Shown: positions 1-64,000 of the stretch, piece after piece | How positions within the stretch are numbered: the stretch's first letter is position 1 | How the letters are laid out: the number at the start of each line of letters is the position of its first letter | Source of the DNA: Candidatus Uhrbacteria bacterium | GTDB lineage: Bacteria > Patescibacteriota > Patescibacteriia > UBA9934 > UBA10169 | Direction: 5' to 3' | NCBI GenBank assembly: GCA_016187485.1 | Contig: JACPJO010000004.1 | Location: 56,306 to 120,305 of the forward strand | Length of the DNA: 64,000 nt | Notes under the pieces: generated by a model | Told to the model about the DNA's origin: nothing | What the model saw: the letters and a program-made list of their open reading frames with translations, nothing else | Database searches by the model: none | Translations under genes and position numbers: made by a program

Positions 1-424
1 GCGTGGTGACGTCAAGGGTCGAGGCCGGACGTTCGGCCGTCGGCTGTTCCGGCACGACGGCCTTGCGCGAACGCAGAACGAGCCCCGCCAAAAGGAAGGC
101 GGCAAGGATAAGAACAGCGATAACAACAACGATCGCGACGATCTTCGTTACAGACCTCCCCCTTCCCCGTGGGACAACCGTCGGAGCCGGGCGAGAAGAC
201 GCGGGAGCGCGTGAAAATTGCTCGTCGGGATCAAGCCCAGCCGGCATGGCTCCTCCCTTCCCCTCAAAAAGCGGCGGATTTGTAGGACGCGGCGGGGCAA
301 CAGGTTCCGGCACAGGAGGTCTTGCTGCGGGGGCACTCACCGGTGCTGGTGGTGCTTCTGCTGCATCCATGCCAGAGAAAATATCCTCGGGCGGCGTGCT
401 GGTGGGTTTTTGGTCATCGAACAT
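1..424 (-). CDS. Hypothetical membrane protein, partial (ATG at about 424, runs off the window start). Pro-rich N-terminus, single TM helix KIVAIVVVIAVLILAAFLLAGLVL
   Basis: My own minus-strand translation gives MFDDQKPTSTPPEDIFSGMDAAEAPPAPVSAP...RSVTKIVAIVVVIAVLILAAFLLAGLVLRSRK... with no stop to position 1. It is absent from the ORF track because it is truncated at the edge. The track's plus-strand ORF 3..644 here has an Arg/Gly-rich composition typical of antisense artefacts. Confidence 0.5.
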   Translation of the reverse strand, partial: MFDDQKPTSTPPEDIFSGMDAAEAPPAPVSAPAARPPVPEPVAPPRPTNPPLFEGKGGAMPAGLDPDEQFSRAPASSRPAPTVVPRGRGRSVTKIVAIVVVIAVLILAAFLLAGLVLRSRKAVVPEQPTAERPASTLDVTT

Positions 425-459
425 ACAAATGTATTATAGCAATTTGCTTTTTGTTTTGC

Positions 460-1350
460 TCACAAGCGCCCCGGGCCATTTGGATTGTACCCGCCCTTTA
501 CCTCTTCCCCGTCGCCATATCCATCCCCATCCGTATCGGGATTTGTGGGGTTCGTGTTGCGCTGACGCTCTTCCCCATCAGAGAGTCCGTCCCCGTCCGT
601 GTCGACCACATCCGGCCGCGTACCAAGAATCTGCTCGTTCTTAAGAGAGAGGCCGTCCCCATCAGCATCGCGCGCCAGGACGTCTTTACGGCACGTCTCG
701 GTTTGACCGGCAGACGAGAGACGATCGCAAAGCGCGACGTCTCCCATCTCGAGCGCCTGAGCAAGAAACGCGGCATCCATACATACCGCCTCGGCAACGC
801 CGTAAGAACGACAAGATCCCTGCTCAACCACGTAACGGAGGAGTTCGCTCTCGCAAGATGCGCGCAGGTTCTCCTCCTCCACTCGCCCGCACCGCGCATA
901 ATCCTTTGCTTCTTTCGCCTGTGTCAAAAAGACATAACTCTCACACACCATGCGCTCGCTCCCCTCAAGGCTTCGGCACACGTCCGGATCTTGTTTCTGG
1001 ATAGCAATATCACGCACACAGGGAAATTGTTCGCCCGCGGGAAGAACAAGGCAGGCTTCCAGCGTTCCACTGGCTACAATTGTGCCCGAAACAAGATTTT
1101 GACGGCAAGCCTCGGGATCGCTCGCGTTCTCACACAAGGCGAGTTCCCCGTTGACGCGCTCGGTGGTGGCCTGCTGTTGCCCTGCACGCTCAAGAGCGGT
1201 AAGCCGTTGATTCGCGCGCCAGCGTACACCAAAGACAGCACCGAGAATCACAAGAAGCACCACAAAAATCCCTACGCCAATCATGACCCAGTTATGCGCG
1301 TCCTCATACCACGGCGGCGTGTAGTTATTGTACGGCAGGGGTTCTTCCAT
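460..1350 (-). CDS. Membrane protein with C-terminal thrombospondin-type-3-like Ca-binding repeats (DTDGDGLSDGEE, DTDGDGYGDGEE). N-terminal TM helix, Cys-rich central region
   Basis: 296-aa ORF. TM helix WVMIGVGIFVVLLVILGAVFGV. DxDxDG acidic repeats at the C-terminus. Its start lies 1 nt downstream of the giant gene's stop, so the two are probably translationally coupled. Confidence 0.6.
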   Translation of the reverse strand: MEEPLPYNNYTPPWYEDAHNWVMIGVGIFVVLLVILGAVFGVRWRANQRLTALERAGQQQATTERVNGELALCENASDPEACRQNLVSGTIVASGTLEACLVLPAGEQFPCVRDIAIQKQDPDVCRSLEGSERMVCESYVFLTQAKEAKDYARCGRVEEENLRASCESELLRYVVEQGSCRSYGVAEAVCMDAAFLAQALEMGDVALCDRLSSAGQTETCRKDVLARDADGDGLSLKNEQILGTRPDVVDTDGDGLSDGEERQRNTNPTNPDTDGDGYGDGEEVKGGYNPNGPGRL

Positions 1351-1351
1351 A

Positions 1352-4300
1352 TTATTGCGGACAGTACTCCAAACGGAGGTCGGAAAGATTCACTGTACCC
1401 GACCCGTTGAAGTTGATGTGGAAAGGAATCTGGAAAGCGCCACTTGCGGGACATTCAAATCCGGGCGGGAACGGGAGAAGGACATCATCGCCTTCGCTTG
1501 CGACACCCCCCGCAAAGCCTGTCGTAGTTTCGTAGTTCAAACTGAGACCCAGAATATTTGCGGTGATGGTGTCTACCACTGCCTGGAAACCATCGGCGTC
1601 TGGAGCGTTATAGGCATATTCCACGCCATCGGCGGGAGGCGCACACTCCGGCGTGCCGTCGCTATTGTTAAGTTCATAGAAGTCCACGCCGCATACATCA
1701 CTCGAAAAATGATTATTGACGGCAATTTCGTCGTCGTTTGAAGTAAAGGCGACCGTATAGATAACCGTATTTTCCAGGGTGTCAAGCGTGTCAGACGCGG
1801 CAGCGGCAGCGAGAAGATCGTCCGATTCCCCATCGGAAACAAGAATCACAATACGCACGTCCGTATCTGGCCGATCGGTAGTGAGAAGTTCGTATGCGCG
1901 GCTAAGCCCGTACGCCGTATGCGTACCCAACCCCGTGCCCGGATTTGCTAGTTGGGAAAGGTTAAGTACAAGTTCACTCTTGCTTGCCGTGAACGAGGCA
2001 TTGGGTAGAGGATTCTCTGCAAGCACATCGGTAGCTGGATTTACTTCATTGAAGATGACAATGCCGCTTGCAAGATTGCCGTTGGGGAACGCGTCATAGA
2101 GTTCGTCTGCCGCATCTACGAGCGCTTCTTTCACAATATCAAGACGGGTTGATTCGTCTGCTTCTGGCGGTGTCCCATCAATCTCGTAGGACATGGAAGT
2201 CGAATAATCAATAAGAAAGATGAGATCTATGTTGGGTGGTTCGACATCATCAAAGCTCACCGAGGCGTACAGCGCCGAACCCACAGTACAGGCCGGGAAG
2301 TAGAGAGTGGCATTATCGGGAGCGCCGGCGGTGGCAGGGTCTTCTGACAAGTAGCTCCTCAAATCCACCGAGGTCGTTCGATTGACGGCCGTCTCGCTTT
2401 GCGCCAGCACAGCTCCTTGTTCGAGTGTGAACGGACATGCAAGCGAGCAGGAAGCATTGCAATCTTGAAGCACGCAGCTTCCAAACGTGTCAGGATTAAA
2501 GATTGGGTCTCCGCATGCCTTGTTATAGTCAAAAGTTTCCGGAGGGGGTTGGGCGCAAGGAAATCCGTTGTACACATATTCCCCATCAACGGCCGTCGCA
2601 GACCCGCCATTACAGGTACCCACAAGCGCCTCGCACGTGTAGTCGAAGGGGCAATCCGCATCCGTCCCACAGACTTCGCCGCGCACTCGTTCGGTGGGGT
2701 TGATTGCTCCCTTGAAGCAGTAAGACGGCACGCTTGCTCCATCGCATACCTCTCCGCCGTTGATAACGCCGTCGCCGCAGTAACCACCCGTGACCGTCTG
2801 GTACGTACATGTGGCAGAGCAATAGTTACAGGTGTCACTGTAGGCGGGATTGCAGGGCACCCCGTTTTGTCCGCCGAGGTCGCATGACTCAACGCCAACG
2901 TTGCGCACGCCGTCGCCGCAGACATTTTGCGTGCAGTTATTCCGACACGCATCCTGTTCGTCCGTATCTCCATCATCGCATTCCTCGATCCCCTCCGGAA
3001 TGCCGTTGCCGCATGATCCCACAGGTGCACAGGCCTGCCAGCCGCCCGGGATCCCCGTCGTTGTAGGCCACCGGCACGCATTGGTATAGGGCGGCAGTCC
3101 AAGTCCGTTACACACACGTGTGCGCGTTTGCGGAAGACCAAGCGTATCAGACGCCGTACTTGCAGGGCAGACTCCCGCCCAGGAAAGTGCGGGGTCGCCG
3201 CAGAGAGAGCCGTCGGCACACTCTGCATTTGTCGTACACGGATCCCCATTGACACAGAGTTTCCCGTTCCACTGCTCGTTTGTGCCATCACACTCTTCCG
3301 CGGCACCGTTTACGGTACCGTCCCCGCACGAAGGAGCAGTCCCGGAACAATCCGCTGCGCATCCATATGCAGGATCTGTCGAGTACAGACCGTTGAGATA
3401 ACTTGCCGACGCCGTGCGGCATTGCGGAGTGGGCGCCAGCAAGTTAAAGGACGCGGCGCTGCCGCAATCACAGGCTTCAGCTCCCCCGATAAGTCCATCC
3501 CCGCAAAAGACCGCACTCGTCCACGTGCAGTTGGTCGCACAGAACCCATATTGACCGTTGAGCGGCCCATCATCACACGTCTCCGAACCTTGAATCACGC
3601 CATCCCCGCAGTAGTTAGGAATACAGGCGGCAGAGGTAGAAGCAGTCTGGAAGGCTTGGCATCCCAGGCCCGACGCGTCCGACGGCCCCACGCACGGCAC
3701 GGCGCGCGTTCCCGATGTGGCCACACAGGAGCCGTTGCTTCCGCAATCACTGGCGGTAGTACAAGGCAGGCCATTAAACGAGAGGTTCACGGCGTTTGCA
3801 CACACATTCGTGGAGCAAGAAACAGATGTTGTCTCTCCTACTTCGCAGATTTCTCCCGATCCAATCAACCCGTCTCCGCAGACATTCGTTGCGGTGAAGG
3901 TCGCTCCATTACAGGTGCGCGCATTTTGGAATCCGCCAAGTACAGGCGTGCTCGCAAACGGAGAGGGAAGATTTGCGTTGCCGACATAATATGTCCCGAG
4001 ATTAGGGAGGGGGGAATCCACATCCACGGGCGAGGCCCACGCGAGCGTCGTCTCGGCAGGAGGAGCCACGCCAAATTCCAAATCGGTCGAAAGCCAGAAC
4101 TCTTCCCCGCCGATACTTCGATAGGTGTACACGTGCGAATCTGCCGGACATATCGCCTGCGCTGCCAGAGCGTTGTAACACGTCTCTGCGTCGTAGCCAT
4201 CCGGACAGCTCACAAATGTGTTGAGCGGATCTGTCGGGACCGCGCGGCCAAGCGCGTTGGCCAATTGCGCCTGCCAGCTTGGCCAGGCAGAAAGGGAGAA

Positions 4301-7300
4301 TGAGGGGATATACGTCCCCGATCCAAGCGTCGGCACCGACGCCACGCATTCCTCGGCGCCTGAACAATCGCTGTCTTCAAAACAGAGTTGATCTTTAGTG
4401 ACACTGCAGTGCCGGTGCGTCTCGCCGTATGATGTAAGGGCCTCGCCAATAGTGCGTACGTCCGTAAGACGCTTGAGATCGCGACGGAGCTTGTCCTTGT
4501 CGGCATCGCAAAGCGCCGGCGAACCTCCCGTTGCCACCGCCGCGCACTCTGCATCCGTTGAGCACGCAACAAGCTCCCCATTCACTTCGATCGGGTCCAT
4601 GTCCCCGCTTGGGAGAGGCGTTGCGCAAACCCGGCCGTTTGTGACGGTCAAAAGCCCTGTCGTCAAGTCACGTGCACCGGCAAATTCCCATGCCCCAAGC
4701 ATAGCTTGATAGATTTGCCTGGTTTCCGCTGACGCCCCTTCGTTGTACGCAATCGCATACATATTGGGATAGAGCGCCGCGCCGGTGTTAGGTGCGGAAA
4801 CGTAGACCGTTCGGCCGTCACGCACACCCTCGAACCCGTCCACCGATTCCGCAGCAGGAGAGCCGACAAATCCTTGACCGGCAAACCACTCGGCGGGAGA
4901 GAGATAGTTGCTGTTGGAGAGCACGCGCACACCGATCGCGTCGTGTATATCCGGATCGTCCACGGCAAAAAGGAACTCCTTAAAAATCCCCGGTGACGCA
5001 ATGTTCTGCGTTTTTTGGACAACCGAGAGAGCCGGTAAGTCGTCACTCGTGCCGCGCTCCCCTGCATCACGGCAATAAAATGCGGAGAAATTCGTGTAGG
5101 GCGCAGTAAGCGTAATGCCCGGCGCTGGGTCTCCCGCATACCAGGCAGAATCTACAAACGGGAAATGTCCCACAGCCGGCCACGGGTTTTCACAAAGGAA
5201 CACGCGCTCCTCTACCGTGCCGCCCACGATTCGCCCAACGGTAGTGGGTGAGAGAACCGTATCTTCCATGATACGCAGTTGCGCCATGACATTCTCAACC
5301 CCATTGATCGCGGGGTTTGCCGTGGAAGCAGTTGCTGTTGTGTTGGCGCTGGTTGAAGCACCGGGAGTCACAACGACAATATTGGGGTCGGCGACACTCG
5401 AATTCCACCCCCATGTGGTAGAGACGGAAGTTCCGCTCCATGCCCACGCATACACTCCCGGCACACTCACGATAGGTTGCGCCAACGGCCCTATAAGTGT
5501 CATCGCCTCCGCCGCAAGTGGATGAGCCGTGTTCGCCTGTGTAAACAGGCCGGGGCTCGCGGAGAGGTCTTCCACCTGCACAAAATCTACGTCGCAAATA
5601 GTATTCCCCGTAGCAAAAATACGGGACCACGATGCCTCAAAGTTGGCAAAGACCGAGGAGTTTCCCACGAGCCCAACGCCCCATCGACTCAATACCCCAT
5701 CAGGATTCGCATCCGTATAGTTCGCATCCGCTTCTACCAAAATGCGGTAGAGCGTCTGTGGTTCAAGGATTTGGTTGTAGAGCACCGACACGCGTGTGAT
5801 GAACTCATCAGGATTCGTCTCGACATCTTCGATGGAGAGATTGGAGGCGACAATGCAGCTCACACTTCCCGCCCACGCGCGTGGCGCCACCACGCGCAAA
5901 ATATTCTGCCACAGACGGGCATACCACGGACGGTCAGAAAAATCCTGCACGATGACGGGCGTCGTATTCGTGGGGCAATCAGAGGCCGTCGTGTAGCGTA
6001 CGTCGGCCGAGTCGTAAGCGCCATTGCCGTTCGTGTCCTCCCCAAAAGCCGTAAGCACAATATGCTTCGTCCCGTTATCTTCCAAAATGCTCTCTTCACC
6101 CATTTGTTGCGTAAAGGCCACACGCACAAGCGCGTTTCGACACACGCCGGCACTCGTGGTGGCAAGCGGAACCGTGGTGCTTTCCTGTACCGCCGGACGA
6201 TCAAAACAGCAGTCACTCACCCCACAGCCAAGCAGGGCCGGCTCGCCGCATGTCGCATCGGTTGTGCAGGAGCACGAAAGACCGATCTCGGCCGTGCCAA
6301 ACGCTGAAGTCTCTGTTGCATCGTCCGAACCCGTTGCGCGAAGCGTCGTACGGACTTCCCCGTCCACGACCGCTTGGGTGGCAACGGCCTCGATTTCAAG
6401 CGTCTGGAGGGGATCGTACGGCCCCACCCCATCATCCGCGCTTGAGGAAATTTCACATTCCTCTCCAAGTTCCGGCAGACCGCCGTTGCCACAGAAGGAT
6501 GGCACCGGATAGAAAACCGACGAGCCTTCGTTCTGGCATTGTGCGGAGCACCCGTCACCACTTGTCGTATTTCCATCATCGCACTCCTCGCCGGCTCCTG
6601 TCGTCACGTTGTACTCTCTCCCGTTGGAACCACAGACACCATTCAAAATTCCCGTGGGGGTTGTGCGCGACCAGACACCCGGACCGAGCGGTTCAGCTAA
6701 ACAATTCGCGCTACACCCGTCCCCACTCGTGATACCTCCGTCGTCACAATCTTCCCCTTCTTCGACGTCACCGTTTCCACAGTGCACGCCAATATCGGCG
6801 CTTGGAGTGGAACCTTCGCGCAAACACTGCGCCGAACACCCATCGCCGCTTATCGTATTGCTGTCTTCACACTCCTCCCCGCCGGAACGGCCGTCCGGTG
6901 TTACTGTGTCGAATTGTGAAATCGTTCCGTCATTACATGTAAGTCCCGCCGCCGTCGAACCTTCGTTAAGACATGTTGCGGAACATCCGTTGCCGTCCAG
7001 GTTGCCGTTGTCGTCACATTCTTCGCGCCCTTCCCGGATACCATTGCCACAACACAACAGATCGGTTGCGGGGTTTGCACATGCGGTCACCCCGACGGTT
7101 TGACACGTGGGAGAACACCCAATGGGGTCAAGCGCGACATCACAATCTTCGTAGAAAGGATTGACGATGCCATCTCCGCAGACCGCCGCATACGAAATCG
7201 TCCCCGTACGCAAACACTGTGCACTGCACGAGAGAGCACGATCGGTGTCAGTGTCAAGAGTGGCCGTGAGCGTGCCGTCGGGAAGGTATGTCGCTACCGA

Positions 7301-10300
7301 GATCTGCGTATTCGTGGCAGAGTTCGTCACTTGATTCACCAGCCAATCCCATGCGTAAGCAAGCGGATTCAATACTTGGCCGGCCACGGCACAGCTGTCC
7401 GGTCGCCCCGTCACTGACGCGGAGAAACTTGCGCGGTCCCCCACGGCTTCAAGAATCACCTCAAGGGGGGAGAGAGCAACGTTCCCAATCCCGCAGGGGG
7501 CCGCATTATCCCGCGTGCGGAAAACCCACGAATAATAATTCCCGTAGTTGAGCGGTATAACCGGTGTGCCGTCCGGATTCGTAACCCCCCAGAGGGGAAT
7601 TCCCGGCACGGTAGGACTTTGCGGCTCCGATGTAATCCCCCCCCAGATCATCACACGATAATACATCGAGGGAGAAAGATCCCCGGCAAGTGTAAGTGCA
7701 ACGCCGTCTTCGACGTCCAATGGATCGTTTACAAAAGAGAGCGCTGTGGGGACAGGAGAGGTCGGATTGAAGGTTGCACAGAACTCATCCTCACAGGCAA
7801 AAACGCGCACATTTGGTTCAAGCACGTTTACCGCATTAACGTGACTCCCCGTAAGCCCCGTCGTTCCTGTTGCTTGCATGGCCGTGTTAAAAACGGCACC
7901 CACTTCTGCGTTCACACAGGCTGTCGTGCACTGTGGGTACGCGAGAGATACGGCGGGGTCGGTGAAATTCACGATCAATTCTTCCGTGTCAGAGATGCTG
8001 TAGCCAATGGGCGTGGCCGTGACAAGTGCCGGCTGTCCCGCATTGGTTTCCTCTTCAGGCACCACAAAGATAGGCTGGAGATTTTCAAAGGCCTGCGCGG
8101 CATTCCCCAAAAACAGGAGCGCATCGTTGATGTCCCCTTCAAGAGGACCGTACTGCGGATCTGCCGTCACGGGATCTGCGGCCTCCTCTGCAGCATCAAG
8201 CGCCGAAGAGAGCGTATCACCGGCAAGCAGCACAGGATTGAGCAGCGAGAAGACCGTGACGGTCTCTGCTGCGAGAGCCGTGTTCGTGCTTGTGAGCGTC
8301 GCAGCTGTTGGCCCTACCAGAGCATGCGCTTCAGGGAGGATCGTTTGCAGCGCCAGGAGAGCATCGGCAAGATCTGCAAGGTTGGTCGGAACCTCATCAA
8401 GAAGAGTTGTTGCCGGCGTGGCCGATTCCGGATCCCCAAGTGTTACCGTGTAGGGCGGATCCACATCAAAGTGGATGTTCTTTCCCTGCCGGTCGAGTTC
8501 CCACGCAAAGGCGTAATCATCAGGGTTGATAAGCACACACGCCCCCGTTGCAGGCAGAGCAACATACGGAATCGTCTCGTCGCTCGTCGCCGTATAATCT
8601 GGCGGACTTACGAGCACCTCTTCTACTTCGCAGGGAGTGGTGCTGGAGCGCGTCTTGAATCGATATGCATACGCCTGTGCCAGAGGAACACCACGGTTGT
8701 TTTTAATACCTGTGGTCGCCGTCGCGCGATACCAGGTATCGGGAAGCAGAGCCGTCGCAGGCGAGAAGATCAGGGAGAGATTCGTCGAGAGCAGAAAGTC
8801 TCCGGCAAGATGTCCTGTGGCAACCGTCTCGCAAGGATCCACTCCCGTCCCCGTACACCGATCTACGTAGAATGAGCCGTTGGTAAACGTAGAGATGTCC
8901 ATGCCGCTCGCGGGAAGGCCGGGAGTGAAGGAAACAGAGACCACCGCATTTGTACAGACGGCATCCCCATCGCTCCACAGTGTTGAGGGCGTGGGGGAAA
9001 TAAATGAGGTATCACACTGCGTACGGATTGTCGGATAGTTCGGGATGGGGCCGGTCGAGAAATGATACACGTACTGGGCGTTCACACTTGGCTCCCCGCA
9101 GGCGGCGGGCGTTGCCGCGCAACTGCCGTTCGAGCAACAAATTTGCGATGCCGTACACAACGAGGGCGTCTCTTGGCAATTCCCTACCGCAAAGAGAAGC
9201 TCATTTGATGGTGCGCCAAGAACCGTCACAGAAACCGGACCTGAAATGGCGCCCGTCGGTACAGGAGCGCTGACGTTCTCCGAAGAAGTGAAGCCAACCG
9301 GGCTTGCGGCTACCCCATCGTGGAAGGTGACACTCACTTCCGACGCGCTTGCGCCAAGATTGCTTCCGTAAATATTCACCGCTGTCCCCACAGGCCCCGC
9401 CACAGGCGCAAGCGCGCAAACGCCGGGTGTTGCAGGCGCCGAGACAACCGTGAAATCCTCCGCGTTACTTTGCGGACTCGTAGGGTAATCCGCACGGCGC
9501 ACAAAAATAGATTTGGGATTGGATTCCTCCGACGTGGTCATACTGGCTGGCACTTGCGCCACAATCGCCGAGTCCGTCCACCATGCATTCTGGCACGCAG
9601 CGGGAAAGTCCGGTTCAAACACCACATCGCCAAGCAAAGGGTCCTGAAAGACAACCACCCCTTCGGTAGATCCAAATCGTTGGCCTAAAATAGTCACGTA
9701 TTGCCCCACGCCACCTTCGGTCGGATGCGCAACACATTGTCCGGTTCCACACTGCGTATCGGACACACAAAGCTGCCCCGCATGTACGATATCGTTTTCA
9801 CACAAGGACCGGCCGGATGTCACTTCGCTGATGAACGGCGCACTGGAGGCATCTTCCGGTGAGAGAACACTGAAGTCAATCGTGTTAGACCCCTCATCAT
9901 TCACGAACACTTGGAGATCGTAGTCGCCCGGAGTACTCGGCGGAACAAGCAAGCTGATAAGCGCATCAAGCCACGTATCCACAGCGGGAAAGAATGACGC
10001 GCGATATACCGACGGACCGCTCAAGTAAAACGCCCCGACCGTCGGATCCTCCCCAAAATTATTTCCCACCACCGAGATGCGCGTAGCGGGCAGGCCGTTG
10101 CCCGGCGTTACCGCACAGAGCCCAGGACGGCGCACGTCATTCACATCAAAGTCTTGGATAAGCGGGCCGAAATCGTCATCCGTTCGGTCGGTAATTCCTG
10201 GCGTCGTGGCCGTCTCTGCTTTTACCACGCCGATCGCCCCATCTGCTGCCTCGGCAGGTACCGCCACAACTACCTGCGTGTTGTTCCAGCTCGGCGCCGG

Positions 10301-11728
10301 ACACGCAATGGGATCCACTTTAATGTCATCCGCCTCGGTATCCGGAGAACCGTAGAAGTACACGATGTTCGCTTGTGCACCAAAACCTGTTCCGTGAATC
10401 GTGACGAAATTATCCGGCGCGCCATTGCCAAGCGAAACCGATTGAATCCGCGGACCCGTGACGCAAACGCCGTTTACACAAAGCCCCGACGTGCAATCGC
10501 TGTTTTGGACACACACCGACGCATCGCAAGAAAGACAGTCCTCCCCGCCGCAATCTATCGCCGCCTCATCTTCATTTTGAATGGTGTCGGTACAGTGCGG
10601 GGCAAGAGCCGTCACGGGCACGCTGGAGGATGTCGTTTGATTACCGGCACAATCTGCCGCCACCGCGCGAATGGCATGGGTACTCGCTGGGGTAAGGTTC
10701 CCGGGCGTCCACGAACCCGATGCAAGACAGCTCACGGGACCGTCCCCCGCACAGGATGCCGGACCCGCAGAATCCACGGCTGTATTATCTACCGTAAAGG
10801 TGGTCACGCCCACACCGGAATCATCTGTAAGACTTGCCTGCAGAGACAGGGGGTAGCCCTCGTAGACAGGCGCGCCAGACGACGGATCAGTAATAGTCAC
10901 GGTTGGCCCCGTTGTATCTATGGCATCTGTCGTGGTGAAACCAAAGGAGCACGGCGCGGCAAGCGAACAGGCAATCTCTACGCCGTCCGCGCTTCGTAGA
11001 CCCTCAGAAACACGTACTTCGTAAGAAGTCGCCGGCTCAAAGCAGCGCTCAGAAGAACTGGGACAAGAAGCATCCGGCAGAACAGTAAGCACACGGCCAG
11101 AAGCGGAGAGATCCGTGGAAATAGCGTCCCCTCCGACAGGCGTCACGGTTATGTAAGGGGCAAGGGCGCTCGCGGACGTGGGAAGGTTTCGATTGAAGAG
11201 AATCTGAATCTCCGCATTTCTCGGCACCGAGGGAACCGAGGCCAGACACCCCCACGACGTAACGACAAATTGTGTGCGGTAGTCGGCAGGACATGTGGCG
11301 CAGGTGCTCAAATTTGTATCCTCCGGCCCCCCAATGACGTTGTTCTGCGACGTGGCGCCCACGAGCGATGAAATGACGAATTGCGCAATAGCAAAGGACG
11401 CCAAAATGATGGCAAGCCCGATGACCGCATTAATAATCATGCCGCGCGCTTTGCGCACCTTTTCCTCTTCTCCCTTCGAGAGCATCCACAAAAACCCGGC
11501 GTACAAGATCATGCCAATCAAGACCACGCCAGAGAACGTAATCGCTGCGCGCACAAGCCGCGCAATGATAAGACGGATGTCCGATGTCCCTCCAAACCCC
11601 GCTTGTGTGGCAAAATCTCCGAGGCCCTCGGTAATCGGCGACGAGGCGGCAAAAACAATATCGGGAAGCCACACGAGTGCGCCGAGAGAGAGGAGGAAGA
11701 CCAGTTGGGAGATGATGCGGCGTTTCAT
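1352..11728 (-). CDS. Giant (3458 aa) secreted, membrane-anchored surface protein. N-terminal signal peptide plus two-helix pilin-like hairpin, IPT/TIG-like beta-sandwich repeats, two arrays of Cys-rich CGDG/CGNG-x-EECDDGN-x-DGCS repeats (Myxococcus cysteine-rich-repeat type), C-terminal von Willebrand factor A domain with a MIDAS motif
   Basis: Single uninterrupted ORF with balanced amino-acid composition. N-terminus MKRRIISQLVFLLSLGALVWLPDIVFAASS, then TM helices GVVLIGMILYAGFLWM and AVIGLAIILASFAIAQFVI. Motifs VTIHGTGFG, VTILGQRFG and VNIYGSNLG are IPT-like. Repeats such as CGNGIREGREECDDNGNLDGNGCSATC occur about 6 and about 10 times. The VWA motif is DLIFLIDYSTSMS...GLGTHTAYGL...VILVSDGES. 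Confidence 0.85.
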   Translation of the reverse strand: MKRRIISQLVFLLSLGALVWLPDIVFAASSPITEGLGDFATQAGFGGTSDIRLIIARLVRAAITFSGVVLIGMILYAGFLWMLSKGEEEKVRKARGMIINAVIGLAIILASFAIAQFVISSLVGATSQNNVIGGPEDTNLSTCATCPADYRTQFVVTSWGCLASVPSVPRNAEIQILFNRNLPTSASALAPYITVTPVGGDAISTDLSASGRVLTVLPDASCPSSSERCFEPATSYEVRVSEGLRSADGVEIACSLAAPCSFGFTTTDAIDTTGPTVTITDPSSGAPVYEGYPLSLQASLTDDSGVGVTTFTVDNTAVDSAGPASCAGDGPVSCLASGSWTPGNLTPASTHAIRAVAADCAGNQTTSSSVPVTALAPHCTDTIQNEDEAAIDCGGEDCLSCDASVCVQNSDCTSGLCVNGVCVTGPRIQSVSLGNGAPDNFVTIHGTGFGAQANIVYFYGSPDTEADDIKVDPIACPAPSWNNTQVVVAVPAEAADGAIGVVKAETATTPGITDRTDDDFGPLIQDFDVNDVRRPGLCAVTPGNGLPATRISVVGNNFGEDPTVGAFYLSGPSVYRASFFPAVDTWLDALISLLVPPSTPGDYDLQVFVNDEGSNTIDFSVLSPEDASSAPFISEVTSGRSLCENDIVHAGQLCVSDTQCGTGQCVAHPTEGGVGQYVTILGQRFGSTEGVVVFQDPLLGDVVFEPDFPAACQNAWWTDSAIVAQVPASMTTSEESNPKSIFVRRADYPTSPQSNAEDFTVVSAPATPGVCALAPVAGPVGTAVNIYGSNLGASASEVSVTFHDGVAASPVGFTSSENVSAPVPTGAISGPVSVTVLGAPSNELLFAVGNCQETPSLCTASQICCSNGSCAATPAACGEPSVNAQYVYHFSTGPIPNYPTIRTQCDTSFISPTPSTLWSDGDAVCTNAVVSVSFTPGLPASGMDISTFTNGSFYVDRCTGTGVDPCETVATGHLAGDFLLSTNLSLIFSPATALLPDTWYRATATTGIKNNRGVPLAQAYAYRFKTRSSTTPCEVEEVLVSPPDYTATSDETIPYVALPATGACVLINPDDYAFAWELDRQGKNIHFDVDPPYTVTLGDPESATPATTLLDEVPTNLADLADALLALQTILPEAHALVGPTAATLTSTNTALAAETVTVFSLLNPVLLAGDTLSSALDAAEEAADPVTADPQYGPLEGDINDALLFLGNAAQAFENLQPIFVVPEEETNAGQPALVTATPIGYSISDTEELIVNFTDPAVSLAYPQCTTACVNAEVGAVFNTAMQATGTTGLTGSHVNAVNVLEPNVRVFACEDEFCATFNPTSPVPTALSFVNDPLDVEDGVALTLAGDLSPSMYYRVMIWGGITSEPQSPTVPGIPLWGVTNPDGTPVIPLNYGNYYSWVFRTRDNAAPCGIGNVALSPLEVILEAVGDRASFSASVTGRPDSCAVAGQVLNPLAYAWDWLVNQVTNSATNTQISVATYLPDGTLTATLDTDTDRALSCSAQCLRTGTISYAAVCGDGIVNPFYEDCDVALDPIGCSPTCQTVGVTACANPATDLLCCGNGIREGREECDDNGNLDGNGCSATCLNEGSTAAGLTCNDGTISQFDTVTPDGRSGGEECEDSNTISGDGCSAQCLREGSTPSADIGVHCGNGDVEEGEDCDDGGITSGDGCSANCLAEPLGPGVWSRTTPTGILNGVCGSNGREYNVTTGAGEECDDGNTTSGDGCSAQCQNEGSSVFYPVPSFCGNGGLPELGEECEISSSADDGVGPYDPLQTLEIEAVATQAVVDGEVRTTLRATGSDDATETSAFGTAEIGLSCSCTTDATCGEPALLGCGVSDCCFDRPAVQESTTVPLATTSAGVCRNALVRVAFTQQMGEESILEDNGTKHIVLTAFGEDTNGNGAYDSADVRYTTASDCPTNTTPVIVQDFSDRPWYARLWQNILRVVAPRAWAGSVSCIVASNLSIEDVETNPDEFITRVSVLYNQILEPQTLYRILVEADANYTDANPDGVLSRWGVGLVGNSSVFANFEASWSRIFATGNTICDVDFVQVEDLSASPGLFTQANTAHPLAAEAMTLIGPLAQPIVSVPGVYAWAWSGTSVSTTWGWNSSVADPNIVVVTPGASTSANTTATASTANPAINGVENVMAQLRIMEDTVLSPTTVGRIVGGTVEERVFLCENPWPAVGHFPFVDSAWYAGDPAPGITLTAPYTNFSAFYCRDAGERGTSDDLPALSVVQKTQNIASPGIFKEFLFAVDDPDIHDAIGVRVLSNSNYLSPAEWFAGQGFVGSPAAESVDGFEGVRDGRTVYVSAPNTGAALYPNMYAIAYNEGASAETRQIYQAMLGAWEFAGARDLTTGLLTVTNGRVCATPLPSGDMDPIEVNGELVACSTDAECAAVATGGSPALCDADKDKLRRDLKRLTDVRTIGEALTSYGETHRHCSVTKDQLCFEDSDCSGAEECVASVPTLGSGTYIPSFSLSAWPSWQAQLANALGRAVPTDPLNTFVSCPDGYDAETCYNALAAQAICPADSHVYTYRSIGGEEFWLSTDLEFGVAPPAETTLAWASPVDVDSPLPNLGTYYVGNANLPSPFASTPVLGGFQNARTCNGATFTATNVCGDGLIGSGEICEVGETTSVSCSTNVCANAVNLSFNGLPCTTASDCGSNGSCVATSGTRAVPCVGPSDASGLGCQAFQTASTSAACIPNYCGDGVIQGSETCDDGPLNGQYGFCATNCTWTSAVFCGDGLIGGAEACDCGSAASFNLLAPTPQCRTASASYLNGLYSTDPAYGCAADCSGTAPSCGDGTVNGAAEECDGTNEQWNGKLCVNGDPCTTNAECADGSLCGDPALSWAGVCPASTASDTLGLPQTRTRVCNGLGLPPYTNACRWPTTTGIPGGWQACAPVGSCGNGIPEGIEECDDGDTDEQDACRNNCTQNVCGDGVRNVGVESCDLGGQNGVPCNPAYSDTCNYCSATCTYQTVTGGYCGDGVINGGEVCDGASVPSYCFKGAINPTERVRGEVCGTDADCPFDYTCEALVGTCNGGSATAVDGEYVYNGFPCAQPPPETFDYNKACGDPIFNPDTFGSCVLQDCNASCSLACPFTLEQGAVLAQSETAVNRTTSVDLRSYLSEDPATAGAPDNATLYFPACTVGSALYASVSFDDVEPPNIDLIFLIDYSTSMSYEIDGTPPEADESTRLDIVKEALVDAADELYDAFPNGNLASGIVIFNEVNPATDVLAENPLPNASFTASKSELVLNLSQLANPGTGLGTHTAYGLSRAYELLTTDRPDTDVRIVILVSDGESDDLLAAAAASDTLDTLENTVIYTVAFTSNDDEIAVNNHFSSDVCGVDFYELNNSDGTPECAPPADGVEYAYNAPDADGFQAVVDTITANILGLSLNYETTTGFAGGVASEGDDVLLPFPPGFECPASGAFQIPFHINFNGSGTVNLSDLRLEYCPQ

Positions 11729-11737
11729 GCAAGGTTT

Positions 11738-13648
11738 CTAGGGAGCGGGAGGAGAGAAAATGGGCGGTAGGGGACACGAGCCGGAGGCAAGCGCATTTCC
11801 GTCGCAACAACTTGGCTGTGAGGCATCCACGGCGCAATCCCCCGGCGGGCCATAGGCGGGGTAATAACAAATTTGATAGGCCGACTCCACTTCGTTATTG
11901 ATAAAAGGGTAGTACAGCTGTGTGATGGTATCCTCCAGGTAGTCCAGGAACGACCCGTGCTCCAAAACCGCAACGGTCCCCACGACTTCTGGCTCCGTCG
12001 CAGGCGGGACTGCGGGCACCGTCACTCCCTCCGCAAGAGGCCGATACCAAATTTCATGGAACGGGCGCGGAGCAATGCCCATATTCGTGTTCGTTAGTGA
12101 CCCTACACGCATCGGCACATCAAACGTCACGCGCACGGGGGCAGAAATATCCACGTCGGGCTGATTTAACGTGGGAAGCAAGGACGCGATGGCGGGGCGA
12201 TCGAGGTTTACATCATCCGTCGTTGAAAAAAATGACCAAAAGTTGTCTATGGCAAGATCGTCGTCCGGCTCTGGCGTCAGTGCCGCGTTGGCTGGCGGCC
12301 CATTGGCAATAAGATTTTGGTCGTCGCCGTTTTTCCCACCTCCATCCAGAGAATTCCCTGCCACGTCCACCACGCCATCGTAGCCCACAGCCGTAAAGAG
12401 CGCTTGAGGCGGTTCGGCGCCGAGCGTGGCGGCACGCACCAGAAGCGTAAAGTCATCATTCCCTGGAAGACAGAAGATTGCTCCTCCGCAAGCGTTCTCG
12501 CCGCATTGGTCAAAACTCGTAAATTCGGTCGTGCGGTACCCATTTGTGATGCGCCATGTGCCTTCTACCGGTACCGCGTCACTATCGTCGTCACGCACTT
12601 GGAGGTTTGAGAAAAATCTTGCCGGCGTGGCGGTGGGACGATGCACTCCCGCCGTGGCGGTAGGGTCTACCGCCTCATTGAAGTTCACTTGCACCACGAT
12701 ATTGCGGTCTACAGTCCGATCGGCAACAGGAATAACGCTTTGCACATAGGGCGGGGTAATATCCACCACCGTGGAGACCGTAAATGACCAGGCATAGCCC
12801 GTGGTATTGGGCGGAGGGAAGGCCGGAAACGTTGTCGTAAGGTCAGGGCCAAGTTTCAAAATATCGGCATCCAAAAGGACAGAGTAGTTTTGCTCTTCTT
12901 CTGCGCTTCCAATAAACTCCACCGGGTCAAAGACAAAGATTTTTTTGTCTGCTGTATACGTGACGTCTACGGCATCTTGCACAAGAGCGCCCGCAACCCC
13001 ATCAGCCGTACGGTAAATTTTCACATTGCCCGCATTCACTTTACCCCGCGGGACTTCGGCCACCGGATCAATCGTGCCCGGAGCAATGAGGGAGTCAACA
13101 AACATCGATTCTTTAAATGTCACGATAATTTTTGTGTTGCGCGGGATCTCTACCGCTCCGCGAGCGGGATAATGATCTTCGATAATCCCCTGCCCCAGCG
13201 CTCCCGAAAGCGGTTCAATAAAGCCGGCAATGTTGGTAGAGGTAGATGGCTGGCGAAGCCCGAGCGAGCGCAGAAGCGCACTTAAGATAAACGAAGCGAT
13301 TCCGTAAGACGCAAGCACGATAGCCAAACCGATGACGGCGGTGCGAATGATGCCGCGCGCGGTTTGGATTTTCTTGGGATCGCCACCTGCCAGCATGTAG
13401 CGAATACCGGCGTACACAATGAGACAGACAAAGACGATGCCCAAAAACCCAATGACCGCACGAACAATCTTTGCTGCAATCACGCGAACGTCTTGTGTGG
13501 GCAGACCCTGAGCGCCAATGTCAGAAAGATTTGCGCCAAGCCCTGCTTCTGCGCCGAATGCTATCGACGAGAGAAAAAACAAACCCGCCGTCACGCTAAG
13601 AGTGATGGCTAAAAAAAGAGCGCTGCGTTTTGCACCCACAAACCGCAT
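11738..13648 (-). CDS. 636-aa secreted, membrane-anchored protein. Its N-terminal signal peptide plus two-TM hairpin module is paralogous to that of the giant protein
   Basis: N-terminus MRFVGAKRSALFLAITLSVTAGLFFLSSIAFGA...VRVIAAKIVRAVIGFLGIVFVCLIVYAGIRYMLAGGDPKKIQTARGIIRTAVIGLAIVLASYGIASFI aligns residue-by-residue with the giant protein's N-terminus. Its stop lies 10 nt upstream of the giant gene's start. Confidence 0.75.
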   Translation of the reverse strand: MRFVGAKRSALFLAITLSVTAGLFFLSSIAFGAEAGLGANLSDIGAQGLPTQDVRVIAAKIVRAVIGFLGIVFVCLIVYAGIRYMLAGGDPKKIQTARGIIRTAVIGLAIVLASYGIASFILSALLRSLGLRQPSTSTNIAGFIEPLSGALGQGIIEDHYPARGAVEIPRNTKIIVTFKESMFVDSLIAPGTIDPVAEVPRGKVNAGNVKIYRTADGVAGALVQDAVDVTYTADKKIFVFDPVEFIGSAEEEQNYSVLLDADILKLGPDLTTTFPAFPPPNTTGYAWSFTVSTVVDITPPYVQSVIPVADRTVDRNIVVQVNFNEAVDPTATAGVHRPTATPARFFSNLQVRDDDSDAVPVEGTWRITNGYRTTEFTSFDQCGENACGGAIFCLPGNDDFTLLVRAATLGAEPPQALFTAVGYDGVVDVAGNSLDGGGKNGDDQNLIANGPPANAALTPEPDDDLAIDNFWSFFSTTDDVNLDRPAIASLLPTLNQPDVDISAPVRVTFDVPMRVGSLTNTNMGIAPRPFHEIWYRPLAEGVTVPAVPPATEPEVVGTVAVLEHGSFLDYLEDTITQLYYPFINNEVESAYQICYYPAYGPPGDCAVDASQPSCCDGNALASGSCPLPPIFSPPAP

Positions 13649-13689
13649 GCGTCTATTATACTCTACTTTCTCTTTATCTTGTGTGGATA

Positions 13690-14130
13690 CTACACGAGAA
13701 TCTTCTCGGCAGTCGCACGGACGCGCGCGCCATCCGCCCGGCCGACCAGACGCTTCACCGCCGCTCCGATAACCTTTCCAATATCCGCTTTCGTCTTGGC
13801 ACCCGTCTCCTCGATGACGGCGCGCACGACCGTTTCGATCTCGCTATCGCTCGCTTGCGCAGGGAGATAGGCTTCAAGCGTGGCAATTTCCGCACGCGCT
13901 TTCTGCGACAAATCCTCGCGCGCCGCCGATTCATAGGAGACGAGCCCGTCCTTGAGCGCCTTGAGTTCTTTTTGGATCACGGCCGTCGCCTCTTCATCGG
14001 TAAGCGCGTGCCCCACCTCGATCTGCCGATATTTCATGGCAGACTGCAAAAGGCGCAGCGTCGAAAGTTTACCCGCATCCTTCTGCTTGAGCGCAGAAGT
14101 AAGATCTTCGTGGATACGTTCGGAAAGCAT
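13690..14130 (-). CDS. yqeY: GatB/YqeY-domain protein
   Basis: MLSERIHEDLTSALKQKDAGKLSTLRLLQSAMKYRQIEV... is typical of YqeY. I took the internal ATG at 14130 as the start. The track's longer 225-aa ORF adds a basic, low-complexity N-terminal extension. Confidence 0.7.
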   Translation of the reverse strand: MLSERIHEDLTSALKQKDAGKLSTLRLLQSAMKYRQIEVGHALTDEEATAVIQKELKALKDGLVSYESAAREDLSQKARAEIATLEAYLPAQASDSEIETVVRAVIEETGAKTKADIGKVIGAAVKRLVGRADGARVRATAEKILV

Positions 14131-14194
14131 AGTGGAAACTAGTATAACAGAATTTTGTGGAAACCAAAGAACGGCGCGTGGCCGTTCTTTTGTG

Positions 14195-14443
14195 TTATGT
14201 TCGTGTCGTTTGCGTCGGCCGCGGTTCTTCCTTCCACTGTCCTGTACGCATAAGGTATTCGCGCATGACCGAGAGTTCCAGTCGGCGCAAAGCCGAGGCG
14301 CGGCGTGCCGTCTTGTTCGGTTCGGCGTTGAAAAAACGAATCTTGCGGACCTGAAGCGTCCGTCCACTCAACTGCATGCGGCGGCTGAAGCGGCGGAAGA
14401 GGCTCTCAAAGCTTTCATTTTTTTTGCGTGTGACTTTCAACAT
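14195..14443 (-). CDS. rpsU: 30S ribosomal protein S21
   Basis: MLKVTRKKNESFESLFRRFSRRMQLSGRTLQVRKIRFFNAEPNKTARR matches the S21 family pattern. Confidence 0.8.
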   Translation of the reverse strand: MLKVTRKKNESFESLFRRFSRRMQLSGRTLQVRKIRFFNAEPNKTARRASALRRLELSVMREYLMRTGQWKEEPRPTQTTRT

Positions 14444-14485
14444 AGTTTCACCTCCCAGAGGTGGGCATACGGTACCGATCGCACA

Positions 14486-15787
14486 TTATTCTGTCAACCC
14501 GAGGCGTTTCTTCACCATCGAGACAACTTTGTTTGCATCTACGATTTCCTGGGCTCCCGATTCCATATCGCGAATGATAATCGTCCCGTCCAGAACCTCT
14601 TTTTGGCCCAAGATCAGCGTGATGGCAGCTTCCTGTTTGTTGGCCATCTCAAGTTGCGCCTTGAGCGCTCCTTTGCCAAACGCTTCCGCCACCGGCACGC
14701 CAGCAAGCCGAAACTCTTCATAAAGTTTCAGTCCCTTGCGGCGCGCGGAATCGCCCAGCTGCGCAAAGAAAATCTTGGGTTGAAAACGAGCGGGAGGATG
14801 TAGATTGAGTTCGCGCATGGCATTCACGACACGCTCAATCCCCACAGCGAACCCGCACGCCGGTGTTCCCTCGCGTCCGCCCAGCAATTCCACCAAACCA
14901 TCATATCGCCCGCCAGCCGCAAGCGCCCCCTGCGTCGCCGTCGAGGAACTTTCACTCGATGTGTAGAGCTCAAAGACTGTCTTGTTGTAGTAATCAAGCC
15001 CGCGCACCAAAAACGGATTCAAGCGATACGGCACTTCCACCTCTTCCAAAAATTCCAAGACTTTCATGAAATGTGCCTTGCTCTCTTCATCCAGCCAATC
15101 CACAATCTGCGGCGCTTCAGCAAGCAGCTCTTTTACTGTAGGGTCTTTTGAATCAAGAAGTCGGAGCGGATTCTTTTGGAGACGCACTTTATCGTCCTCG
15201 CTCAACCGCGAGCGGAACTGGCGGAAGTACGCGACCAGCTCCATGATGTATTCCCGTCGCGTTTCGGCGGTGCCAATCGAGTTGACCTCCACAATCGCCG
15301 GAATGTCCAGGTCGCGGAAAAAACGAGAAGCGATGACTATAAGCTGGGCGTCCACGATAGGATCAGCTTCCCCGATGGATTCAAACCCGAATTGATGGAA
15401 CTGGCGATACCGTCCTGCCTGTGGTCGGTCGTGCCGGAACATGGGGCCGAGATAGAAAAACTTTACCGGTTGCGGGCGGTTCAACATGCCGTGATTCACA
15501 TAGGCCCGCGCGATCTGTGCAGTCGCTTCGGGACGGAGTGCCACGCGCGCGCCAGACTTATCCTCGAATGTATACATCTCCTTCTCGACGATGTCCGTGG
15601 CTTTCCCCACGCTCCGATTAAACAGTTCCTCGTACTCTAAGAGCGGGAGCTCGATCTTTGAGAAACTGTAATATTCCGCAAACGAGCGCGCACGGTCACG
15701 GATAATGTCCCAATACGCCTGTTCTTCGGGAAGCACGTCGCGGAACCCACGCAAGGTCTCAATAACCTTCACGCCTTTTTTTGGCAT
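14486..15787 (-). CDS. hisS: Histidyl-tRNA synthetase
   Basis: LRGFRDVLPEE, class II aaRS motifs and an HisRS anticodon-binding C-terminus. The track ORF extends to 15880 with a Lys/Pro-rich extension. The internal ATG at 15787 (MPKKGVKVIETLRGFRD) is the more likely start. Confidence 0.88.
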   Translation of the reverse strand: MPKKGVKVIETLRGFRDVLPEEQAYWDIIRDRARSFAEYYSFSKIELPLLEYEELFNRSVGKATDIVEKEMYTFEDKSGARVALRPEATAQIARAYVNHGMLNRPQPVKFFYLGPMFRHDRPQAGRYRQFHQFGFESIGEADPIVDAQLIVIASRFFRDLDIPAIVEVNSIGTAETRREYIMELVAYFRQFRSRLSEDDKVRLQKNPLRLLDSKDPTVKELLAEAPQIVDWLDEESKAHFMKVLEFLEEVEVPYRLNPFLVRGLDYYNKTVFELYTSSESSSTATQGALAAGGRYDGLVELLGGREGTPACGFAVGIERVVNAMRELNLHPPARFQPKIFFAQLGDSARRKGLKLYEEFRLAGVPVAEAFGKGALKAQLEMANKQEAAITLILGQKEVLDGTIIIRDMESGAQEIVDANKVVSMVKKRLGLTE

Positions 15788-15883
15788 GTTCTCGGCCTCC
15801 TCTGGGGACGGCTTGGGTTTCTCTTCCTTCAACGGTACCGGCTTAACAAATTTCTTCTTTAGCGGTTTTTTGGCAGGCATAGA

Positions 15884-16495
15884 TTAAAGGGTATCGTACA
15901 CGGGCGTTTGAAATCCTCCAAGACGCGAAAACGGGAAGCCGCGGAACCAGACGCGGCCGACCATTAAGTCTCGCCCGACGGGACCGAAACTGCGCGAGTC
16001 AAGACTGTAATCCCGGTTGTCGCCCAGAAGATAATACTCCTGGGCTCCGAGTTCTACGCGCTTCTTCCCCACGGTCTCGGCGCCATCAAGATACGGCTCC
16101 TTAAGCGGAAGTCCCTCGGGGTATGCGTCGTTATAAATCTTTACGCGTCCCTCATCTACCTCGACTGTTTCGCCAGGAAGCCCGATAACGCGCTTGATAA
16201 AATACTGGCTTGGGTCCCGGGGATATTGGAAAACAATAATCTCGCCACGCTCGGGCTCACGAAACCGGTAGGAGATTTCGTCTATCACCAGATACTCATT
16301 GTCGTAAAAATTCGGTTCCATGCTGGCGCCGCGCACAATGAACGGCTGGATCAGAAAAGCGCGGATGGGGATGATGATCGCTGCGGAGATCGCCAAAATC
16401 TGCACGAGTTCTACAATAAAAACAATCACGGAGCCAAAGACCCCGAATCGTTCCGACCAATGCGCCCTCTCCGGCACCGAAGGCATGTCTTCCAT
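15884..16495 (-). CDS. lepB: Signal peptidase I (S26 family)
   Basis: GASMEPNFYDNEYLVIDEISYRF...IKRVIGLPGETV...LGDNRDYSLDSRSFGPV. The track ORF begins at a TTG inside a palindrome at about 16534. The first ATG (MEDMPSVPE) is at about 16495. Confidence 0.85.
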   Translation of the reverse strand: MEDMPSVPERAHWSERFGVFGSVIVFIVELVQILAISAAIIIPIRAFLIQPFIVRGASMEPNFYDNEYLVIDEISYRFREPERGEIIVFQYPRDPSQYFIKRVIGLPGETVEVDEGRVKIYNDAYPEGLPLKEPYLDGAETVGKKRVELGAQEYYLLGDNRDYSLDSRSFGPVGRDLMVGRVWFRGFPFSRLGGFQTPVYDTL

Positions 16496-16534
16496 AGGTG
16501 CGAGCACTTTATCAAGGAAATTTCCAAAAATCAA

Positions 16535-16558
16535 CCCCTCCCTTCGCGAAGGGAGGGG
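16535..16558 (-). terminator. Perfect 24-bp palindrome CCCCTCCCTTCGCGAAGGGAGGGG followed on the minus strand by a T-run (TTGATTTTTGG). Rho-independent terminator or attenuator after the kinase gene
   Basis: Seen directly. It lies between the kinase stop (16559) and the lepB start. Confidence 0.5.
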
Positions 16559-18631
16559 TCAACTAGCAGCCTGTTTCTCTGCATGCGCCAGAGCATCTGC
16601 GTGGAGCTTGCGTTGAAGAATCTCGTTTTCGATTTTGAATTTGAGCTGGTACGCCTGCTGGAGCGCTTCGTGCGGTGTGGGGCGCGCCAAGAAACTTCGG
16701 GCCGTAAGTTGGCGAACGAAACGAAACGTGTCGGGGATCGCTCCGTAGGTCTTGAATTCTGTGATATGTCTGGCGAGTGATTCCTTCTGCGCCTCGGAAA
16801 ACGGCGGATCCGTTTCCACACGGCCCTCGTAGATGGCCTGCATCTGCGCGAGATTATAATTCAGGTCGCCGTACTGCAGACCTCCGTGTTTGTCGTACGC
16901 GCGGTCTTCAAGAAGTTCTTTTACGCCCGTTCGCTTCATCTTCCCGTGCCCTAAGATATTCATGAGAATCACGCCCACGGCAAACGTATCCACTTTCGTC
17001 TGCTCCTTCCAGTCCGGAACCTTCGCTCTCGCGGCAACTTGCTCCGGAGCGATATAGAGCGGCGTCCCCACGACGTTTCCTTCTTTTGTCTCAAGAGGCG
17101 ATTCTGACCGAAGCCGAGACGGCTGTGTTTGCTCAATCGCCTCACCGTCTGGAAGAGCGGCAAGATACTGTTGCATCCGCGCATTATCCCAATTGCGCGG
17201 TGACCACTTTTGCAATTCCGGAAGGTCGGCGAGTTCCTTGTACGCGTATCTCTCCACGAGCCTTTGCAAGCGTGGAACGAGCTCACGCATGCTCGCAATT
17301 TTTTCTTCTGAAGATAGTTCCTCTTGCGTCACAGCCGCTACATCTCTCAAAGCTTCCCAAATGGCCTCCTGCTCTTTCATGGGGAGAAGTTCCCCGAGGC
17401 GCTCCGCCTTACCCTGTTCCTCCGTCCGTGCAAGAAATCCGACACCCCGCACCGACACCAGGGTATACAGTGCATGCGCATCGTGAAGAATCTTCCCCCA
17501 CAGAGTGTGCGTGGCCTCAGAAAACGCAACAACGTCTCCCGACCTGGACCCTTTGGCAAGTCCGAAGTCAAGAAGGTCAAGGCGCCCGTCGGCTCCGCGC
17601 ATAAGGTTCGCCGGCTTCACGTCCCGATGCCGCAGACCGCGCGTATTCATGATCGCAAGCGCTTCAAGCACATCAATGATGTCGTTCATTGCCTTCGAGC
17701 AAACTTCAAGCTGTTCAAAACGATTTCCCTGTTGAAATACGCGCAGACTTTCCCGGCGGTGATCAATCAACTCTCGTTGAAATGACGAGCCTTCTACATA
17801 TTCCATAAACACCGCGATAGCCTCGCGTGTGCGCACCGTCTCTTGCCATGCGTCGGCCAACACCTGAACTTTTTCTTTCTGTCTCGTCTGGAGACGAATA
17901 GCATCAAAGAAAGCCGGAAAATGCGCGGCCTCAACGGGAGAGAACTCTTTACCCTCTGCCATAATCCCCTTTGCAAGCGAAGAAAGAACCACGCCGTTTT
18001 CGTTGCGTCCGGGATGCAGAGCTGCATGCGCGGCAATCTCACGGGCCACCATGGTTTCCTTGCGGATTGTATCTTCCACAAGCGCCGGCTCGCCACGAGA
18101 AACCGCCACGATCTTCATGACAATTTTCTTCCCCGTCTCGCGCGAAGTCCCTACATACGCACGCGCCATCCCGCCTGCCCCCAAAAATTCAAAATCAAAT
18201 GTCTGCCCATGAAGCTCAAGAGTTTTTGGTGCAGGAAACACGTGTCCATCTTTGTCCTCAAAACGGGAGGCCTCCATGGAATAGGTGTAGCGGCCCATCC
18301 AGCCGTGAACAAAAAGCGGGTTCAGATCTTTCAAGGTGGTAAAGATTCGTTCCGCTTGGTGTTCCTTCTGCTCTTCTGCGGACCACACGGGCCAGGCAAA
18401 ACCTTTTTGGTCGCGCACACGTACAGCGGGGGGCATTTTTACTTCCACGCGCATGGCAGGGGCCCGCTCTTTTTCGAAGTTCGCCGTATCTTCCCACAAC
18501 TCTTCTGGTAAATAGCCCGGGTCGTTCACCTGATCAATGTCTTCCACGCCATAAATCTCAATCGTAGGTTCCAGTGGAACCCGTGGCTCTTCGTTCTGCT
18601 CTTCCATGGACATGCGCTCAACACGTGGCAT
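16559..18631 (-). CDS. Eukaryotic-like Ser/Thr protein kinase, cytoplasmic, with a long insertion in the activation segment
   Basis: LRHRDVKPANLM (catalytic loop), LLDFGLAKG (DFG) and GTPLYIAPEQ (APE). DFG and APE are separated by about 150-170 aa. No TM or PASTA domain. The track start is a TTG at 18670. The first ATG (MPRVERMSMEEQ) is at about 18631. Confidence 0.8.
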   Translation of the reverse strand: MPRVERMSMEEQNEEPRVPLEPTIEIYGVEDIDQVNDPGYLPEELWEDTANFEKERAPAMRVEVKMPPAVRVRDQKGFAWPVWSAEEQKEHQAERIFTTLKDLNPLFVHGWMGRYTYSMEASRFEDKDGHVFPAPKTLELHGQTFDFEFLGAGGMARAYVGTSRETGKKIVMKIVAVSRGEPALVEDTIRKETMVAREIAAHAALHPGRNENGVVLSSLAKGIMAEGKEFSPVEAAHFPAFFDAIRLQTRQKEKVQVLADAWQETVRTREAIAVFMEYVEGSSFQRELIDHRRESLRVFQQGNRFEQLEVCSKAMNDIIDVLEALAIMNTRGLRHRDVKPANLMRGADGRLDLLDFGLAKGSRSGDVVAFSEATHTLWGKILHDAHALYTLVSVRGVGFLARTEEQGKAERLGELLPMKEQEAIWEALRDVAAVTQEELSSEEKIASMRELVPRLQRLVERYAYKELADLPELQKWSPRNWDNARMQQYLAALPDGEAIEQTQPSRLRSESPLETKEGNVVGTPLYIAPEQVAARAKVPDWKEQTKVDTFAVGVILMNILGHGKMKRTGVKELLEDRAYDKHGGLQYGDLNYNLAQMQAIYEGRVETDPPFSEAQKESLARHITEFKTYGAIPDTFRFVRQLTARSFLARPTPHEALQQAYQLKFKIENEILQRKLHADALAHAEKQAAS

Positions 18632-18671
18632 AACGAGGGCTATTGTAGCGGTTTTTTTGGCAGGAGACAAA

Positions 18672-18696
18672 AACTCTCCGTTCGAACGGAGAGTTT
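18672..18696 (-). terminator. Hairpin AACTCTCCG-TTCGAA-CGGAGAGTT with a downstream T-run on the minus strand. Terminator immediately 3' of tRNA-Val
   Basis: Seen directly. 9-bp perfect stem. On the minus strand it is followed by TTTTGTCTCC. Confidence 0.5.
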
Positions 18697-18697
18697 T

Positions 18698-18774
18698 TGG
18701 TGGACGTTGGAGGATTCGAACCTCCGACCTTTCGAATGTGAATCGAACGCTCTAACCAGCTGAGCTAAACGTCC
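18698..18774 (-). tRNA. tRNA-Val (anticodon CAC), CCA encoded
   Basis: Reverse complement GGACGTTTAGCTCAGCTGGTTAGAGCGTTCGATTCACATTCGAAAGGTCGGAGGTTCGAATCCTCCAACGTCCACCA folds into a canonical cloverleaf. Perfect 7-bp acceptor stem. Anticodon loop TTCACAT. Confidence 0.88.
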
Positions 18775-18858
18775 ATGCCGCTCGCACGGTACTCTAAAAA
18801 GAGGCATCTAGCAAGCCCGTTGGCTTCTCTTAAGCGACACGGTATACTGACCCAACTT

Positions 18859-20316
18859 ATGGAGGAACCCCGCGTGAATCTGCTTCACAAGAACACCGAA
18901 GAAATGTACGGCCGACGGCCGCGCCCCTTTTTTTTGCGTGCGCGCGTAGTAGGCACGGTGATCGCTCTTACCCTTGTGATTGGGATCGTCTTTTCCGCGA
19001 CATCCAAAGACGCCTCCGAGGAGGTCGGCGGCTCCGTATTCACAACCATCTCGCGCCTTGTTCGCTCGGCCGATAAAGAACTTTCTGGAGAAACAGACGA
19101 CCGTGTAAATATCCTCCTACTTGGCATCGGGGGGAGCGGGCACGATGGGCCAGAGCTCACAGACACTATTATTTTTGGGAGTTTCCAACCATCCACGAAA
19201 CAAATCGGCCTGCTCTCGATCCCCCGCGACCTCGTGATCCCCCTCGAGGGGTACGGCTGGCGCAAGATCAATCACGTGAACGCATATGGAGAGGAGCAAA
19301 AACGTGAGAGTGGGCCAGAGCTTGCTGCACAAACGATTGGAGAAATCCTGGGCCAGCCGGTTCACTACTGGATAAAGGTAGACTTCAAAGGTTTTGAGAC
19401 CTTCATAGACGCCATCGGCGGCATCGACGTGGACGTGGCGCGCGCCTTCACCGACCCCGCCTATCCGCTTGAAGACGAAGAGGGCACCATCACGACCCTC
19501 CATTTTGAAACAGGGCCCCAGCAGATGGATGGAAAGACCGCCCTGCAATTTGTGCGCTCGCGTCACGGCGACAACGGCGAAGGGTCGGACTTTGCGCGCG
19601 CCGCCCGCCAGCAGCTGGTACTCGTCGCGGTAAAGAAGAAATTACTTTCCGCCTCCGTGCTGTTGAACCCGGCGCGCCTCACGCGCTTAGTGGGAACGTT
19701 GCGCGAGAATATGCGCACGAACCTTTCTTCGTGGGAGATCCTGCGCTTGGCGCGCATGGAAGATCTCTTCACTGGACCGTCTATCAATCATATTGTGCTC
19801 GACACACGCCCCGGTAGTCCGCTGTACGAAACGACAGCGGGCGGCGCGTATGTTATCTTGCCGCGCCACCAAAACTGGGATCGCATCCAAGACATTGCAA
19901 AAAATCTTTTCGACGCGTCCGAAGCAGATCTTGTTTCGCGCGAAGCGGCGCCGCGCGGCATCACGCTTGACATTCAAAATGGCACAGACATCCCAAGCCT
20001 CGCCGCCACCGTGGGCAACCTTCTACGCGAGGAAGGGTACACCGTCGCCGATGTAGGAAACGCCGAAATCAACGGCGTGAAGGAAACGATCATCTATGAC
20101 CGGAGCTACGGTGCCTATCCCGCCGAGCTTCTTGCTCTTGCGGATTATCTTAACGCACGCATTTCCCAATCGGCAGGCGGCTGGCTGGTAAGCCAAGAGA
20201 TCGTCCCCGACGAACTCACGATCCGGCCTATTGACGTTGCCTCGGCTGGCCCGCCGGTTGACTTTCTGGTCATTCTTGGGGAAAGTACCGTGGATCGCCT
20301 CTCCTTGCGACCCTAG
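18859..20316 (+). CDS. LytR-CpsA-Psr (LCP) family cell-envelope phosphotransferase
   Basis: N-terminal TM helix, NILLLGIGGSGHDGPELTDTIIF, LLSIPRDL and HYWIKVDFKGFETFIDAIGGIDVDV are LCP signatures. The track start at 18775 abuts tRNA-Val, so I took the ATG at 18859. Confidence 0.85.
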   Translation: MEEPRVNLLHKNTEEMYGRRPRPFFLRARVVGTVIALTLVIGIVFSATSKDASEEVGGSVFTTISRLVRSADKELSGETDDRVNILLLGIGGSGHDGPELTDTIIFGSFQPSTKQIGLLSIPRDLVIPLEGYGWRKINHVNAYGEEQKRESGPELAAQTIGEILGQPVHYWIKVDFKGFETFIDAIGGIDVDVARAFTDPAYPLEDEEGTITTLHFETGPQQMDGKTALQFVRSRHGDNGEGSDFARAARQQLVLVAVKKKLLSASVLLNPARLTRLVGTLRENMRTNLSSWEILRLARMEDLFTGPSINHIVLDTRPGSPLYETTAGGAYVILPRHQNWDRIQDIAKNLFDASEADLVSREAAPRGITLDIQNGTDIPSLAATVGNLLREEGYTVADVGNAEINGVKETIIYDRSYGAYPAELLALADYLNARISQSAGGWLVSQEIVPDELTIRPIDVASAGPPVDFLVILGESTVDRLSLRP

Positions 20317-20318
20317 CT

Positions 20319-21665
20319 ATGCCTACTCTTCCAACCGTCGCTATTGTCGGCCGAGCAAACGTGGGAAAATCCACGTTGTTTAATTGTTTGGTGGAAGAGA
20401 AGAAAGCACTGGTCTCTCCGGTGGCCGGTACGACGCGCGATCGGCAAGAGGGGTACGTGCTCTGGCGCGGCCACGTCATACGTGTGCTCGATACGGGCGG
20501 ACTCGACATCAAACACCCGGACGACATTGAACGCGAGATCATCCGTCAGACCGATCTTGCCACAAAAGAGGCCGACGTGGTTCTTCTCCTTCTCGACGCG
20601 GGCGTAGGGCCTATGGAATTCGACCGTGAGCTCTATCGGCGCGTGCAGAAACTCCACAAGCCCGTGGTCATCGCGGCAAATAAATGCGACACGAAGCCCG
20701 CCAAACGACAGTCTTCTGCCGACTGGCGATTCCCGGGCGGGGAACCCACGCGCATTTCTTCCATCCGTGGAGAAGGAACAGGCGATCTCCTCGATCATTT
20801 GTTCGAGTTGTTTGAAAAATTAGGCAAGCCGCCCGCTCCGCAATCGGAGGTCATACCTGTGCGTGTCGCCATGATCGGTAAACCCAACGTAGGAAAGTCC
20901 TCTCTCTTAAATAGCCTACTGGGCGAGGAACGCTTCATCACCTCCCCCGTGGCGCACACAACCCGTTCGCCAAATGACGTACGTACAGAGCATGACGGTC
21001 ACTCCTATATATTTATTGATACGGCCGGTATTCGCCGGCGCGTCAGCCGCGAATATACGCCCATGCTGGAGAAAGCGGGGGTGGAACAAACGCGCGCCAC
21101 GCTTCGGCGCACCGACGTCGTACTGTTCGTGATAGACGCCACCGACGCCATCGGTGTCCAAGAAAAAGTTCTCGCGGGAGAAATTGCCGACTCCGGTGCC
21201 GGCGTAATCATTGTGGTGAATAAGTGGGATCTGGTGGAAGAAAAAAAGACCGGCACCATCAACACCTATCAAGAACGCATCCTCGACCATCTCCCCATGC
21301 TTGCCTTTGCACCGCTTATGTTCGTGAGCGCAAAGACGGGTCAGCGTGTCGCGCGTTTGTTCGCCGCCATTGGAGAGGTGCAGAAAACACGTTTCTCAGA
21401 GTTCGACGACGAAGCCGTGGAGGCGTTTCTGCGTCAAGCCATCGCGCGCCACCGTCCCACGAAGGGCATGGGCACCGCGCCGCCGAAGATTATGGGCATG
21501 CGCCAAATCGGCACGGCTCCCCCTACGTTTGTGATTGCGGTAAAATCCAGGCATACAAAAAAACTCCACACATCCTATGTGCGCTATCTTGAAAACCGGC
21601 TTCGGGAAACCTTCGAGCTTTCTGGCGTCCCTGTGCGCTTGGTGGTCAAAGCCGTCGCGTCGTAA
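20319..21665 (+). CDS. der: Ribosome-biogenesis GTPase Der (EngA), with tandem GTPase domains
   Basis: Two G-domains (GRANVGKSTLFN and GKPNVGKSSLLN) plus a KH-like C-terminus. Confidence 0.9.
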   Translation: MPTLPTVAIVGRANVGKSTLFNCLVEEKKALVSPVAGTTRDRQEGYVLWRGHVIRVLDTGGLDIKHPDDIEREIIRQTDLATKEADVVLLLLDAGVGPMEFDRELYRRVQKLHKPVVIAANKCDTKPAKRQSSADWRFPGGEPTRISSIRGEGTGDLLDHLFELFEKLGKPPAPQSEVIPVRVAMIGKPNVGKSSLLNSLLGEERFITSPVAHTTRSPNDVRTEHDGHSYIFIDTAGIRRRVSREYTPMLEKAGVEQTRATLRRTDVVLFVIDATDAIGVQEKVLAGEIADSGAGVIIVVNKWDLVEEKKTGTINTYQERILDHLPMLAFAPLMFVSAKTGQRVARLFAAIGEVQKTRFSEFDDEAVEAFLRQAIARHRPTKGMGTAPPKIMGMRQIGTAPPTFVIAVKSRHTKKLHTSYVRYLENRLRETFELSGVPVRLVVKAVAS

Positions 21666-21666
21666 T

Positions 21667-22179
21667 ATGCGCCCACTCATCGTGGGGCTTGGCAATGTCG
21701 GCAAGGAGTATGAGCAGACACGGCATAACGTGGGATTTGAAATCGTAGACGCACTTGCAAAAGGAAAAAATCTTTCATGGAAAAAGGAGGCGGCACGACA
21801 CGCGTTTGTGGCCACATCGCGAGAAGTGATTTTGGCAAAGCCCACCACCTACATGAACCGCTCGGGAGAGGCTGTACGAGAACTTGTGTCGTTTTACAAA
21901 CCCTCCCGCATCGTGGTGATCTACGATGACGCCGACTTGCCCATGGGAGAAATCCGTGTGCGCGGAGACGGTCGGAGTGCAGGCCACAACGGAATTGCGT
22001 CCGTCATTGAACATATTGGAGAGGAGGCGTTTACGCGTGTGCGTGTAGGCATCGGCCGGCCAGAAAACAAAGATATTCCTCTTGAAGATTGGGTGCTCGG
22101 AACGTGGAATGAGGAGGAATGGAAAAAGATAAAAAATATTGTGGAGGAGGCCACACAAAAAGTCGAAATCCAGCCGTAG
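21667..22179 (+). CDS. pth: Peptidyl-tRNA hydrolase
   Basis: MRPLIVGLGNVGKEYEQTRHNVGF... Starts 1 nt after the der stop. Confidence 0.9.
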   Translation: MRPLIVGLGNVGKEYEQTRHNVGFEIVDALAKGKNLSWKKEAARHAFVATSREVILAKPTTYMNRSGEAVRELVSFYKPSRIVVIYDDADLPMGEIRVRGDGRSAGHNGIASVIEHIGEEAFTRVRVGIGRPENKDIPLEDWVLGTWNEEEWKKIKNIVEEATQKVEIQP

Positions 22180-22202
22180 GGCTGGATTGAGGAGAAAGAA
22201 CA

Positions 22203-23825
22203 CTACTTGATGTCTTCGCCGTAGCAGCTCTGGGCTCTGCCTTCGGCGTTCTTGGTGCAGAGGGTGGGAATGCCCCCGCAGTAGTACCGGTCGTAGAGGG
22301 TGCGCTTCTCGCGACCCTTCACGTTGACGGCACCGGGCACGCACTCGCCCTTGAGGACATCGCCCGTCAGCATCGCCTCGAGCGCGCGCTGGGCGTACCC
22401 AGCTTTCTTCTCGGCGGCGAGAGCGCGCTCGTCAGCCTTGCCGAACTTGGTCTCGGCCAAGTGCGCCGAAGCGGCAGACTCCGCCGCAGCGGCTTCAGCA
22501 GCCGAGCGCAGTTCCTCCCGACGGGACGTTTCCTTCGAGAAGACGGTGATGAGACTGGCCACGTGGTCGTTCATCCACTCCGACGACTCGCCGATGCTCG
22601 CGATCTGCTCGCTCTGGGTTGCGTCCACGCGGCCCTGGTGCATCCAGAACGCAACGATTCCAGTAGCAAGGACGGTAAAGAGGCCGATCACGATCGTCCG
22701 CACACGCTTGAGCGCGTGGAGAGCCAGAGAGAGGCGTTGACCGAGATCTTCCACCTGCTTCACGGACGGGAGCGCGATGACCGGCATCGGCCGCTCCGTC
22801 CCGGGGGTCGTCTGCTGCCTGGACGGCGGCGGCTCGGGGTAGGCCAGCCTGCGCAGTGCCACCATCCCCTGCTCCATGGTCATGAGCCGATCCCACATAC
22901 CGTCGAAGACCGCACGGTTGTACGCCGGCTCTCCGCTTCCGTCGCAGATGACCGCGACGATCTGCGTCCACATGCCCGTGAGGTCCGGACGACTGATCGT
23001 GAAGGGGAACTTCGTCGCCAGGATGGCCCAGACATTCTGGGCGTTCATCGCCTTGGGAGCATCCCCCATCCCGAGGACCTCGGCCCACAGGTAGTCGCGG
23101 CGCAAGTTGGGCAGACGCCACAGATCTTCGGGACTGGGCGGCGCCTTCGCTGCCTGATCTTCACGCTTGAGCTGCTTCCAGATCGTGTCAAAGCTCGCCC
23201 GTCCGAGGGGAGGAAGATCACCCTGGCAGAGCATCAACTCCACCATCAGGTTGAAGTCAAGACGCATCTGCGGAAGAGCGACGATGTTGGGGAAGTGCCG
23301 CTGAAGCAGCCGCCAGGCGTTGTCCTCGTTGATGTCCCGAGGGTCCATCCCCTCGATCTCGAAGACCCGGCAGAGATACGCCCACCGGACGTCCAGGCCC
23401 CTCCAGTTGGCCTCAGGGTTCGGATCCGGCGCCACGGGCGGGCCGTTGCCCCCTCCGTTCGCTTCAAGTTCCGCCGCCACGCGGTGCATCTCGTCGGGGT
23501 CGAAGCCCTCCGTTTCCTCATCGTTCCCGATGCCATCGTGGATGGCTGCGGCCAGCACGTCCCGCCGACGGTCACCCTGGAACAATGGCCCCTCCGGAAT
23601 GCCGGGAATGGATCCCCCCTCTTCGTCTGCTGTCTGCACCGGCGGGGCACCACCAACCACCGGCACGATGCCGGGGCGCGGAAGATCCGTCGAGCCGGGG
23701 GCAGCCTCTCCCTCATCCCCAGGCGGTCGGGGAAGAAATCCCTCGTCTTCCACGATCTGTGCGGGACCCTTCTGGCCCTTGTTTCCATCGTTGCTTGAAA
23801 TGAGCATTCTGTTGTCTCCCTCCAT
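22203..23825 (-). CDS. Hypothetical 540-aa protein with compositionally foreign (very high GC3) codon usage. Disordered Pro/Gly/Glu N-terminus, two tandem aromatic-rich repeats of about 85 aa, one TM helix, a coiled-coil Ala/Glu segment and a Cys-rich C-terminus
   Basis: Balanced amino-acid composition on the minus frame. The overlapping plus-strand ORFs are Arg-rich artefacts. Repeats are ...WRLLQRHFPNIVALPQMRLDFNLMVELMLCQGDLPPLGRASFDTIWKQL and ...VWAILATKFPFTISRPDLTGMWTQIVAVICDGSGEPAYNRAVFDGMWDRL. TM helix IVIGLFTVLATGIVAFWMH. Confidence 0.6.
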   Translation of the reverse strand: MEGDNRMLISSNDGNKGQKGPAQIVEDEGFLPRPPGDEGEAAPGSTDLPRPGIVPVVGGAPPVQTADEEGGSIPGIPEGPLFQGDRRRDVLAAAIHDGIGNDEETEGFDPDEMHRVAAELEANGGGNGPPVAPDPNPEANWRGLDVRWAYLCRVFEIEGMDPRDINEDNAWRLLQRHFPNIVALPQMRLDFNLMVELMLCQGDLPPLGRASFDTIWKQLKREDQAAKAPPSPEDLWRLPNLRRDYLWAEVLGMGDAPKAMNAQNVWAILATKFPFTISRPDLTGMWTQIVAVICDGSGEPAYNRAVFDGMWDRLMTMEQGMVALRRLAYPEPPPSRQQTTPGTERPMPVIALPSVKQVEDLGQRLSLALHALKRVRTIVIGLFTVLATGIVAFWMHQGRVDATQSEQIASIGESSEWMNDHVASLITVFSKETSRREELRSAAEAAAAESAASAHLAETKFGKADERALAAEKKAGYAQRALEAMLTGDVLKGECVPGAVNVKGREKRTLYDRYYCGGIPTLCTKNAEGRAQSCYGEDIK

Positions 23826-23900
23826 AGGTCGCCAGACCCACAGGAGCCTCGGATGCTAACAAGAGAACTTCCTCTCGTCAAGCATCACAAGTACAATAGC

Positions 23901-25019
23901 ATGCACCCTATGTTGACGACGGAGTTGCAAAAAACTGACCTCCCCTTCGCCCTCGCCGCCGCCCGTTTTCCCAAATTCGGCGCCAAACGCCTGGCGCGCC
24001 TCAAGAAGGCTTTTGGGAATTTCGAGACCGTATGGGGTGCCGAGGCAAGAGACCTGGCGCGGGCGATCGAGCACATGGCGCTTGCCGAGGAGTTTGTCGC
24101 GGCACGACGAACCATCGAACCAGCAGAAGAAGTCGACAGGCTTGCGCAGACAGGCGTGTCAGTGGTGTGGATCGAAGAAGAGACGTACCCAGCTCTTCTG
24201 CGCGAAATCCATGACCCACCTCCCTTCCTTTTTCATCGCGGCGCCCTTCCAAAACCAGCCGACGTTCTTCTGTCCGTTGTGGGAAGCCGTCACATGAGTC
24301 GTTATGGCGCAGCTGTCCTTGAGATGTTTATGCCAGAACTCGCGCGCTCCGGTGTGCACATTGTAAGCGGTCTTGCACTTGGGTGCGACGGGTACGCACA
24401 CGAACTTACCGTGAAGCACCGCGGATGCACCTATGGAATTGTCGCGGGCGGATGTGACACCGAGAGTATCACGCCCGGACAAAATCGCGCGCTGGCGCAC
24501 GCCATGATCGCCGCAGGGGGTGGGGTGATCTCTGAACAACCTGTGGGTACCGCATCCTATCCGTCATCTTTTCCGCTGCGCAACCGATTGATTGCTGGCA
24601 TCAGCCGCGCCACATTAGTGATCGAGGCCGCTGAAGCGTCCGGCTCGCTTATCACTGCGCGTCTGGCGCTCGAAGAAAATCGCGACGTCCTTGCCGTTCC
24701 GGGTCCCATCAATGCTCCTATGAGTATCGGCACAAACCGGCTCGTGCGTTTTGGTGCGCATGTTGTTACCTCGGCCGAAGACATCCTCTCTCTTTTAGAG
24801 CTTGCCCCCACCACCCCTGTACCCGCGCGCATCGTCGAGCCACAAAACGCAACCGAAGCGGCTCTCCTCCCCCACCTCAACACGCACGGCATACATGTAG
24901 ACGAGCTTGTGCGGGCCAGTCGCCTCCCTACCACCCTCGTTCTCCAAACCCTTACCGCCATGGAACTGCGCGAGGTCGTTGTCCATATCGGAGGGAATCA
25001 TTATCGGTTGAACGGGTAG
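23901..25019 (+). CDS. dprA: DNA processing protein A (DprA/Smf)
   Basis: VVGSRHMSRYG...SGLALGCDGYAH...GGCDTESITPGQNRALAHAMIAAGGGVISEQ...FPLRNRLIAGIS. The track ORF starts at 23853. The ATG at 23901 is more plausible. Confidence 0.85.
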   Translation: MHPMLTTELQKTDLPFALAAARFPKFGAKRLARLKKAFGNFETVWGAEARDLARAIEHMALAEEFVAARRTIEPAEEVDRLAQTGVSVVWIEEETYPALLREIHDPPPFLFHRGALPKPADVLLSVVGSRHMSRYGAAVLEMFMPELARSGVHIVSGLALGCDGYAHELTVKHRGCTYGIVAGGCDTESITPGQNRALAHAMIAAGGGVISEQPVGTASYPSSFPLRNRLIAGISRATLVIEAAEASGSLITARLALEENRDVLAVPGPINAPMSIGTNRLVRFGAHVVTSAEDILSLLELAPTTPVPARIVEPQNATEAALLPHLNTHGIHVDELVRASRLPTTLVLQTLTAMELREVVVHIGGNHYRLNG

Positions 25020-25100
25020 CAAACCAGGATGTACAGATCGTGGTCCCCGCTTGACGAAGTCCGTCGCTCTTGTCATTGTGTGTCCCATTGACCGCCCTGC

Positions 25101-27593
25101 ATGAGTAAACTCCTCATCGTCGAGTCGCCGACGAAAGCAAAAACGATCTCGAAATTTTTGGGACATGACTATCATGTTCTTTCTTCGTACGGTCACGTGC
25201 GCGATCTCCCCAAGAGCGATCTTGGGGTGGACATCGAGCACGGATACGCTCCCACATATGAAGTATCGCCGGACTCGCGCAAACACGTGACAGCGCTCAA
25301 AAAGGCCGCAAAGGAAGCAGACGAAGTCCTCTTTGCGACGGATGAAGACCGTGAGGGAGAGGCTATCTCCTGGCACCTGGCAGAGATTCTTGGTATGGAA
25401 CCCCGCGAGGTAAAACGCGTCGTATTCCACGAAATCACCAAGCGCGCCATCGAGGAAGCGCTCGCCCATCCGCGGCCGCTCGAAATGCCGCTCGTAGACG
25501 CCCAGCAAGCCCGGCGTATTTTGGACCGCCTCTACGGTTACGAAATCTCCCCCCTCCTGTGGCGAAAGATCGCGCCAAAACTTTCCGCCGGCCGCGTGCA
25601 AAGTGTTGCCACGCGCATCATTGTGGAACGCGAACGCGAACGCATGCGATTCGTGCGCGCCGGTTTTTGGGACGCACACGGCGTGTTTTGCAAATCAGAT
25701 GCCTGCTTCCCCGCACGACTGGTGGAGGTGAAAGGCGCGCGCTTGGCAAATGGAAAACATTTTGACGCCGCAACCGGGCTCCTTACAAAGGAAGCAAAAG
25801 AAAAAGGATTTGTCGTCCTTGATGAAAAAACTGTGCGCGATCTTGTAGAGACATGGAAAACCACGTCGTGGAGTGTAAAGAGCGTGGAAGAGAAGCCGGC
25901 CGTCTCACACCCAAGTGCGCCGTTTACCACAAGCACTCTCCAACAAGAGGCCGCACGCAAACTCCGCTTATCGTCCAAAGAAACCATGCGCTCTGCCCAA
26001 TCGCTCTACGAGCGGGGGTTCATCACCTACATGCGCACGGATTCCACGACGCTTTCCGCACAAGCGATCTCTGCGGCGCGCTCCATCGTGACCACGCGTT
26101 TCGGCAAAGAAAACCTCCCAGCGGAGGCACGCCAATACCAGACAAAAGTAAAAAACGCGCAAGAAGCGCACGAGGCCATACGGCCCTCCGGAGAAGCATT
26201 TGCCGATCCGGAAGAAGTAGCCAAAGAGATGAATCCTGCCGAGGCAGCGCTTTATGATTTGATTTGGAAACGTACGATCGCCTCGCAAATGATCTCCGCC
26301 TCACTTCGGCACACCACCGTAGAAATTTCCAACAACGAAGCGCTTTTCTCCGCAACAGGGAAAATTGTTGATGTGCCGGGGTATCTGCACGTGTATATGG
26401 AGGGGAAGGACGAAACGGAAGAAGAGGCTGAAGCAACTCTGCCGGCGCTTGTCGCAGGCGACAAACTTACGGCACAAGAGCTCTCCCCAGAATCGCACGA
26501 AACAAAACCACCTGCGCGTTATACGGAAGCCTCTCTCATTAAAATGCTCGAAGCAAACGGCATTGGCCGCCCAAGCACATTTTCTTCCATCATCTCGACC
26601 ATCATGACACGCGACTATGTGCGTAAGGTAGGCCAAGCGCTTGTGCCGACATTCAAAGCGTTTGCGGTCGTGCAGCTTCTGGAGCAATGGTTTACACATC
26701 TGGTAGACATTGGCTTTACGGCAGAAATGGAGGAGGGGCTCGACGCCATTTCGCGCGACGAAAAAGAGGCGACGCCGTTTTTGGATGCCTTCTACCACGG
26801 GGGCACGTATCCGGGTCTTGCGGGCATGCTGAAGGCCGAGATTGATCCAAAAGAAGCGTGCACCATCGCGCTCTCCCAACATCAGGGTTCTCCGGTCAAT
26901 ATTCGCGTGGGACGCTTCGGTCCCTACTTGGAGTGGCGAGACCTTCGCGTATCCTTGCCCGAAGACATGTCTCCCGAGGATGTCACGCCCAAAGCGGCCG
27001 AAGAACTCCTCTCGAAAAAAGCCGAGGGACCACGAAAGCTTGGAGACGATCCGGAAGGCGGACTCCCTATCTATGCGATGAGCGGACGCTTTGGCCCTTA
27101 CGTCCAGCTTGGAGAAAAATCCGATGAGAGTAAGCCAAAGATGAAAAGTTTGCCGCGGGGCATGAGTGAGCAGGAAGTTTCTCTTGAACAAGCCGTGTAC
27201 TTATTGTCTCTCCCGCGCGAAATCGGCACACATCCAGAATCCTATGAGCCCGTCGTGCTTGATCTTGGACGGTTCGGCCCCTACATCAAATGCGCAAGTG
27301 AGAGCCGAAGTCTGAAAGCGGAAGATTCCATCTTCACATTGACGCTCCCGCGCGCGCTCGAGCTTCTGGCGCAAGAGAAAGTGGGTCGTGGCGGACGGCG
27401 CATAACGAAAAAGACTGTCTTGAAAGATCTTGGGGAAGGCCTGCAGATTCTCGATGGCCGCTACGGTCCCTATGTCACGGATGGAAAAAAGAATGCGTCG
27501 CTCCCCAAAGGAACAAGCGCGGAAGACATGACCGTAGAATCCGCCCAGACGCTTCTCTCCGAGAAAAAGACAAAGCGCAAGAAAAAGTCTTAG
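25101..27593 (+). CDS. topA: DNA topoisomerase I
   Basis: TOPRIM N-terminus MSKLLIVESPTKAKTISKFLG, an active-site Tyr region and repeated GRFGPY C-terminal motifs. Confidence 0.92.
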   Translation: MSKLLIVESPTKAKTISKFLGHDYHVLSSYGHVRDLPKSDLGVDIEHGYAPTYEVSPDSRKHVTALKKAAKEADEVLFATDEDREGEAISWHLAEILGMEPREVKRVVFHEITKRAIEEALAHPRPLEMPLVDAQQARRILDRLYGYEISPLLWRKIAPKLSAGRVQSVATRIIVERERERMRFVRAGFWDAHGVFCKSDACFPARLVEVKGARLANGKHFDAATGLLTKEAKEKGFVVLDEKTVRDLVETWKTTSWSVKSVEEKPAVSHPSAPFTTSTLQQEAARKLRLSSKETMRSAQSLYERGFITYMRTDSTTLSAQAISAARSIVTTRFGKENLPAEARQYQTKVKNAQEAHEAIRPSGEAFADPEEVAKEMNPAEAALYDLIWKRTIASQMISASLRHTTVEISNNEALFSATGKIVDVPGYLHVYMEGKDETEEEAEATLPALVAGDKLTAQELSPESHETKPPARYTEASLIKMLEANGIGRPSTFSSIISTIMTRDYVRKVGQALVPTFKAFAVVQLLEQWFTHLVDIGFTAEMEEGLDAISRDEKEATPFLDAFYHGGTYPGLAGMLKAEIDPKEACTIALSQHQGSPVNIRVGRFGPYLEWRDLRVSLPEDMSPEDVTPKAAEELLSKKAEGPRKLGDDPEGGLPIYAMSGRFGPYVQLGEKSDESKPKMKSLPRGMSEQEVSLEQAVYLLSLPREIGTHPESYEPVVLDLGRFGPYIKCASESRSLKAEDSIFTLTLPRALELLAQEKVGRGGRRITKKTVLKDLGEGLQILDGRYGPYVTDGKKNASLPKGTSAEDMTVESAQTLLSEKKTKRKKKS

Positions 27594-29020
27594 TGATGGT
27601 CTTTCTTTTCGTGTCCTCCGCCTCCATGACCCCCTGCGGGTTTTTTTGGTTTTCCAAAAAAGAGGTTGCCGACCACGGGAAAAAGGCGCTCGCCGCGCTC
27701 TTCCCACGGCTTCGGACGCTCGTGCGGAGGGTGCAGGTGATCCAAACCAAAGCCAAAGCCAAAATATTTTCTTGTCCAACTACCAAATCCGGCAAGTTGA
27801 TTTACTACGCCATCTGTCCACTGTTCCCCATAGTATAGGATGGGTTCGCCAAGCACGCGCCACGCGGAGCGCAGAAGATACCCGGCGGAAAGTCCCGTGA
27901 ATGCCGCCGTGCCCAGCAGCCCGCGACCGACGTGCCCCAAAAACGGATCGCCTTTCACCTCCCCCTTTCCCACCCTCTCAAGCACTCGTTCATCTTGTGT
28001 CATCTCCCACAGCAGCTGGTTCATCTCAAGACGTTTGACGGGGTGCCACCACGATGGCGGATGAACAACGTCGCCCGTCACGGTACTTTCTATGTGCCCG
28101 TGCGCATTTTCACGATACGGCGCCACAAGTTTTTTGGTTTCTTCCGAAAGCCAAGCGTCGCCGTAGTTCTTCCACCCCTTCTCGGGAAGTCCGAAAACAT
28201 CCTGCAGAGAAAATCCCTCTTTGTCTTCCACCGTCGTGCGTTCGTGCATCTTGTCCGACGTCATCTTCATGAACCGCTCAAAAGCGCCCTTCGCTTTTTC
28301 AAGCGTGCGCGCATAGGCAGCCTCGGATGCTTTGAGCCGCTGCTTCACGTCGGCAAAATCCAGCTCTTCATCGTTGCGAAGATTTTGGATCGTCGTGTGT
28401 AATTCTTCTCGCGCCTTATAAAACTTCAGAACAGCTTCTTGGTCACCATCAAGCTTTTCATCGCTCTGCCGGTCTCGAACCCGAATCTCTTTCACCTCTT
28501 TATCACGTTGGAGTGTCCGCAAGATGGCCAGTTCCTGCAAAATTTTGAAGTAGTCCGGCGGATCGCCCTCGTGGTGATCGATAGTGACGAAGTGAAGATC
28601 CGGGTCGGTGGCATAGGTATCTCCCACGCGAATGCCTATGTCTGACATCCCCACAGCATCCTGCAAACGAACAGCCGTACTCTCATCTGCTTTGTAGACT
28701 CCCACATTCAACTCTACGACCCCATCGGTACGACGCACATATTCTCGCGCTAAATGCGCGCCGGGATTACGCTCCCCGCGATTTTTTGAAATGGCGCGTT
28801 CCTGTGCGGTTTTAAGCGCATCGAGAATCGCACGGTTTGTAAGCACCTCCATCGCCGCCGTCCTTCGAAGGGACGCTCCCGCCTGTTTTTCGGCGTCCTC
28901 GAGCACCTGACGAGCATGGCGTTCCCGTTCGCGAAGTTCCGCCATCGTTGCCGCGTGCGCCATGTCCGGATTGCCGAGGGAAGCTCCAGGTCTTCCGTGA
29001 TCAGGCGAATGCGTCGTCAT
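27590..29020 (-). CDS. Hypothetical 476-aa protein with a Gly/His-rich C-terminal tail (FGFGFGLDHLHPPHE...GGHGGGGHEKKDHH)
   Basis: Long ORF with host-like codon usage. No family recognised. A possible TM helix near the C-terminus. Confidence 0.5.
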   Translation of the reverse strand: MTTHSPDHGRPGASLGNPDMAHAATMAELRERERHARQVLEDAEKQAGASLRRTAAMEVLTNRAILDALKTAQERAISKNRGERNPGAHLAREYVRRTDGVVELNVGVYKADESTAVRLQDAVGMSDIGIRVGDTYATDPDLHFVTIDHHEGDPPDYFKILQELAILRTLQRDKEVKEIRVRDRQSDEKLDGDQEAVLKFYKAREELHTTIQNLRNDEELDFADVKQRLKASEAAYARTLEKAKGAFERFMKMTSDKMHERTTVEDKEGFSLQDVFGLPEKGWKNYGDAWLSEETKKLVAPYRENAHGHIESTVTGDVVHPPSWWHPVKRLEMNQLLWEMTQDERVLERVGKGEVKGDPFLGHVGRGLLGTAAFTGLSAGYLLRSAWRVLGEPILYYGEQWTDGVVNQLAGFGSWTRKYFGFGFGLDHLHPPHERPKPWEERGERLFPVVGNLFFGKPKKPAGGHGGGGHEKKDHH

Positions 29021-29100
29021 ATGGCTCGCATTCTACCAAAACACCGCAAATCCGCACAGCCGCTTGTCGAGACGCAAGGGGTACGTTATCGTGGGTGGAT

Positions 29101-30603
29101 ATGTTGGGTACTTTGGAGGGCCTTCTGGGCGTCATTGCGGAGAACTATCCATCGGGGACAGACGCCTCGCTTGTTGAACGTGCTTATCAATTCGCGAGAG
29201 CGGCACACGAGGGCCAGATGCGCCTTACCGGGGAGCCGTACATCACCCATCCCACCATTACCGCCACGAAATTGGCCGCCATGAAACTTCCCCTTGCCGT
29301 CGTGGCCGCCGGACTCCTGCACGATGTCCCCGAAGACACCTCGCGCACAAGCGAGGAAATTCGCGCCGCGTTCGGGGATGATATAGCCAACATGGTGGAA
29401 GGCGTCACAAAACTTGGAAAAGTGAAGTTCCGGGGGATGGATCGGTATGTGGAAAACCTGCGAAAAATGTTCTATGCCATGGCGGAAGACATTCGCACCA
29501 TCTACATTAAATTCGCCGACCGTCTGCACAACTTGGAAACCTTGAGCGCCCAGCCCATCCCTAAACGTGAACGCATCGCCCGCGAGGTACTCGAGATCTA
29601 TGCCCCCATCGCAAATCGTCTCGGCATGGGAGAATTTAAAGGAGCCTTTGAGGATCTGGCGTTCCAATATTTAGAACCAAAAAAATATCAAACGGTCAAA
29701 GCGCTCCGCGACAAAATCTTGCGCGCGCGCGAAGGCGTGCTTTCGCGCATGATCGACGCTCTGAAGAAAGATTTGCTTGCCGAAGACCTTCAGTTTGTCT
29801 CTGCCCACGGCCGCATGAAGCACCTCTACAGCCTCCACCAAAAACTAGAACGGCACGACAATGACATTGCGCGTATCTATGACCTCATCGCCATCCGTGT
29901 GATCGTGAAAAAAATCCCGGATTGCTATACCGTGCTTGGTATCGTGCATAACCGGTGGAAGCCGCTAAAGGGCCGCATTAAAGACTACGTCGCCCAGCCA
30001 AAACCAAACGGCTATCAGTCCATTCACACAACGATCTTCGGCGACGACGGCATGATCGTAGAGGTACAAGTACGTACCGAGGAAATGCACGAGCTTGCTG
30101 AATACGGACCGGCGCGGCATTGGCAGTACAAAGAAGGAAGCGTTCCCATCACCAAGCTTGATACGCGCTGGATCAATGAACTGGTGAAAGTGCAGAAAGA
30201 GCTCACCGGCAAGGAGGAGTTTCTGGAACACCTGGAAGACCTGAAGCTTGATGCATTTCGCGACCGCATTTTTGTCTTCACCCCCAAAGGAGATGTCATT
30301 GACTTAGCCGAGGGTTCCACGCCGATTGATTTTGCTTACGCCATCCATTCGGAGATTGGGAATAAATGCGTTGCAGCGCGCGTGAATGATCAAATGGTGC
30401 AGTTAGATGCCCCTCTCAAGTCGGGCGACTTGTGCGAGATTGTCATTGATAAAAACCGCAAAGGGCCAAATCCCGACTGGATGGATTTCGTGAAAAGCCG
30501 GCATGCGCGTACGAAAATCAAAGACGGGTCGCGCAGCACGATCCGCCAATGGCTGAAATCCAAGTTTGATAAAAGCCGTGAGCGAAAGATCAAAGGTCTA
30601 TAA
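29101..30603 (+). CDS. rel: (p)ppGpp synthetase/hydrolase of the RelA/SpoT family, minimal form with HD hydrolase plus synthetase domains and no TGS/ACT
   Basis: HD motif LHDVPEDT and synthetase region YIKFADRLHNLETL...GYQSIHTTIF. ATG at 29101. The track ORF starts upstream at 28948. Confidence 0.85.
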   Translation: MLGTLEGLLGVIAENYPSGTDASLVERAYQFARAAHEGQMRLTGEPYITHPTITATKLAAMKLPLAVVAAGLLHDVPEDTSRTSEEIRAAFGDDIANMVEGVTKLGKVKFRGMDRYVENLRKMFYAMAEDIRTIYIKFADRLHNLETLSAQPIPKRERIAREVLEIYAPIANRLGMGEFKGAFEDLAFQYLEPKKYQTVKALRDKILRAREGVLSRMIDALKKDLLAEDLQFVSAHGRMKHLYSLHQKLERHDNDIARIYDLIAIRVIVKKIPDCYTVLGIVHNRWKPLKGRIKDYVAQPKPNGYQSIHTTIFGDDGMIVEVQVRTEEMHELAEYGPARHWQYKEGSVPITKLDTRWINELVKVQKELTGKEEFLEHLEDLKLDAFRDRIFVFTPKGDVIDLAEGSTPIDFAYAIHSEIGNKCVAARVNDQMVQLDAPLKSGDLCEIVIDKNRKGPNPDWMDFVKSRHARTKIKDGSRSTIRQWLKSKFDKSRERKIKGL

Positions 30604-31426
30604 GGCGGCTCAAGAGATCACGGAGCTCTTCTTTTGAGTAATAGAAGAAGGAAACTTTGTTGGTGTCAATTTCAACTTTCGTCCCAAAAACTTCTCGAAG
30701 TTTCGCGGCATGCGCGGCAAGATTCGGGTCAGCCCCCTTCTTTCCCAATCGTTTTGTTCCAATCCCGACGTGTCCCTCTGCTTGGCGCACCGTAAGGCCG
30801 CCCGCAAGCATGGCTTGAAAAAGAGTCTCGCGTTTCGCCGGGTCTGTTTCGGAAAGCAGCGTGCGCGCATGCGTGCGCGTAATTTTGCCGTCACGAAGCG
30901 CACTCTTCATGGCTTCGGGAAGATCGAGCAGTCGCATCGTATTTGCCACCTCTGAACGGCTCTTCCCCACGCGCTCCGCCGCGGCCGCTTGCGTCAAATT
31001 AAATTCCTCAATAAGCGCCTTATATGCCACGGCTTCCTCCAACGCGCCGAGTTGCTGGCGCTGAATATTCTCAATGAGGGCCAATTCCAATTTCTCCTGA
31101 TCAGATGCCGTGCGCACCACGGCCGGCACCTGCGCCATGCCAAGATCGCGTGCGGCACGCAGACGGCGCTCTCCGGCAATAAGTTCAAAACCGTCCCCCC
31201 GGCGCGTGACGATAAGCGGCTGGAGGATCCCGTGTTCCTTGATAGATACCATCAGGTCGTCCATCTCGCTTGCCGAAAAATGTTTGCGTGGCTGAAACGG
31301 ATTCTCCGAAATCTTCGCTACAGGAATTTCCTGCATGCCGTCTTTGGCAAGTTCAGGAAGCACCTGCGACGTAAGACTTTCTTTTTGTGGTAACAGGGCG
31401 CCAAGCCCTCGGGCAAGTCCGCTCAT
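30590..31426 (-). CDS. parB: Chromosome partitioning protein ParB/Spo0J
   Basis: GILQPLIVTRRGDGFELIAGERRLRAARDLGM. Confidence 0.88.
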   Translation of the reverse strand: MSGLARGLGALLPQKESLTSQVLPELAKDGMQEIPVAKISENPFQPRKHFSASEMDDLMVSIKEHGILQPLIVTRRGDGFELIAGERRLRAARDLGMAQVPAVVRTASDQEKLELALIENIQRQQLGALEEAVAYKALIEEFNLTQAAAAERVGKSRSEVANTMRLLDLPEAMKSALRDGKITRTHARTLLSETDPAKRETLFQAMLAGGLTVRQAEGHVGIGTKRLGKKGADPNLAAHAAKLREVFGTKVEIDTNKVSFFYYSKEELRDLLSRLIDL

Positions 31427-32235
31427 AGTGTGGCGGGGTCGGGTTCGATGGTGCCGCCCGATTCGCGCAGGAGAAATTCCCGTGCAAGCCGGTCGTACGC
31501 CTTCGCCCCCTTCCCGGAAGGATCATAATGTAAAATAGTTTTTCCGGCAGATGGCGCCTCGGCCAGCCGTACCGTGCGTGGAATGACCGAACGGAAAATG
31601 CGGTTGGGAAAATACCGATACAGTTCTTCAAGCACATCACGCGACAGCGTTGTTCGGCTGTCGTACATCGTGATGACCGCGCCCATGATCTCGAGCTCCG
31701 GCTTCAAACCAGATTTTACCAAATCAATCGTTTGCATGAGTTGGCTCAACCCTTCAAGGGCAAAGTATTCTGCCTGCACGGGAATAAGAACAGAGTCAGC
31801 TGCTACAAGGCCGTTCACCGTAAGGAGGCCAAGCGAGGGCGGGTTATCAATAATAATGTAATCGTAGTCGTTGCGCACCTCGAGCAGCGCTTGGTGGAGT
31901 TTCCACTCACGCTCGGAAGAGCCGACAAGCTCCACCGGCGCGCCTGCAAGATTCATGGTAGCGGGGATCACACGCAATCCCTCATGCGCGGTAGCTTGTA
32001 CAACTTCTTTGGGTCGGCGCACACCCATGAGGATCTCGTAGATGCCGTGCGGGATCACGCGATAATCCAAACCGAGGCCGGACGTGGCGTTTGCTTGCGG
32101 ATCCAAATCCACCAGCAAGACAAACTTACCGTAATACGCAAGATAGGCCGCGAGATTCATCGCGGTCGTCGTCTTCCCCACTCCTCCCTTCTGATTCACA
32201 ACGGAAACAATGTGGGCCATAGCAGGAGTGTGCAT
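31423..32235 (-). CDS. parA: Chromosome partitioning ATPase ParA/Soj
   Basis: Deviant Walker A NQKGGVGKTTTAMNLAAYLA. Starts are at 32235 (MHTPAMAHIV) or 32220 (MAHIVSV). The track ORF extends to 32388. Confidence 0.88.
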   Translation of the reverse strand: MHTPAMAHIVSVVNQKGGVGKTTTAMNLAAYLAYYGKFVLLVDLDPQANATSGLGLDYRVIPHGIYEILMGVRRPKEVVQATAHEGLRVIPATMNLAGAPVELVGSSEREWKLHQALLEVRNDYDYIIIDNPPSLGLLTVNGLVAADSVLIPVQAEYFALEGLSQLMQTIDLVKSGLKPELEIMGAVITMYDSRTTLSRDVLEELYRYFPNRIFRSVIPRTVRLAEAPSAGKTILHYDPSGKGAKAYDRLAREFLLRESGGTIEPDPATL

Positions 32236-32399
32236 AGTATAGCAGACGGAAACGATTGACAGAAAGGCATTTCTGTGTAACTCTTGGGCTACCCCCCAAG
32301 GGGTGCACGAGACTGGATGGGTCGCCCGCAATCCTGCGGGGATGCCAAAAGGTCTCATGGTGGGACGTCCGGCATCCGGAGTCGCCACAGGAGTCAGTC

Positions 32400-33101
32400 A
32401 TGCACAATCACAGCAAGCCCGTGAGCTCCGTCCTGTCGTGGATCGCCTGGGTCTTCATCAACCCGACGGTTCTGGCCGTCGTGGGCACGTTCTTCTTCAT
32501 CTGGCTCTTCGCTCTTCCGGGTGAGCCTTTCTTCGATGGGCCCATCGTGACGGCGAGCGACAAGATGACCTTCGCTGCCTTGTTCGCCTGCGGTTCCGTG
32601 GTCCTGGGAGGATCTATGTTCATGAGCATGAACATGATGAACTCCCATCTGAAGCGCCATCAGATGGAGGCGAGCCGCCACCGCCTGGAGGGAGCGCTCT
32701 CCATGTCGTACATCTGCAACACGCCCGGCGCAGAAGAGATGGGGTTCCAATACCGGACGCCCGAGGACACGCTTCGGCTCCTCGTGACGGCACTGCGTGA
32801 GTTGCCCCAACGAGATGCGTGGAACATCACCGAGGAACAGCTGCGCGTGCTCGTGCGTCACGGCCTGAACGCGCAAGTGGTGCACAGTCAGCTCCTCGTC
32901 CTCGAGGACTTTCTGCGCGAGCCGCGCAAGCTGGCGCAGAGCAAGGGACTCAACGACGTGCTGGCCGCGATCGTCCCCTACCTCGAGTTCGTCCGCGAGA
33001 CTGCGCTCATGAACTGCGATCCCGACACGGCTACGCGGCGGCACTACCTGATCCGTGAGGCACTCGAGAAGGTGGCGCCCGTCATCACGAGGACGAACTA
33101 G
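32400..33101 (+). CDS. Hypothetical two-TM membrane protein with compositionally foreign (high GC3) codon usage
   Basis: MHNHSKPVSSVLSWIAWVFINPTVLAVVGTFFFIWLFAL... A second TM helix AALFACGSVVLGGSMFMSM. The GGAG RBS sits 8 nt upstream of the ATG at 32400. The track start is 32256. Confidence 0.5.
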   Translation: MHNHSKPVSSVLSWIAWVFINPTVLAVVGTFFFIWLFALPGEPFFDGPIVTASDKMTFAALFACGSVVLGGSMFMSMNMMNSHLKRHQMEASRHRLEGALSMSYICNTPGAEEMGFQYRTPEDTLRLLVTALRELPQRDAWNITEEQLRVLVRHGLNAQVVHSQLLVLEDFLREPRKLAQSKGLNDVLAAIVPYLEFVRETALMNCDPDTATRRHYLIREALEKVAPVITRTN

Positions 33102-33194
33102 TTCCGTTCCTTCTTGTCTCCCGTAGCTCGTAAGAGCGAAGGAGAATCACACGACCCCCCTGGGTCGTTTTCGATTTATCCGTATCTGAAATTG

Positions 33195-33265
33195 AGTTTC
33201 GAAGTGCACTAATATCTACAGGTTTTATTCGATACTTAGTTTCGAAACTTCGTCTCGAAAACAGT
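33195..33265. repeat. AT-rich spacer with three direct copies of a GTTTCGAA-containing motif
   Basis: Seen directly in ...gagtttcgaagtg...tagtttcgaaactt...cgtctcgaaaac... Confidence 0.4.
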
Positions 33266-33293
33266 CTCAAAAATCGTACAAGACACAAGATCC

Positions 33294-33337
33294 ATAAACC
33301 TCACGCAAGGGCCGATCGGCCCTTGCGTGAGGTTTAT
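33294..33337. repeat. Perfect 44-bp palindrome ATAAACCTCACGCAAGGGCCGA|TCGGCCCTTGCGTGAGGTTTAT
   Basis: Checked base by base. 22-bp arms with no spacer. Confidence 0.8.
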
Positions 33338-33360
33338 ATGAGGTCTATATGCTATATGGA

Positions 33361-33388
33361 AGAAAAACAAAAAGACCTTTGTGGTCTT
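33361..33388 (-). terminator. Rho-independent terminator (AAAGACC-TTTGT-GGTCTTT plus T-run) 3' of tRNA-Leu
   Basis: On the minus strand the hairpin is followed by TTTTTGTTTTTC. Confidence 0.55.
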
Positions 33389-33474
33389 TGGTGCCGGGAG
33401 AGGGACTCGAACCCTCAAGGGCTTGCGCCCACGGGATTTTGAGTCCCGCGCGTATACCAATTCCGCCATCCCGG
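33388..33474 (-). tRNA. tRNA-Leu (anticodon CAA), type II long variable arm, CCA encoded
   Basis: Reverse complement GCCGGGATGGCGGAATTGGTATACGCGCGGGACTCAAAATCCCGTGGGCGCAAGCCCTTGAGGGTTCGAGTCCCTCTCCCGGCACCA. Anticodon loop CTCAAAA. Confidence 0.88.
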
Positions 33475-33550
33475 CATTGCAAGCAGGATACTAACAATTC
33501 TTGGATTACTTGACAATCAAGCAGTTGGACTATAGCATTCAGCCACACGA

Positions 33551-33627
<77 letters not shown>

Positions 33628-33636
33628 ATTGTTCGG

Positions 33637-33713
33637 GGCTGGGTAGCTCAGTTGGTTAGAGCGAGGGACTCATAAGCCCTAGGTCGCCGGTTCGATTCCG
33701 GCCCCAGCTACCA
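33637..33713 (+). tRNA. tRNA with CAU anticodon: elongator Met or Ile2 (lysidine)
   Basis: GGCTGGGTAGCTCAGTTGGTTAGAGCGAGGGACTCATAAGCCCTAGGTCGCCGGTTCGATTCCGGCCCCAGCTACCA. Elongator-type acceptor stem. Its identity cannot be fixed from sequence alone. Confidence 0.8.
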
Positions 33714-33745
33714 TATAAAGACCATCTCTTGGTTCTTTTTATTTT

Positions 33746-34192
33746 CTACAGAACTCCCATCACCGTATCAGTGAGAATACCGACAATGATGCCGGCAATG
33801 GCCACACCAACCACGATCGCGGGAATGGCAAAACGCGCAGGGATGCCAAAGAGCACCGCCGCCACAGCACCACTCCATGCGCCGGTAAGCGGGAGTGGGA
33901 TAGCCACAAAAATACACAGTGCCACCGCACCATACCGTTCATACGACGGCCCAAACTTTTTCCGCGTCCGCTCAAACCACCACAGAAGCCACCGATGGAG
34001 AAAGGGAATGTACCGCTCGATAATTTTTACCGACCACGCCAAAAAGAAAAACAGAGGGATCGCCGGAACAAGATTGCCAATCACGGAAAGAAGGTACGCC
34101 TGCCAAAACGGCATACCGCCGGCGAGAGCAATGGGAAGCGCCCCGCGCAGTTCCACAATCGGCAAGGCCGCAATTAATAAAATCTTCCACAT
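33746..34192 (-). CDS. Small polytopic membrane protein, resembling the COG2426 putative small multidrug-export family
   Basis: 148 aa with four predicted TM helices and an N-terminal ELRGALPIALAGG motif. Confidence 0.5.
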   Translation of the reverse strand: MWKILLIAALPIVELRGALPIALAGGMPFWQAYLLSVIGNLVPAIPLFFFLAWSVKIIERYIPFLHRWLLWWFERTRKKFGPSYERYGAVALCIFVAIPLPLTGAWSGAVAAVLFGIPARFAIPAIVVGVAIAGIIVGILTDTVMGVL

Positions 34193-34194
34193 AG

Positions 34195-35166
34195 TTACAG
34201 AGTCTCATCCGGCCAGCGATACACATCAAACGCCCACTGCGAGAGCGCCTTCGCTTCTTGGAACCGACTCTGCGCTGTCTCGGACCCAAGCACCACTGTG
34301 TAGAGTGCATGCCCCACGCCATCCTCCACGCGCACACCAACTCCGTACCCCGCAAGCGGAAGGTATCCCGTCTTCCCTACGGCGATCGCATAGGGCGGCG
34401 CATTCAAGTAGGAGGCAAGAAGATTGTTTGTGGTAGGAATACTGTATGTGCGGCCAGAGGTACTGGAAAATTCAGCAAGAGGAATACGAGATATCTCCGT
34501 GATGGTCGGGTTGTCGAGCGCTGCTTTGAGTAAGACCACGATGTCCCGTGCCGTGGCCACATTATGCGGATCAAGTCCCGTAGGTTCGACAAAGGCCGCG
34601 CGGCGCATCCCTATCTCTCCTGCCTTTTCGTTCATACGCGCCGCAAACTGCTCGGGGGAAAGGCCGGACAGACGCGCGAGCGCTATTGTCGCCGGATTGT
34701 CTGACCCCACCAGGCTTGCCTCAAGAAGATGGCGGACGCTCACTTCATCCTCCACATACAGATGGTCACGTCCGCCCTGGCGTAAGTCCACCGGGAGAAC
34801 ACTTGCCGGAGCGGAGACATCTGGGTTGGTCTCCAAAAAGACAAGCGCCGCTAATAGTTTCGTAAGACTTCCAATGGAGCGCACCTCTTCAGGATGTTTT
34901 GCAAAAAGCTCTGCTCCGCTTCCCGCATCCGCCACCAGCACGCTTGATGCTGTGGTAATAACCCCAAGCCGTGTCGCATCTACTTTCTCGGGAGGACGCA
35001 AACCACTCGTCGGAAGAGGAGCGGGAATCCACGCGCTTATCCCCTCCACCAGGGCAGGCGCCTCTTTCGCTTCCGGAAGCGTGGCGTATTCCAACGCAGA
35101 CGGTGAAGTAGGAACAAATTCCACCATCGCTGCGGCAAGAACAAGTTGCGTAAATAAGCGGATCAT
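34195..35166 (-). CDS. D-alanyl-D-alanine carboxypeptidase (S11, PBP5/6-like)
   Basis: SxxK (SLTK), SxN (SDN) and KTG (KTGY) motifs, and a signal peptide. Confidence 0.8.
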   Translation of the reverse strand: MIRLFTQLVLAAAMVEFVPTSPSALEYATLPEAKEAPALVEGISAWIPAPLPTSGLRPPEKVDATRLGVITTASSVLVADAGSGAELFAKHPEEVRSIGSLTKLLAALVFLETNPDVSAPASVLPVDLRQGGRDHLYVEDEVSVRHLLEASLVGSDNPATIALARLSGLSPEQFAARMNEKAGEIGMRRAAFVEPTGLDPHNVATARDIVVLLKAALDNPTITEISRIPLAEFSSTSGRTYSIPTTNNLLASYLNAPPYAIAVGKTGYLPLAGYGVGVRVEDGVGHALYTVVLGSETAQSRFQEAKALSQWAFDVYRWPDETL

Positions 35167-35723
35167 ACCGAGTCCTCCGGCATGGCGGAGAGCTGTGCTT
35201 GAAGCCGCGCCACATCTTCATTCTTTGCAAACGCGGTGTAGTTTGGAAGCTGCACAACCGACGTGCATCCCAGATGCCGAAGAAGTGTTGGACTCACACG
35301 GTAGGTAGGTTGCATCTTTTGTTCGTTGGGTTCTTCTACAACCATGTCGCGCATCAGCAAATGGCGAAGGATCAGCGTGCAATTCACTCCGCGTACTTGC
35401 TCAATCTCAGGCTTCGTCATCGGCCCGCGGTACGCAATCACCGTAAGCGTTTCAAGCGCTGGGCGTGTGAGTTCGCTCGCGGCATCCTGTTTGACGAACT
35501 GTTCCAGGTCGCTCGCATAGGCAGGATTGCTTACCAGTTGAACGTCCTCGCCTGTTTCCAGCACGCATACGCCCGCATCTGTCGCATGGCAGCGCGACAC
35601 AAGTTCTGTAAGTGCTCCCCCCACCTCTTCTTTCGTGCACCCAAGCGCGCGTGCGAGTTGGGCACGCGAGAGAGGTTTGGCAACCGCGAAGAGTACGGCT
35701 TCAAGACGAGAGGAAAGAGACAT
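35163..35723 (-). CDS. scpB: Segregation and condensation protein B
   Basis: LEAVLFAVAKPLSRAQLA...TLTVIAYRGPMTKPEIEQVRGV. Confidence 0.85.
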   Translation of the reverse strand: MSLSSRLEAVLFAVAKPLSRAQLARALGCTKEEVGGALTELVSRCHATDAGVCVLETGEDVQLVSNPAYASDLEQFVKQDAASELTRPALETLTVIAYRGPMTKPEIEQVRGVNCTLILRHLLMRDMVVEEPNEQKMQPTYRVSPTLLRHLGCTSVVQLPNYTAFAKNEDVARLQAQLSAMPEDSV

Positions 35724-35726
35724 AGC

Positions 35727-36449
35727 CTAGATGCGTTCAATGGTAATGTCGCGAAAGGTCGCAGACTGACGTGTGCGCACAAGCCGCTGTTTCATAAGCT
35801 CAAGAAGCGCCAAAAAGCTTACCACCACATCTATTCTTCGAGACGCACCCGACGTGAGGTCACGAAACGCGAGCGTCGCACGCGACATAATGGCAGCGCG
35901 TAATTCCTGCATGCGCTCCGCTACCGACGCCACGCGCTCCATCGTAGTACGCTTAAGAGCAAAGAATGGTTCAAGTATACGCAGCACGCGTGCAAAAGCT
36001 TCTTCCAGAACCTTCCCTGTAAGCGTCGAGGGAAATGCACGTGTCTTGAGTGTCGGCAGTTGCGGCCTCGGCCGTTCTGCCATTTTTGGCAGGAGAGAAA
36101 ACGCTTCCTCGATGTGCGGCGCCAATTCCATAAAGAGCTTGTAGAGTTGAACTTGCAGGGCAAGTTGCTCTCCTGTCCGTTCCTCCTCTGCTTTCTTCTC
36201 TGGGAGCAATTCTTGGGACTTCAGATAAAGAAGACGCGAGGCGACAAGGAGAAAATCTGCAAGTTCGTCCGCCGGTACTTCATGCGTATCGAGATACCGC
36301 AGATATTGTTCGGTAACGGCCGAAAGGGAAACTTCCGTGATCGGCATCTCTTCGTGCTCGATCAATTCCAGCAATAAATGAAGCGGTCCAGAAAACCGTT
36401 CGGTCTCGATAGTGTACGCAGGTCGTTTGCGATCCTCCATGTTATACAA
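35727..36449 (-). CDS. scpA: Segregation and condensation protein A
   Basis: FSGPLHLLLELIEHEEMPITEVSLSAVTEQYLRYL. Confidence 0.85.
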   Translation of the reverse strand: MYNMEDRKRPAYTIETERFSGPLHLLLELIEHEEMPITEVSLSAVTEQYLRYLDTHEVPADELADFLLVASRLLYLKSQELLPEKKAEEERTGEQLALQVQLYKLFMELAPHIEEAFSLLPKMAERPRPQLPTLKTRAFPSTLTGKVLEEAFARVLRILEPFFALKRTTMERVASVAERMQELRAAIMSRATLAFRDLTSGASRRIDVVVSFLALLELMKQRLVRTRQSATFRDITIERI

Positions 36450-37839
36450 TCTTTATATGCGCCTCGCGGAGCGCTTTGGCGGACACATCGCTTGGCGCAC
36501 CCATCATGGGGTCGCGCGCGTCACCCGTCTTTGGGAAAGCAATCACTTCACGGATGTTGGGCTCCCCCGCCAGCAACATAACGATGCGATCAATACCCGG
36601 CGCGAACCCTCCGTGGGGTGGCGCGCCAAACGTGAACGCTTCAAGCATATGACCGAATCGTGTCTGTTGTTCCTCCTCGCTTACCTTCAAGAGATCGAAA
36701 ATGCGCTTTTGCAGATCACGTTCGTGAATACGGATACTGCCCGACGACAACTCATAGCCATTTAAGACAAGGTCATACGCATTCGCACGAATCGTTAGAA
36801 GATCTTCTCCGGCCATAAATTTTTCGCGGTCCTCTTCATGGATGGAGCAGAACGGATGGTGCTTCGCGGCAAGCTCGCCTTCTTCGTCCATTTCGAACAT
36901 GGGGAAATCAAGCACCCAACCAAACGCGAGTTCGTTTGGATCACTTTTATCTTGGCGAAGATCGGGCTTGTCCGTGCCGTACTTTTCTATCGCCTCGTTG
37001 TACGAAAGACGTGCGAATGGACGCGTGGAGATCCGCTTGTCCGGAAACAATTTTTCCACAAGGGCGATAAACATAGCCTCTGTGTATTGCAGAACATCTT
37101 CTTGCGTCACAAAGGACATCTCAAAGTCGAGCTGTGTAAACTCAGGCTGGCGATCACCGCGCTGGTCCTCATCGCGAAAGCACCGCGCCACTTGGAAGTA
37201 GCGCTCGAACCCTGCCACCATGCAGAGCTGTTTGAACTGCTGCGGCGATTGCGGCAAGACGTAGAACTTCCCTTCGTGGATGCGCGACGGCACAATAAAC
37301 TCGCGCGCCCCCTCGGGGGTGCCTTTCATAAGGATCGGCGTTTCAATCTCCACGAAATCATGTGCATGCATGTATTCGCGGAAAAAAGTGATCACGCGGT
37401 CACGTAGCCGGATATTTCGCTGCATGCGCTCCGCACGAAGATCCAGGTATCGATATTTCAACCGAAGCTCCTCGTTGATACCAGACGTTTCTTTGTTGAC
37501 CTCAAACGGCGGCGTCGCCGCTTTGTTCAACAACCGCACGTCTTTTGCCGCTACCTCAATCATGCCCGTGGGGAGGTCCACATTCACTTGCTTCGCACCG
37601 CGTTTTTGCACAACACCAGAAACTTCCACAACATATTCATGGCCAAGCCCGCTCACCACTTCGATCGTATCAGCCGAAAGATCCGGCTTGTAACACACAA
37701 TCTGCACCAAACCACTCCGGTCGCGCAAGTCAAAAAACACCAATTTATCCCCCATGATACGCACAGAATGCACCCAGCCCTTCAGAAGGACAGCGTTCCC
37801 TTCTGCATTCACCGTCTCCCCAGCAAGTAAGCGCTCCAT
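36442..37839 (-). CDS. aspS: Aspartyl-tRNA synthetase, bacterial-type core but short (465 aa), without the GAD insertion domain
   Basis: QSPQQFKQLCMVAGFERYFQVARCFRDEDQRGDRQPEFTQLDFEMSF and C-terminal GGFAPGIDRIVMLL. Confidence 0.88.
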   Translation of the reverse strand: MERLLAGETVNAEGNAVLLKGWVHSVRIMGDKLVFFDLRDRSGLVQIVCYKPDLSADTIEVVSGLGHEYVVEVSGVVQKRGAKQVNVDLPTGMIEVAAKDVRLLNKAATPPFEVNKETSGINEELRLKYRYLDLRAERMQRNIRLRDRVITFFREYMHAHDFVEIETPILMKGTPEGAREFIVPSRIHEGKFYVLPQSPQQFKQLCMVAGFERYFQVARCFRDEDQRGDRQPEFTQLDFEMSFVTQEDVLQYTEAMFIALVEKLFPDKRISTRPFARLSYNEAIEKYGTDKPDLRQDKSDPNELAFGWVLDFPMFEMDEEGELAAKHHPFCSIHEEDREKFMAGEDLLTIRANAYDLVLNGYELSSGSIRIHERDLQKRIFDLLKVSEEEQQTRFGHMLEAFTFGAPPHGGFAPGIDRIVMLLAGEPNIREVIAFPKTGDARDPMMGAPSDVSAKALREAHIKIV

Positions 37840-37840
37840 A

Positions 37841-39187
37841 TTATGGTGTCAAACGATTAATAGTTCTTGGGAAAGGGATCGTCTCGCGCACGTGGTTGAC
37901 GCCGGTAATCCAGCGTACCCAACGCTCTAATCCGACACCGCCGCCCGCATGAGGAATTCCTCCGTACTTCCGCACATCCAGATACCATTGGTAATCTTCC
38001 ACGCGGTAGTTGCGCTCTTTCAGGTTCGCCAAGAGCTTCTGGTAATCGTTTTCACGCACGGCTGCTGTCGCAATCTCTCCGGCACCCTCAGGCGCAATCA
38101 AATCGGCACAGTATCCGCGTTCAATACCATCTGCGTCTGTATAGCGATGCATATAGAACGCCTTAACCGCGTAGGGATAGTCTTCAATAAACACAGGGAG
38201 TTGATAGATCTCGCCGATTTTCTCTTCAGCCTCGGTGTTCAGATCATCCTCTGCCGTCAAATGAAAACCGTGTTGTTCATTAAGCGTTCGGATCATGTCA
38301 CGTAGTTTGAATCTTGGGAACGGTTCCTTTGCGGCGCGGGCCAAGAGCGTCGTGTCGCGTTCCAATATCTTCAATTCTTGTGCGCGTTCCTTCAATACAT
38401 GCGTGAGCACGTACTTCAACAGGCGCTCCGTGAAATCCATGCTCGCCGCTTGATCGAACAACGGCGCTTCCCAATCCATCATCCAAAACTCATTCAGGTG
38501 CTTGCGCGTCTTGGATTTCTCGGCGCGAAACACCGGCCCAAAGTCGTACACTCGGCCAAGTCCATGCTCCATTGCCTCCAAATAAAGTTGCCCCGATTGC
38601 GTGAGGTATGCCGGTGTACCGAAGTGATCCACCGCATAAAGTTCCGTAGTGTCTTCGCAAGATGTTGGTTGAAAGATCGGCGTATCTGTGCGCGTGAATC
38701 CTTCATGGCGCAAAAACTCCACAATGCGCCAGGTTATCTCATCACGAATGCGCAGCACCGCCCACGGCGTGGCAGAACGTACGTAGAGGTGACGATTGTC
38801 GAAAAGAAATTCAGGGCCGTGCTCTTTCTTCGCGATCGGATAGTCTTCTTCGGCAAGCGAGAGGATTTCAAATCCCGTTCCTTCTACTTCGTATCCGGAC
38901 GGAGCCCGCGGTTCAGCCTTCACGACTCCGCGCACAACCACAGAAGACTCCATCCGCACCCTCGTAAGTTCCTGCCAAAGAGACTCCTCCACTCCCCCTT
39001 TGCTGTAGACTATTTGAACAAAGCCCGTCCCGTCACGAAATTGCAAAAAGAAAATCTTTCCGCTCGAGCGAAAGTTGTAGGCCCACCCTTTCAGTTCCAC
39101 CTCCTCCCCAACCTCCCCCGGCAGATCTGCCACAAAACACGTATGCATAGCAGGGAAAAGTGTACCCAATCTGGGGTTGCGGCGCAA
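37841..39187 (-). CDS. asnS: Asparaginyl-tRNA synthetase
   Basis: FRAEKSKTRKHLNEFWMMDWE and C-terminal GGIPHAGGGVGLERWVRWI match AsnRS class IIb. Confidence 0.82.
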   Translation of the reverse strand: MRRNPRLGTLFPAMHTCFVADLPGEVGEEVELKGWAYNFRSSGKIFFLQFRDGTGFVQIVYSKGGVEESLWQELTRVRMESSVVVRGVVKAEPRAPSGYEVEGTGFEILSLAEEDYPIAKKEHGPEFLFDNRHLYVRSATPWAVLRIRDEITWRIVEFLRHEGFTRTDTPIFQPTSCEDTTELYAVDHFGTPAYLTQSGQLYLEAMEHGLGRVYDFGPVFRAEKSKTRKHLNEFWMMDWEAPLFDQAASMDFTERLLKYVLTHVLKERAQELKILERDTTLLARAAKEPFPRFKLRDMIRTLNEQHGFHLTAEDDLNTEAEEKIGEIYQLPVFIEDYPYAVKAFYMHRYTDADGIERGYCADLIAPEGAGEIATAAVRENDYQKLLANLKERNYRVEDYQWYLDVRKYGGIPHAGGGVGLERWVRWITGVNHVRETIPFPRTINRLTP

Positions 39188-39198
39188 TGCGGGGCCGT

Positions 39199-39957
39199 TT
39201 AAGTAAAAATCATCTGTGAAAGGGAGACGGCGGGGAGGGCCGGGGCATGAGCAAGAAGGAGAGATTCGACCACCTCCCCCATTTCGACAAGCACCTCCGG
39301 AGAGCGCGCCAACCGGTTGACCTCATCCAGAGCCTCACGTCGGGCAAAACGCAAAACACGAATCGTATCAGGACTCAAAGACTTTCCGGTTATCCCTTCT
39401 TGTGCGGCAGCGCACGCTTCGCAAAGAAGCCCTCCCTTAAGCGAGGACCACGTGGCCTTCTCGCGAATAGATTGACGACATTCTACGCACAGAGAGAGCT
39501 CCGGCCCGTAGCCGGCGGCCGAAAGAAAGTGGAGAGCCACGGTGTACCAGGAAAGCGCGTCGAGACGTTCGTCAGGCGTGCGTAGAAGAAATCGCATCCA
39601 TTCCTCAAGCGCGGTATAGGTATGCGGTTCGGCGTGATGAAGACGCGTCGTAAGGTCGGCAAGCGCGCGCGCCGCGTGCGCATATACGCTCGCTTTCGGA
39701 CGTCGGGCCAATAAAGGAAAAGATTCTACCGATTCTACGCCGGCCACCGTAAGGCCGCGCCTCCCTTCAACGACAAGAACCTGCACAACGCCAGGCGATT
39801 CGAGTTGCGGAGTAAGCTTTGCTAATATTTTCGCCCCGCCCTTTGCTAAAAGTTCCACCTTGCCATGCGTGCGGCTTAAAAAAACATACACGCGGTCCGC
39901 CTCCCGGTGCGCGCGGCGGTGGAGCACCATGCCGGTTGTTGAAAAAATATTACCCAC
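39199..39957 (-). CDS. recO: DNA repair protein RecO
   Basis: OB-fold N-terminus MVLHRRAHREADRVYVFL and C-terminal zinc ribbon CVECRQ...CEAC. Confidence 0.85.
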   Translation of the reverse strand: MGNIFSTTGMVLHRRAHREADRVYVFLSRTHGKVELLAKGGAKILAKLTPQLESPGVVQVLVVEGRRGLTVAGVESVESFPLLARRPKASVYAHAARALADLTTRLHHAEPHTYTALEEWMRFLLRTPDERLDALSWYTVALHFLSAAGYGPELSLCVECRQSIREKATWSSLKGGLLCEACAAAQEGITGKSLSPDTIRVLRFARREALDEVNRLARSPEVLVEMGEVVESLLLAHAPALPAVSLSQMIFT

Positions 39958-40351
39958 GCGTTTTTTCTAGATAGTCTTGGAGCAATAACATAGCGGCAAG
40001 GGCGTCTTCCTTCACGCGCGAGCCGTGCTCTCTCTGCAAGCGACGGCTTTCCGTGGTCGTAAAGCTTTCCTCTATCTCCTCCACCAGCACCGCCGTGGAG
40101 CTTGAGAGCTTACGCAGAAAATCAAGCGCGATGTCGGTCTGCGCGCTGGCGCTTCCATCCGCTTTGCGCGGCACTCCCACTACAATGCGGTCGAATTGTT
40201 CGGCGCGCACAAATCCGGCGATGCGCTCCGCCATCTTCCCCGGTTCGTTGTCGTGATACCAAACATCAAGCGGGACAGCGGTCTTCGCCTGTGTGTCCGC
40301 AAGCGCCAGCCCCACCTTGCGTGTTCCATAGTCAACGCCAAGCACGCGCAT
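39950..40351 (-). CDS. ruvX: Putative pre-16S rRNA nuclease / Holliday-junction resolvase-like RuvX (YqgF)
   Basis: MRVLGVDYGTRKVGLALAD...DRIVVGVPRKADGSAS. Confidence 0.85.
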   Translation of the reverse strand: MRVLGVDYGTRKVGLALADTQAKTAVPLDVWYHDNEPGKMAERIAGFVRAEQFDRIVVGVPRKADGSASAQTDIALDFLRKLSSSTAVLVEEIEESFTTTESRRLQREHGSRVKEDALAAMLLLQDYLEKTRG

Positions 40352-40353
40352 AG

Positions 40354-41130
40354 CTACACCGGGAGAGGCGTAAGAATTTCTGGGATGCCATTCACCAAAG
40401 CAAGAGAAACTTCAAAGTGCGCCCCGAGGCTCCCATCCACCGTAACGATGCTCCATCCGTCCGATTCCGTTTTCACGTGGTAGTCTCCAAGCGTCACCAT
40501 CGGTTCTACCGCCAGACACTGCCCTTCTTCCAATTTGGTACGCTCGTACTGCGCGTCATAATAATTCGGCACGTGCGGCGCTTCGTGTACTTCGTGCCCC
40601 ACGCCATGTCCCACAAGGGCGCGCACAATCCCAAACTTATACGGTTTAACAATCCGTTCAACGACTCTCCCAACGTCCGCCACCGTGCCGCCAACACGCA
40701 GGCCTGCCACCGCTGTTTCCATAGCTTCGCGCGTGACACGAAGGAGAATACTCGCTTCTTCAGAAATCTTTCCCACCGGAACCGTCACGGCCATATCTGT
40801 GCACAAGCCCTTGTACCAGCAACCAATGTCGAGGCCAACAATATCGCCCTCCCGAAGCTCCCGATCGCGTGCGCCAGATCCGTGCACAACTTCTTCATTC
40901 ACCGAAATGCATACGGTGGAGGGAAATGGTGGATCGTGAGGTTTTCCTTTGTATCCCAAAAATGATGGCGTGGCGCCCGCTGCGCGCATAGACGCCTCGG
41001 CTGCCGCATCAAGATCACGAAGCCGCACGCCGGGAGCGACAGCATCTACAGCAACTTTCAATGCAGCGGAGAGGATTGCTCCGCCTTCGCGCATGAGGTG
41101 AATTTCTTCCGGGGTTTTTGTCCAACTCAT
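40354..41130 (-). CDS. map: Methionine aminopeptidase type I
   Basis: Metal ligands in DIVGLDIGCWYKGLCTDMAVT and HGVGHEVHEAPHVPNY. Confidence 0.9.
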   Translation of the reverse strand: MSWTKTPEEIHLMREGGAILSAALKVAVDAVAPGVRLRDLDAAAEASMRAAGATPSFLGYKGKPHDPPFPSTVCISVNEEVVHGSGARDRELREGDIVGLDIGCWYKGLCTDMAVTVPVGKISEEASILLRVTREAMETAVAGLRVGGTVADVGRVVERIVKPYKFGIVRALVGHGVGHEVHEAPHVPNYYDAQYERTKLEEGQCLAVEPMVTLGDYHVKTESDGWSIVTVDGSLGAHFEVSLALVNGIPEILTPLPV

Positions 41131-41753
41131 AAAGAGGCAATAATGCGCGCCTGCACTTCCGCAACCGACCCCATGCCGTCCACATGGTGGAGAAGTCCTT
41201 TCGCCTCGTACTGCGCTATAACGGGAGTCGTGTCCTGCTCATAAATTTCCAGGCGCCGCATGATTGCTTCGGGTTTATCGTCGTCGCGTTGCACAAGAGT
41301 TCCCTCGCCGCAAAGACAGGACTCGCCCGCGGCATGCCCCTCGGCGGCACGATACACACGTCCGCAGACAAGGCACGTCAAGCGTCCAGAGAGGCGCCGC
41401 AAAGTTTCCTCTTTTGGAATTTCGATCACAAGCACATGCGTCGGCTCGTCTACCTGTTCCATAATCTCGTACTGACTCTGATTGCGCGGGAAACCATCCA
41501 GAATATATCCGTTTGTTGTATCGGGCTCTGCAAGGCGGTTTTTAAGAACCTCCGCCGCGACCGGATCGGATACAAGGTTCCCTTTGTCGGTAATGCGTTT
41601 GATCTCTTGGCCAAGAGAGGAGCCCGAGGAAACAACGTCGCGTAAAAGCTGGCCCATGCCAAATGCTGGAATATTGAGGTGCTTTGAAAGGAGTTCCGCC
41701 TGCGTCCCCTTCCCGCTCCCCTGGGGGCCCATCATGAGGATTTTGTAGGTCAT
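41127..41753 (-). CDS. adk: Adenylate kinase with a zinc-binding lid
   Basis: P-loop GPQGSGKGTQ and lid CLVCGRVY...CLCGEG. ATG at 41753. The track ORF extends to 41831. Confidence 0.9.
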   Translation of the reverse strand: MTYKILMMGPQGSGKGTQAELLSKHLNIPAFGMGQLLRDVVSSGSSLGQEIKRITDKGNLVSDPVAAEVLKNRLAEPDTTNGYILDGFPRNQSQYEIMEQVDEPTHVLVIEIPKEETLRRLSGRLTCLVCGRVYRAAEGHAAGESCLCGEGTLVQRDDDKPEAIMRRLEIYEQDTTPVIAQYEAKGLLHHVDGMGSVAEVQARIIASL

Positions 41754-41940
41754 AGCGGGAACAGTGTAGCAGAGGTTGGCAGGGTGAGGTAGGGGCCCAC
41801 AAGGGTTCCCTCGGAGCTTAATTCCGGGCAACAGCCATCGTTAAAATGACAAAGCCCCAGTGCGAGATGGTTCGAACCGAAGGTTCGAACCATCTCGCCT
41901 GGGGCGAGACACGTCGTGCGCAGACGACGTGAGTGGAGGT

Positions 41941-42411
41941 TCAGGGGACCGGCAGGAAGCCGACGAAGGAGACGTCGTAGTGCCAGGAGTCGGCGGGCCA
42001 ATGCCGGGCAAGATCACGACCGAACTGGTCGGACATGAAGCCCGGCACGGACAGCGACCTGCTGTCGTGGTACCAGCACGCGTCGATGTCGGGGACGGAG
42101 ATGTGGTAGCCCCGAGGATCAAAGACGCGACACCACCACGTGAAGGCGCCAACGTGGCCCAGGGCACCCTTCTTGCGGAAGTGGTCCCGGACGACGTCCG
42201 CCGGGATGACCTCGCCCGGCCGGAGGTCGGGCGTCCAGACCATCGGCTTGAACTTGCAGCCGCGACCCGGGATCAGCTTGCCGCTCGAGCCCACATAGTA
42301 GTCCCAGATGGTGTAGCCCTGATCCAAGTGGGTGAGATCGAGTTCGCGGGCCACGAGGGCGGTCAGCTTGGTAGCGTGGAGGTCGGGGACCGTGATGATG
42401 TCGTAATTCAT
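41941..42411 (-). CDS. Hypothetical 156-aa protein with compositionally foreign (GC3 near-saturated) codon usage, inserted between secY and adk. Trp/Tyr/His-rich, with a possible Cys...His (GRGCKF...GALGHVGAF) papain-fold-like motif (speculative)
   Basis: Codons are almost exclusively G/C-ending (AAG, GAC, GAG, TTC), unlike the flanking rp genes. Coherent amino-acid composition. The antisense ORF 41860..42543 is an Arg/Asp/Val artefact. Confidence 0.55.
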   Translation of the reverse strand: MNYDIITVPDLHATKLTALVARELDLTHLDQGYTIWDYYVGSSGKLIPGRGCKFKPMVWTPDLRPGEVIPADVVRDHFRKKGALGHVGAFTWWCRVFDPRGYHISVPDIDACWYHDSRSLSVPGFMSDQFGRDLARHWPADSWHYDVSFVGFLPVP

Positions 42412-42490
42412 GTTCCAGTTCCTTCCTTCTTGTCCGACACCAAAGTGTCAGACATGGGGGGTTGTCAAACTTATCACTCCAAACCTGCTA

Positions 42491-42507
42491 ACAACACGGG
42501 GTGTTGT
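42491..42507. promoter_or_regulatory. Operator-like perfect inverted repeat ACAACAC-GGG-GTGTTGT. A related half-site GGGGGGTTGTCAAAC and the palindrome GACACCAAAGTGTC lie upstream. All are in the 5' region of the inserted gene
   Basis: Seen directly at 42440-42510. Confidence 0.4.
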
Positions 42508-42605
42508 CACAAAAAACAGGTCTGGAATGACAAGCTCTTTTAAAGGACGAAGGTGTGAATTTACCAGAAAATCAGACTTTTGTCAATGAATATGGCCTAA
42601 TCTAG

Positions 42606-42640
42606 CATAAAAGCAAGGCCTTTGCCTTGCTTTTTTATGC
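42606..42640. terminator. Bidirectional rho-independent terminator ATAAAAGCAAGGC-cttt-GCCTTGCTTTTTTAT immediately 3' of secY
   Basis: 7-bp GC-rich stem flanked by an A-run and a T-run. Confidence 0.6.
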
Positions 42641-42659
42641 TGCCTCAAGACAACTCTTT

Positions 42660-43925
42660 TTAAACGTCGTATGCGTGAAGAGTCAGCTGCGAATCAACCT
42701 GTTTGATGACATCAATTACCACGGCAACCACGATCAGGATGGATGTGCCTCCAATAACGAGGTTTGCACTTCCCGTAAACTGCTGAATAATGAGCGGGAG
42801 CACGGCCAAGAGCGCCAGGAAGAGAGCGCCAGCAAACAACACGCGATTTACCACCCATCCCAAATACATAGCCGTAGATTGCCCCGGGCGAATGCCAGGA
42901 ATGAAAGCGCCACTCTTTTGAAGGTTCTCCGCTACACGATCAGGATGGAAAATCACCGAGGTATAGAAGTAGGTGAAAGCAAACACGAGCACAAAGTACA
43001 GCGCGCCGTAGACGGTTTGATTATTCACGACTTGTAACAGCCATGTTGCCGTGTCCTTCACCCACTCGGTGCGCGCATTCACCAGAAACTGTCCCACCGT
43101 TGTAGGGAGAAGCAGAATAGAGATTGCAAAAATAATTGGGATCACGCCCGCCATATTGAGCCGCAGCGGCAAATGGCTCGTGGCGGCACCAAGCAAGCGC
43201 GACCCACGGATCTGTCGCGCATGCTGGATAGGAATATTGCGTTGAGCCTCCTGCATCACCACGACGGCGTAGATCGTGACAAGCACCATGAGCACAAACA
43301 GGATCAGTGTGATCAAGCTGTCTTTGGTGTACACACTGAATGTCTGTTGAAGAAACGAGGGAAGCCCGGCGATAATTCCGGCAAAGATGATAATAGACGT
43401 GCCATTGCCTATCCGATATTCAGAAATAAGCTCCCCAAGCCACATCAGGAACACAGTCCCGGCAACCATAGAAAGGAGTGCTAATGCCATCGTCCAGCCC
43501 GACAGACTTGCGACAAGCGCTGGAGCCTGTTGCGACAGGAGTGCTGTGAGTCCGTACGCCTGGATAAAGGCAAGCGGCACGGTGGCCAGACGCGTCCACT
43601 GCATAATGCGCTGGCGTCCACGCTCTTCCTTTTGCATTTCTTCAAGAGACGGCACGACCATTCCGAGAAGCTGGAAGATGATAGACGAGGTGATGTAGGG
43701 AGCGACGCCGAGCGCGACAAGGGAAAAGTTGTCAAGGGTGCCGCCCGAAAAGATGTTCAAAAGCCCGAAGAATTGATTCCCTTCGAGTACTTGTGAAATA
43801 TCGCTCGCGTTCATGCCGGGCACCGGCACGTGCGCGACAAACCGAAACAATACCAACATGCCTCCCACTGCAAGCAGACTCCGGCGGAGAGCAGGGATCC
43901 GAATGACCTGGGTGAGCTTTGACAT
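42660..43925 (-). CDS. secY: Preprotein translocase SecY
   Basis: 10-TM SecY signature ...GGTSILIVVAVVIDVIKQ... Confidence 0.92.
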   Translation of the reverse strand: MSKLTQVIRIPALRRSLLAVGGMLVLFRFVAHVPVPGMNASDISQVLEGNQFFGLLNIFSGGTLDNFSLVALGVAPYITSSIIFQLLGMVVPSLEEMQKEERGRQRIMQWTRLATVPLAFIQAYGLTALLSQQAPALVASLSGWTMALALLSMVAGTVFLMWLGELISEYRIGNGTSIIIFAGIIAGLPSFLQQTFSVYTKDSLITLILFVLMVLVTIYAVVVMQEAQRNIPIQHARQIRGSRLLGAATSHLPLRLNMAGVIPIIFAISILLLPTTVGQFLVNARTEWVKDTATWLLQVVNNQTVYGALYFVLVFAFTYFYTSVIFHPDRVAENLQKSGAFIPGIRPGQSTAMYLGWVVNRVLFAGALFLALLAVLPLIIQQFTGSANLVIGGTSILIVVAVVIDVIKQVDSQLTLHAYDV

Positions 43926-43931
43926 AAGACG

Positions 43932-44366
43932 TTAAACGACTTGGCCGCCCGCGGCTTGTATTTTTTCGCGCGCGCTCGCGGAAACCGAACACCCTTTGAC
44001 CGTGAGGGCTTTCCCAAGTGCTCCCGTGGCAAGAATTTTGACATTCACAGCATTCGCGGGCACAAGTCCTTTTTCCTTGAGCACTTTTGGCGTCACCATC
44101 GCCCCTTCTTGAAATACTTGGGCAAGCTTCGTGAAGTTGACGACAGACGGTTTGGGAGTGAGGCTTCGGAATCCGCGCACTTTCGGCGTCGCCAAAATAA
44201 TGTGGCGCATACCGAGACGCTTAGTACCGCTTACGCCTGAGCGCGCCGTTTGTCCCTTCCCTCCGCGGCCAGAGTACGTCCCCTTAGAGCCAAGACCACG
44301 TCCAACGCGCTTTTTTCCTTTCCGCGCTCCTTTGGCGGGACGAAGGGTATGTAGTTGCAGAGCCAT
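43932..44366 (-). CDS. rplO: 50S ribosomal protein L15
   Basis: LRPAKGARKGKKRVGRGLGSKGTYSGRG. Confidence 0.9.
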   Translation of the reverse strand: MALQLHTLRPAKGARKGKKRVGRGLGSKGTYSGRGGKGQTARSGVSGTKRLGMRHIILATPKVRGFRSLTPKPSVVNFTKLAQVFQEGAMVTPKVLKEKGLVPANAVNVKILATGALGKALTVKGCSVSASAREKIQAAGGQVV

Positions 44367-44367
44367 A

Positions 44368-44982
44368 TTATTTGGTCTGTGTTTTCAATTGTCGCAGTCC
44401 GACAAGCGTCGCACGCGCAATATTCAATTTGTTGCCAGACCCCATGATTTTACTCACCGCATTTGGGACACCGGCCATTTCCAACACGACCCGGACCGCA
44501 CCGCCGGCTTTCAGTCCTGTTCCGGCTGGCGCGGGTTTCAAGAGCACAACCGCTGCGCGATATTTCGCCGACACCGCATGAGGGAACGTTCCTTCCTTAA
44601 GCGGGATCGTAAACACGTTGCGCTTCGCTTGACGATAGGCCTTTTCTACCGACATGGCCACATCCGCTCCTTTTGCTACCCCGACACCGACACGGCCCTT
44701 TTTATCGCCAATCACCAGCGTGGCGCGGAAACGCATGCGCTTTCCGCCAGCGGTCACGCGCGTCACGCGCGAGAGATCTAAAATCTTTTGATCAAATTCA
44801 CGCTGTTCGCGTTCACGTCGGGCACCGCCTGGACCACGACGGCCTCCTCGCCCGCCCCCGGCCCCGCCGCGTCCCGGCATACCTCGGCCGCGACGTTCTC
44901 CGTGCGGCTTTGTGTCTGTTCCTTTTTGTTCTTGTGTCGTCGGTTCCATATTAGAATTTGATTCCTCCGGCGCGCACGGCAT
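44368..44982 (-). CDS. rpsE: 30S ribosomal protein S5, with an Arg/Gly-rich N-terminal extension
   Basis: RVTRVTAGGKRMRFRATLVIGDKKGRVGVGVAKG... Confidence 0.9.
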   Translation of the reverse strand: MPCAPEESNSNMEPTTQEQKGTDTKPHGERRGRGMPGRGGAGGGRGGRRGPGGARREREQREFDQKILDLSRVTRVTAGGKRMRFRATLVIGDKKGRVGVGVAKGADVAMSVEKAYRQAKRNVFTIPLKEGTFPHAVSAKYRAAVVLLKPAPAGTGLKAGGAVRVVLEMAGVPNAVSKIMGSGNKLNIARATLVGLRQLKTQTK

Positions 44983-45313
44983 CCGCCAGAGCCTTCACGC
45001 GTCCATGATAACGATATGCGCCGCGGTCAAACACCGCCGTCGTAATCCCCTTTGCAAGGGCGAGCTTCCCTAGTTCTTCTCCAACCCATACCGCACGTTG
45101 GGTTTTTGTCTTTTTGTCCGTGTGCTTTCGGTCAGAAGCCGCACACAGGGTCTTTCCCGTGTCGTCATTAATCAGCTGCGCTTCAATATATTTAAGCGAA
45201 CGGAACACGCACAGACGCGGGTGTACCGCTGTACCATGCATGGCGGACCGTGTGCGACGCTGCCTAAGCGTGTGGTGCTTTTGCTTCAAAAGTGTAAGAC
45301 GGCGTGTAGTCAT
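44951..45313 (-). CDS. rplR: 50S ribosomal protein L18
   Basis: RLCVFRSLKYIEAQLINDDTGKTLCAAS...GAYRYHGRVKALADAVRAGG. Confidence 0.9.
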   Translation of the reverse strand: MTTRRLTLLKQKHHTLRQRRTRSAMHGTAVHPRLCVFRSLKYIEAQLINDDTGKTLCAASDRKHTDKKTKTQRAVWVGEELGKLALAKGITTAVFDRGAYRYHGRVKALADAVRAGGIKF

Positions 45314-45314
45314 A

Positions 45315-45869
45315 TTATTCGGCTGATTTGGCGGCCTTGCCCGCTTTACGACGGATCACTTCGTCCGTATATTTCATCCCCTTTCCTTTGTACGGTTCCG
45401 GTTTTTTGAGCGAGCGGAGATATGCCGTAAATTGGCCCACTTGTTCCTTGTCGGCTCCCGTTACCGTAATGATACCCTTTTCAACCGTCACGGTTAGACC
45501 TTCCGGGATCGGCACATCCACATCGTGTGAAAAACCAAGCGACAGCTGGATCTTTTTTCCCATCAGGGCCGCTTTGAATCCCACGCCAATCAACTCAAGT
45601 GACTTCGTGTATCCCGTACTGACGCCTGTCACCATGTTGCCGAGAAGCGCGCGGGTCGTCCCCCACAGCGGTGAAAGCTCGTGCGTGTCACCGTTCACCT
45701 CGACCACCAGTGCCTTCCCATTCCCCTCCTCTCCGATTTTCGGCAACATGGAAGCATGAACGTTTCGTGTAAGCGTTCCTTTGGGCCCCTTCACCGTCAC
45801 GTGTGTGCCATCAATCATGACCTCAACACCGGCAGGAAGGAGAATCGGTTTTTTTCCAACACGTGACAT
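45315..45869 (-). CDS. rplF: 50S ribosomal protein L6
   Basis: MSRVGKKPILLPAGVEV... Confidence 0.9.
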   Translation of the reverse strand: MSRVGKKPILLPAGVEVMIDGTHVTVKGPKGTLTRNVHASMLPKIGEEGNGKALVVEVNGDTHELSPLWGTTRALLGNMVTGVSTGYTKSLELIGVGFKAALMGKKIQLSLGFSHDVDVPIPEGLTVTVEKGIITVTGADKEQVGQFTAYLRSLKKPEPYKGKGMKYTDEVIRRKAGKAAKSAE

Positions 45870-45870
45870 A

Positions 45871-46263
45871 TTAGAAGATTTCACAAATCACTTCACCGCC
45901 CAAACGACGGGAGCGCGCTTCTTTATTCGTCATGATACCGCTTGAGGTAGAAACAATCGCAAAGCCAAACCCGGAAAGGACTCGTGGAAGTTCCGTTGCC
46001 TTGCGATACACGCGTGATCCAGGCGTGCTCACGCGGCGCAGAGACCGCAATCGCGGTTCCCCATCTTCGTATGCAAGCGTAAGAACAATCGAGCGTCCGA
46101 TGCCTTCTCCCACGACGTCCGCTTTCTTCACAAACCCTTCGGCGGCAAGAATTTTGGCAATTGCCCACTTCACATTGGAGTAGGGAACCGCCACCTCGGT
46201 TTTGTGAACCGCCGAGGCGTTGCGCAAGCGCGTCAACATGTCTGAAATTGGGTCGGTGATCAT
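45871..46263 (-). CDS. rpsH: 30S ribosomal protein S8
   Basis: MITDPISDMLTRLRNA... Confidence 0.9.
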   Translation of the reverse strand: MITDPISDMLTRLRNASAVHKTEVAVPYSNVKWAIAKILAAEGFVKKADVVGEGIGRSIVLTLAYEDGEPRLRSLRRVSTPGSRVYRKATELPRVLSGFGFAIVSTSSGIMTNKEARSRRLGGEVICEIF

Positions 46264-46265
46264 AT

Positions 46266-46451
46266 TTACCAGCTCGATTTTTTGAGGCCCGGGATCATTC
46301 CCGTGTTCGCTAATTCACGGAAGCAAATACGGCACAGGCGGAAGTCGCGCATGAATCCGCGAATACGTCCGCACCGCCAGCAACGGTGAATCTTGCGTGT
46401 GGAGAACTTGGGTTTTTTGTTCGCTTTCGCGACACGTGCTTTCGTAGCCAT
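46266..46451 (-). CDS. rpsZ: 30S ribosomal protein S14 type Z (zinc-binding)
   Basis: 61 aa with CxxC...CxxC: [27 protein letters not shown]. Confidence 0.9.
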
Positions 46452-46454
46452 AGA

Positions 46455-47012
46455 TTAGGTGCGTTGGAAGGGGAATCCGAGAGCGCGCAAGAGTTTGACG
46501 CCCGCGTCATGCGTCTGCGCATCCGTCGTAATCGTGACTTGCAGGCCGTGCAGACTTTCAATCTCGTCAGACTTAATTTCCGGAAAAGCCGTGTGCTCGC
46601 GGAATCCGTACGAGAAGTTGCCGTGCGCATCCACACAGGAAAGCGGGATACCGCGGAAATCACGCACGCGGGGGAACGTCACCTCAACCAACTTATCCAG
46701 AAAATCCCACATCCGGCCGCCGCGAAGCGTTACCACCATCCCTACCACCATCCCCTCGCGGATTTTGAATCCAGCAATGGATTGGCGCGCAAGTGTTTTC
46801 ACCGGCTTCTGTCCCGTCACGCGAAGAAGGGTCTGCTCCACCACCTCCGCGATTTTCGAATCCTTACCGCTCTTTGCGTTGAGCCCCACATTCACCGTCA
46901 CCTTTGAAACAGACGGCACTTGGTGTGTATTCGAAAGCGCGAGCTCTTTTTGGAGCGCAGACTTCACCGTCTTCGTATAGAGTTCTTTCAGGCGTGTCAT
47001 ATTACGCAACAT
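46455..47012 (-). CDS. rplE: 50S ribosomal protein L5
   Basis: MTRLKELYTKTVKSALQKEL... Confidence 0.9.
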   Translation of the reverse strand: MLRNMTRLKELYTKTVKSALQKELALSNTHQVPSVSKVTVNVGLNAKSGKDSKIAEVVEQTLLRVTGQKPVKTLARQSIAGFKIREGMVVGMVVTLRGGRMWDFLDKLVEVTFPRVRDFRGIPLSCVDAHGNFSYGFREHTAFPEIKSDEIESLHGLQVTITTDAQTHDAGVKLLRALGFPFQRT

Positions 47013-47313
47013 CTTGTGTTTTTCCGGCTTTCCGCAGAACGCGCACCTTCACCGGTTTTCCGTCTTTTTGGATAAAACGGTAGCCCACACGGACCCCCTC
47101 GCCCTTAAGTTGGAGAGCGGAGAGCGCGAGCGGGGCGGGGAATTCGACAATTTGGCCGCGTACGCCTTTGCGATTGCGCAGGTGACGCTTGCGGATGTTA
47201 ATGCCTTCCACCACCGCACGACCAAGCTTGGGAAAGACTTGCAAAATCTTTCCTTCCTTCCCCTTATCTTTGCCGCTTCGTACGCGGACCATGTCGCCCG
47301 TTTTCAGTTTCAT
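47002..47313 (-). CDS. rplX: 50S ribosomal protein L24
   Basis: MKLKTGDMVRVRSGKDKGKEGKIL. ATG at 47313. The track ORF extends further upstream. Confidence 0.88.
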   Translation of the reverse strand: MKLKTGDMVRVRSGKDKGKEGKILQVFPKLGRAVVEGINIRKRHLRNRKGVRGQIVEFPAPLALSALQLKGEGVRVGYRFIQKDGKPVKVRVLRKAGKTQDVA

Positions 47314-47314
47314 A

Positions 47315-47686
47315 TTAGAGAACTTCGGGAGCAAGAGAAAGAATTTTCGTAAACCCGCCAGCGCGGAGTTCGCGGGCCACGGGGCCGAAAATGCGCGTAC
47401 CCTTTGGCTCCTTTGTCTTTTTATCGACAACCACCGCCGCATTTTCATCAAAGCGAATATAGGTCCCGTCCGGACGGCGCACTTCTTTGCGTGAACGCAC
47501 CAGCACGGCGTGCACGACATCGCTTTTCTTTACGAGTCCACGCGGAGCGGCATCTTTTACCACACACGTCATGATCTCCCCCAAACGGCTGTAATGTTTT
47601 TTGTACCCGCCAAGAACACGAATCACTTGCAATCTCTTGGCTCCGGAATTGTCTGCCACGGCAAGCATGGCGCGATGTTGAACCAT
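47315..47686 (-). CDS. rplN: 50S ribosomal protein L14
   Basis: [27 protein letters not shown]. Confidence 0.9.
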
Positions 47687-47687
47687 A

Positions 47688-47945
47688 TTAGGATTTCGTC
47701 ACTTTTTCCACAACGCGCCAGCGCTTCGTACGCGACATGGGCCGACACGTTTCAAAGAGCACCACATCCCCCACGGCAAAGACACCCGCTTCGTTGTGAA
47801 CAGCGTAGCGTTTCTGACGCTTCATGCGCTTGCCATACTTGGGATGCACAAGTGTGCGTTCCACCACAACAATAAGCGTCTTGGCAGGAGCTACCGAAGC
47901 TACTGTACCGGTCATGCGGCGTGTGATTGGGGAAGAGTTGGTCAT
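47688..47945 (-). CDS. rpsQ: 30S ribosomal protein S17
   Basis: [31 protein letters not shown]. Confidence 0.9.
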
Positions 47946-48127
47946 ACGTTATGGGTGCGAAGAGCTGTTTCCAGTTGCGCAATCTCCTTTTTAAGCGCGC
48001 GCATTTCGCGCACGTCTTTGCGCTGTCCGACCGCGCATTCATAGCGCATCGCGGCATGCGCGTTGCGCGCACGGGCGATATGCTCCATGATCTCGGTTTT
48101 GGATTGTGGGATAGTGAGCTTTTTCAT
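47942..48127 (-). CDS. rpmC: 50S ribosomal protein L29
   Basis: 61 aa. Conserved position between rplP and rpsQ. Confidence 0.85.
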   Translation of the reverse strand: MKKLTIPQSKTEIMEHIARARNAHAAMRYECAVGQRKDVREMRALKKEIAQLETALRTHNV

Positions 48128-48130
48128 ACG

Positions 48131-48553
48131 TTACGCGCGAAGCGTTTTCGTCACCACCCGAGCGGTGAGAGGCAGTTTATACGCGGCAAGCGACAGCGCT
48201 TGGCGCGCCACCTCTTCCGTGATGCCGTCCATCTCAAACAGAATAGTGCCTGGGCGCACAATCACCACAAAGTGGTCCACAGCTCCCTTCCCTTTTCCCA
48301 TCGGCATTTCCGAACCTTTTGTGGTAATAGGATGATCGGGAAACACGCGGATCCACACCTTACCTCCGCGTTTGATAGAGCGTGTCATGGCGCGGCGGGC
48401 TGCTTCAATCTGGCGCGAGGTCACAAAGGATTCGCTGGTTGCCTTAAGACCGAAGGAACCAAAAGCCAGACGCGTCTTTTGTGAAGCCATGCGCTTCCCA
48501 AGACCGCGTCCTTTCTGCCACTTTCGATGTTTGACTTTCTTTGGCATCAACAT
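48131..48553 (-). CDS. rplP: 50S ribosomal protein L16
   Basis: [16 protein letters not shown]. Confidence 0.9.
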
Positions 48554-48555
48554 AC

Positions 48556-49218
48556 TTAGGTGGTTTTCTCTTCGGGTTTCCGATCAAAGACTTCCCCACG
48601 ATAAATCCACACACGCACCCCGATCGTTCCAAAAATGGTAAAGGCGGGCACGTGGGCAAAATCAATATCGGCGCGGAGATTCTGCAGAGGCACTTTTCCG
48701 CTTGTAAGTTTTTCGCGGCGCGCAATTTCCGCACCATTCAACCGGCCCGACACAATAATCTTGACTCCTTCGGCGCCGGCTTTCATGACACGATCAATGG
48801 CTCCCTTCATGCACGTGCGAAACGGCATGCGGCGTTCAAGTTCGGTGGCAATCTGCTGCCCCACGATACGCGCAGAAAGCATGGGACGAGTAACTTCCTT
48901 CACGTTCAGCGCAAGGTGTATGCGTTTGCCGGGAAAGAGGGCGCGCATAAGCTTCTTGCGCAGATCCTCGATACCTGCTCCCGCACGACCAATAATAAAC
49001 CCGGGTTTCGCGGCCACAATCGTGACATGGATCTGTTGAAGAGAGCGTTCAATCCGAATGTGATCTACCCCAGCCTCTTTCAAGTTCTTTTCCAAGAACG
49101 CGCGAATGTTATGATCTTCCTGCAAAAGGCGCGGGAATTCTTTTTTCGAAAACCACAAGGAGTCCCATGTGCGAATCGTGGAGAGGCGGAAAGCTTTTGG
49201 ATGAACTTTTGTTCCCAT
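48556..49218 (-). CDS. rpsC: 30S ribosomal protein S3
   Basis: [23 protein letters not shown]. Confidence 0.9.
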
Positions 49219-49223
49219 AGGAT

Positions 49224-49568
49224 TTAGTGTTTTGCAGGGCGTTCGCCAAGCACAAGAGTAATGTGACTTGTACGCTTGCGGATTGGTGCCGCCCGACCTT
49301 GCGCCCGTGGGCGGTAGCGGTATAACACCGGGCCGCCGTCTACACGCAAAGAGATAATCGAAAGCCCCTCGCCAGAATGCTGAAAGTTGTTCTTTGCATT
49401 GGCCACTGCCGAACGCAAGAGCTTCAGCACAACGGAAGCTGCCGCTTTGTTGAGAAGCTGGAGCTGACGATCCGCGCGCGCAGTGTTCATGCCCCGCACA
49501 AGCCCCGTCACAAGACGGACCTTTCGCGGAGACATGCGTACGCTGTTGGCTTTTGCAAAAAATTCCAT
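49224..49568 (-). CDS. rplV: 50S ribosomal protein L22
   Basis: MEFFAKANSVRMSPRKVRLVTGLVRG. The track ORF extends to 49775. Confidence 0.88.
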   Translation of the reverse strand: MEFFAKANSVRMSPRKVRLVTGLVRGMNTARADRQLQLLNKAAASVVLKLLRSAVANAKNNFQHSGEGLSIISLRVDGGPVLYRYRPRAQGRAAPIRKRTSHITLVLGERPAKH

Positions 49569-49569
49569 A

Positions 49570-49905
49570 TTATTTCTTTGGAGAAGCGGCAGGGGCCGGC
49601 GCGGCGGCAGCTGCAGCGCCCTCTGCTCCCTCTTCGATCGCCTTCTGCATCTTTCCTCCGTGGCGCACGAACTTACGTGTCGGAGAAAACTCCCCCAACC
49701 GGTGTCCCACCATATTCTCCACGACCCGCACAGGAATATGGTCTTTGCCGTTGTGCACACCAATCGTGAAACCAACCATTTCAGGCGTTACCATACTTGC
49801 TCGCGACCATGTCTTTATCACCGTTTTATCGCCGGGTTTCAATGCCTGAACACGCGCAAGCAGTTTTGCGTCTACAAAGGGTCCTTTTTTAAGCGATCGT
49901 GACAT
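49570..49905 (-). CDS. rpsS: 30S ribosomal protein S19, with an Ala/Pro-rich C-terminal tail
   Basis: [16 protein letters not shown]... Confidence 0.9.
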
Positions 49906-49907
49906 AG

Positions 49908-50747
49908 TTAGCGCTTTGCCGTTTTACGGCGAGACAAGATAAAGATATCTGAGGACTTTTTCCGACGCGTCTTCACACCCAATGCCGGTTTGCCCGTTGG
50001 GGTCTTTGGATGTTTCAGACCAATGGAGTTGCGGCCTTCTCCTCCTCCGTGTGGGTGATCAACCGGGTTCATGGCTTTTCCACGCACCGTCGGACGGATG
50101 CCGCGGTGGCGCATGCGCCCTGCCTTTCCCCAGCGAATCAAACGATAGTCCGGATTGGACACTGCGCCCACTGTGGCCATGCACCCCTTCGAGAGCAGGC
50201 GTACCTCACCGGACTGAAGACGTACGGTTGCCATCTCTCCTTCCACTGCCACCACTTGCGCCGATGTGCCTGCAGAACGCACCATGCGCCCTCCCTGTCC
50301 GGGAGAGAGTTCTATATCATGAATGGGCATACCCACCGGAATGACGGAGAGGGGGAAACGATTCCCCTCGACAATTTCGCCGCGCTCTTTGGAAGCGACG
50401 ATCATCGCGCCAACCCGTGCGTGCTCGGGAGCAATGCTGTAGCGTTTCTCACCATCACGATAGATAAGCAACATCAAACGCGCACCACGGTTCGGATCAT
50501 ATTCAATCGCGGCAATACGCGCGGGCACGTTAAACTTCTCGCGCTTGTAGTCTACGTCGCGCAAGAATCGCGCTTCCCCACCTCCGCGATGGCGTACCGT
50601 AATGCGCCCGTGGTTTGCACGCCCCGCATGCTGTTTACGCACGCGCAGAAGCGACTTCTCTGGTTCGAATTTCGTCAGGTCGGCAAAAGCATCTACCGAA
50701 GAGATGCGGCGGCCGGCACTGGTTGGTTTGTAGCGTTTGACGGGCAT
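49908..50747 (-). CDS. rplB: 50S ribosomal protein L2
   Basis: [14 protein letters not shown]...[16 protein letters not shown]. Confidence 0.92.
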
Positions 50748-50755
50748 AGGAAAAA

Positions 50756-51133
50756 TTACACGCCTTCGTAGACATCAATACGTGATCCGTGAGGAAGCGT
50801 CACGAGCGCCTTTTTACGCGCGCGCGTCGTGCCAAAGGAGCGGCCAAAACGGACTTGCCGGGGAACAACACGCGCGATGTGCACCGAAACGGGGCGGATG
50901 CCGTAGAGGGCAAAGATTGCTTTTCCAATTTCCACGCGTGTAGCACTCTTTGCGACCTCGAACACATACGTTCCCGTGGACGCAAGCCGTGAAGCCTTTT
51001 CGCTCACCCAGGGACGCCGAATAATCACGGTAGCCGCTGCCTTCAAGACATCAGAAGCCGGCGCGCGCTTTTCTGCACGTGGTGGCGTTTCCTTTTTTTC
51101 TTTTCGGCGATTAAGAAGCCCCATAGGATGCAA
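50756..51133 (-). CDS. rplW: 50S ribosomal protein L23, with an N-terminal basic extension
   Basis: VIIRRPWVSEKASRLASTGTYVFEVAKSATRVEIGKAIFALYGIRPVSV. Confidence 0.85.
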   Translation of the reverse strand: MHPMGLLNRRKEKKETPPRAEKRAPASDVLKAAATVIIRRPWVSEKASRLASTGTYVFEVAKSATRVEIGKAIFALYGIRPVSVHIARVVPRQVRFGRSFGTTRARKKALVTLPHGSRIDVYEGV

Positions 51134-51755
51134 AAAGTGTCTTCATGGTTTCGAGTGCAGAAGAAGACGTGACGAGGCGGCCGGCCTTCAAGACTTCCTC
51201 CACGTTAAGCGCGTTCGCCGGAATCACTTCCACGCCAGAGAGGTTACGCGCCGCGCGTGACACAAGACGATTCTTGGGCTCCACGACCAGAAGCGTGCGG
51301 CGACCTGCCTGTGGAAGCACGGCAAGCATATTGGACACCTGGCGGGTTTTTCCTTCGGGAAATTCCAGAGAATCTACCGCCACGAGCCGTTCAGTCGAGA
51401 GCAGATCCGAAAGAGCCATCGCGAGTGCCTTCTGACGCAACTTGCGGTTTACCTTCACATCAAAAACACGGGTTTTGCGCGGGCCAAAAACTACGCCACC
51501 GCCCTTCCACTGCGGGGAACGGATGGAGCCCTGGCGTGCGCGACCGGTTCCTTTTTGCTTCCACGGCTTTCTCCCACCCCCGCGCACTTCGCCGCGTGTT
51601 TTCGTGTGTGCAAGCACCGCACGGCGGTTTGTCTGTTGCGCTGTCACGACTTCATAGAGCACGTTGGGATCAGCAGGCACGCTAAAAAGTTTTGCGGGAA
51701 GCTCTAGCGTTCCAACGGTCTCACCTTTTTGATTGTAGAGAGAAGTCGTTGCCAT
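51111..51755 (-). CDS. rplD: 50S ribosomal protein L4
   Basis: Conserved L4 fold and position. Overlaps the rplW start by about 20 nt. Confidence 0.9.
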   Translation of the reverse strand: MATTSLYNQKGETVGTLELPAKLFSVPADPNVLYEVVTAQQTNRRAVLAHTKTRGEVRGGGRKPWKQKGTGRARQGSIRSPQWKGGGVVFGPRKTRVFDVKVNRKLRQKALAMALSDLLSTERLVAVDSLEFPEGKTRQVSNMLAVLPQAGRRTLLVVEPKNRLVSRAARNLSGVEVIPANALNVEEVLKAGRLVTSSSALETMKTLFASYGAS

Positions 51756-51756
51756 A

Positions 51757-52383
51757 TTAGTTCCACACAGACCCTGTCACGTTGGCTCGAATAAACAAAA
51801 CGCCGCCTCGTGCTCCGGGAATCGCGCCGCGAATAGCCAGCGTGTTACGCTCGGGGTCAATAGAGACGACTTTCAAGTTTTTCACGGTGACACGCTCATC
51901 CCCCATGTGCCCCGCCATACGCATATCTTTGAACACGCGTTGCGGCCCTTGCGCACCCACGGATCCAGATTTGCGAACTTGGTCTTTGGTACCGTGCGTG
52001 GTGTTGTGCCCGTGAAACCCATGTCGCTTCACTACTCCAGCAAAGCCACGGCCTTTGGATGTTCCCGTAACATCAACGACATCCCCCACGGTAAACTCCC
52101 CGACAGTCCAGATATCACCCGTCTTCACGCCGTCCACAGAAACCACGCGAGCCTCACGCGTGAGACGCACCGGCCCCAATTGTTTCGCGCGAGCTTCTTG
52201 CGGTTTGTTAATCGTGCGCGTCGTTCCAAATCCAATCTGGACCGCATTGTAGCCATCCTTATCTTCCGTGCGAACATCGGTCACGACGCACGGCCCCGCC
52301 TCGATATAGGTGACAGGCACCACAACACCATCGTCTGTGAAGATCTGCGACATGCCCAATTTTTTGCCAATGAGGAATTTCAT
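51757..52383 (-). CDS. rplC: 50S ribosomal protein L3
   Basis: MKFLIGKKLGMSQIFTDDG. Confidence 0.9.
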   Translation of the reverse strand: MKFLIGKKLGMSQIFTDDGVVVPVTYIEAGPCVVTDVRTEDKDGYNAVQIGFGTTRTINKPQEARAKQLGPVRLTREARVVSVDGVKTGDIWTVGEFTVGDVVDVTGTSKGRGFAGVVKRHGFHGHNTTHGTKDQVRKSGSVGAQGPQRVFKDMRMAGHMGDERVTVKNLKVVSIDPERNTLAIRGAIPGARGGVLFIRANVTGSVWN

Positions 52384-52629
52384 ACGGTATAGAAAAACCA
52401 GAAGTTTGGATACGTCCTATGCCGTAGACAAACTTCTAGTTTCCAATACGCGACACACTTACACGTCTGGAGAATGTTGTTTGAATGAAACGTTGAACGT
52501 ATGTACTCTTGGGGGAAGCGCATGAAGGTTATCGCAGGGGATTATCTGACATCGCGCGAACTTTCTTCACGGTTCTCAAGAGTATCTGACTCTCGACCAA
52601 GCCCGTACAAAATTTTTTGTAGGGCGACA
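52384..52629 (-). promoter_or_regulatory. AT-rich 245-nt structured non-coding spacer between rpsJ and rplC. Candidate cis-regulatory RNA (ribosomal-protein leader/attenuator) or small RNA
   Basis: Much lower GC than the flanks. Near-palindrome CCGTACAAAATTTTTTGTAGGG directly 3' of the rpsJ stop. Inverted repeat CAGAAGTTTG...CAAACTTCTAG. Long-range complement TACTCTTG...CAAGAGTA. Confidence 0.4.
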
Positions 52630-52971
52630 CTACATTTTGATCTCTACATCCACCCCGGCAGGAAGATTGAGACTCATAAGCGCGTCCATCGTGCGCTCGG
52701 TGGGACTCAATATATCTACCAGTCGCTTGTGAATACGGATCTCGTACTGCTCACGACTGTCCTTGTGCACAAATGTTGACCGGTTTGTCGTGTATTTCCG
52801 CTTCTCGGTAGGAAGCGGAATAGGACCTACCACCAAAGCATCCGAGCGTTCGGCCGCTTTTATTATGGTTCCCGTCGCCTGATCTATGATCTTATGATCA
52901 TAGGCACGGATCTTGATGCGGATCCGCTGTTTTCCGGCTTCGGCAGACTTTTGATCAACGTCTTTGGACAC
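52630..52971 (-). CDS. rpsJ: 30S ribosomal protein S10
   Basis: [41 protein letters not shown]. Confidence 0.9.
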
Positions 52972-53043
52972 AGAAGAACGATTCCCGTCATCGGCGGGCG
53001 GAGAGAGCGGTTCCCGCTCCCCGTCGCCCGCTGATCACGCAGG

Positions 53044-54237
53044 TTATTTACTTATTTTTACAATGACCCCCGCTCCCACTGTGTGTCCTCCTTCACGAAT
53101 GGCGAAGCGCTGCTTCTCTTCAAGAGCAACCGGGATGATGAGTTTCACTTGGCAGTTCACCGTGTCTCCGGGCATCACCATCTCCGTTCCGGCAGGAAGT
53201 TCAATCTCTCCCGTCACATCGGTCGTACGAATGTAGAACTGCGGCTTATACCCCTTGAAGAATGGCTTGTGGCGTCCCCCTTCCTCTTTCGTGAGGGCGT
53301 AGATCTCGGCCTCAAATTCCGTGTGGGGCGTCACCGAACCAGGCTTCGCAAGCACCATACCACGTTCCACCTCTTCCTTTTTAACACCGCGAAGGAGCAC
53401 GCCGGCGTTATCCCCTGCGCGACCCTCGTCGAGCGTCTTGTTAAACATTTCAATTCCTGTCACGACAGTCTTCATGGTTTCTTCGCGTAGCCCAACCAAT
53501 TCACCTTCCTCACCCACCTTCACGATACCGCGCTCGATGCGGCCCGTCACCACGGTGCCACGACCTTCAATCGAGAAAACATCTTCCACCGGCATGAGGA
53601 ACGGACGATCCGTCTCACGTACAGGCTCGGGGATGTATTCGTCGAGCGTCTTTAAGAGATCAAGAACCGGTTTGGCGGCCGCTTCGTCCGTGGGGTTCTG
53701 AAGCGCCTTCAAAGCGGAGCCGCGGATGATGGGCGTTTCGTCGCCGGGGAATTCGTATTTCTTCAAAAGGTCGCGAATTTCTTCCTCGACCAAATCGATG
53801 AGTTCCGGATCATCCACGGTGTCTACCTTGTTCAAGAACACGACAATGCGCGGCACGCCCACCTGGCGCGCTAGAAGAATGTGCTCACGCGTTTGCGGCA
53901 TGGGACCGTCGGCGGCAGAGACTACCAAAACAGCGCCGTCCATCTGGGCTGCTCCTGTGATCATGTTCTTTACGTAGTCAGCATGTCCGGGACAATCCAC
54001 GTGGGCGTAGTGGCGTGCCGTCGTTTCATACTCCGTATGCGCGGTGGCAATGGTAATTCCACGAGACTTGGACTCTGGAGCTTTGTCCAGATCGTCCACG
54101 CCCTTCTTCTGAGCTATAAGACCATGCGAACTGGCCACGGCAAGGATGGCCGCCGTAAGCGTCGTTTTTCCATGGTCCACGTGTCCAATGGTACCCACGT
54201 TTACGTGCGGTTTTGTTCGTTCAAACGTTCCGGCCAT
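53044..54237 (-). CDS. tuf: Elongation factor Tu
   Basis: [14 protein letters not shown]... Confidence 0.95.
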
Positions 54238-54349
54238 AATTTGGCTTTATTGAGCGACCCCAGAGGAGCGCCAATGATTAAAATTAAGTGAGTTTACAAT
54301 AATGTGGCGCCAGTATAACACAGGTCAGATTCCTTGCAAGAGGCCACCC

Positions 54350-54619
54350 CTATTCTACCGGCTCAAGATAAAACTGGGTTTCGGACTCGAGGTCTGGCGG
54401 GGGAGGCGGGAGAGGAGGTTCCGGCTCCTTCCTTATCTCTGGCTTCGGCGGCTTCTCGGCAGGACGCGGTTGCTCTTTGGGCAGCTCACCTTTTCCATCC
54501 ACGAGCGTCTCGTAGCGTTCGGGACTCAACAGAACAAACGACTCCTCCTCCCCCATGACGATAAGCGGATGGCCTGTTTTTCTTGCAAGAGAGAGCAGGC
54601 GTTTGAGAGAGGCGTCCAT
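54350..54619 (-). CDS. Small hypothetical protein with a Phd/YefM-antitoxin-like N-terminal domain plus a Pro-rich low-complexity tail, between fusA and tuf
   Basis: GHPLIVMGEEESFVLLSPERYETL resembles the Phd/YefM core ([23 protein letters not shown]). Tail PKPEIRKEPEPPLPPPPPDLE. The antisense ORF 54302..54652 is rejected. Confidence 0.45.
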   Translation of the reverse strand: MDASLKRLLSLARKTGHPLIVMGEEESFVLLSPERYETLVDGKGELPKEQPRPAEKPPKPEIRKEPEPPLPPPPPDLESETQFYLEPVE

Positions 54620-54622
54620 AGA

Positions 54623-56713
54623 TTAAGCGCGACGCGCAGTTCCTTGTCGTGATTCGACAATCGTTTGGGCGATATTCGGCGGCACTTCGTCGTAGTGATC
54701 GAACTCCATCGTGTAGGACGCACGGCCTTGTGTGAGCGAGCGCACCGTTGTGGCATAGCCGAACATTTCGGCAAGCGGCACAAATGCGCGAATGACTTTC
54801 GCTTCCATCCGGTCCGACATCTCCTGGATTTGTCCCCGTTTGGAGTTCAAATCTCCCACCACCGTTCCCATAAATTCTTCCGGGGTGATGACTTCCACTT
54901 TCATGACAGGCTCAAGGAGCACGGGCTTGGCACGTTTGGCTGCATCTTGAAAGGCAAGCGAGCCGGCAATCTTAAAGGCTGCTTCAGATGAGTCCACTTC
55001 ATGGTAAGACCCGTCATACAAGTGAATACGAAAGTCCAGCACGGGATACCCAGCTACTACGCCGCGCTCGGCCGCTTCGATAATGCCCTTTTCAATAGGG
55101 TTGATGAACTCTTTGGGAATGACACCGCCCTTGATTTCGTTCAAGAACTCAAATCCTTTTCCCTGGTTGGGCTCCACACGCACGCGCGCATGGCCATACT
55201 GCCCCTTTCCCCCTGTTTGGCGGATAAATTTTCCTTCTCCTTCCGCCTCGAGGCGAATCGTCTCGCGGTACGCCACTTGCGGGCGCCCGACGTCAGCCTC
55301 TACTTTGTACTCGCGCTTCATGCGATCAATAATGATCTCCAAGTGAAGCTCGCCCATTCCTTTAATGATAGTCTGTCCAGATTCTTCATCGGACGCGACG
55401 TGGAATGTCGGGTCTTCTTCCGCAAGTTTTGCAAGCGCCATACCCATTTTTTCCTGATCGGCTTTTGTTTTTGGTTCGATGGCGACAGAAATAACAGGAT
55501 CGGGAAACGTGATGGACTCAAGTACGATGGGGTGATCCGGGTCGCACAGCGTGTTCCCCGTCGTCGTGCCGCGCAATCCCACGGCCGCCGCAATTTCTCC
55601 GGCATACACATCTTGCACTTCCTCACGGTGATTTGCGTGAAGACGCACAATGCGCCCAATCCGTTCTTTGTCCCCAGTGGAGGTATTGTACACGTATGAC
55701 CCCGCCTTCAGGTTGCCGGAATACACGCGGAAGAACACAAGCTTTCCGATGAAAGGGTCCGCGGCAACTTTAAAGGCAAGGGCAGCAAAAGGCTCGCTGT
55801 CACTTGCCTGACGCACTTCTTCTTTTTCGGGATCGTCCGGATGAAATCCTTTGACCGGAGGAATATCAAGCGGTGAGGGCAGATAATAGTTGACGGCATC
55901 AAGCAGCTGTTGAACCCCCTTATTCTTGAGCGCAGAGCCGCAGAGAATCGGAAAGACATCGCGCGCGATGGTTGCCTTACGAAGCGCCAAACGAATCTCG
56001 TCTACCGAAAGCTCCTCGCCCGCGAGGTAGCGCGTCATGAGAGCCTCGTCCGTCTCCACGATCGTCTCCAGAAGTTCGCTCCGATACTTCTGCGCCTGTT
56101 CCTTCAAGTCACTGGGAATATCCTGTTCCTCAATATCTTTTCCCAGATCATCGGTAAACGTGAAAGCACGCATGAGGATAAGATCCACCACACCCTGGAA
56201 ATTGTCCTCAGTGCCGATAGGAAGTTGAATCGGTCGAGCCTTTTTGGTAAGGCGCGCGTGAATGGACGCAACGTCTTTGTAAAAATCCGCACCGGTACGA
56301 TCAAGCTTGTTGATGAAACACACGCGCGGTACAGAGTACTTATCTGCTTGGCGCCACACCGTTTCCGACTGCGATTCCACACCTGCCACTCCGTCAAACA
56401 CGGTAACGCCGCCGTCAAGCACGCGCAGCGACCGCTCCACTTCTACGGTAAAGTCTACGTGACCGGGAGTATCAATAATGTTGTAGCGACACCCTTTCCA
56501 AAAACAGGTTGTTGCGGCAGCCGTGATGGTGATGCCGCGCTCACGTTCCTGTTCCATCCAGTCCATCGTCGCTTCCCCTTCATGCACTTCCCCAATCTTA
56601 TGCTTCTTCCCCGTGTAGAAAAGCACGCGCTCGGTTGTCGTGGTTTTCCCGGCATCAATGTGCGCAATAATGCCGAAGTTACGAGTTTGCTCAAGAGAAT
56701 ATTCGCGTGACAT
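54623..56713 (-). CDS. fusA: Elongation factor G
   Basis: [19 protein letters not shown]... Confidence 0.95.
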
Positions 56714-56721
56714 AGAGGAAG

Positions 56722-57189
56722 TTAGCGAGCAAAGTGCGCGAAGGCGCGGTTGGACTCGGCCATACGTTGAACGTCTTCCTTTTTCTTGAAGGCTTCCCCT
56801 TCGCTGTTCGCGGCTGCAAGCAACTCATCCGCCAACTTTTGATACATGGGACGGCCTTTTTTCGAACGCGCGGCAAGCAAAATCCAGCGCGCCGCAAGCG
56901 TAAAACGGCGTTCGCCGCGCACAGGAATTGGCACTTGGTAATTCGCCCCGCCCACGCGGCGCGACTTCACTTCAAGTGAGGGAGAGACTTGCTTCATGGC
57001 CTGCTCGAAAACTTCGACGGGATTCTTCTTGGATTTTTGCTCAATAAGATCGAGCGCCTTGTACATGACGTCCTGTGCAATGGTTTTCTTGCCATCGTTC
57101 ATGACGTAATTAATAAACTTCGCCACCGACACGTTTTGGAACTTCGGGTCAGGGGCGATGAGACGTTTGGGGGCTTGTTTGCCACGCAT
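56722..57189 (-). CDS. rpsG: 30S ribosomal protein S7
   Basis: [17 protein letters not shown]... ATG at 57189. The track ORF extends to 57249. Confidence 0.9.
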
Positions 57190-57262
57190 AAAGGGTTCGG
57201 AGCTCGTTTCTTCCCCGCGTGATGAGGGTACTGCGAGTCTCCGGATCAATAAAAGTTAAATA

Positions 57263-57688
57263 TTACTTTTTGGTTTTGGCTTTGGGCTTCTTCGATCCGT
57301 AGCGCGAGCGCCCGCGGTTGCGTCCCTCCACTCCTTGCGCATCGTACACACCGCGCACCAAGTGATAACGCACACCCGGCAAGTCTTTCACGCGTCCGCC
57401 GCGCACCAGCACGATGGAGTGTTCTTGCAAATTGTGTCCTTCACCCGGAATGTAAGCCGTCACCTCCGTGCCGTTCGAAAGACGAACGCGCGCGATTTTG
57501 CGAATAGCGGAGTTTGGTTTCTTTGGCGTCATGGTCGTCACCTTCACACACACCCCGCGCTTAAAGGGGCTGGGAAGATTTGTACGCTTGCGGTGCAGCG
57601 AGTCGTAACGGTATTGCGTCGCCGGCGACTTGGATTTGCTCTTTGGGCTCTTGCGGCCTTTTCGGATGAGTTGTTGGACAGTTGGCAT
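57263..57688 (-). CDS. rpsL: 30S ribosomal protein S12
   Basis: [26 protein letters not shown] at 57688. The track ORF is extended. Confidence 0.9.
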
Positions 57689-57738
57689 AAAAAGTGCCGG
57701 AACTGTAGCAAAGGATGAAAAAGGCGTCAATGCGTCCT

Positions 57739-58389
57739 CTAGCCAAAGAAACAGGCATCGCCCACAAGAACGCCACAGAGAGAAAAGACCCAACGAGAAA
57801 GAAACTGGAAGGGATTGAGCGGAGTGAGAAGCGAAAGGAATATGAGAAGGAAAAGAATTTGTGGGCCGCGTGTGAGAAGCCATGTGTGGAGATGCGCATG
57901 GCGTGGGTGGCTGGTAAGCGCAAGAAGAATCTTACTCCCATCCAGTGGGTGAATGGGGATGAGATTAAAGAGCGCCAGAGACAAATTCAAGATGAGGAGA
58001 AAAAGAAGAAAGGGAGTCAGGAGCGTCTCTGTTGCGGCAGGGGCAAGACTGCGTAGAGTAAGCGCGCTTACAAAGGCTAAAAGAATATTGGCGAAAGGCC
58101 CCGCCAAACCAATGACGACTCCGTCGCGAACGGGAGCGCGAAGATTGTAGGGGTTGTACGGGACAGGCTTGGCCCATCCAAAACCAAGAAACATCATGGC
58201 GAAAAACCCGACAAGGTCGAGATGCGCGAGGGGGTTGAGTGTCAGTCGCCCGTCACGCTCGGCCGTTTGATCCCCAAGCCACTTAGCAGAGAGCGCGTGA
58301 GAAAACTCATGCACGGTAAGAGAAAGCACAATCGCCACAAGCCAAAGGATGGCAAGAAGCGGCTCACGAAGAAGCCAAGAAAATATCAT
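57739..58389 (-). CDS. M50-family (site-2-protease-like) membrane zinc metalloprotease
   Basis: HExxH in TVHEFSHAL, a second motif [11 protein letters not shown], and multiple TM helices. Confidence 0.75.
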
Positions 58390-58392
58390 ATC

Positions 58393-59739
58393 TTACGACA
58401 CCGATTCGCGTGTCAGACGCACGCCAATATCCAGCAACTTTTCTTCCAGTCGTTCATAGCCGCGGTCCAGATGCTCCACGCCGCGGAGGATCGACGTCCC
58501 TTCCGCCACCAGTGCCGCCACAACAAATGCAAGTCCGGCACGAATATCAGGAATCTGGATCTCGTCCGCCCGCAGAGCGGTGGGACCATTAATTACGGCC
58601 GAGTGCTTACTGTTCCCTCCACGAAAGCGGCAAGAAATTTCCCCAAGACAATTCGAGAATAAGGTCACATCCGCTCCCATGCGGTTCAGTGTTTCTGTAT
58701 ACCCAAAGCGCGATTCGTAGACGGTTTCGTGCACAATGGATGTCCCCGTCGCCTGCGTGAGCACCACGGCAAACGGCGCTTGCCAATCGGTGCGAAATCC
58801 CGGATACGTATCCGTCTCAAGTTTAATGCTCGAAAGAGGCCGCTCCGTCCAAAAACGAATACCGTCCTCGCGAATATCGAACAATCCGCCGATACGACGC
58901 ACGGTGTTTAAAAAAGTCATAAGGTGTTCGTGCACCGCACCCTTCACAAACACATCCCCTTTCGTCGCAAGCGCAATGCAAGCAAAACTCGCTGCTTCGA
59001 GCGGGTCGGGCATAACCTTCATGACACATCCGCCGAGCCGCTCCACGCCGACGATCTCCACGACACGCCCGGCGCCCACTTCGATAATCGCCCCCATCTT
59101 CTGCAACATTTTGATGAGTTCTAGAATCTCCGGCTCCACCGCCGCGTTGCGAATAACCGTGCGGCCTTTCGCCAAAACACCGGCAAGAATACCGGTCTCC
59201 GTTGCCCCCACCGAAGGATAAGGTAGGTCGATGAGCGCACCTTGAAGCGGGCGCGGGGCACGCGCCCTATACCCGTCGGGACGCTCTTCCACTTCCGCAC
59301 CCATCGCGCGCAACGCTTCGATATGCCACTGCACCGGCCGCTTCCCAATACGATCGCCATCAACAACGGGAACAAACGCTTCCCCTACCCTGTGCAGGAG
59401 CGGCGCGATAGCTAAAATGCTTATCCGGTTCTTCGCGGAAAGTCCGCGCACTTCCCCGCTTGGCACGGAACGCGTCTCAAGAGAGAGCGTGTGGTCCTGC
59501 CACAGGGCACGCGCACCGACCGATTCCACAATTTCCTGCGTGATCGTCGTCTCTCGATGCCGCGGAACATTCTCGAGCACAACAGACTCTTCAGTGAGGA
59601 GAGAAGCGATCATCATCTTTGATGCGGCATTTTTTGCCCCGGAGACCTCCACGCTCCCTTTGACCGGCTGGCCTCCCTCGACACGAAATAATTCCATAGA
59701 TTGGTCACCAGCATACCAGAAACGGACGGTTTCGGACAC
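58393..59739 (-). CDS. murA: UDP-N-acetylglucosamine 1-carboxyvinyltransferase
   Basis: VEVSGAKNAASKMMIASLL... Confidence 0.88.
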   Translation of the reverse strand: MSETVRFWYAGDQSMELFRVEGGQPVKGSVEVSGAKNAASKMMIASLLTEESVVLENVPRHRETTITQEIVESVGARALWQDHTLSLETRSVPSGEVRGLSAKNRISILAIAPLLHRVGEAFVPVVDGDRIGKRPVQWHIEALRAMGAEVEERPDGYRARAPRPLQGALIDLPYPSVGATETGILAGVLAKGRTVIRNAAVEPEILELIKMLQKMGAIIEVGAGRVVEIVGVERLGGCVMKVMPDPLEAASFACIALATKGDVFVKGAVHEHLMTFLNTVRRIGGLFDIREDGIRFWTERPLSSIKLETDTYPGFRTDWQAPFAVVLTQATGTSIVHETVYESRFGYTETLNRMGADVTLFSNCLGEISCRFRGGNSKHSAVINGPTALRADEIQIPDIRAGLAFVVAALVAEGTSILRGVEHLDRGYERLEEKLLDIGVRLTRESVS

Positions 59740-59745
59740 GTAATT

Positions 59746-60477
59746 CTACACGTTCATCGGTTGCTGTTTCTTTACCACCTCAGAGAGAAAAAGCGGCAGG
59801 ACACGAGACGCCTCAGGCGAGGGCCGGAGGCGAAGCATAACGTACTCAAGCTCACCGGGCGCACCGGCATACGTCTCATGGTACCCAATCAAACGCGCGG
59901 CGAGATCATCTTTATCAGACTCCGCCTGAAACTCCAACGCGTAAATCCCCTCGCCCGGAAAACTCCAGGCCATCGTGGAACACCCGTCAGAAGAAAGCAA
60001 AACGGCGGCTTCCTCCGGCGGACGTTCCATGCGATCCACATGCGCCAATTGGACAACAAAAGTGTCAGGAAGGTGTCGGAAGATCGGGTCCTGTGCCGCG
60101 GCCACGCATTTTCGGACGGTGTAGGAGCCGACCTCCCGGTGCTCTTCATCATGCGAGACGGATCCTCCAAAGGCAATCGTCAAAATGTGCGCGCCAAAAT
60201 TGATACCAAGCATGGGGATACGGCGGCGGCGCGCTTCATGCGCGAAACACGAAAAAGACTCAACGCGTTCTCGTGATTCGCGCAGAATGCACGTTTTTCC
60301 CGTCGCTCCGAGGATGATCGCATCTACTCCAGAGAGACGAATATCTTCCAAAGTTGTTTTGTGACTATCTATACCGTGAATATCCGAAGGAGGGAGACCG
60401 AGGCACTCTGTGATGCACGCGCGTTCGTGAGCGCGCATCTCCGGCTCAACACGGGATTGAATCAAAAGAATCTTCAT
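59746..60477 (-). CDS. Class I glutamine amidotransferase-like protein
   Basis: MKILLIQSRVEPEMRAHE...MLGINFGAHILTIAFGGSV. ATG at 60477. The track ORF extends to 60672. Confidence 0.6.
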   Translation of the reverse strand: MKILLIQSRVEPEMRAHERACITECLGLPPSDIHGIDSHKTTLEDIRLSGVDAIILGATGKTCILRESRERVESFSCFAHEARRRRIPMLGINFGAHILTIAFGGSVSHDEEHREVGSYTVRKCVAAAQDPIFRHLPDTFVVQLAHVDRMERPPEEAAVLLSSDGCSTMAWSFPGEGIYALEFQAESDKDDLAARLIGYHETYAGAPGELEYVMLRLRPSPEASRVLPLFLSEVVKKQQPMNV

Positions 60478-60861
60478 ACAACAGTCAACTCTAGCGCGAC
60501 CAAGCAATCTGTCAATAAAAACACGGAAAACAAACAACGTCGCGTTTGACTTCCCTTGTCGTAAAGTCAAAGCGACGTTGCATGGCGACCCCAGAGATTG
60601 CACGGGCATTGAATCCACCTTTCGGAGGACGGTATGTGAACGGACGTCTCTGACAGCCGAAGCCGTCTTCACGTTGTTTACATGGCCCTTACCCGCGTGA
60701 CCAGCCCTCTCTCCTCGAAGAGAGGGTATCGGACAAAATGGTTTGAAAGTGTGCCCGCGGTTCCTCTGAAGTCACTTAAGAGTGTATCACTCAAATATGG
60801 ATTTGTCGTGAGACGCAAGGAAAAATACTCCGTGGTTATCCCACCTGTATCCACAGATTAT

Positions 60862-60891
60862 GCACAAACGAAAGACCAGCCGAGGCTGGTC
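60862..60891 (-). terminator. Rho-independent terminator (GACCAGCC-GAG-GGCTGGTC plus T-rich tail on the minus strand) after the 130-aa foreign gene
   Basis: Perfect 8-bp stem. On the minus strand it is followed by TTTCGTTTGTG. Confidence 0.5.
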
Positions 60892-60946
60892 GAGCAGAAA
60901 GAAGGTACGAATAGGCCAGAATGCTACGGGTCGAGCTCCCCGATAG

Positions 60947-61339
60947 CTAGACGGAGCAGGCGCCCCAGTGGCGACCGCTGTTGGCCGCACGGCGGGTGCC
61001 GCGGCGAATGACGGCGTACGTGCCGGTGTTGGCGCGCACGCGCTCGAGACCGAGGACGCGGCGCAAGTTCTGGTAGAGGCCCTTGGGCTCCTCGAAGCGC
61101 CACGCGTTCACGGCGATGCGGCGCTTGGCCCCGCGCGCCCACTCGGGCGCATCTTCCGGGCTCTCCTCCACCACCCAGCCCCGTCCGAGCGGCTTGCTGT
61201 AGATGGCCGTCACCTCCACTCCGGCGAACGCCTCACTGTCGAGCAGGAAGTGCACCTGAACCTTCAGGCGCTTTTCGAGCATCTTCGTGAGGGCGTCGAA
61301 GTGCGGGTCGTCGGCCACCACCACCGTGCTATCAGGCAT
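60947..61339 (-). CDS. Hypothetical 130-aa protein with compositionally foreign (high GC3) codon usage
   Basis: MPDSTVVVADDPHFDALTKMLEKRLKVQVHFLLDSEAFAGVEVTAIYSKPLGRGWVVEE... ATG at 61339. The track ORF extends to 61447. Confidence 0.5.
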   Translation of the reverse strand: MPDSTVVVADDPHFDALTKMLEKRLKVQVHFLLDSEAFAGVEVTAIYSKPLGRGWVVEESPEDAPEWARGAKRRIAVNAWRFEEPKGLYQNLRRVLGLERVRANTGTYAVIRRGTRRAANSGRHWGACSV

Positions 61340-61440
61340 GAAACTCTCTCCCTTATGATTCAAGCCGGGCCTTGAATCACGACACGAGGGAAAACGTGCT
61401 CCGGAGACGATGCACCGCATGCACCGTCTTCGGAACATTT

Positions 61441-61472
61441 TCATCAAAAACCGCGCTCTACTCCGAGCGCGG
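61441..61472 (-). terminator. Orphan hairpin CCGCGCTC-TACTCC-GAGCGCGG with a T-run (TTTTTGATGA) on the minus strand, in the divergent ndk intergenic region
   Basis: Seen directly. Perfect 8-bp GC stem. Confidence 0.4.
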
Positions 61473-61678
61473 CTTCATGGTCTCTTTTAAAGATAGCTTA
61501 CCCATGAGCCCGCTCGTCTGCATAATCAAAGGCAACAAACGCAATGTTCGTGTAGAGCTTAAATGCCTTTGTGCCCATGCAAGCTGTCATATCTGTATTT
61601 AGGTTATCAGAACACGAGAATGCGTCAAGGCTTGCTTTTCCACAGAGATTTGTATATTATTTTGGCCAAATTCTTCTT

Positions 61679-62278
61679 ATGTCTAGCCAACATCCAAAAC
61701 AAGAGCGTACATTCCTCATGGTAAAGCCCGATGGTGTGAAGCGCGGCCTCACGGGCGAGATCATTCGCCGGCTTGAACAGCGCGGCCTCAAAATCGTCGC
61801 CCTCGAAATGTTCCAGGCGACCCTGGAGCAAGTAGATAACCACTATCCCAAAGAAGAAGCGTGGATTCGCCGCTTGGGACAAAAGACGCTGGCGACGTAC
61901 GAAAAGTACGGGTTTGATGTGATGACAGACATGGGAACGAAAGATGATTTGGAACTTGGAAAGATGGTGCGCGGGTGGCTCATCCAGTTTATGGTGAGCG
62001 CGCCTATGGTGCGCATGGTCATAGAGGGCGTTCACGCCGTGGACATGGTACGGAAAATTTCAGGTCCCACAATGCCCTATGCCGCCGAGATGGGAACTAT
62101 TCGCGGAGACTACTCGGTAGACTCTGCCGCTGCGGCAAACAAAGAAAAGCGTCCGGTGCATAACATCGTGCACGCCAGTGAAACGGCCGAAGAGGCGGCG
62201 CACGAAATCGCCCATTGGTTCGGAAGTGGAGACCACATCTATACATACTCTCGAGGAGAAGAAGAGATGATGTTTTAG
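61679..62278 (+). CDS. ndk: Nucleoside diphosphate kinase with a roughly 35-aa insertion after the HYPKEE segment
   Basis: ERTFLMVKPDGVKRGLTGEIIRRLEQRGLKIVALEM...GTIRGDYSVDS...NIVHASETAEEAAHEIAHWF. ATG at 61679. The track ORF starts at 61571. Confidence 0.88.
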   Translation: MSSQHPKQERTFLMVKPDGVKRGLTGEIIRRLEQRGLKIVALEMFQATLEQVDNHYPKEEAWIRRLGQKTLATYEKYGFDVMTDMGTKDDLELGKMVRGWLIQFMVSAPMVRMVIEGVHAVDMVRKISGPTMPYAAEMGTIRGDYSVDSAAAANKEKRPVHNIVHASETAEEAAHEIAHWFGSGDHIYTYSRGEEEMMF

Positions 62279-62298
62279 GCGGATCCTGTCAGCAAACC

Positions 62299-64000
62299 TC
62301 AAAAAGATAACGCATGGGTGGTGAGGATCGGTTCCTCACCTTTTGATTTTACAAAAATGTCTCCGTCGGTGTCGGTACGAAAAACCTGCACCCGAAATCT
62401 TTTAAGCCGCTCAAGCACCGACGCATGCGGGTGTCCATACCGATTATTCTCGCCAGCAGAAATAATCGCCGCCGTCGGCGTCGTCGCCCCAAGAAGTCCG
62501 GCAGAAGTAGAGGTCTTACTTCCATGATGTGCGGTCTTTAGCACGTCTATATGTCCCAGGCGATCCACAAGCGATACCTCAACAGGGGAAGAAATATCTC
62601 CCGTGAGGAGGAGCGTCGTCTCTCCATAGGTCAGGCGAAGCACGAGCGACGCGTCATTGCGATCCTTTGCGGCACGGAGACGGTCCGGTGAGGGAGAGAG
62701 GAGATCGAGCACAACGGATGATTCGGTAAATGTTTCTGGCGCCGTGACGACATGCAGACGCTCCGGGACATCCTGCTTAAGAGCCCGTATCGTGGGAGAG
62801 GTACGATCGATCTCTGGGAGAAGGATGCGCTCAATGTCGTAGCGACGCACAAGCTCCTCGGCACCCGTTACGTGATCCGCATCGGCATGCGTGAGCACAA
62901 GCGTATCAATGTGGCGATCAAACCACGGCAGGATCTGTCCTACTTTCCAGAGCACCGTATTGTCAGGTCCGGCATCCACAAGCCAACGCGCACCGTTCGG
63001 AAACTCAAGAAGCGTGGCGTCTCCTTGCCCAATGGAGAGGGAGAAGACCCGCAGATCATGATGCGGGATAGCCCGCCAGAGACTTGGCAGAGAAAGAACC
63101 AGGAACAGGCCCGCAAGCGCGAAGACTGGGTACGTTGTGCGAGACGTTGTCCCAGAAAAAATGCGGCGCAAGAGAAAACGGATGGAGAAGGCGCTCCCAA
63201 GAAGGATCGCCAGCAAGGCAAGCGGGTGCTCACGAGGAGTGAATGAGGCAAACGGCAAACGCGCAAAATGGCCTGAAAGTTCGAGGATATAGGAAAGGCC
63301 ACCCACCAGGGGCAACGCCAAGGCTCGCGCAAGAAAGACAGAAACAAACGAGAGTCCAAGCACTCCAAGTCCGAGTCCCATGACAAACGGGAGGACAGGC
63401 AAGACAAACAGGTTGGCCAGCGGTGCCACAAGCGAAAACGTTGTAGAGGAGAACGCCAAAATGGGGGCCGTGGCAAGAATGGCGGCCAGTGAGCTTGCAA
63501 GTGCGCTTCGCAGCCCACCCGTCGCTGGGACCCAAGAAAGAAGCCCGTTGAGCTTCTCTTCAAACAACAGGAGGCCAGTCACCGAAGCAAAGGAGAGTTG
63601 GAAACCGAGGTCGTCACGCAAAAGCCTCGGTTCAAGAAGAAGCATGAGCGTGAGAGCAAATAAGAGAACATTACGCGTCGAAGCACTTCGTCCGCCGGCA
63701 CAGCCAAACAGAACAATCGCTCCCATCACCGTGGCGCGAATAATCGGCGCCTCCGCACCGGCAAGAAATACATACCCGAGAAGAACAAGCACCGTAAGAG
63801 CCGTCGCCTTTTTTCGTGAGAGGAAAAACGATATAAAAAGAGAGAACGCGAATGAGGAAAGGAGCGCAACGTTCTGCCCGCTTGCCACCACAAGATGGGC
63901 CAATCCAGCACGACGAAACGCCTCCTCGATGGGAGCTGGGAGCAAATCCTCCCCTGTGAGAAATCCAAGAAGAAGGGAGGCGTAAGGCTCGTGTAGAATA
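62299..64000 (-). CDS. comEC: DNA internalisation competence protein ComEC/Rec2. The C-terminal metallo-beta-lactamase domain is present. The 5' part lies beyond the window
   Basis: ...LSIGQGDATLLEFPNGARWLVDAGP...LVLTHADADHVTGAEEL... The reading frame stays open from the track start (a TTG at 63945) to position 64000. Confidence 0.8.
   Translation of the reverse strand, partial: ILHEPYASLLLGFLTGEDLLPAPIEEAFRRAGLAHLVVASGQNVALLSSFAFSLFISFFLSRKKATALTVLVLLGYVFLAGAEAPIIRATVMGAIVLFGCAGGRSASTRNVLLFALTLMLLLEPRLLRDDLGFQLSFASVTGLLLFEEKLNGLLSWVPATGGLRSALASSLAAILATAPILAFSSTTFSLVAPLANLFVLPVLPFVMGLGLGVLGLSFVSVFLARALALPLVGGLSYILELSGHFARLPFASFTPREHPLALLAILLGSAFSIRFLLRRIFSGTTSRTTYPVFALAGLFLVLSLPSLWRAIPHHDLRVFSLSIGQGDATLLEFPNGARWLVDAGPDNTVLWKVGQILPWFDRHIDTLVLTHADADHVTGAEELVRRYDIERILLPEIDRTSPTIRALKQDVPERLHVVTAPETFTESSVVLDLLSPSPDRLRAAKDRNDASLVLRLTYGETTLLLTGDISSPVEVSLVDRLGHIDVLKTAHHGSKTSTSAGLLGATTPTAAIISAGENNRYGHPHASVLERLKRFRVQVFRTDTDGDIFVKSKGEEPILTTHALSF

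What the first reader, a model, noticed from the sequence alone, without database searches (positions are those of the whole stretch)
1..13648. Four-gene minus-strand cluster encoding a giant surface protein, a paralog-anchored partner and two membrane proteins: candidate cell-surface or attachment apparatus
The genes are 11738..13648 (636 aa), 1352..11728 (3458 aa), 460..1350 (296 aa) and <1..424 (partial). They sit head-to-tail with 1-10-nt spacers, so they are very likely one transcript with translational coupling. All four products have signal peptides and/or TM anchors. The giant protein combines adhesion-type modules (IPT/TIG-like, Cys-rich disulfide repeats, VWA/MIDAS), and the last complete gene carries Ca-binding acidic repeats. 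This is the largest accessory block in the window and has no enzymatic or housekeeping content.
Basis: partly seen in the sequence, partly recalled or inferred. Interest (0 to 1): 0.8.

Follow-up and report, generated by a model that had tools for sequence, protein, structure and literature searches.

The report
Conserved giant surface-fibre locus of Uhrbacteria
This is a real gene cluster, conserved in an ultra-small (CPR/Patescibacteria) bacterium and its relatives, that encodes a 3,458-residue surface protein and a smaller partner, both held in the membrane by a conjugation-pilin-like hairpin, followed by calcium-binding membrane proteins; it is most likely a cell-surface contact or attachment structure and no paper I could find describes it.

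Summary
Uninterrupted minus-strand ORFs lie at 11738..13648 (636 aa), 1352..11728 (3,458 aa), 460..1350 (296 aa) and <1..424. TIG, Big_5/Big_7, cysteine-rich acidic repeats, VWA with an intact MIDAS, and TSP3 calcium repeats all pass profile searches.

- The genome is Candidatus Uhrbacteria (Patescibacteria).
- The anchor shared by genes 1 and 2 is a VirB2-like Pfam T4SS_pilin hairpin.
- The block is not accessory. The giant gene directly follows gene 1 in 70 of 71 species-level genomes, usually between SPase-HisRS-YqeY and YbeY-DgkA-FtsA-FtsZ.
- Giant orthologues are colinear over about 3,000 aa.
- The cluster has a fifth gene beyond the window edge: a third membrane protein with TSP3 repeats.
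- Structure prediction adds a PsbP/LpqN-like domain and a probable type IV pilin-like domain inside the giant.
- No VirB4 or other T4SS gene was seen nearby.

Best reading (confidence 0.5): a membrane-anchored surface fibre with a distal metal-dependent binding head, a four-Ig partner and calcium-binding base proteins. Rivals are display on a VirB2-type pilus and an S-layer-like envelope structure. I class it as a new variant of a known kind, interest 0.55.

The parts
11738..13648 (-). g1, 636 aa: signal peptide, VirB2-like hairpin, four Ig-like (Big_5-type) domains and a Cys-rich C-terminal tail
   Evidence: ORF. Pfam T4SS_pilin 30.2 bits (cut-off 26.6) and Big_5 E 3.5e-11. AF2 model pLDDT 88, with helices 54-85 and 91-128 followed by beta domains. 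Foldseek matches Ig-domain arrays in LdtMt2, S-layer SbsC/Sap, titin and CopC. 2,183 cluster representatives at E<=1e-30.
13286..13483 (-). g1 T4SS_pilin (VirB2-like) two-helix membrane hairpin, aa 56-121
   Evidence: G81, G89 and G107 are invariant and Y79, M85, I106 and L108 nearly invariant in 63 homologues.
1352..11728 (-). g2, giant 3,458-aa protein (NCBI MBI2484843.1, 'VWA domain-containing protein')
   Evidence: Colinear orthologues in L007-L009 and in 37 complete species orthologues.
11375..11578 (-). g2 T4SS_pilin (VirB2-like) hairpin, aa 51-118, preceded by a signal peptide (aa 1-27)
   Evidence: Pfam 27.8 bits against a cut-off of 26.6. KD segments 9-27, 62-80 and 101-119. 32% identical to the g1 N-terminus. 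Conserved signature across orthologues.
8651..11230 (-). g2 N-proximal Ig-like region: Big_5, Big_7, a Cys knot, TIG domains and Big_5 (aa ~167-1026)
7979..8491 (-). g2 lineage-variable Ala/Leu-rich insert, aa ~1080-1250
   Evidence: Alignment occupancy 0.13-0.6 and identity below 0.17 in the 38-sequence alignment.
6449..7201 (-). g2 first array of cysteine-rich acidic repeats (TIGR02232/DUF4215), aa ~1510-1760
   Evidence: E 1.2e-34, six stretches. CG[DNS]G motifs at 1517, 1560, 1650 and 1746.
4679..5200 (-). g2 PsbP/Mog1/LpqN-like alpha-beta domain, aa ~2177-2350
4082..4504 (-). g2 probable type IV pilin-like globular domain without the hydrophobic N-terminal helix, aa ~2409-2549
2699..3901 (-). 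g2 second array of cysteine-rich acidic repeats, aa ~2610-3010
   Evidence: DUF4215, four stretches. CG[DNS]G motifs at 2617-2984. This is among the best-conserved parts of the giant.
1727..2227 (-). g2 C-terminal VWA domain with an intact MIDAS (D3174-x-S3176-x-S3178, T3269/T3271, D3299)
   Evidence: Pfam VWA 30.6 bits against 23.8. MIDAS residues are conserved in 30-36 of 38 orthologues.
1355..1546 (-). g2 conserved C-terminal module with the Cys pair C3426/C3456
   Evidence: Both cysteines are conserved in 35-36 of 38 orthologues.
460..1350 (-). g3, 296 aa: N-terminal TM helix (aa 22-40), a Cys-containing helical region, and two or more TSP3 calcium-binding repeats (aa ~228-290)
   Evidence: g3-like genes follow the giant in related genomes.
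1..424 (-). g4 (partial in the window; 248 aa in full, or 189 aa by the public gene call): Pro-rich cytoplasmic tail, TM helix (aa 95-113), acidic linker and TSP3 repeats
   Evidence: The rest of g4 and the fifth gene g5 (334 aa, TM plus TSP3, L001 11680..12684) lie beyond window position 1.

Best explanation
This is a conserved five-gene envelope locus of Uhrbacteria-type Patescibacteria that builds a membrane-anchored surface fibre.

Proposed mechanism:
- g1 and g2 are exported by Sec and their signal peptides are cut.
- Each protein stays in the cytoplasmic membrane through a paralogous VirB2/TrbC-like two-helix hairpin. The short basic loop faces the cytoplasm and everything C-terminal to the hairpin is outside the cell.
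- The ~3,330-residue ectodomain of g2 is a fixed, colinear chain. It runs through Ig-like modules, two arrays of disulfide-rich acidic repeats, a PsbP/LpqN-like domain and a probable pilin-like domain. It ends in a VWA domain with an intact MIDAS metal site and a small disulfide-clamped terminal module.
- This places a metal-dependent ligand-binding head far from the cell, where it can contact a partner or host cell or another surface.
- g1 (four Ig-like domains) sits beside g2 through the related hairpin.
- g3, g4 and g5 are single-pass proteins whose TSP3 repeats bind calcium just outside the membrane. They form or stabilise the base. g4 and g5 also carry Pro-rich cytoplasmic tails.

Shown: gene structure, domain content, predicted topology, conservation and synteny.
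Inferred: fibre geometry, g1-g2 pairing, calcium binding, and the contact or adhesion role.
For: Domains and motifs:
- Pfam/NCBIfam hits for T4SS_pilin, Big_5, Big_7, TIG, VWA, Cys-rich acidic repeats and TSP3.
- MIDAS residues are conserved in 30-36 of 38 orthologues.

Topology:
- Signal-peptide-like segment plus two TM segments in g1 and g2, and one TM in each of g3-g5.
- The AF2 model of g1 shows a helical hairpin followed by four beta-sandwich domains, pLDDT 88.
- 152 cysteines in g2 fit an extracellular, disulfide-bonded chain.

Conservation:
- g2 orthologues are colinear over aa ~1-3000+ at 30-36% identity.
- The giant follows g1 in 70/71 species loci, mostly with -4 to +22 nt spacing.
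- TSP3 membrane genes follow the giant in 21/26 eligible loci. The five misses are split giants.
- The hairpin sequence is strongly conserved in both families.

Context:
- No enzyme domain was found in any product.
- No VirB4, VirB6 or VirD4 match among the ~40 larger ORFs I scanned in the window, and none in the precomputed Pfam labels of the 10 kb beyond its left end. Not every ORF was scanned.
- Giant membrane proteins have been proposed as host-attachment factors in another CPR bacterium (PMC8080830).
Against: - There is no functional, expression or localisation data.
- The hairpin is far better conserved than a passive anchor needs to be. That hints at oligomerisation or interaction with a machine.
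- Lineage-wide conservation of a fixed architecture is unusual for host-specific adhesins, which normally vary. That fits a structural role equally well.
- g1's fold matches include S-layer proteins.
- A T4SS is reported elsewhere in genomes of the ABY1 class, to which I assign Uhrbacteria from my own knowledge of GTDB; that assignment was not tested here. Use of the pilin domain by that machine cannot be excluded.
- The central-domain model is only moderate (pLDDT 66, from 15 sequences).
Confidence: 0.5

Rival explanations
1. Pilus display. The VirB2-like domain is a true polymerisation module. g1 and g2 are extracted from the membrane and built into, or cap or prime, a conjugative-type pilus made by the T4SS encoded elsewhere in the genome. 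The giant ectodomain would then be carried on a pilus as a tip or side adhesin.
For: - Both proteins pass the Pfam T4SS_pilin cut-off.
- The hairpin, including invariant glycines, is conserved much more strongly than a simple anchor would need.
- VirB2-like pilins and pilin arrays are widespread in Patescibacteria and essential in Southlakia, and many lie away from virB4 (PMC12102498 and PMC10633639).
- From my own knowledge of F-pilus structures, both pilin termini lie on the outside of the pilus, so a C-terminal extension is topologically possible.
Against: - No T4SS gene match among the ~40 larger ORFs scanned in the window or in the labels of the 10 kb to its left. In the ABY1 class, T4SS loci sit near comF/recG/radA.
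- A 3,330-aa extension on every subunit is sterically incompatible with a homopolymer, so g2 could only be a rare subunit.
- The locus is embedded in housekeeping synteny rather than in a T4SS or pilin array.
Confidence: 0.2
2. Structural envelope layer. g1, possibly with g2, is an S-layer-like or cell-envelope scaffold protein of these monoderm cells. It would be tethered by the hairpin and stabilised by the calcium-binding TSP3 proteins, and needed for envelope integrity or division rather than for contacting another cell.
For: - Near-universal presence and fixed position next to yqeY and ybeY-dgkA-ftsA-ftsZ.
- g1's Ig-array model matches the S-layer proteins SbsC, Sap and the Nitrosopumilus S-layer.
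- Calcium dependence is common in S-layers (my own knowledge).
- The g1 family is large, with 2,183 clusters at E<=1e-30.
Against: - The best fold matches are generic Ig arrays: LdtMt2 BIg domains rank first, and TM-scores are low.
- A terminal VWA with a conserved MIDAS and a 3,458-aa single chain point to ligand binding at a distance rather than lattice formation.
- No SLH or other known S-layer anchoring domain appears in Pfam.
- The codon-usage proxy shows no sign of exceptional expression, although this genome has little codon bias.
Confidence: 0.17
3. One reading: a strain-specific accessory adhesin island acquired horizontally.
For: Large size, adhesion-type domains, no enzymes.
Against: - The same five-gene order in the same housekeeping context across dozens of species.
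- GC, GC3 and codon usage match the rest of the window.
- No mobile-element genes flank it.
Confidence: 0.03

Closest known systems
VirB2/TrbC-like pilins of the Patescibacteria T4SS (Pfam PF18895 T4SS_pilin; Southlakia pilin array; PMC10633639, PMC12102498)
   Same: The same N-terminal module: a signal peptide followed by a two-helix hairpin with a short basic loop. It scores above the Pfam cut-off in both g1 and g2. Two such genes sit in tandem, as in the reported 'VirB2 arrays'.
   Different: Known pilins are small stand-alone proteins, often next to virB4. Here the module heads proteins of 636 and 3,458 aa with large ectodomains, and it lies in housekeeping synteny with no T4SS gene seen among the ORFs I scanned. 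The T4SS survey reports detecting no adhesins such as PrgB in its dataset. It does not mention pilin-headed giant proteins in the passages I read.
Giant membrane-located surface proteins of CPR bacteria (Vampirococcus lugosii; PMC8080830)
   Same: Very long, membrane-anchored proteins rich in interaction and adhesion domains, in a reduced genome. They are proposed to mediate host recognition and attachment.
   Different: A different lineage with different domain sets (WD40, PKD, integrin and others). Those proteins are not reported as one conserved orthologous locus. No homology to them was tested here.
VWA/MIDAS tip adhesins of pili and gliding machines (RrgA/GBS104 of sortase pili, PilY1 of type IV pili, Myxococcus CglD) - from my own knowledge
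   Same: A metal-dependent VWA head placed at the far end of a long surface structure. CglD also combines VWA with TSP3 calcium repeats, and the Cys-rich acidic repeat (TIGR02232) is a myxobacterial module.
   Different: There is no LPXTG motif (the g2 C-terminus reads ...LRLEYCPQ) and no sortase was seen among the scanned neighbours. NCBIfam scores to CglD and MtsD are far below the cut-offs (32.8 against 400; 39.7 against 800) and cover only the TSP3 repeats. Here the stalk is one polypeptide anchored by a hairpin, not a polymer.
Giant T1SS/RTX adhesins (SiiE, LapA, MpIBP)
   Same: Multi-thousand-residue chains of Ig-like domains that depend on calcium and carry a ligand-binding region at the distal end (PMC6272769, listed; otherwise my own knowledge).
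   Different: Those are near-identical tandem repeats, secreted C-terminus first by a T1SS in diderm bacteria. g2 has a Sec signal peptide, no detectable internal repeats by BLAST or TRF, a heterogeneous fixed domain order, and no ABC/MFP genes seen nearby.
Gram-positive S-layer proteins (SbsC, Sap)
   Same: Arrays of Ig-like domains. The g1 model matches them at Foldseek E about 1e-5.
   Different: There is no SLH or other cell-wall-binding domain. Anchoring is by a membrane hairpin. The matches are generic Ig-array similarity with low TM-scores.

Membership tests
Pfam PF18895 T4SS_pilin (VirB2-like pilin) | Profile match above the curated gathering score | tested here: met
   g1 scores 30.2 bits and g2 27.8 bits against a cut-off of 26.6. 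The related NCBIfam model NF045849 is below its cut-off (24.8 and 23.3 against 40).
Pfam PF18895 T4SS_pilin (VirB2-like pilin) | Signal peptide followed by two hydrophobic helices joined by a short basic loop | tested here: met
   KD segments. AF2 helices 54-85 and 91-128 in g1. Loops GGDPKKIQTARG and KGEEEKVRKARG.
VirB2 pilins as T4SS components | Small stand-alone subunit (about 70-120 aa when mature) | tested here: not met
   636 and 3,458 aa.
VirB2 pilins as T4SS components | Genetic linkage to virB4 and other T4SS genes | tested here: not met
   No VirB4, VirB6 or VirD4 match among the ~40 larger ORFs scanned in the window, nor in the precomputed labels of the 10 kb to its left. The rest of the genome could not be examined.
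VirB2 pilins as T4SS components | Polymerises into a pilus | not testable with these tools
   Needs multimer modelling or experiment.
VWA domain with MIDAS | Profile match above the cut-off, plus the DxSxS...T...D metal site | tested here: met
   VWA scores 30.6 bits against 23.8. D3174, S3176, S3178, T3269/T3271 and D3299 are present and conserved in 30-36 of 38 orthologues.
Type IV pilin / T2SS pseudopilin (internal g2 domain, aa ~2409-2549) | Class III signal peptide and a hydrophobic N-terminal alpha-1N helix | tested here: not met
   The domain is internal. No hydrophobic segment lies near aa 2400.
Type IV pilin / T2SS pseudopilin (internal g2 domain, aa ~2409-2549) | Alpha-1C helix packed on an antiparallel sheet (the pilin head fold) | tested here: inconclusive
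Sortase-anchored Gram-positive pilus adhesins | C-terminal LPXTG sorting signal | tested here: not met
   The C-termini of g1 and g2 lack an LPXTG motif and a hydrophobic tail.
T1SS/RTX giant adhesins | Tandem near-identical BIg repeats, a C-terminal RTX secretion signal and an adjacent T1SS | tested here: not met
   No repeats by TRF or self-BLAST. No RTX hit. An N-terminal Sec-type signal is present. The scanned neighbours are housekeeping genes.
Myxococcus CglD / MtsD | NCBIfam equivalog score above the cut-off | tested here: not met
   32.8 against 400 and 39.7 against 800. The matches are limited to the TSP3 repeats.
S-layer proteins | Known cell-wall anchoring module (SLH or similar) and lattice formation | tested here: not met
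   No SLH in Pfam. There is only generic Ig-array fold similarity. Lattice formation cannot be tested here.

The most novel reading that the evidence does not exclude
The VirB2-like head of g1 and g2 is not just an anchor. It is an assembly module that builds a lineage-wide host-contact organelle: a short pilus-like or ring-like membrane assembly carrying a ~3,300-residue fibre. The fibre's internal type IV pilin-like domain and terminal MIDAS head would couple it to type IV pili and to a partner cell. That would make it a previously unrecognised kind of surface machine, essential to the Uhrbacteria lifestyle.
Probability: 0.12. Interest if true: 0.8.

Novelty: new variant of a known kind. Interest (0 to 1): 0.55.

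Why it matters
How most Patescibacteria outside the cultured Saccharibacteria contact other cells is unknown. This locus takes about 1% of a roughly 1-Mb genome (the size of the complete relatives seen). It is kept in the same place and the same domain order across dozens of species, yet public annotation calls it only 'hypothetical' or 'VWA domain-containing'.

It offers a concrete, lineage-wide candidate for the surface structure that mediates contact. It has a defined antigen (the VWA head or the g1 Ig domains) that could be used to label or capture cells and so help find their hosts.

It also shows that hits to the 'T4SS pilin' domain in Patescibacteria include heads of very large surface proteins unlinked to virB4. 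That matters for surveys that count such hits as pilins.

Tried and rejected
- The homologue search with the whole giant timed out.
- A 760-aa central segment found only 5 partial hits and not even itself. A 31-sequence profile found only 9. The word-indexed database evidently handles these long, divergent proteins poorly, so I extracted orthologues from genome loci instead.
The central segment was therefore modelled from a shallow 15-row alignment.
- PDB sequence searches with profiles of the central region gave only chance-level hits.
- Pfam on the central segments, alone or over 31 orthologues, gave nothing useful.
- The codon-adaptation proxy for expression level was uninformative, with all genes between 0.64 and 0.78.
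- The promoter and terminator scan found fewer sites than shuffled sequence, so it gives no evidence for or against one transcript.
- An attempt to extend the contig to the right through ComEC failed, because no exact product is on record.
- Assembly artefact, horizontal acquisition, T1SS/RTX adhesin, sortase pilus and CglD/MtsD membership were all considered and rejected (see the membership tests).

Full report
**1.

The ORF list gives uninterrupted minus-strand ORFs at 11738..13648 (636 aa), 1352..11728 (3,458 aa) and 460..1350 (296 aa). A further ORF with an ATG at 424 runs off the left edge.

The junctions are 9 nt (g1/g2) and 1 nt (g2/g3). The g3/g4 junction is 35 nt if g4 starts at 424. 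The public gene caller starts g4 177 nt further in, which would make the gap 212 nt.

The giant ORF is real:
- The identical 3,458-aa product is called on contigs from several independent run assemblies and on an NCBI MAG.
- There are no DNA tandem repeats that could have been mis-assembled.
- 37 other species carry uninterrupted orthologues of at least 2,900 aa.

**2. Organism and context**

The exact proteins belong to a Candidatus Uhrbacteria bacterium MAG (locus tags HYW18_01685-01695). This organism falls in the Patescibacteria/Parcubacteria group.

The rest of the window is core chromosome:
- Upstream of g1: YqeY, HisRS, signal peptidase I and a Ser/Thr kinase.
- Further along: der, dprA, topA, relA, parAB, scpAB, AsnRS/AspRS, the ribosomal-protein/SecY operon, EF-Tu/EF-G, murA and comEC.

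A contig from the same organism extends 10 kb past window position 1 (L001). It shows that g4 is complete at 248 aa (or 189 aa). It is followed by a fifth gene, g5 (334 aa), and then by ybeY, dgkA, ftsA, ftsZ and nrdR. The cluster's GC, GC3 and codon usage match those of its neighbours.

**3. What the proteins are**

*g1 and g2.* Both begin with a signal-peptide-like segment. A Pfam T4SS_pilin (PF18895, VirB2-like) domain follows, scoring above the curated cut-off in both proteins (30.2 and 27.8 bits against 26.6). This is the 'paralogous anchor': the first 180 residues are 32% identical (E 2e-23). It consists of two hydrophobic helices joined by a short basic loop.

*g1 structure.* With 62 homologues, AlphaFold gives a confident model (pLDDT 88). 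It shows a helical hairpin followed by four beta-sandwich domains. Foldseek matches these domains to Ig-domain arrays: the BIg domains of L,D-transpeptidase LdtMt2, the S-layer proteins SbsC and Sap, titin and CopC. No enzyme fold appears.

*g2 domain order after the hairpin*:
- Big_5 and Big_7 domains.
- A small Cys knot.
- TIG domains and another Big_5.
- An Ala/Leu-rich insert that varies between lineages (aa ~1080-1250).
- An array of cysteine-rich acidic repeats (TIGR02232/DUF4215).
- A roughly 750-residue region with no Pfam match.
- A second Cys-rich repeat array.
- A VWA domain and a small terminal module.

The VWA MIDAS site (D3174-x-S-x-S, T3269/T3271, D3299) is intact. It is conserved in 30-36 of 38 orthologues, as is a terminal cysteine pair.

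A profile of the second block aligns to PulG with hhalign at probability 42%, E 2.6e-4. I supplied the PulG sequence from memory. Foldseek, Pfam and PDB sequence searches did not confirm the pilin call. I therefore treat it as probable but unproven. This block has no hydrophobic N-terminal helix, so it cannot be a conventional pilin.

*g3, g4 and g5.* Each has one TM helix and two canonical DxDxDGxxDxxE TSP3 repeats outside the membrane. g4 and g5 also have Pro-rich cytoplasmic tails of 80-95 residues.

**4. The locus is conserved, not accessory**

*g1 family.* g1 has full-length homologues of about 600 aa at 35-58% identity in many Patescibacteria. A profile search of 1.84 billion cluster representatives finds 2,183 at E<=1e-30, and the top 150 all score below 1e-149.

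*Three long contigs of other species.* The order is SPase - HisRS - (S21) - YqeY - g1 - giant, followed by a TSP3 gene where the contig allows.

- A g2 orthologue directly follows g1 in 70 of 71 loci with enough sequence.
- YqeY lies within 2.5 kb upstream in 54 of 67.
- The g1-giant spacing is mostly -4 to +22 nt.
- Record titles name Uhrbacteria, Falkowbacteria and 'Patescibacteria group'. Many MAGs carry what looks like a placeholder 'Gammaproteobacteria' title.

*Giant sizes.* Most are 3,000-3,550 aa. One subgroup is 1,700-1,800 aa, and a few are split into two ORFs.

*Colinearity.* g2 aligns colinearly with its orthologues along almost its whole length. The Cys-rich arrays, the hairpin and the PsbP-like and pilin-like blocks are the best conserved.

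*Downstream genes.* TSP3 membrane genes follow the giant in 21 of 26 eligible loci. The five misses are split giants.

*Rate of change across the same loci.* Identity to the window proteins is about 37% for g1 and 32% for g2, against 59-60% for HisRS and SPase and 41% for YqeY. The surface proteins therefore diverge faster than the enzymes while keeping their architecture.

**5. Mechanism**

The predicted topology puts everything after the hairpin outside the cell. The 152 cysteines, the Ig-like modules, the calcium-type repeats and the terminal MIDAS domain all fit an extracellular, disulfide-stabilised, extended chain. Its ligand-binding head would sit far from the membrane.

I consider the most likely reading (0.5) to be a membrane-anchored surface fibre used for contact with another cell or surface. 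g1 would be a hairpin-paired partner. g3-g5 would be calcium-binding base components.

The main unexplained point is the hairpin. Its conservation is stronger than a passive anchor needs, with invariant glycines and a shared signature in both families. This keeps two rivals alive:
- **Incorporation into a VirB2-type pilus built by a T4SS elsewhere (0.2).** T4SS and VirB2-like arrays are widespread and essential in cultured Patescibacteria, and many pilin genes lie away from virB4. However, I found no T4SS match among the ~40 larger ORFs scanned in the window or in the labels of the 10 kb to its left. ABY1-class T4SS loci sit near comF/recG/radA.
- **An S-layer-like structural role (0.17).** The universality of the locus, its position beside division genes and the S-layer fold matches suggest this. 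The single-chain giant with a MIDAS head argues against it.

The 'accessory adhesin island' reading is contradicted by the synteny data.

**6. Comparison with what is known**

The N-terminal module belongs to Pfam T4SS_pilin. As T4SS pilins, however, g1 and g2 fail two defining features: small size and linkage to virB4.

The VWA/MIDAS membership test is met. Membership of sortase pilus adhesins, RTX/T1SS adhesins, CglD/MtsD and S-layer families was tested and not met.

Functionally, the closest analogues are VWA-tipped pilus adhesins and the giant surface proteins proposed to mediate attachment in Vampirococcus.

Seven full-text searches found papers on Patescibacteria T4SS pilins and on giant genes, but none describing this locus or pilin-headed giant proteins. 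That library is incomplete, so this is absence of evidence only.

**7. Verdict**

This is a real, well-defined and widely conserved locus. The framing as an accessory block was wrong, and the key feature, the VirB2-like head, was missed.

It is a new variant of known kinds: CPR giant surface proteins and VirB2-like pilin-domain proteins. Function remains inferred.

Interest is 0.55. It is a good, testable candidate for the contact structure of an uncultured lineage, but it is built from familiar adhesion modules and has no functional evidence yet.

Noticed in passing
window 22203..23825 (-): A 540-aa ORF between der and dprA has no Pfam match and markedly higher GC (0.65) and GC3 (0.80) than every other gene measured in the window (about 0.55 and 0.60). 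By eye its translation has a hydrophobic stretch near aa 377-394; I did not test this.
   Followed up: no
window 13655..13660 (-), just upstream of the g1 ATG at 13648: A perfect TATAAT sits 6 nt before the g1 start codon, in the 41-nt gap after yqeY. This would imply a leaderless or near-leaderless transcript. NCBI starts g1 three codons later (633 aa). The consensus scan did not call a promoter here because there is no -35 match.
   Followed up: partly
window 15884..16534 (-), and L007-L089: A signal peptidase I (S26) gene sits three genes upstream of the two signal-peptide-bearing VirB2-like proteins in nearly all related genomes. From my own knowledge, VirB2-type pilins are processed by signal peptidase I. 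The linkage may be a coincidence of housekeeping synteny.
   Followed up: partly
L007 11864..21854; L018, L030, L062: In a few genomes the giant gene is split into two consecutive ORFs (for example 1,796 + 1,585 aa in Uhrbacteria GW2011_GWA2_41_10). This could be a frameshift, a sequencing error or a real split.
   Followed up: no
L039, L065, L071, L080 (also L026, L047, L040): A subgroup of genomes has much shorter giant orthologues (1,670-1,800 aa, or 2,600-2,950 aa). They are still followed by matches to g3 (mostly only its TSP3 C-terminus), g4 and g5; ybeY is also seen in five of the seven.
   Followed up: no
L010-L089 record titles: Many MAG records carrying this Patescibacteria-type locus are titled 'uncultured Gammaproteobacteria bacterium'. 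Single records are titled Kapaibacterium and Methylomirabilis. These look like placeholder titles or mis-binned contigs.
   Followed up: no
window 1..424 (-) / L001 10927..11673: The g4 start is ambiguous. The ATG at window 424 gives 248 aa with a 94-residue Pro-rich cytoplasmic tail, while the public gene call starts at window 247 (189 aa). g5 has a similar Pro-rich tail.
   Followed up: partly
window 33389..33713; 36442..39187; 27590..29020: tRNA-Leu lies next to two tandem tRNA-Met genes. There is an adjacent pair of class II AsnRS/AspRS-type synthetase paralogues. A 476-aa ORF has no Pfam match.
   Followed up: no

Follow-up and report, generated by a model that had tools for sequence, protein, structure and literature searches.

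Both cysteine-rich blocks of a giant surface protein, encoded within the 64,000 nucleotides of DNA from an uncultured Candidatus Uhrbacteria bacterium analysed here (the window), consist of Myxococcus-type cysteine-rich acidic repeats of the TIGR02232/DUF4215 family. Judging from orthologous sequences, these form a fixed scaffold of six plus seven units across approximately 55 species, in which the loops inside units vary, rather than the number of repeats. The protein is conserved in Ca. Uhrbacteria and related Patescibacteria; 55 full-length orthologues (2887-3881 aa) were identified, and an identical protein sequence was present in five public contigs. The gene belongs to a conserved operon, comprising a pilin/Big_5 gene, the giant gene and a TSP3 gene, with the following features:

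11738..13648, minus strand: upstream neighbour, 636 aa, with pilin-like anchor and Big_5 (domain scan)
1352..11728, minus strand: giant ORF, 3458 aa (ORF list and translation)
11351..11728, minus strand: signal peptide and two-TM VirB2/T4SS_pilin-like membrane anchor of the giant, aa 1-126 (PF18895 and hydropathy)
3932..6178, minus strand: middle domain between the arrays, aa 1851-2599, with CENPWP and YCRDAGE motifs (conservation)
1727..2227, minus strand: C-terminal VWA domain, aa 3168-3334 (PF00092, 30.6-35.3 bits)
460..1350, minus strand: downstream neighbour, 296 aa, with one TM segment, a Cys-containing region and bacterial TSP3 (Ca2+-binding type) repeats (PF18884)

The 636-aa gene and the giant gene were co-oriented and separated by 9 nt; the former lay directly upstream in 55/55 orthologous loci, and the anchor-coding DNA of the two genes was paralogous (D1). 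The TSP3 gene (51.8 bits to PF18884), which was also co-oriented, lay downstream in 41 of these 55 loci. Within the giant, Pfam and NCBIfam domains covered much of the length, aa ~1851-2610 being without a match. The middle domain (aa 1851-2599) had no Pfam match at E <= 1 and corresponded to no known family, and it was conserved in P0001, P0002 and 80 loci. The VWA domain displayed a DxSxS MIDAS-type motif (D-Y-S-T-S) when read in translation. Hydropathy identified segments at aa 4-30, 53-86 and 94-126, interpreted as a signal peptide followed by two TM helices around a K/R-rich loop, and PF18895 matched aa 51-118 (27.8 bits, cut-off 26.6). This is VirB2/T4SS_pilin topology, which leaves the other ~3,330 aa on the extracellular side; an extracellular location for the bulk of the protein is well supported by signal peptide, helices and profile match, as the first-pass annotation of this DNA had supposed.

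That annotation had described two blocks holding roughly 16 copies of a ~35-aa motif. Both blocks were located, their first motifs falling exactly at the stated positions, aa 1517 (nt 7180) for array 1 and aa 2617 (nt 3880) for array 2. The copy number was revised to 13 units plus a leading half-unit, and the uniform period gave way to spacings of 31-105 aa. Array 2, previously thought to end at aa 3000 (nt 2728), was found to continue to aa ~3098 (nt ~2435). The arrays and their units are as follows:

7181..7267, minus strand: half-unit A0, aa 1488-1516, closing C-x3-C only (C1501/C1505) (family HMM)
6404..7180, minus strand: array 1, units A1-A6, aa 1517-1775 (TIGR02232, DUF4215, family HMM, AF2)
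7052-7180, minus strand: unit A1, from aa 1517
6938-7051, minus strand: unit A2, from aa 1560
6782-6937, minus strand: unit A3, from aa 1598
6635-6781, minus strand: unit A4, from aa 1650
6494-6634, minus strand: unit A5, from aa 1699
6404-6493, minus strand: unit A6, N-half only, from aa 1746
2435..3880, minus strand: array 2, units B1-B7, aa 2617-3098 (TIGR02232, family HMM, unit-start conservation, AF2)
3611-3880, minus strand: unit B1, with insert, from aa 2617
3506-3610, minus strand: unit B2, compact, from aa 2707
3329-3505, minus strand: unit B3, with insert, from aa 2742
3014-3328, minus strand: unit B4, with insert, from aa 2801
2921-3013, minus strand: unit B5, compact, from aa 2906
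2780-2920, minus strand: unit B6, compact, from aa 2937
2435-2779, minus strand: unit B7, with insert, from aa 2984
2570..2734, minus strand: variable insert of B7, ~aa 2999-3053 (species-pair divergence)

Successive unit starts were separated by 43, 38, 52, 49 and 47 aa in array 1, and by 90, 35, 59, 105, 31 and 47 aa in array 2, where the last unit measured ~115 aa. The compact unit was ~30 aa long and took the form CG[DN]G-x5-E-x-CD[DG]-x6-8-C-x3-C; a regular expression for the motif matched the giant 12 times, where 0.008 matches were expected (2000 shuffles). The Myxococcus-type family proposed initially was confirmed by HMM scan: TIGR02232 ('cysteine-rich acidic repeat') matched the whole protein with 117.8 bits (E = 1.2e-34, cut-off 20.8), array 1 alone with 109 bits in five stretches, and array 2 alone with 30.7 bits in four. 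DUF4215 scored 19.6 on the whole protein, below its cut-off of 27, and 50.8 bits on array 1 alone, which 576 DUF4215 proteins matched. In array 2 only B2 and B5 individually exceeded the TIGR02232 cut-off, while the matches of B3 and B7 were confined to the N-half; B1, B4, B6 and A6 were detected only with a family-specific HMM, which recovered all seven array-2 units. The same HMM matched A0 at aa 1485-1515, in its C-half only; C1501 and C1505 were each 94% conserved in 54 orthologues. The four supposedly invariant cysteines were a property of some units and not of others. The four motif Cys were present in the compact units A1-A5, B2 and B5, with an extra pair in B6; A6 had only two, and B1, B3, B4 and B7 had additional Cys inside the long inserts that split the unit. 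The closing Cys of B7 (C3090, C3094, C3098) were conserved at 87-96%.

TIGR02232 (myxo_disulf_rpt)/DUF4215 (PF13948) proteins from Myxococcota, other bacteria and some eukaryotes share the motif CG[DN]G...E.CDDGN...GDGCS..C and, like the giant, carry tandem units in secreted or surface proteins; hundreds of them match the arrays. The function of DUF4215 is still listed as unknown, and the family includes a diatom adhesive-trail protein with 12 copies. The giant differs in that its repeats lie inside 3,458 aa with a VirB2-like anchor and a VWA C-terminus, in that unit count and order are fixed across the whole lineage, and in the insert-split condition of four array-2 units, of which curated HMMs see the N-half or nothing.

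The first-pass annotation considered repeat number to be labile and the arrays a likely site of strain-to-strain length variation, which would make them variable-number tandem repeats, with slippage or recombination changing copy number and so stalk length among strains. The DNA argued against this. Tandem Repeats Finder found no array in the gene. Unit cores shared on average 37% of their amino acids and 50% of their nucleotides (maximum 60%); the longest exact match measured 12 nt and the longest imperfect common stretches 25-28 nt. Neither slippage nor unequal crossing-over has a substrate in such DNA. When 54 giants from other species (25-54% identity) were aligned over their full length, all 13 units had positional orthologues, their starts being Cys-Gly in 80-100% of sequences (94-100% in array 2), and the lengths of B2, B5 and B6 (35, 31 and 47 aa) were retained in most species. 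The closest relative (L002, 54% identical) possessed all 13 units. Moreover, in the parts of the gene covered (array 1 fully in four runs, array 2 in five), the DNA was 100% identical in independent assemblies from six sequencing runs (SRR12113431, -422, -428, -429, -390 and -432).

Certain observations did point towards variable copy number. The length of array 1 had a coefficient of variation across species of 0.21, the highest among the main internal segments (Ig, middle and array 2: 0.07-0.11), with similar or higher values for the short N-anchor (0.19) and the VWA/C-terminal segment (0.30), and A2 and A5 were absent from ~10-20% of orthologues. Strain variation has been stressed for large Cys-rich surface proteins of CPR Peribacteria (PMC4736985), although the giant gene was invariant in the population sampled. 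The arrays were also enriched in indels in close species pairs, and to this extent their description as length-variable stands; these indels, however, were located in the inserts of A1, B1, B4 and B7 and not at unit boundaries, leaving unit number unaffected. With no DNA repeats, fixed units and identical alleles, a variable-number origin was largely refuted for the giant gene and is considered highly improbable.

The inserts of array 2 were hypervariable in sequence and length. In species pairs 70-81% identical overall, identity was only 27-70% in B1, B4 and B7, which had as many as 56 gap positions (B7: 40-63%, 4-39 gap positions), while B2, B3 and B5 were mostly 74-95% identical and without indels, an exception being B3 in L050/L053 (48% identity, 17 gap positions). 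The inserts of B1, B4 and B7 are fast-evolving, with B3 fairly conserved in most close pairs. The sole variant seen within a population also fell in the B7 insert (aa 3016-3035), where the L154 allele differed by 6 nt in cds 9048-9105 (58 nt), causing F3028P without net change in length. It is conceivable, though rather unlikely, that array 2 and the VWA domain together constitute a recognition head, in which the B1/B4/B7 inserts pick the host or surface ligand and diversify under selection. The contrast with the rest of the protein (70-83% identical in close pairs), the many indels and the clustered variant are consistent with this, as is the position of the inserts directly upstream of a VWA domain with intact MIDAS-type motif; furthermore, insert Cys positions were partly conserved in the 54-orthologue alignment, which suggests folded knots rather than disorder. 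Yet relaxed constraint on loops could by itself produce fast divergence, and the available pairs were too diverged or too identical for dN/dS. AF2 did not fold the inserts with confidence, a search of the window for a DGR-like template repeat found none, and the population contributed a single variant.

AF2 models of array 1 had pLDDT of 85-92 inside units and <50 in linkers (pTM 0.28). In array 2, confidence was confined to B2, B5, B6 and the beginning of B4; the inserts had pLDDT < 50, and their folding into exposed loops is therefore assumed. Among PDB structures, the modelled units were best matched in fold by 36-residue stretches of PAPP-A2 and PAPP-A (rmsd 1.5-2.0 A, 42-53% identity), and the start of the ADAM22/ADAM17 disintegrin domains also matched; with so short a matched unit (~36 residues), Foldseek E-values were weak, at 0.14 and above. 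Over its whole length, the unit profile matched PAPP-A2 at residues 880-910 (E = 3.6e-5) and PAPP-A at prepro residues 946-978 (E = 2e-4), the latter segment falling in domain M3 (S944-G995). M3 has been described as a small domain of coil and strand, with disulfides inside the domain and two Ca2+ visible in the map density; no sequence similarity was reported for the M domains in that study (PMC9579167). The M3 domains of human pappalysin-1/-2 (PDB 8a7d, 7ufg, 8sl1) are the only solved copy of the repeat, but they differ in being single-copy connectors of a metazoan metalloprotease, without inserts, rather than a tandem array.

The N-half of the unit resembles the Ds ('shoulder') segment of the disintegrin domain in ADAMs and P-III snake-venom metalloproteinases. 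There, the consensus XCGN(X)3EXGEXCD defines Ca2+ site II, whose ligands are the side chains of N, E, E and D (PMC4885070); the N-half corresponds to this consensus, and unit A4 (HCGNGDVEEGEDCD) matched it exactly. D/N at C1+2, E at C2-2 and D/E at C2+1 were present in 12/13 units, A5 having Ser at C1+2, and conservation of these three ligand-like columns reached 85-100% across the 54 orthologues. At the fourth ligand position of the ADAM type, only ~9/13 units had an O-donor. The ADAM-like 'CDCG' also occurs in B3, and ADAM17, ADAM10, ADAM22 and bitistatin gave weak profile and fold matches to units. The likeness is partial, since the C-half and the fold beyond ~17 residues differ; the array scan with the Pfam Disintegrin model produced no match and the giant has no metalloprotease domain.

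Array 1 contained 26 Cys, array 2 54 and the whole protein 152, all of them even counts, and both arrays were strongly acidic (17% D+E vs 2.8% K+R in array 1). Two disulfides, together with one or two structural Ca2+, would hold each module together. The disulfide-bonded stalk of the first-pass annotation can be retained as a plausible spacer role, suggested by even Cys counts and the disulfides of the PAPP-A unit. Alternatively, the Cys could coordinate metal, as in Zn or Fe-S type clusters, or remain in the reduced state, the arrays forming, for instance, a surface matrix with metal-binding or redox activity under anoxic conditions. The very high Cys density (9-11% in the arrays) would suit this, as would a lineage typical of anoxic groundwater (from locus titles), and no Dsb- or VKOR-type gene occurred among the scanned ORFs of the window, an absence that means little because only 64 kb of genome is covered. 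However, the Cys of PAPP-A M3 and ADAM disintegrin are in disulfides while acidic residues bind Ca2+, and the conserved ligand-like positions in the units are D, N and E; with Cys counts even besides, metal-bound or reduced Cys seem improbable. Against disulfides, many CPR bacteria inhabit anoxic groundwater, and there is no guarantee that such bonds form outside the cell there.

The explanation that we favour, and regard as reasonably probable, is that the repeats are spacer modules, stiffened by Ca2+ and disulfides, in an adhesin that is anchored in the membrane and carries a VWA head at its C-terminus. The giant is held in the membrane by its N-terminal VirB2-like two-helix hairpin, with the VWA/MIDAS domain at the other end and both strings of small modules in the extracellular part. 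Array 1 may form a semi-rigid, beads-on-a-string spacer from the Ig/TIG-rich proximal part to the conserved middle domain, and array 2 a second spacer adjoining the VWA head, in which compact B2, B5 and B6 are the invariant scaffold and B1, B3, B4 and B7 the same module opened by Cys-rich inserts. From domain content and analogy only, the whole protein would most likely serve attachment of an episymbiotic CPR bacterium to a host cell or surface.

The same role, a disulfide-stiffened stalk presenting a variable recognition domain on a cell-surface receptor, has been proposed for the Cys-rich stalk of Myxococcus xanthus TraA. TraA differs in its repeat family (TIGR04201, which had no match in the arrays), in its MYXO-CTERM anchor, and in its variable part, which is a PA14 domain and not repeat inserts. 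The Cys-rich proteins of CPR Peribacteria (Anantharaman et al. 2016, PMC4736985) are, like the giant, very large, exported and from CPR; they bear weak similarity to the Myxococcus repeat and pappalysin, and an attachment role was proposed for them, but they are different proteins from another phylum-level lineage, with a mean length of 1,655 aa.

The giant surface protein (3458 aa) is encoded on the minus strand by an ORF at window 1352-11728, such that residue N corresponds to nt 11728-3(N-1). A motif scan for CG[DNS][GN] placed the starts of its Cys-rich repeat units as follows:

Array 1, minus strand, units A1-A6 starting at aa 1517, 1560, 1598, 1650, 1699 and 1746
Array 2, minus strand, units B1-B7 starting at aa 2617, 2707, 2742, 2801, 2906, 2937 and 2984

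'CGSNG' at aa 2662 was rejected as a further unit start, being located within an insert. Given the residue-to-nucleotide conversion, the anchors of the first-pass annotation were exact (aa 1517 = nt 7180; aa 2617 = nt 3880), and the start of each array stands; array 2, which had been ended at aa 3000, reaches approximately aa 3098 (nt ~2435). That annotation had also proposed about 16 copies of a motif of ~35 aa. The repeats were found, but they number 13 (6 + 7), and their spacing is not uniform, ranging from 31 to 105 aa.

Assignment to the TIGR02232/DUF4215 family of Myxococcus-type cysteine-rich acidic repeats, as proposed from the sequence, was borne out by HMM scans. The whole protein scored 117.8 bits with TIGR02232 (NCBIfam myxo_disulf_rpt; curated cut-off 20.8 bits), array 1 alone 109.3 bits in five stretches, and array 2 alone 30.7 bits. 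DUF4215 (PF13948) scored 50.8 bits on array 1 alone, above its gathering threshold of 27 bits; with the whole protein or array 2 alone as query it stayed below threshold, at 19.6 and 22.9 bits respectively. Not every unit was recognisable by TIGR02232 as a full repeat when scored individually. Among single array 2 units only B2 (27.2 bits) and B5 (27.3 bits) exceeded the cut-off; B3 and B7 matched through the N-terminal half only (model positions ~3-18, 15 bits), while A6, B1, B4 and B6, tested singly, gave no match to TIGR02232. These last four were retrieved only by a family HMM trained on 268 compact units from orthologues, which found all 13 units and, just upstream of A1, a half-unit consisting of the closing C-x3-C only. 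The half-motif occurred 12 times in the protein, against 0.008 expected in shuffled sequence, and database searches returned 576 matches for array 1 and 559 for array 2. Both arrays are acidic, array 1 strongly so (D+E 17%, K+R 2.8%). TIGR04201, the TraA-type Myxococcales Cys-rich repeat, was not found in the NCBIfam scan of either array at E <= 1, where TIGR02232 was the sole family listed. The Cys-repeat of Myxococcus TraA has been proposed to act as a stalk; since that repeat belongs to TIGR04201, unlike the repeat described here, TraA serves as an analogy only.

The copy number of the units had been expected to be labile, as it would be if the arrays were a variable-number tandem repeat. 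The DNA did not bear this out. Tandem Repeats Finder reported no array in the gene, and the longest shared DNA stretches were 25-28 nt and imperfect. Eight compact unit cores compared pairwise had a mean amino acid identity of 37% (maximum 57%) and a mean DNA identity of 50% (maximum 60%), with a longest exact match of 12 nt; the near-identical tandem DNA units that characterize a variable-number tandem repeat or contingency locus were therefore not present. Comparison between species gave the same answer. When the full-length protein was aligned with 54 orthologues, the Cys-Gly at each of the 13 unit starts was aligned to Cys-Gly in 80-100% of sequences (B1-B7 94-100%; A1, A3 and A4 100%; A2 80%; A5 87%; A6 94%), and the closest relative (L002) also possesses 13 units. 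The spacing of array 2 recurred across orthologues as a signature of ~55-90, 35, ~59, ~95-140, 31 and 47 aa, with modal lengths of 35 aa for B2 (30 of 55 proteins), 31 aa for B5 (44 of 55) and 47 aa for B6 (42 of 55). Units at the same position in different species scored 146, against 55 for units at different positions of one protein, in a comparison of three proteins only. Unit-specific signatures ('CDCG' in B3, 'NGxYGxC' in B2 and 'WxG' in B4) were found in place by hand in two database proteins, P0001 and P0002. The 13 units are positional orthologues across species, and the variable-number interpretation is largely refuted. Tandem repeats at the protein level need not mean genetic instability.

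Differences in length were located elsewhere. Across species, the coefficient of variation in length was 0.21 for array 1, 0.11 for array 2, 0.07 for the Ig region and 0.10 for the middle domain between the arrays. In the most similar species (pairs with 70-81% overall identity), the arrays were enriched in indels, which pairwise alignments placed within inserts; this indicates that the repeats form a conserved scaffold whose inserts evolve fast. Thus B2, B3 and B5 were mostly 74-95% identical and gap-free in these pairs, with exceptions that included B3 between loci L050 and L053 (48%, 17 gap positions), while B1, B4 and B7 reached only 27-70% identity and had 4-56 gap positions. A1 showed a 107-aa indel between loci L018 and L021. 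The repeats themselves are old, with fixed positions, and variation is confined to the inserts. A diversity-generating (DGR) mechanism was considered for the variable inserts; a search of the 64-kb window for a template/variable repeat pair of DGR type found none.

A second, short Cys motif, C-x3-5-[ST]-[DQ]-C-x3-6-C, recurs at aa ~380-425, 643-666 and 2389-2461, and also within the B1, B4 and B7 inserts. Examples are 'CVQNSDCTSGLCVNGVC', 'CVSDTQCGTGQC', 'CTTASDCGSNGSC', 'CTTNAECADGSLC' and 'CGTDADCPFDYTC', and searches of Pfam gave faint Dickkopf-like matches only. The motif appears to be the building block of the array 2 inserts.

Variation within the population was slight. The exact protein was found on five public contigs, and the gene was 100% identical at the DNA level, over the parts covered, in independent assemblies of six runs from one study (SRR12113431, -422, -428, -429, -390 and -432), of which four covered array 1 and five covered array 2. 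The strain-to-strain length variation anticipated by the first-pass annotation was absent from these assemblies. The sole population variant seen (L154, from SRR12113426) differed at six nucleotides, all in a 58-nt stretch of the B7 insert (aa 3016-3035; cds 9048-9105, window nt ~2624-2681), in which CCCTTC>CCTCCT produced F3028P, accompanied by three synonymous changes. Length was unchanged and the other ~1,390 nt of overlap with the gene were identical. The pattern resembles that left by recombination over a short tract, or by the presence of a second strain. The strain test was confined to one study's population because a metagenome scan for a same-species relative found none, the top match being 31% identical.

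The nature of the unit emerged from profile and structural comparisons. Neither array matched a PDB chain when searched as a single sequence, but a profile of orthologous array 1 sequences matched the end of an ADAM17 catalytic-domain construct, 'VCGNSRVDEGEECDPG'. The compact-unit profile matched pappalysin-2 (PAPP-A2) at residues 880-910 (E = 3.6e-5) and prepro-pappalysin-1 (PAPP-A) at residues 946-978 (E = 2e-4). ADAM17, ADAM10 and bitistatin matched more weakly, over the first ~17-30 residues only (E = 0.05-0.5). AlphaFold2 models were made with alignments of database hits. For array 1 the mean pLDDT was 69 (units 85-92, linkers <50; pTM 0.28), a predicted pattern that fits beads on a string. 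A Foldseek search of the PDB with this model ranked the same segment of PAPP-A2 and PAPP-A first (36 residues, rmsd 1.5-2.0 Å, 42-53% identity); next came the beginning of the disintegrin domain in ADAM22 and ADAM17. The array 2 model was confident for B2, B5, B6 and the start of B4 only; being poor in the inserts (pLDDT <50), it was excluded from fold searches.

In the structure of PAPP-A with STC2, residues 944-995 form M3, which is described as small, composed of coils and strands and cross-linked by disulfides of its own, with map density for two Ca2+ ions (PMC9579167). Ca2+ site II of ADAM proteins has the consensus XCGN(X)3EXGEXCD, with ligands supplied by the side chains of N, E, E and D, and its ion is bound so tightly that EDTA fails to strip it (PMC4885070). 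Unit A4 (HCGNGDVEEGEDCD) fits this consensus exactly. With C1-C4 denoting the cysteines of a unit in order, D/N at C1+2, E at C2-2 and D/E at C2+1 were present in every unit except A5, where C1+2 is Ser (12 of 13 units). In orthologues the three ligand-like columns were 85-100% conserved; the fourth site II position was an oxygen donor in approximately 9 of 13 units. The Pfam Disintegrin model (PF00200) had no match in either array at E <= 1. Cysteines are even in number in both arrays (26 and 54), and the alternative that they are reduced or act as metal-thiolate ligands is unlikely. Array 1 begins with a C-terminal half-unit and ends with an N-terminal half, suggesting another folding register in which each C-half pairs with the next N-half. 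This was rejected, because the low-confidence linkers of the model fall between C4 and the next C1, and because PAPP-A M3 contains one unit in the conventional register. Each unit would be a small module held by two putative disulfides and one or two putative Ca2+ ions. These comparisons tie DUF4215/TIGR02232 to PAPP-A M3, a module of solved structure that binds Ca2+ and contains disulfides, as well as to ADAM site II. A 'domain of unknown function' carried by hundreds of surface proteins, bacterial and eukaryotic, thereby acquires a concrete biochemical role that can be tested. Two DUF4215 matches of array 1 (P0127 and P0098) join the repeat to metalloprotease domains, reprolysin-type or astacin. 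Such bacterial combinations resemble ADAMs and pappalysins and are consistent with an ancient association of the repeat with metzincin ectodomains.

The remainder of the protein and its immediate neighbours are organized as follows (all on the minus strand):

aa 51-118, VirB2-like T4SS_pilin (PF18895), marginal at 27.8 bits (gathering threshold 26.6)
first ~1,050 aa, one Big_7, three TIG and two Big_5 domains (Pfam)
aa 1851-2599 (window 3932-6178), middle domain of ~750 aa between the arrays
aa 3168-3334, VWA (PF00092), 30.6-35.3 bits (cut-off 23.8)
window 11738-13648, upstream neighbour, 636 aa, with a VirB2-like anchor as in the giant protein and Big_5; gap 9 nt
window 460-1350, downstream neighbour, 296 aa, single TM helix and bacterial TSP3 repeats (Ca2+-binding type); gap 1 nt

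Hydropathy placed a signal peptide at aa 4-30 and TM helices at aa 53-86 and 94-126, with a K/R-rich loop between the two helices, which leaves ~3,330 residues extracellular. The VWA translation reads D-Y-S-T-S, a MIDAS-type DxSxS motif with putative metal or ligand binding. The middle domain had no match in Pfam and was kept in all orthologues, with invariant motifs including CENPWP, NFSxxYCRDAGE, DAIGVRV and YPN.Y..SYNE. Its relatives are Patescibacteria proteins; it stands alone in two shorter ones (P0004 and P0007), the latter labelled 'DUF5057 domain-containing' by one source. A Cys-free, Ala/Leu/Thr-rich insertion of ~110-135 aa at aa ~1079-1215 (window ~8084-8494, minus strand) is missing in >80% of orthologues, and accounts for segment 1091-1487 being the longest among 55 proteins (397 aa; median 264).

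A scan of one genome per species identified 80 loci, mostly in Candidatus Uhrbacteria MAGs, the best with 50% identity over its best segment. The giant ORF was complete in 55 of 80 (2887-3881 aa). Gene order was conserved as HisRS, YqeY, the pilin/Big_5 gene, the giant gene and the TSP3-repeat gene; the pilin/Big_5 gene was directly upstream in 55 of 55 loci and the TSP3 gene downstream in 41 of 55. In one syntenic orthologue (L001; ENA ERZ1286166 contig_5423, 4476-15250), the gene was split by frameshifts into six called genes, and HisRS was likewise split. These splits are most likely assembly indel errors, and database proteins such as P0001 are therefore fragments of a giant gene.

At least 55 Uhrbacteria-type species thus retain this surface protein, at ~3,100-3,900 aa, with a fixed domain order (pilin-like anchor, Ig/TIG, six repeats, unknown domain, seven repeats, VWA), encoded within a core-genome operon. 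How CPR/Patescibacteria attach to their hosts is largely unknown, hence the interest of a conserved giant surface protein. The arrays probably act as semi-rigid spacers within a membrane-anchored adhesin, and array 2 would also display variable inserts next to the VWA/MIDAS head. A speculative and on the whole doubtful extension is that array 2 is a Ca2+/disulfide scaffold showing three or four hypervariable, Cys-knotted inserts (B1, B4, B7 and perhaps B3) beside VWA/MIDAS, jointly forming the host-recognition head of a giant adhesin core to Uhrbacteria. If so, diversification of the inserts would determine which hosts or partners these episymbionts are specific for.

The repeat family is already known and widespread. 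Previous work noted large CPR proteins that are rich in Cys and weakly similar to the TIGR02232-type repeat and to pappalysin, and argued for a role of these proteins in attachment (PMC4736985). Three elements are modestly new: the lineage-wide, fixed 6+7 architecture; split units carrying hypervariable inserts; and the explicit tie of DUF4215 to PAPP-A M3 and ADAM Ca2+ site II. The 'cysteine-rich repeats' associated with horizontal gene transfer (PMC7379824; bioRxiv 2026.06.07.730663) are a different, mainly fungal repeat.

The window as a whole is core chromosome, containing HisRS, YqeY, signal peptidase I, Der, DprA, topoisomerase I and RelA/SpoT, as well as ParAB, SecY, ribosomal protein L2, EF-Tu and EF-G. 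Two tandem class II tRNA-synthetase genes of D/K/N type (465 and 448 aa) lie at 36442-39187 on the minus strand. G+C content rises to 62.5% at 22001-24000, compared with ~55% elsewhere, over an ORF of 540 aa (22203-23825, minus strand) that has no Pfam match and is overlapped by a 445-aa ORF on the opposite strand.

Follow-up and report, generated by a model that had tools for sequence, protein, structure and literature searches.

Two adjacent genes in the genome of Candidatus Uhrbacteria, a Patescibacterium, encode what are, on the evidence of their sequences, modular VirB2-like pilins: each protein begins with a recognised pilin domain, as judged by family profiles, and not with a generic hairpin. 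The genes were analysed within a stretch of DNA of 64,000 nucleotides (the window), in which every feature described here lies on the minus strand. The upstream gene (11738–13648) encodes a protein of 636 aa, identified from its ORF and translation and from Pfam matches to PF18895 plus Big_5, and the start of the second gene (1352–11728), which encodes a giant protein of 3458 aa, lies 9 nt past the stop of the first. In NCBI, the 636-aa protein is present as a 633-aa version (MBI2484844.1, ‘hypothetical protein HYW18_01695’, Candidatus Uhrbacteria) and the giant as MBI2484843.1, ‘VWA domain-containing protein’. The N-terminal modules occupy positions 11354–11728 (giant) and 13256–13648 (636-aa protein); an earlier note on this DNA gave 11356–13648, a span whose limits are the end of the giant's module and the start of the 636-aa gene.

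That note held that about 125 N-terminal residues of the two proteins align, and BLASTP bore this out with a single significant alignment between them (residues 7–181 of the 636-aa protein against residues 2–182 of the giant, 95 bits, E = 2e-23), containing an ungapped core in which 38 of 74 residues are identical (residues 53–126 against residues 50–123). Its further statement that everything downstream is unrelated stood for the remaining segments of the two proteins (E >= 0.2), but proved slightly too strong, because a Big_5 Ig-like domain opens both ectodomains and the BLASTP alignment extends ~55 residues beyond the hairpin. Nucleotide identity is 57%, falling to 31% at third codon positions; the similarity thus does not stem from a recent duplication, and no recent gene conversion was seen in the window. 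A search for further module-bearing ORFs gave no third copy among the six-frame ORFs of the 64-kb window.

Both hydropathy and AlphaFold2 agreed with the proposed order of signal peptide, helix, short basic loop and second helix. Hydrophobic segments were located at residues 8–33, 54–89 and 99–129 of the 636-aa protein and at residues 4–30, 53–86 and 94–126 of the giant. The AlphaFold2 model of the module consists of a signal-peptide helix, a disordered tail, a helix (54–86), a loop (87–90) and a second helix (91–128), with a pLDDT of about 90 for the hairpin; the basic hairpin loops of the two modules are GGDPKKIQTARG and KGEEEKVRKARG. In the 636-aa protein, the signal peptide (residues 1 to about 35; 13544–13648) comprises the first hydrophobic segment, modelled by AF2 as a helix from residue 4 to 32, and ends in the motif A33-E-A35, with A33 kept in 90% or more of the 91 orthologues; that of the giant spans residues 1 to about 27 (11648–11728) and ends in DIVFA/ASSP. 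We infer that the two precursors are cleaved at these motifs. In the 636-aa protein, the pilin hairpin (13265–13489; helix 54–86, loop GGDPKK, helix 91–128) is matched by PF18895 over residues 56–121, and in the giant the hairpin (residues 51–125; 11354–11578) is matched over residues 51–118. The enzyme that cuts off both signal peptides is presumably the signal peptidase I (LepB) encoded by a conserved upstream neighbour (15884–16534; Pfam S26), which scored 132 bits with TIGR02227 (cutoff 47) and 28.7 bits with the TraF-type model (cutoff 100).

Membership in a pilin family was assessed with curated profiles. PF18895 (T4SS_pilin) is the VirB2-like pilin family of Patescibacteria, and its gathering score of 26.6 bits was exceeded by the full 636-aa protein (30.2 bits) and the full giant (27.8 bits), as well as by the isolated modules (34.3 and 33.7 bits). 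Homology therefore supports the view, put forward earlier, that this is a VirB2-type pilin module and not a generic hairpin. The modules are also related to NF045849, the ‘pilin-like conjugal transfer protein’ (28.6, 30.6 and 24.8 bits, E 2e-7 to 1e-5), yet, being under its 40-bit cutoff, they are no equivalog. The comparison with TrbC/VirB2 (PF04956, gathering score 27.9 bits) that the note had proposed gave no match at E <= 1 for the window's proteins and modules. Scores with this profile were 24.8 and 26.7 bits for the orthologues P0207 and P0210 (profile positions 5–97 of 98, E 6.5e-6 to 2.5e-5) and 26.4 bits for the free relative P0002. Conversely, VirB2 of A. tumefaciens scored 5.9 bits against an HMM of the 91 fused modules, a value equalled or exceeded by 13–14 of 2000 shuffles, and the ATP synthase c control scored –1.5 bits. 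The sole plasmid match in tblastn was a pilin-like gene on a Pontibacillus megaplasmid, 4 kb from a VirB4-like ATPase. In two fold searches, the hairpin ranked alike against pilins and against thousands of unrelated helical hairpins and no pilin was returned, nor did a PDB profile search with the hairpin find one.

The module is matched by 28,092 database cluster representatives at E <= 1e-10. It occurs as free pilins of 106–167 aa, before two conserved ectodomain families, behind N-terminal ectodomains, and in tandem proteins that carry from 2 to at least 9 hairpins; ectodomains that follow a hairpin range from 500 to 4,600 residues. The module is thus reusable on different large ectodomains, as had been suggested, and exists in free, C-terminal and tandem forms besides. 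The ectodomain of the 636-aa protein, taken alone, has at least 178 homologous clusters, ~9/10 of those listed with PF18895, and the same architecture recurs at 35–58% identity in >100 clusters. Exact copies of the 636-aa protein are present on 11 contigs that stem from separate sequencing runs. With the giant, at least nine representatives of 1878–4654 aa have both the N-terminal module and the ectodomain in common.

Among the 91 orthologues, the hairpin is the best-conserved segment: mean pairwise identity is 50–51% in the hairpin helices, 32–49% in the Ig domains, and 23% in the signal peptide and in the linker. The motif YAG..WM..GG...K.AK...NA.IGL is common to fused modules and free pilins. 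Between the partners of a pair, hairpin identity averages 52.3% within genomes and 45.3% across genomes; for seven pairs, the observed mean is attained by 2 of the 5040 pairings, one of them the real pairing, a similarity for which genome-specific amino-acid usage could partly account. The constraint on the hairpin and the co-variation of the partners point to a specific assembly role rather than simple anchoring.

The ectodomains themselves differ in build. In the 636-aa protein, a flexible linker (residues 129–145; 13214–13264; pLDDT below 50) leads to an ectodomain (11741–13213) that the AF2 model and the alignment resolve into three beta-sandwich (Ig-like, Big_5-type) domains with invariant cysteines; the model has a pLDDT of 87.9 and a pTM of 0.78, and in Foldseek the ectodomain matched Ig-like domains of LdtMt2, of the S-layer proteins SbsC and Sap, and of titin. 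In the giant, an Ig-like stalk (8651–11230) is composed of Big_5 (residues 167–266), Big_7 (275–353), TIG repeats (426–840) and a second Big_5 domain (924–1026). A central region follows (residues about 1200–2560; 4049–8131), with DUF4215 Cys-rich repeats at about 1550–1760 and 24–29% identity to other pilin-fronted giants. The giant's residues 1801–2700 (about 900 residues) have no Pfam match; residues 1900–2560 as query also matched Patescibacterial proteins of about 1000 aa. A von Willebrand factor A domain (residues 3168–3334; 1727–2227; Pfam VWA, 35.4 bits) is placed toward the C-terminus, and its DxSxS metal-site motif, read from the translation as DYSTS, is intact. One nucleotide past the giant's stop codon begins a gene for a 296-aa single-pass membrane protein (460–1350) with Cys-rich repeats and C-terminal TSP3 calcium-binding repeats, and beyond it lies the gene of another single-pass membrane protein with TSP3 repeats (189 aa), of which the 5' part (1–247) is inside the window and the rest outside.

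From these features a working model can be proposed. Both precursors would be inserted by Sec, and the adjoining signal peptidase I would cut off the signal peptide, leaving a hairpin with its N-terminal tail outside, the basic loop in the cytoplasm and the C-terminus outside. The latter orientation would put the ectodomain on the cell surface, and surface display of the ectodomains is likely. In each protein a flexible linker joins the hairpin to the extracellular part, which is a rigid rod of three Ig domains in the 636-aa protein; in the giant it comprises the Ig/TIG stalk, the Cys-rich repeats and, at the end, the VWA domain. Since the hairpin is as conserved as folded domains are and co-varies between the partners, it should be more than an anchor; most likely, the hairpins of both partners and free pilins pack together on a platform of the T4SS type (VirB6/VirB4). 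In all solved pili, the lumen is lined by the loop and the pilin termini are on the outside (bioRxiv 10.64898/2025.12.18.695078); with both termini facing outward in all solved conjugative pili, a C-terminal ectodomain would be exposed. A domain of 3,300 residues per subunit would be too big for a dense pilus lattice, so that only sparse or terminal incorporation is conceivable, and the likeliest place of these proteins in a pilus would be that of a sparse or tip subunit acting as an adhesin for host-cell contact. That the pair are modular VirB2-like pilins with surface ectodomains, whose hairpins assemble on a T4SS-type platform to provide a sparse or tip adhesin, is a reading to which we give an even chance.

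The gene neighbourhood bears on this reading. In seven loci the gene order is lepB-hisS-rpsU-yqeY-[~600 aa]-[giant]-TSP3 proteins-ybeY-ftsA-ftsZ, a setting of housekeeping and division genes. The partners of the VirB4/VirB6 type that the earlier note suggested looking for did not appear: genes for VirB4, VirB6, VirB3 and coupling proteins were found neither in the 64-kb window nor in the 10 kb to its left, and none lay within 10 kb of the pair in six other genomes. Because no VirB partner is nearby and the fold searches are undiscriminating, polymerisation into a pilus or fibre, like the incorporation of either protein into a pilus, is something we infer.

The same core-genome context (lepB, hisS, ybeY, ftsA, ftsZ), with virB4 adjoining in 0 of 7 loci, would suit a pilin-derived hairpin that was co-opted as a membrane anchor, perhaps a self-associating one, such that the pair and the TSP3 proteins form a constitutive surface layer or fibrous coat with no secretion machine involved. 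The highly conserved ectodomain of the 636-aa protein, with its resemblance to the Ig-like domains of SbsC and Sap, is consistent with such a coat, as are the giant membrane proteins to which the fibrous surface of another CPR bacterium has been attributed (PMC8080830). By our tally of Table S1 of PMC12102498, VirB4 is detectable in 18 of 36 Uhrbacteria drafts; one draft with an orthologue of the 636-aa protein is listed without VirB4 and another such draft with it, although a ‘No’ for VirB4 weighs little because these draft genomes are incomplete. A plain anchor would, however, be expected to evolve like the signal peptide (23%), whereas the hairpin has retained 50–51% identity and the motif of free pilins; the co-variation of both partners' hairpins also speaks against it, and in one syntenic locus a free pilin of 167 aa sits between the ~600-aa and giant genes. 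We consider a role as anchor of a surface coat to be somewhat doubtful.

The disordered and poorly conserved linker could also be where a precursor is cut, to yield an ordinary small pilin and a released surface or secreted protein, and the many proteins that have several hairpins in tandem but one signal peptide would then be pilin polyproteins as well. Classical TrbC also loses a C-terminal propeptide, and C-terminal trimming of P-type pilins is established for RP4 TrbC. The linker of the 91 orthologues nevertheless has no visible conserved cleavage motif, the adjoining S26 peptidase belongs with ordinary signal peptidases I and not with TraF-type maturases, and the conserved cassette contains no dedicated protease gene, which makes processing of this kind improbable. 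Finally, a coincidence or artefact, i.e., a generic signal peptide and transmembrane hairpin or long ORFs created by mis-assembly or gene-calling errors, might be read into the fold searches that place the hairpin among thousands of unrelated ones and into the empty PDB profile search, but it is hardly credible and is refuted by the BLASTP match between the modules, the PF18895 scores beyond the curated threshold, the 28,092 cluster representatives, the identical proteins on many independent contigs, and the architecture preserved at 35–58% identity in >100 clusters.

A large share of bacterial diversity belongs to the Patescibacteria, which in cultivation are found attached to host cells. In the only species tested, the T4SS and its pilin array proved essential, and no counterpart of the adhesin PrgB has come to light (PMC10633639, PMC12102498, PMC11665869). 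The pair may supply the adhesins so far not found for Patescibacteria, and is a concrete candidate for how their cells reach and hold hosts. If the modular-pilin reading is true, these would be the first members of the VirB2 pilin family to have functional modules built in, namely an Ig-domain rod and a 3,300-residue VWA-tipped protein; should the T4SS link fail, the pair would still be a conserved and strongly constrained component of the envelope. In a broader version, which we think unlikely, there would be a class of modular VirB2 pilins in which the hairpin serves as a general docking or polymerisation unit for cargo of any size, and matched hairpins would co-assemble the ~600-aa protein and the giant into a pilus tip or short stalk, and this structure would be the adhesin, long sought, by which the essential Patescibacterial T4SS makes host contact.

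The closest known systems are the VirB2-like pilins of Patescibacteria (PF18895) described by Quinonero-Coronel et al. 2025 (PMC12102498) and Wang et al. 2023 (PMC10633639). Such pilins are present in 1,948 Patescibacterial assemblies, in which PrgB-like adhesins were undetected (PMC12102498), and in Southlakia the pilin array is essential (PMC10633639). The pair shares with them the domain family, signal peptide, two helices, charged loop and phylum; its genes are in tandem, with the free pilin between them in the one syntenic locus. Those pilins are small, stand-alone and often adjoin virB4, whereas the proteins described here carry C-terminal ectodomains of 500 and 3,300 residues and, unlike many Patescibacterial pilin genes, have a housekeeping neighbourhood with no T4SS gene in the loci searched. 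We found no mention of fusions between a pilin hairpin and a large C-terminal ectodomain in PMC12102498, PMC10633639 or elsewhere in the literature searched.

Classical VirB2/TrbC (PF04956) and the Gram-positive VirB2-like PrgF have the same topology as the modules. Similarity to the classical family is weak but non-random (orthologues reach E about 1e-5 with PF04956, and VirB2 beats 99.3% of shuffles), and VirB2-like pili now seem to exist in Gram-positive systems too (bioRxiv 10.64898/2025.12.18.695078). All characterised mature VirB2 homologues are small, according to the same PrgF preprint, in contrast to the pair, with 636 and 3458 aa against 106–167 aa in free PF18895 relatives. The Mbov_0395 family (NF045849) of conjugative elements in Mollicutes and Firmicutes matches the hairpin at E 2e-7 to 8e-7 with 25–31 bits, below the family cutoff, and its members, unlike the pair, are small proteins on mobile elements. 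SbsC and Sap (Big_5, ‘SbsA Ig-like’) are Ig-domain rods like the ectodomain of the 636-aa protein and are among its best structural matches, but this is generic Ig-fold similarity, with TM-scores of 0.1–0.2 over the whole model, and they attach via SLH or cell-wall-binding domains where the pair has a pilin hairpin. The Pam pili of CPR bacteria are built from Ig-like pilins by donor-strand exchange with PapD-like chaperones, encoded in a pam operon (bioRxiv 10.64898/2026.03.03.709456); they were rejected as a model, Pam pilins having a signal peptide without the hairpin and the pair's cassette having no chaperone-like gene. Membership among modular type IV pilins, which have a class III signal peptide with a prepilin-peptidase site and then one N-terminal hydrophobic helix, was likewise rejected, on account of the long Sec-type signal peptides with AxA-like ends and the two-helix hairpin, with no short leader of the G/FTLxE type. 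Streptococcus sanguinis PilB, a modular type IV pilin with a vWA module and a minor subunit (PMC8179133), nonetheless follows the same logic of a polymerisation module joined to an adhesion module, and like the giant it has a von Willebrand A domain; its pilin fold and its machinery, which are those of type IV pili and not of a T4SS, are unrelated, and the extensions of the pair are far larger than those of modular type IV pilins.

The DNA of the window is chromosomal and comes from an uncultured Candidatus Uhrbacteria bacterium (Patescibacteria/CPR, GTDB class ABY1); exact look-ups gave NCBI proteins of a single 255,752-bp contig, and EF-Tu, SecY and topoisomerase I were assigned to the same organism. 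Two adjacent genes, 9 nt apart, encode a 636-aa protein (11738-13648, -; NCBI carries a 633-aa version, MBI2484844.1, 'hypothetical protein HYW18_01695') and a giant protein of 3458 aa (1352-11728, -; MBI2484843.1, 'VWA domain-containing protein'). Comparison of the two by BLASTP gave one significant alignment, residues 7-181 of the 636-aa protein against 2-182 of the giant (E 2e-23), with all remaining segments at E >= 0.2, and 38 of the 74 residues in the ungapped core of this N-terminal module are identical. The modules are thus homologous, as the earlier note had proposed, and the architecture it described, a signal peptide followed by two helices with a short charged loop, was also borne out: each N-terminus contains three hydrophobic segments, and AlphaFold2 predicts a signal-peptide helix, a disordered tail of ~20 residues and then a two-helix hairpin, in which long helices (54-86 and 91-128) are joined by a four-residue turn (pLDDT about 90). 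With its basic loop region and acidic N-terminal tail, the hairpin is consistent with a predicted N-out, loop-in, C-out orientation. The further claim that everything downstream is unrelated holds for the remaining BLASTP segments but has to be narrowed, since both ectodomains begin with a Big_5 Ig-like domain (from about residue 156 in the 636-aa protein and from residue 167 in the giant), so that the region directly past the hairpin is related at the family level. The coding sequences of the two modules share 57% identity overall but 31% at third codon positions, and no exact match extends beyond 11 nt. The latter two values exclude a recent origin of the similarity by tandem duplication or by gene conversion, and these figures together indicate that the protein similarity is old and has been kept by selection. 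No third copy of the module was found within the window.

The pilin identity suggested for the module was upheld by one profile and missed by another. PF18895 (T4SS_pilin), the VirB2-like pilin family of Patescibacteria, scored 30.2 and 27.8 bits against the full proteins and 34.3 and 33.7 bits against the isolated modules (gathering score 26.6), whereas the classical TrbC/VirB2 profile PF04956 gave nothing at E <= 1 with the window's own modules. Two orthologues of the 636-aa protein and one free relative did reach PF04956 over nearly the whole profile (E 6.5e-6 to 2.5e-5; 24.8-26.7 bits, gathering score 27.9), and the NCBIfam model NF045849, 'Mbov_0395 family pilin-like conjugal transfer protein', matched the module at E 2e-7 to 8e-7, below its 40-bit cutoff. 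As a control query, A. tumefaciens VirB2 (sequence verified, 100% identity by tblastn) was scored against an HMM built from 91 fused modules; it obtained 5.9 bits, a score reached by just 13-14 of 2000 composition- or segment-preserving shuffles, while the E. coli ATP synthase c hairpin obtained -1.5 bits. Judged by these sequence-profile matches (PF18895, NF045849, the PF04956 orthologues and the VirB2 control), and not by fold, the module genuinely belongs to the VirB2-like pilins of Patescibacteria and is distantly related to classical VirB2/TrbC. The Pam pilus of CPR bacteria was ruled out as the system here, as its pilin architecture and operon differ. A tblastn search of 72,556 plasmids returned a sole match, an 'Mbov_0395 family pilin-like' gene on the megaplasmid of Pontibacillus sp. 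ALD_SL1 (NZ_CP062975.1, L017:11731-18045), 4 kb upstream of a gene for a 'VirB4-like conjugal transfer ATPase, CD1110 family'; this neighbourhood agrees with a recent claim of VirB2-like proteins in Gram-positive T4SSs.

Behind the hairpin, the 636-aa protein was modelled from an alignment of 91 sequences (pLDDT 87.9, pTM 0.78) as a disordered linker (129-145) followed by three beta-sandwich domains, the best structural matches being Ig-like domains of mycobacterial LdtMt2, the S-layer proteins SbsC and Sap, and titin. The family alignment (n=91) has 35 invariant columns: four are hairpin glycines and the remainder all lie in the ectodomain, five cysteines among them. In the giant, Pfam places the pilin hairpin at residues 51-118, followed by Big_5 (167-266), Big_7 (275-353), TIG repeats (426-840), a second Big_5 (924-1026), Cys-rich DUF4215 repeats (about 1550-1760 and near 2900) and a C-terminal VWA domain (3168-3334), in whose translation the motif DYSTS matches the DxSxS signature of a metal-ion-dependent adhesion site. 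About 900 residues (1801-2700; window 4829-6328 and 3629-4828) have no Pfam match; they are kept among giants as an uncharacterised conserved module, and query residues 1900-2560 also occur in separate Patescibacterial proteins of ~1000 aa with LamG, FN3 and 'DUF5057'. In two related loci the giant appears as consecutive ORFs, of 718, 602, 485, 1061, 288 and 344 aa (L013:4476-15250) or of 2445, 1024 and 650 aa (L014:2603-15141), which may be long-read assembly frameshifts or genuine gene fission.

Homology, predicted topology, conservation, pairing and synteny are directly supported by the data, and they can be set beside what is known of VirB2-type pilins, which are membrane-inserted hairpins with a cytoplasmic charged loop, are extracted onto a VirB6 pentamer and, in every solved pilus, line the lumen with the loop and keep both termini outside (bioRxiv 10.64898/2025.12.18.695078). 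By analogy, the hairpins of the pair would insert into the membrane with their loop in the cytoplasm and would be extracted onto VirB6. Since both termini lie outside in every solved pilus, display of a C-terminal ectodomain on the filament exterior would be geometrically compatible. A domain of 3,300 residues on every subunit of a dense pilus lattice should be impossible, and for that reason sparse or terminal incorporation, or a short hetero-oligomeric stalk, would be the likeliest mode. Such display of ectodomains by modular pilins is the reading that we prefer, at a confidence that stands evenly between belief and doubt.

The main rival, in which the hairpin serves as an anchor or as a scaffold of the envelope and needs no T4SS, is a serious possibility, if on the doubtful side, and the conservation of the hairpin bears on it. 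Across 91 orthologues the mean pairwise identity is highest in the two hairpin helices (51% and 50%), compared with 46%, 49% and 32% in the Ig domains and 23% in the signal peptide and linker, and the conserved hairpin positions (R..I, G, YAG, WM, GG, K.AK, NA.IGL.I) are the same in free pilins. In the seven syntenic loci, hairpins paired within a genome share a mean identity of 52.3% (range 42-74%), above that of small-partner and giant-partner hairpins compared across genomes (45.3%) and of same-type orthologues (48%); when all 5040 pairings were considered, only two, the real one included, reached the observed mean. The helix conservation and the within-genome similarity argue against the hairpin being a mere anchor, and the co-variation is consistent with two hairpins obliged to match each other or a common partner. 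Part of it could stem from gene conversion that took place occasionally and long ago, or from amino-acid usage peculiar to each genome, and the sample of seven pairs is small.

On the other side, the T4SS link is the weak point of the preferred display reading. In Patescibacteria, VirB4 is present in 2,417 of 3,035 assemblies, and VirB2-like pilins in 1,948, of which 1,135 have them near virB4 (PMC12102498). In Table S1 of the same study, the 36 Uhrbacteria drafts tallied divide into 18 'Yes' and 18 'No' for VirB4, and two listed genomes with a 636-aa orthologue into one 'Yes' and one 'No', counts that rest on incomplete drafts and settle nothing either way. The assemblies that hold the related loci do not appear in that table. 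None of the seven locus stretches containing the pair holds T4SS genes. The S26 signal peptidase encoded nearby was ruled out as a TraF-like pilin maturase and is an ordinary signal peptidase I (TIGR02227, 132 bits; TraF model, 28.7 bits against a cutoff of 100).

The surroundings of the pair are constant. The order S26 signal peptidase, hisS, a small basic ORF (identified in one locus as S21), yqeY, the ~600-aa gene and the giant recurs in 7/7 loci (window 1-16534 and L013, L015, L016, L018, L019 and L020), one of which has a free 167-aa pilin between the pair genes. Downstream, a 296-aa protein starts 1 nt past the giant's stop codon and is followed by proteins of 189 and 334 aa; all three are single-pass membrane proteins with TSP3 calcium-binding repeats in their outer parts, and TSP3 proteins occupy this place in every locus that extends far enough (the window and the related loci L013, L016 and L019). 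Past them lies ybeY-dagK-ftsA-ftsZ, with ybeY, ftsA and ftsZ in the window, L013 and L016. The pair proteins of related loci are only 35-58% identical to those of the window; that the synteny is very stable despite this divergence is unusual for surface adhesins, which as a rule vary and move about. Elsewhere the window encodes housekeeping functions: signal peptidase I, HisRS, YqeY, Ser/Thr kinase, LytR, Der, Pth, DprA, TopA, RelA, ParAB, ScpAB, two aminoacyl-tRNA synthetases, RecO, SecY, a ribosomal protein operon, EF-Tu, EF-G, MurA-like and ComEC. Four tRNA genes are present, including two for tRNA-Met (CAU) 9 nt apart (33551-33713, +), adjoined by a divergent tRNA-Leu. A 540-aa ORF (22203-23825, -) has no Pfam or NCBIfam match, is overlapped by a 445-aa ORF on the opposite strand and lies in the window's GC maximum (0.625 against about 0.55). 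A scan of 1-16600 found 4 promoter-like sites, fewer than the shuffled-control mean of 7.4, and 17 terminator-like sites, about equal to the 18.6 in shuffled controls.

Cleavage into a normal pilin and a released ectodomain is improbable. The fusions themselves are genuine and conserved rather than products of assembly or gene calling. With the hairpin removed, the 636-aa ectodomain as query found at least 178 clusters at E <= 1e-5, nearly all of 545-690 aa; PF18895 is present in about nine in ten of the matches listed, one of which NCBI names 'pilin'. The exact 636-aa protein occurs on 11 contigs from different sequencing runs, and pilin-fronted giants recur as a family. Coincidence or artefact is therefore very improbable, given that the fusions are conserved and the exact protein comes from separate runs.

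When 1.84 billion cluster representatives were searched exhaustively by profile, the module was matched 83,526 times at E <= 1e-3 and 28,092 times at E <= 1e-10. The best 150 matches comprise 23 free pilins of 200 aa or fewer, 112 polypeptides with two or more hairpins, 14 proteins with a single N-terminal module and a long extension (up to 4,654 aa) and one single-module protein of 217 aa outside these classes. Reuse of the module before different ectodomains, as anticipated in the earlier note, is evident. At least 9 of the 14 long proteins (1878-4654 aa) share the giant's ectodomain, mostly its central region, at 24-29% identity, and in 5 of the 6 scanned with Pfam, two shorter proteins included, the order Big_5/Big_7/TIG follows the hairpin; by these sequence likenesses, the pilin-fronted giants are one family. 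A single-protein scan of genome contigs returned three loci only, each with arrays of small pilins.

The multi-hairpin proteins, or 'polypilins' (P0020, P0022, P0023, P0027 and about 110 others), line up between 2 and at least 9 tandem T4SS_pilin hairpins behind a single signal peptide (up to 17 stretches were counted by remote search), with linkers of 15-30 residues; P0020, for instance, fits 6 hairpins into 552 aa. These proteins may represent pilin oligomers tethered covalently, or else precursors of the polyprotein type, and no description of them was found in the literature examined. In a ten-gene pilin array (L008:5761-16133, CAYTOP010000011.1), members of 489, 423 and 233 aa carry a C-terminal hairpin behind an N-terminal ectodomain, so that the hairpin takes cargo at either end; the ectodomain of the 489-aa member has a weak, sub-threshold BACON match, and the array is followed by a 1145-aa NAGPA and lysozyme-like SLT_3 protein.

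The module and arrays of VirB2-like pilins in Patescibacteria were already known (PMC12102498; PMC10633639; review PMC12857230). The Patescibacterial T4SS literature treats the pilins as small, did not detect PrgB-like adhesins and calls the role of the T4SS unknown (PMC12102498; PMC10633639), and an earlier account of giant membrane proteins in CPR bacteria makes no mention of a pilin anchor (PMC8080830). Automatic database names for these proteins are 'pilin', 'Ig-like domain-containing' and 'VWA domain-containing'. Our full-text search of a limited literature collection turned up no account of VirB2-like pilins with large ectodomains attached, which is absence of evidence; the fused architecture is in conflict with the general assertion that homologues of VirB2 are small. 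For a major uncultured lineage, the pair offers a candidate for host contact that can be put to the test, a function that we infer. In function it comes nearest to the modular type IV pilins of Streptococcus sanguinis, in which a pilin module bears a vWA adhesion module (PMC8179133), although these belong to another pilin superfamily and another machine.
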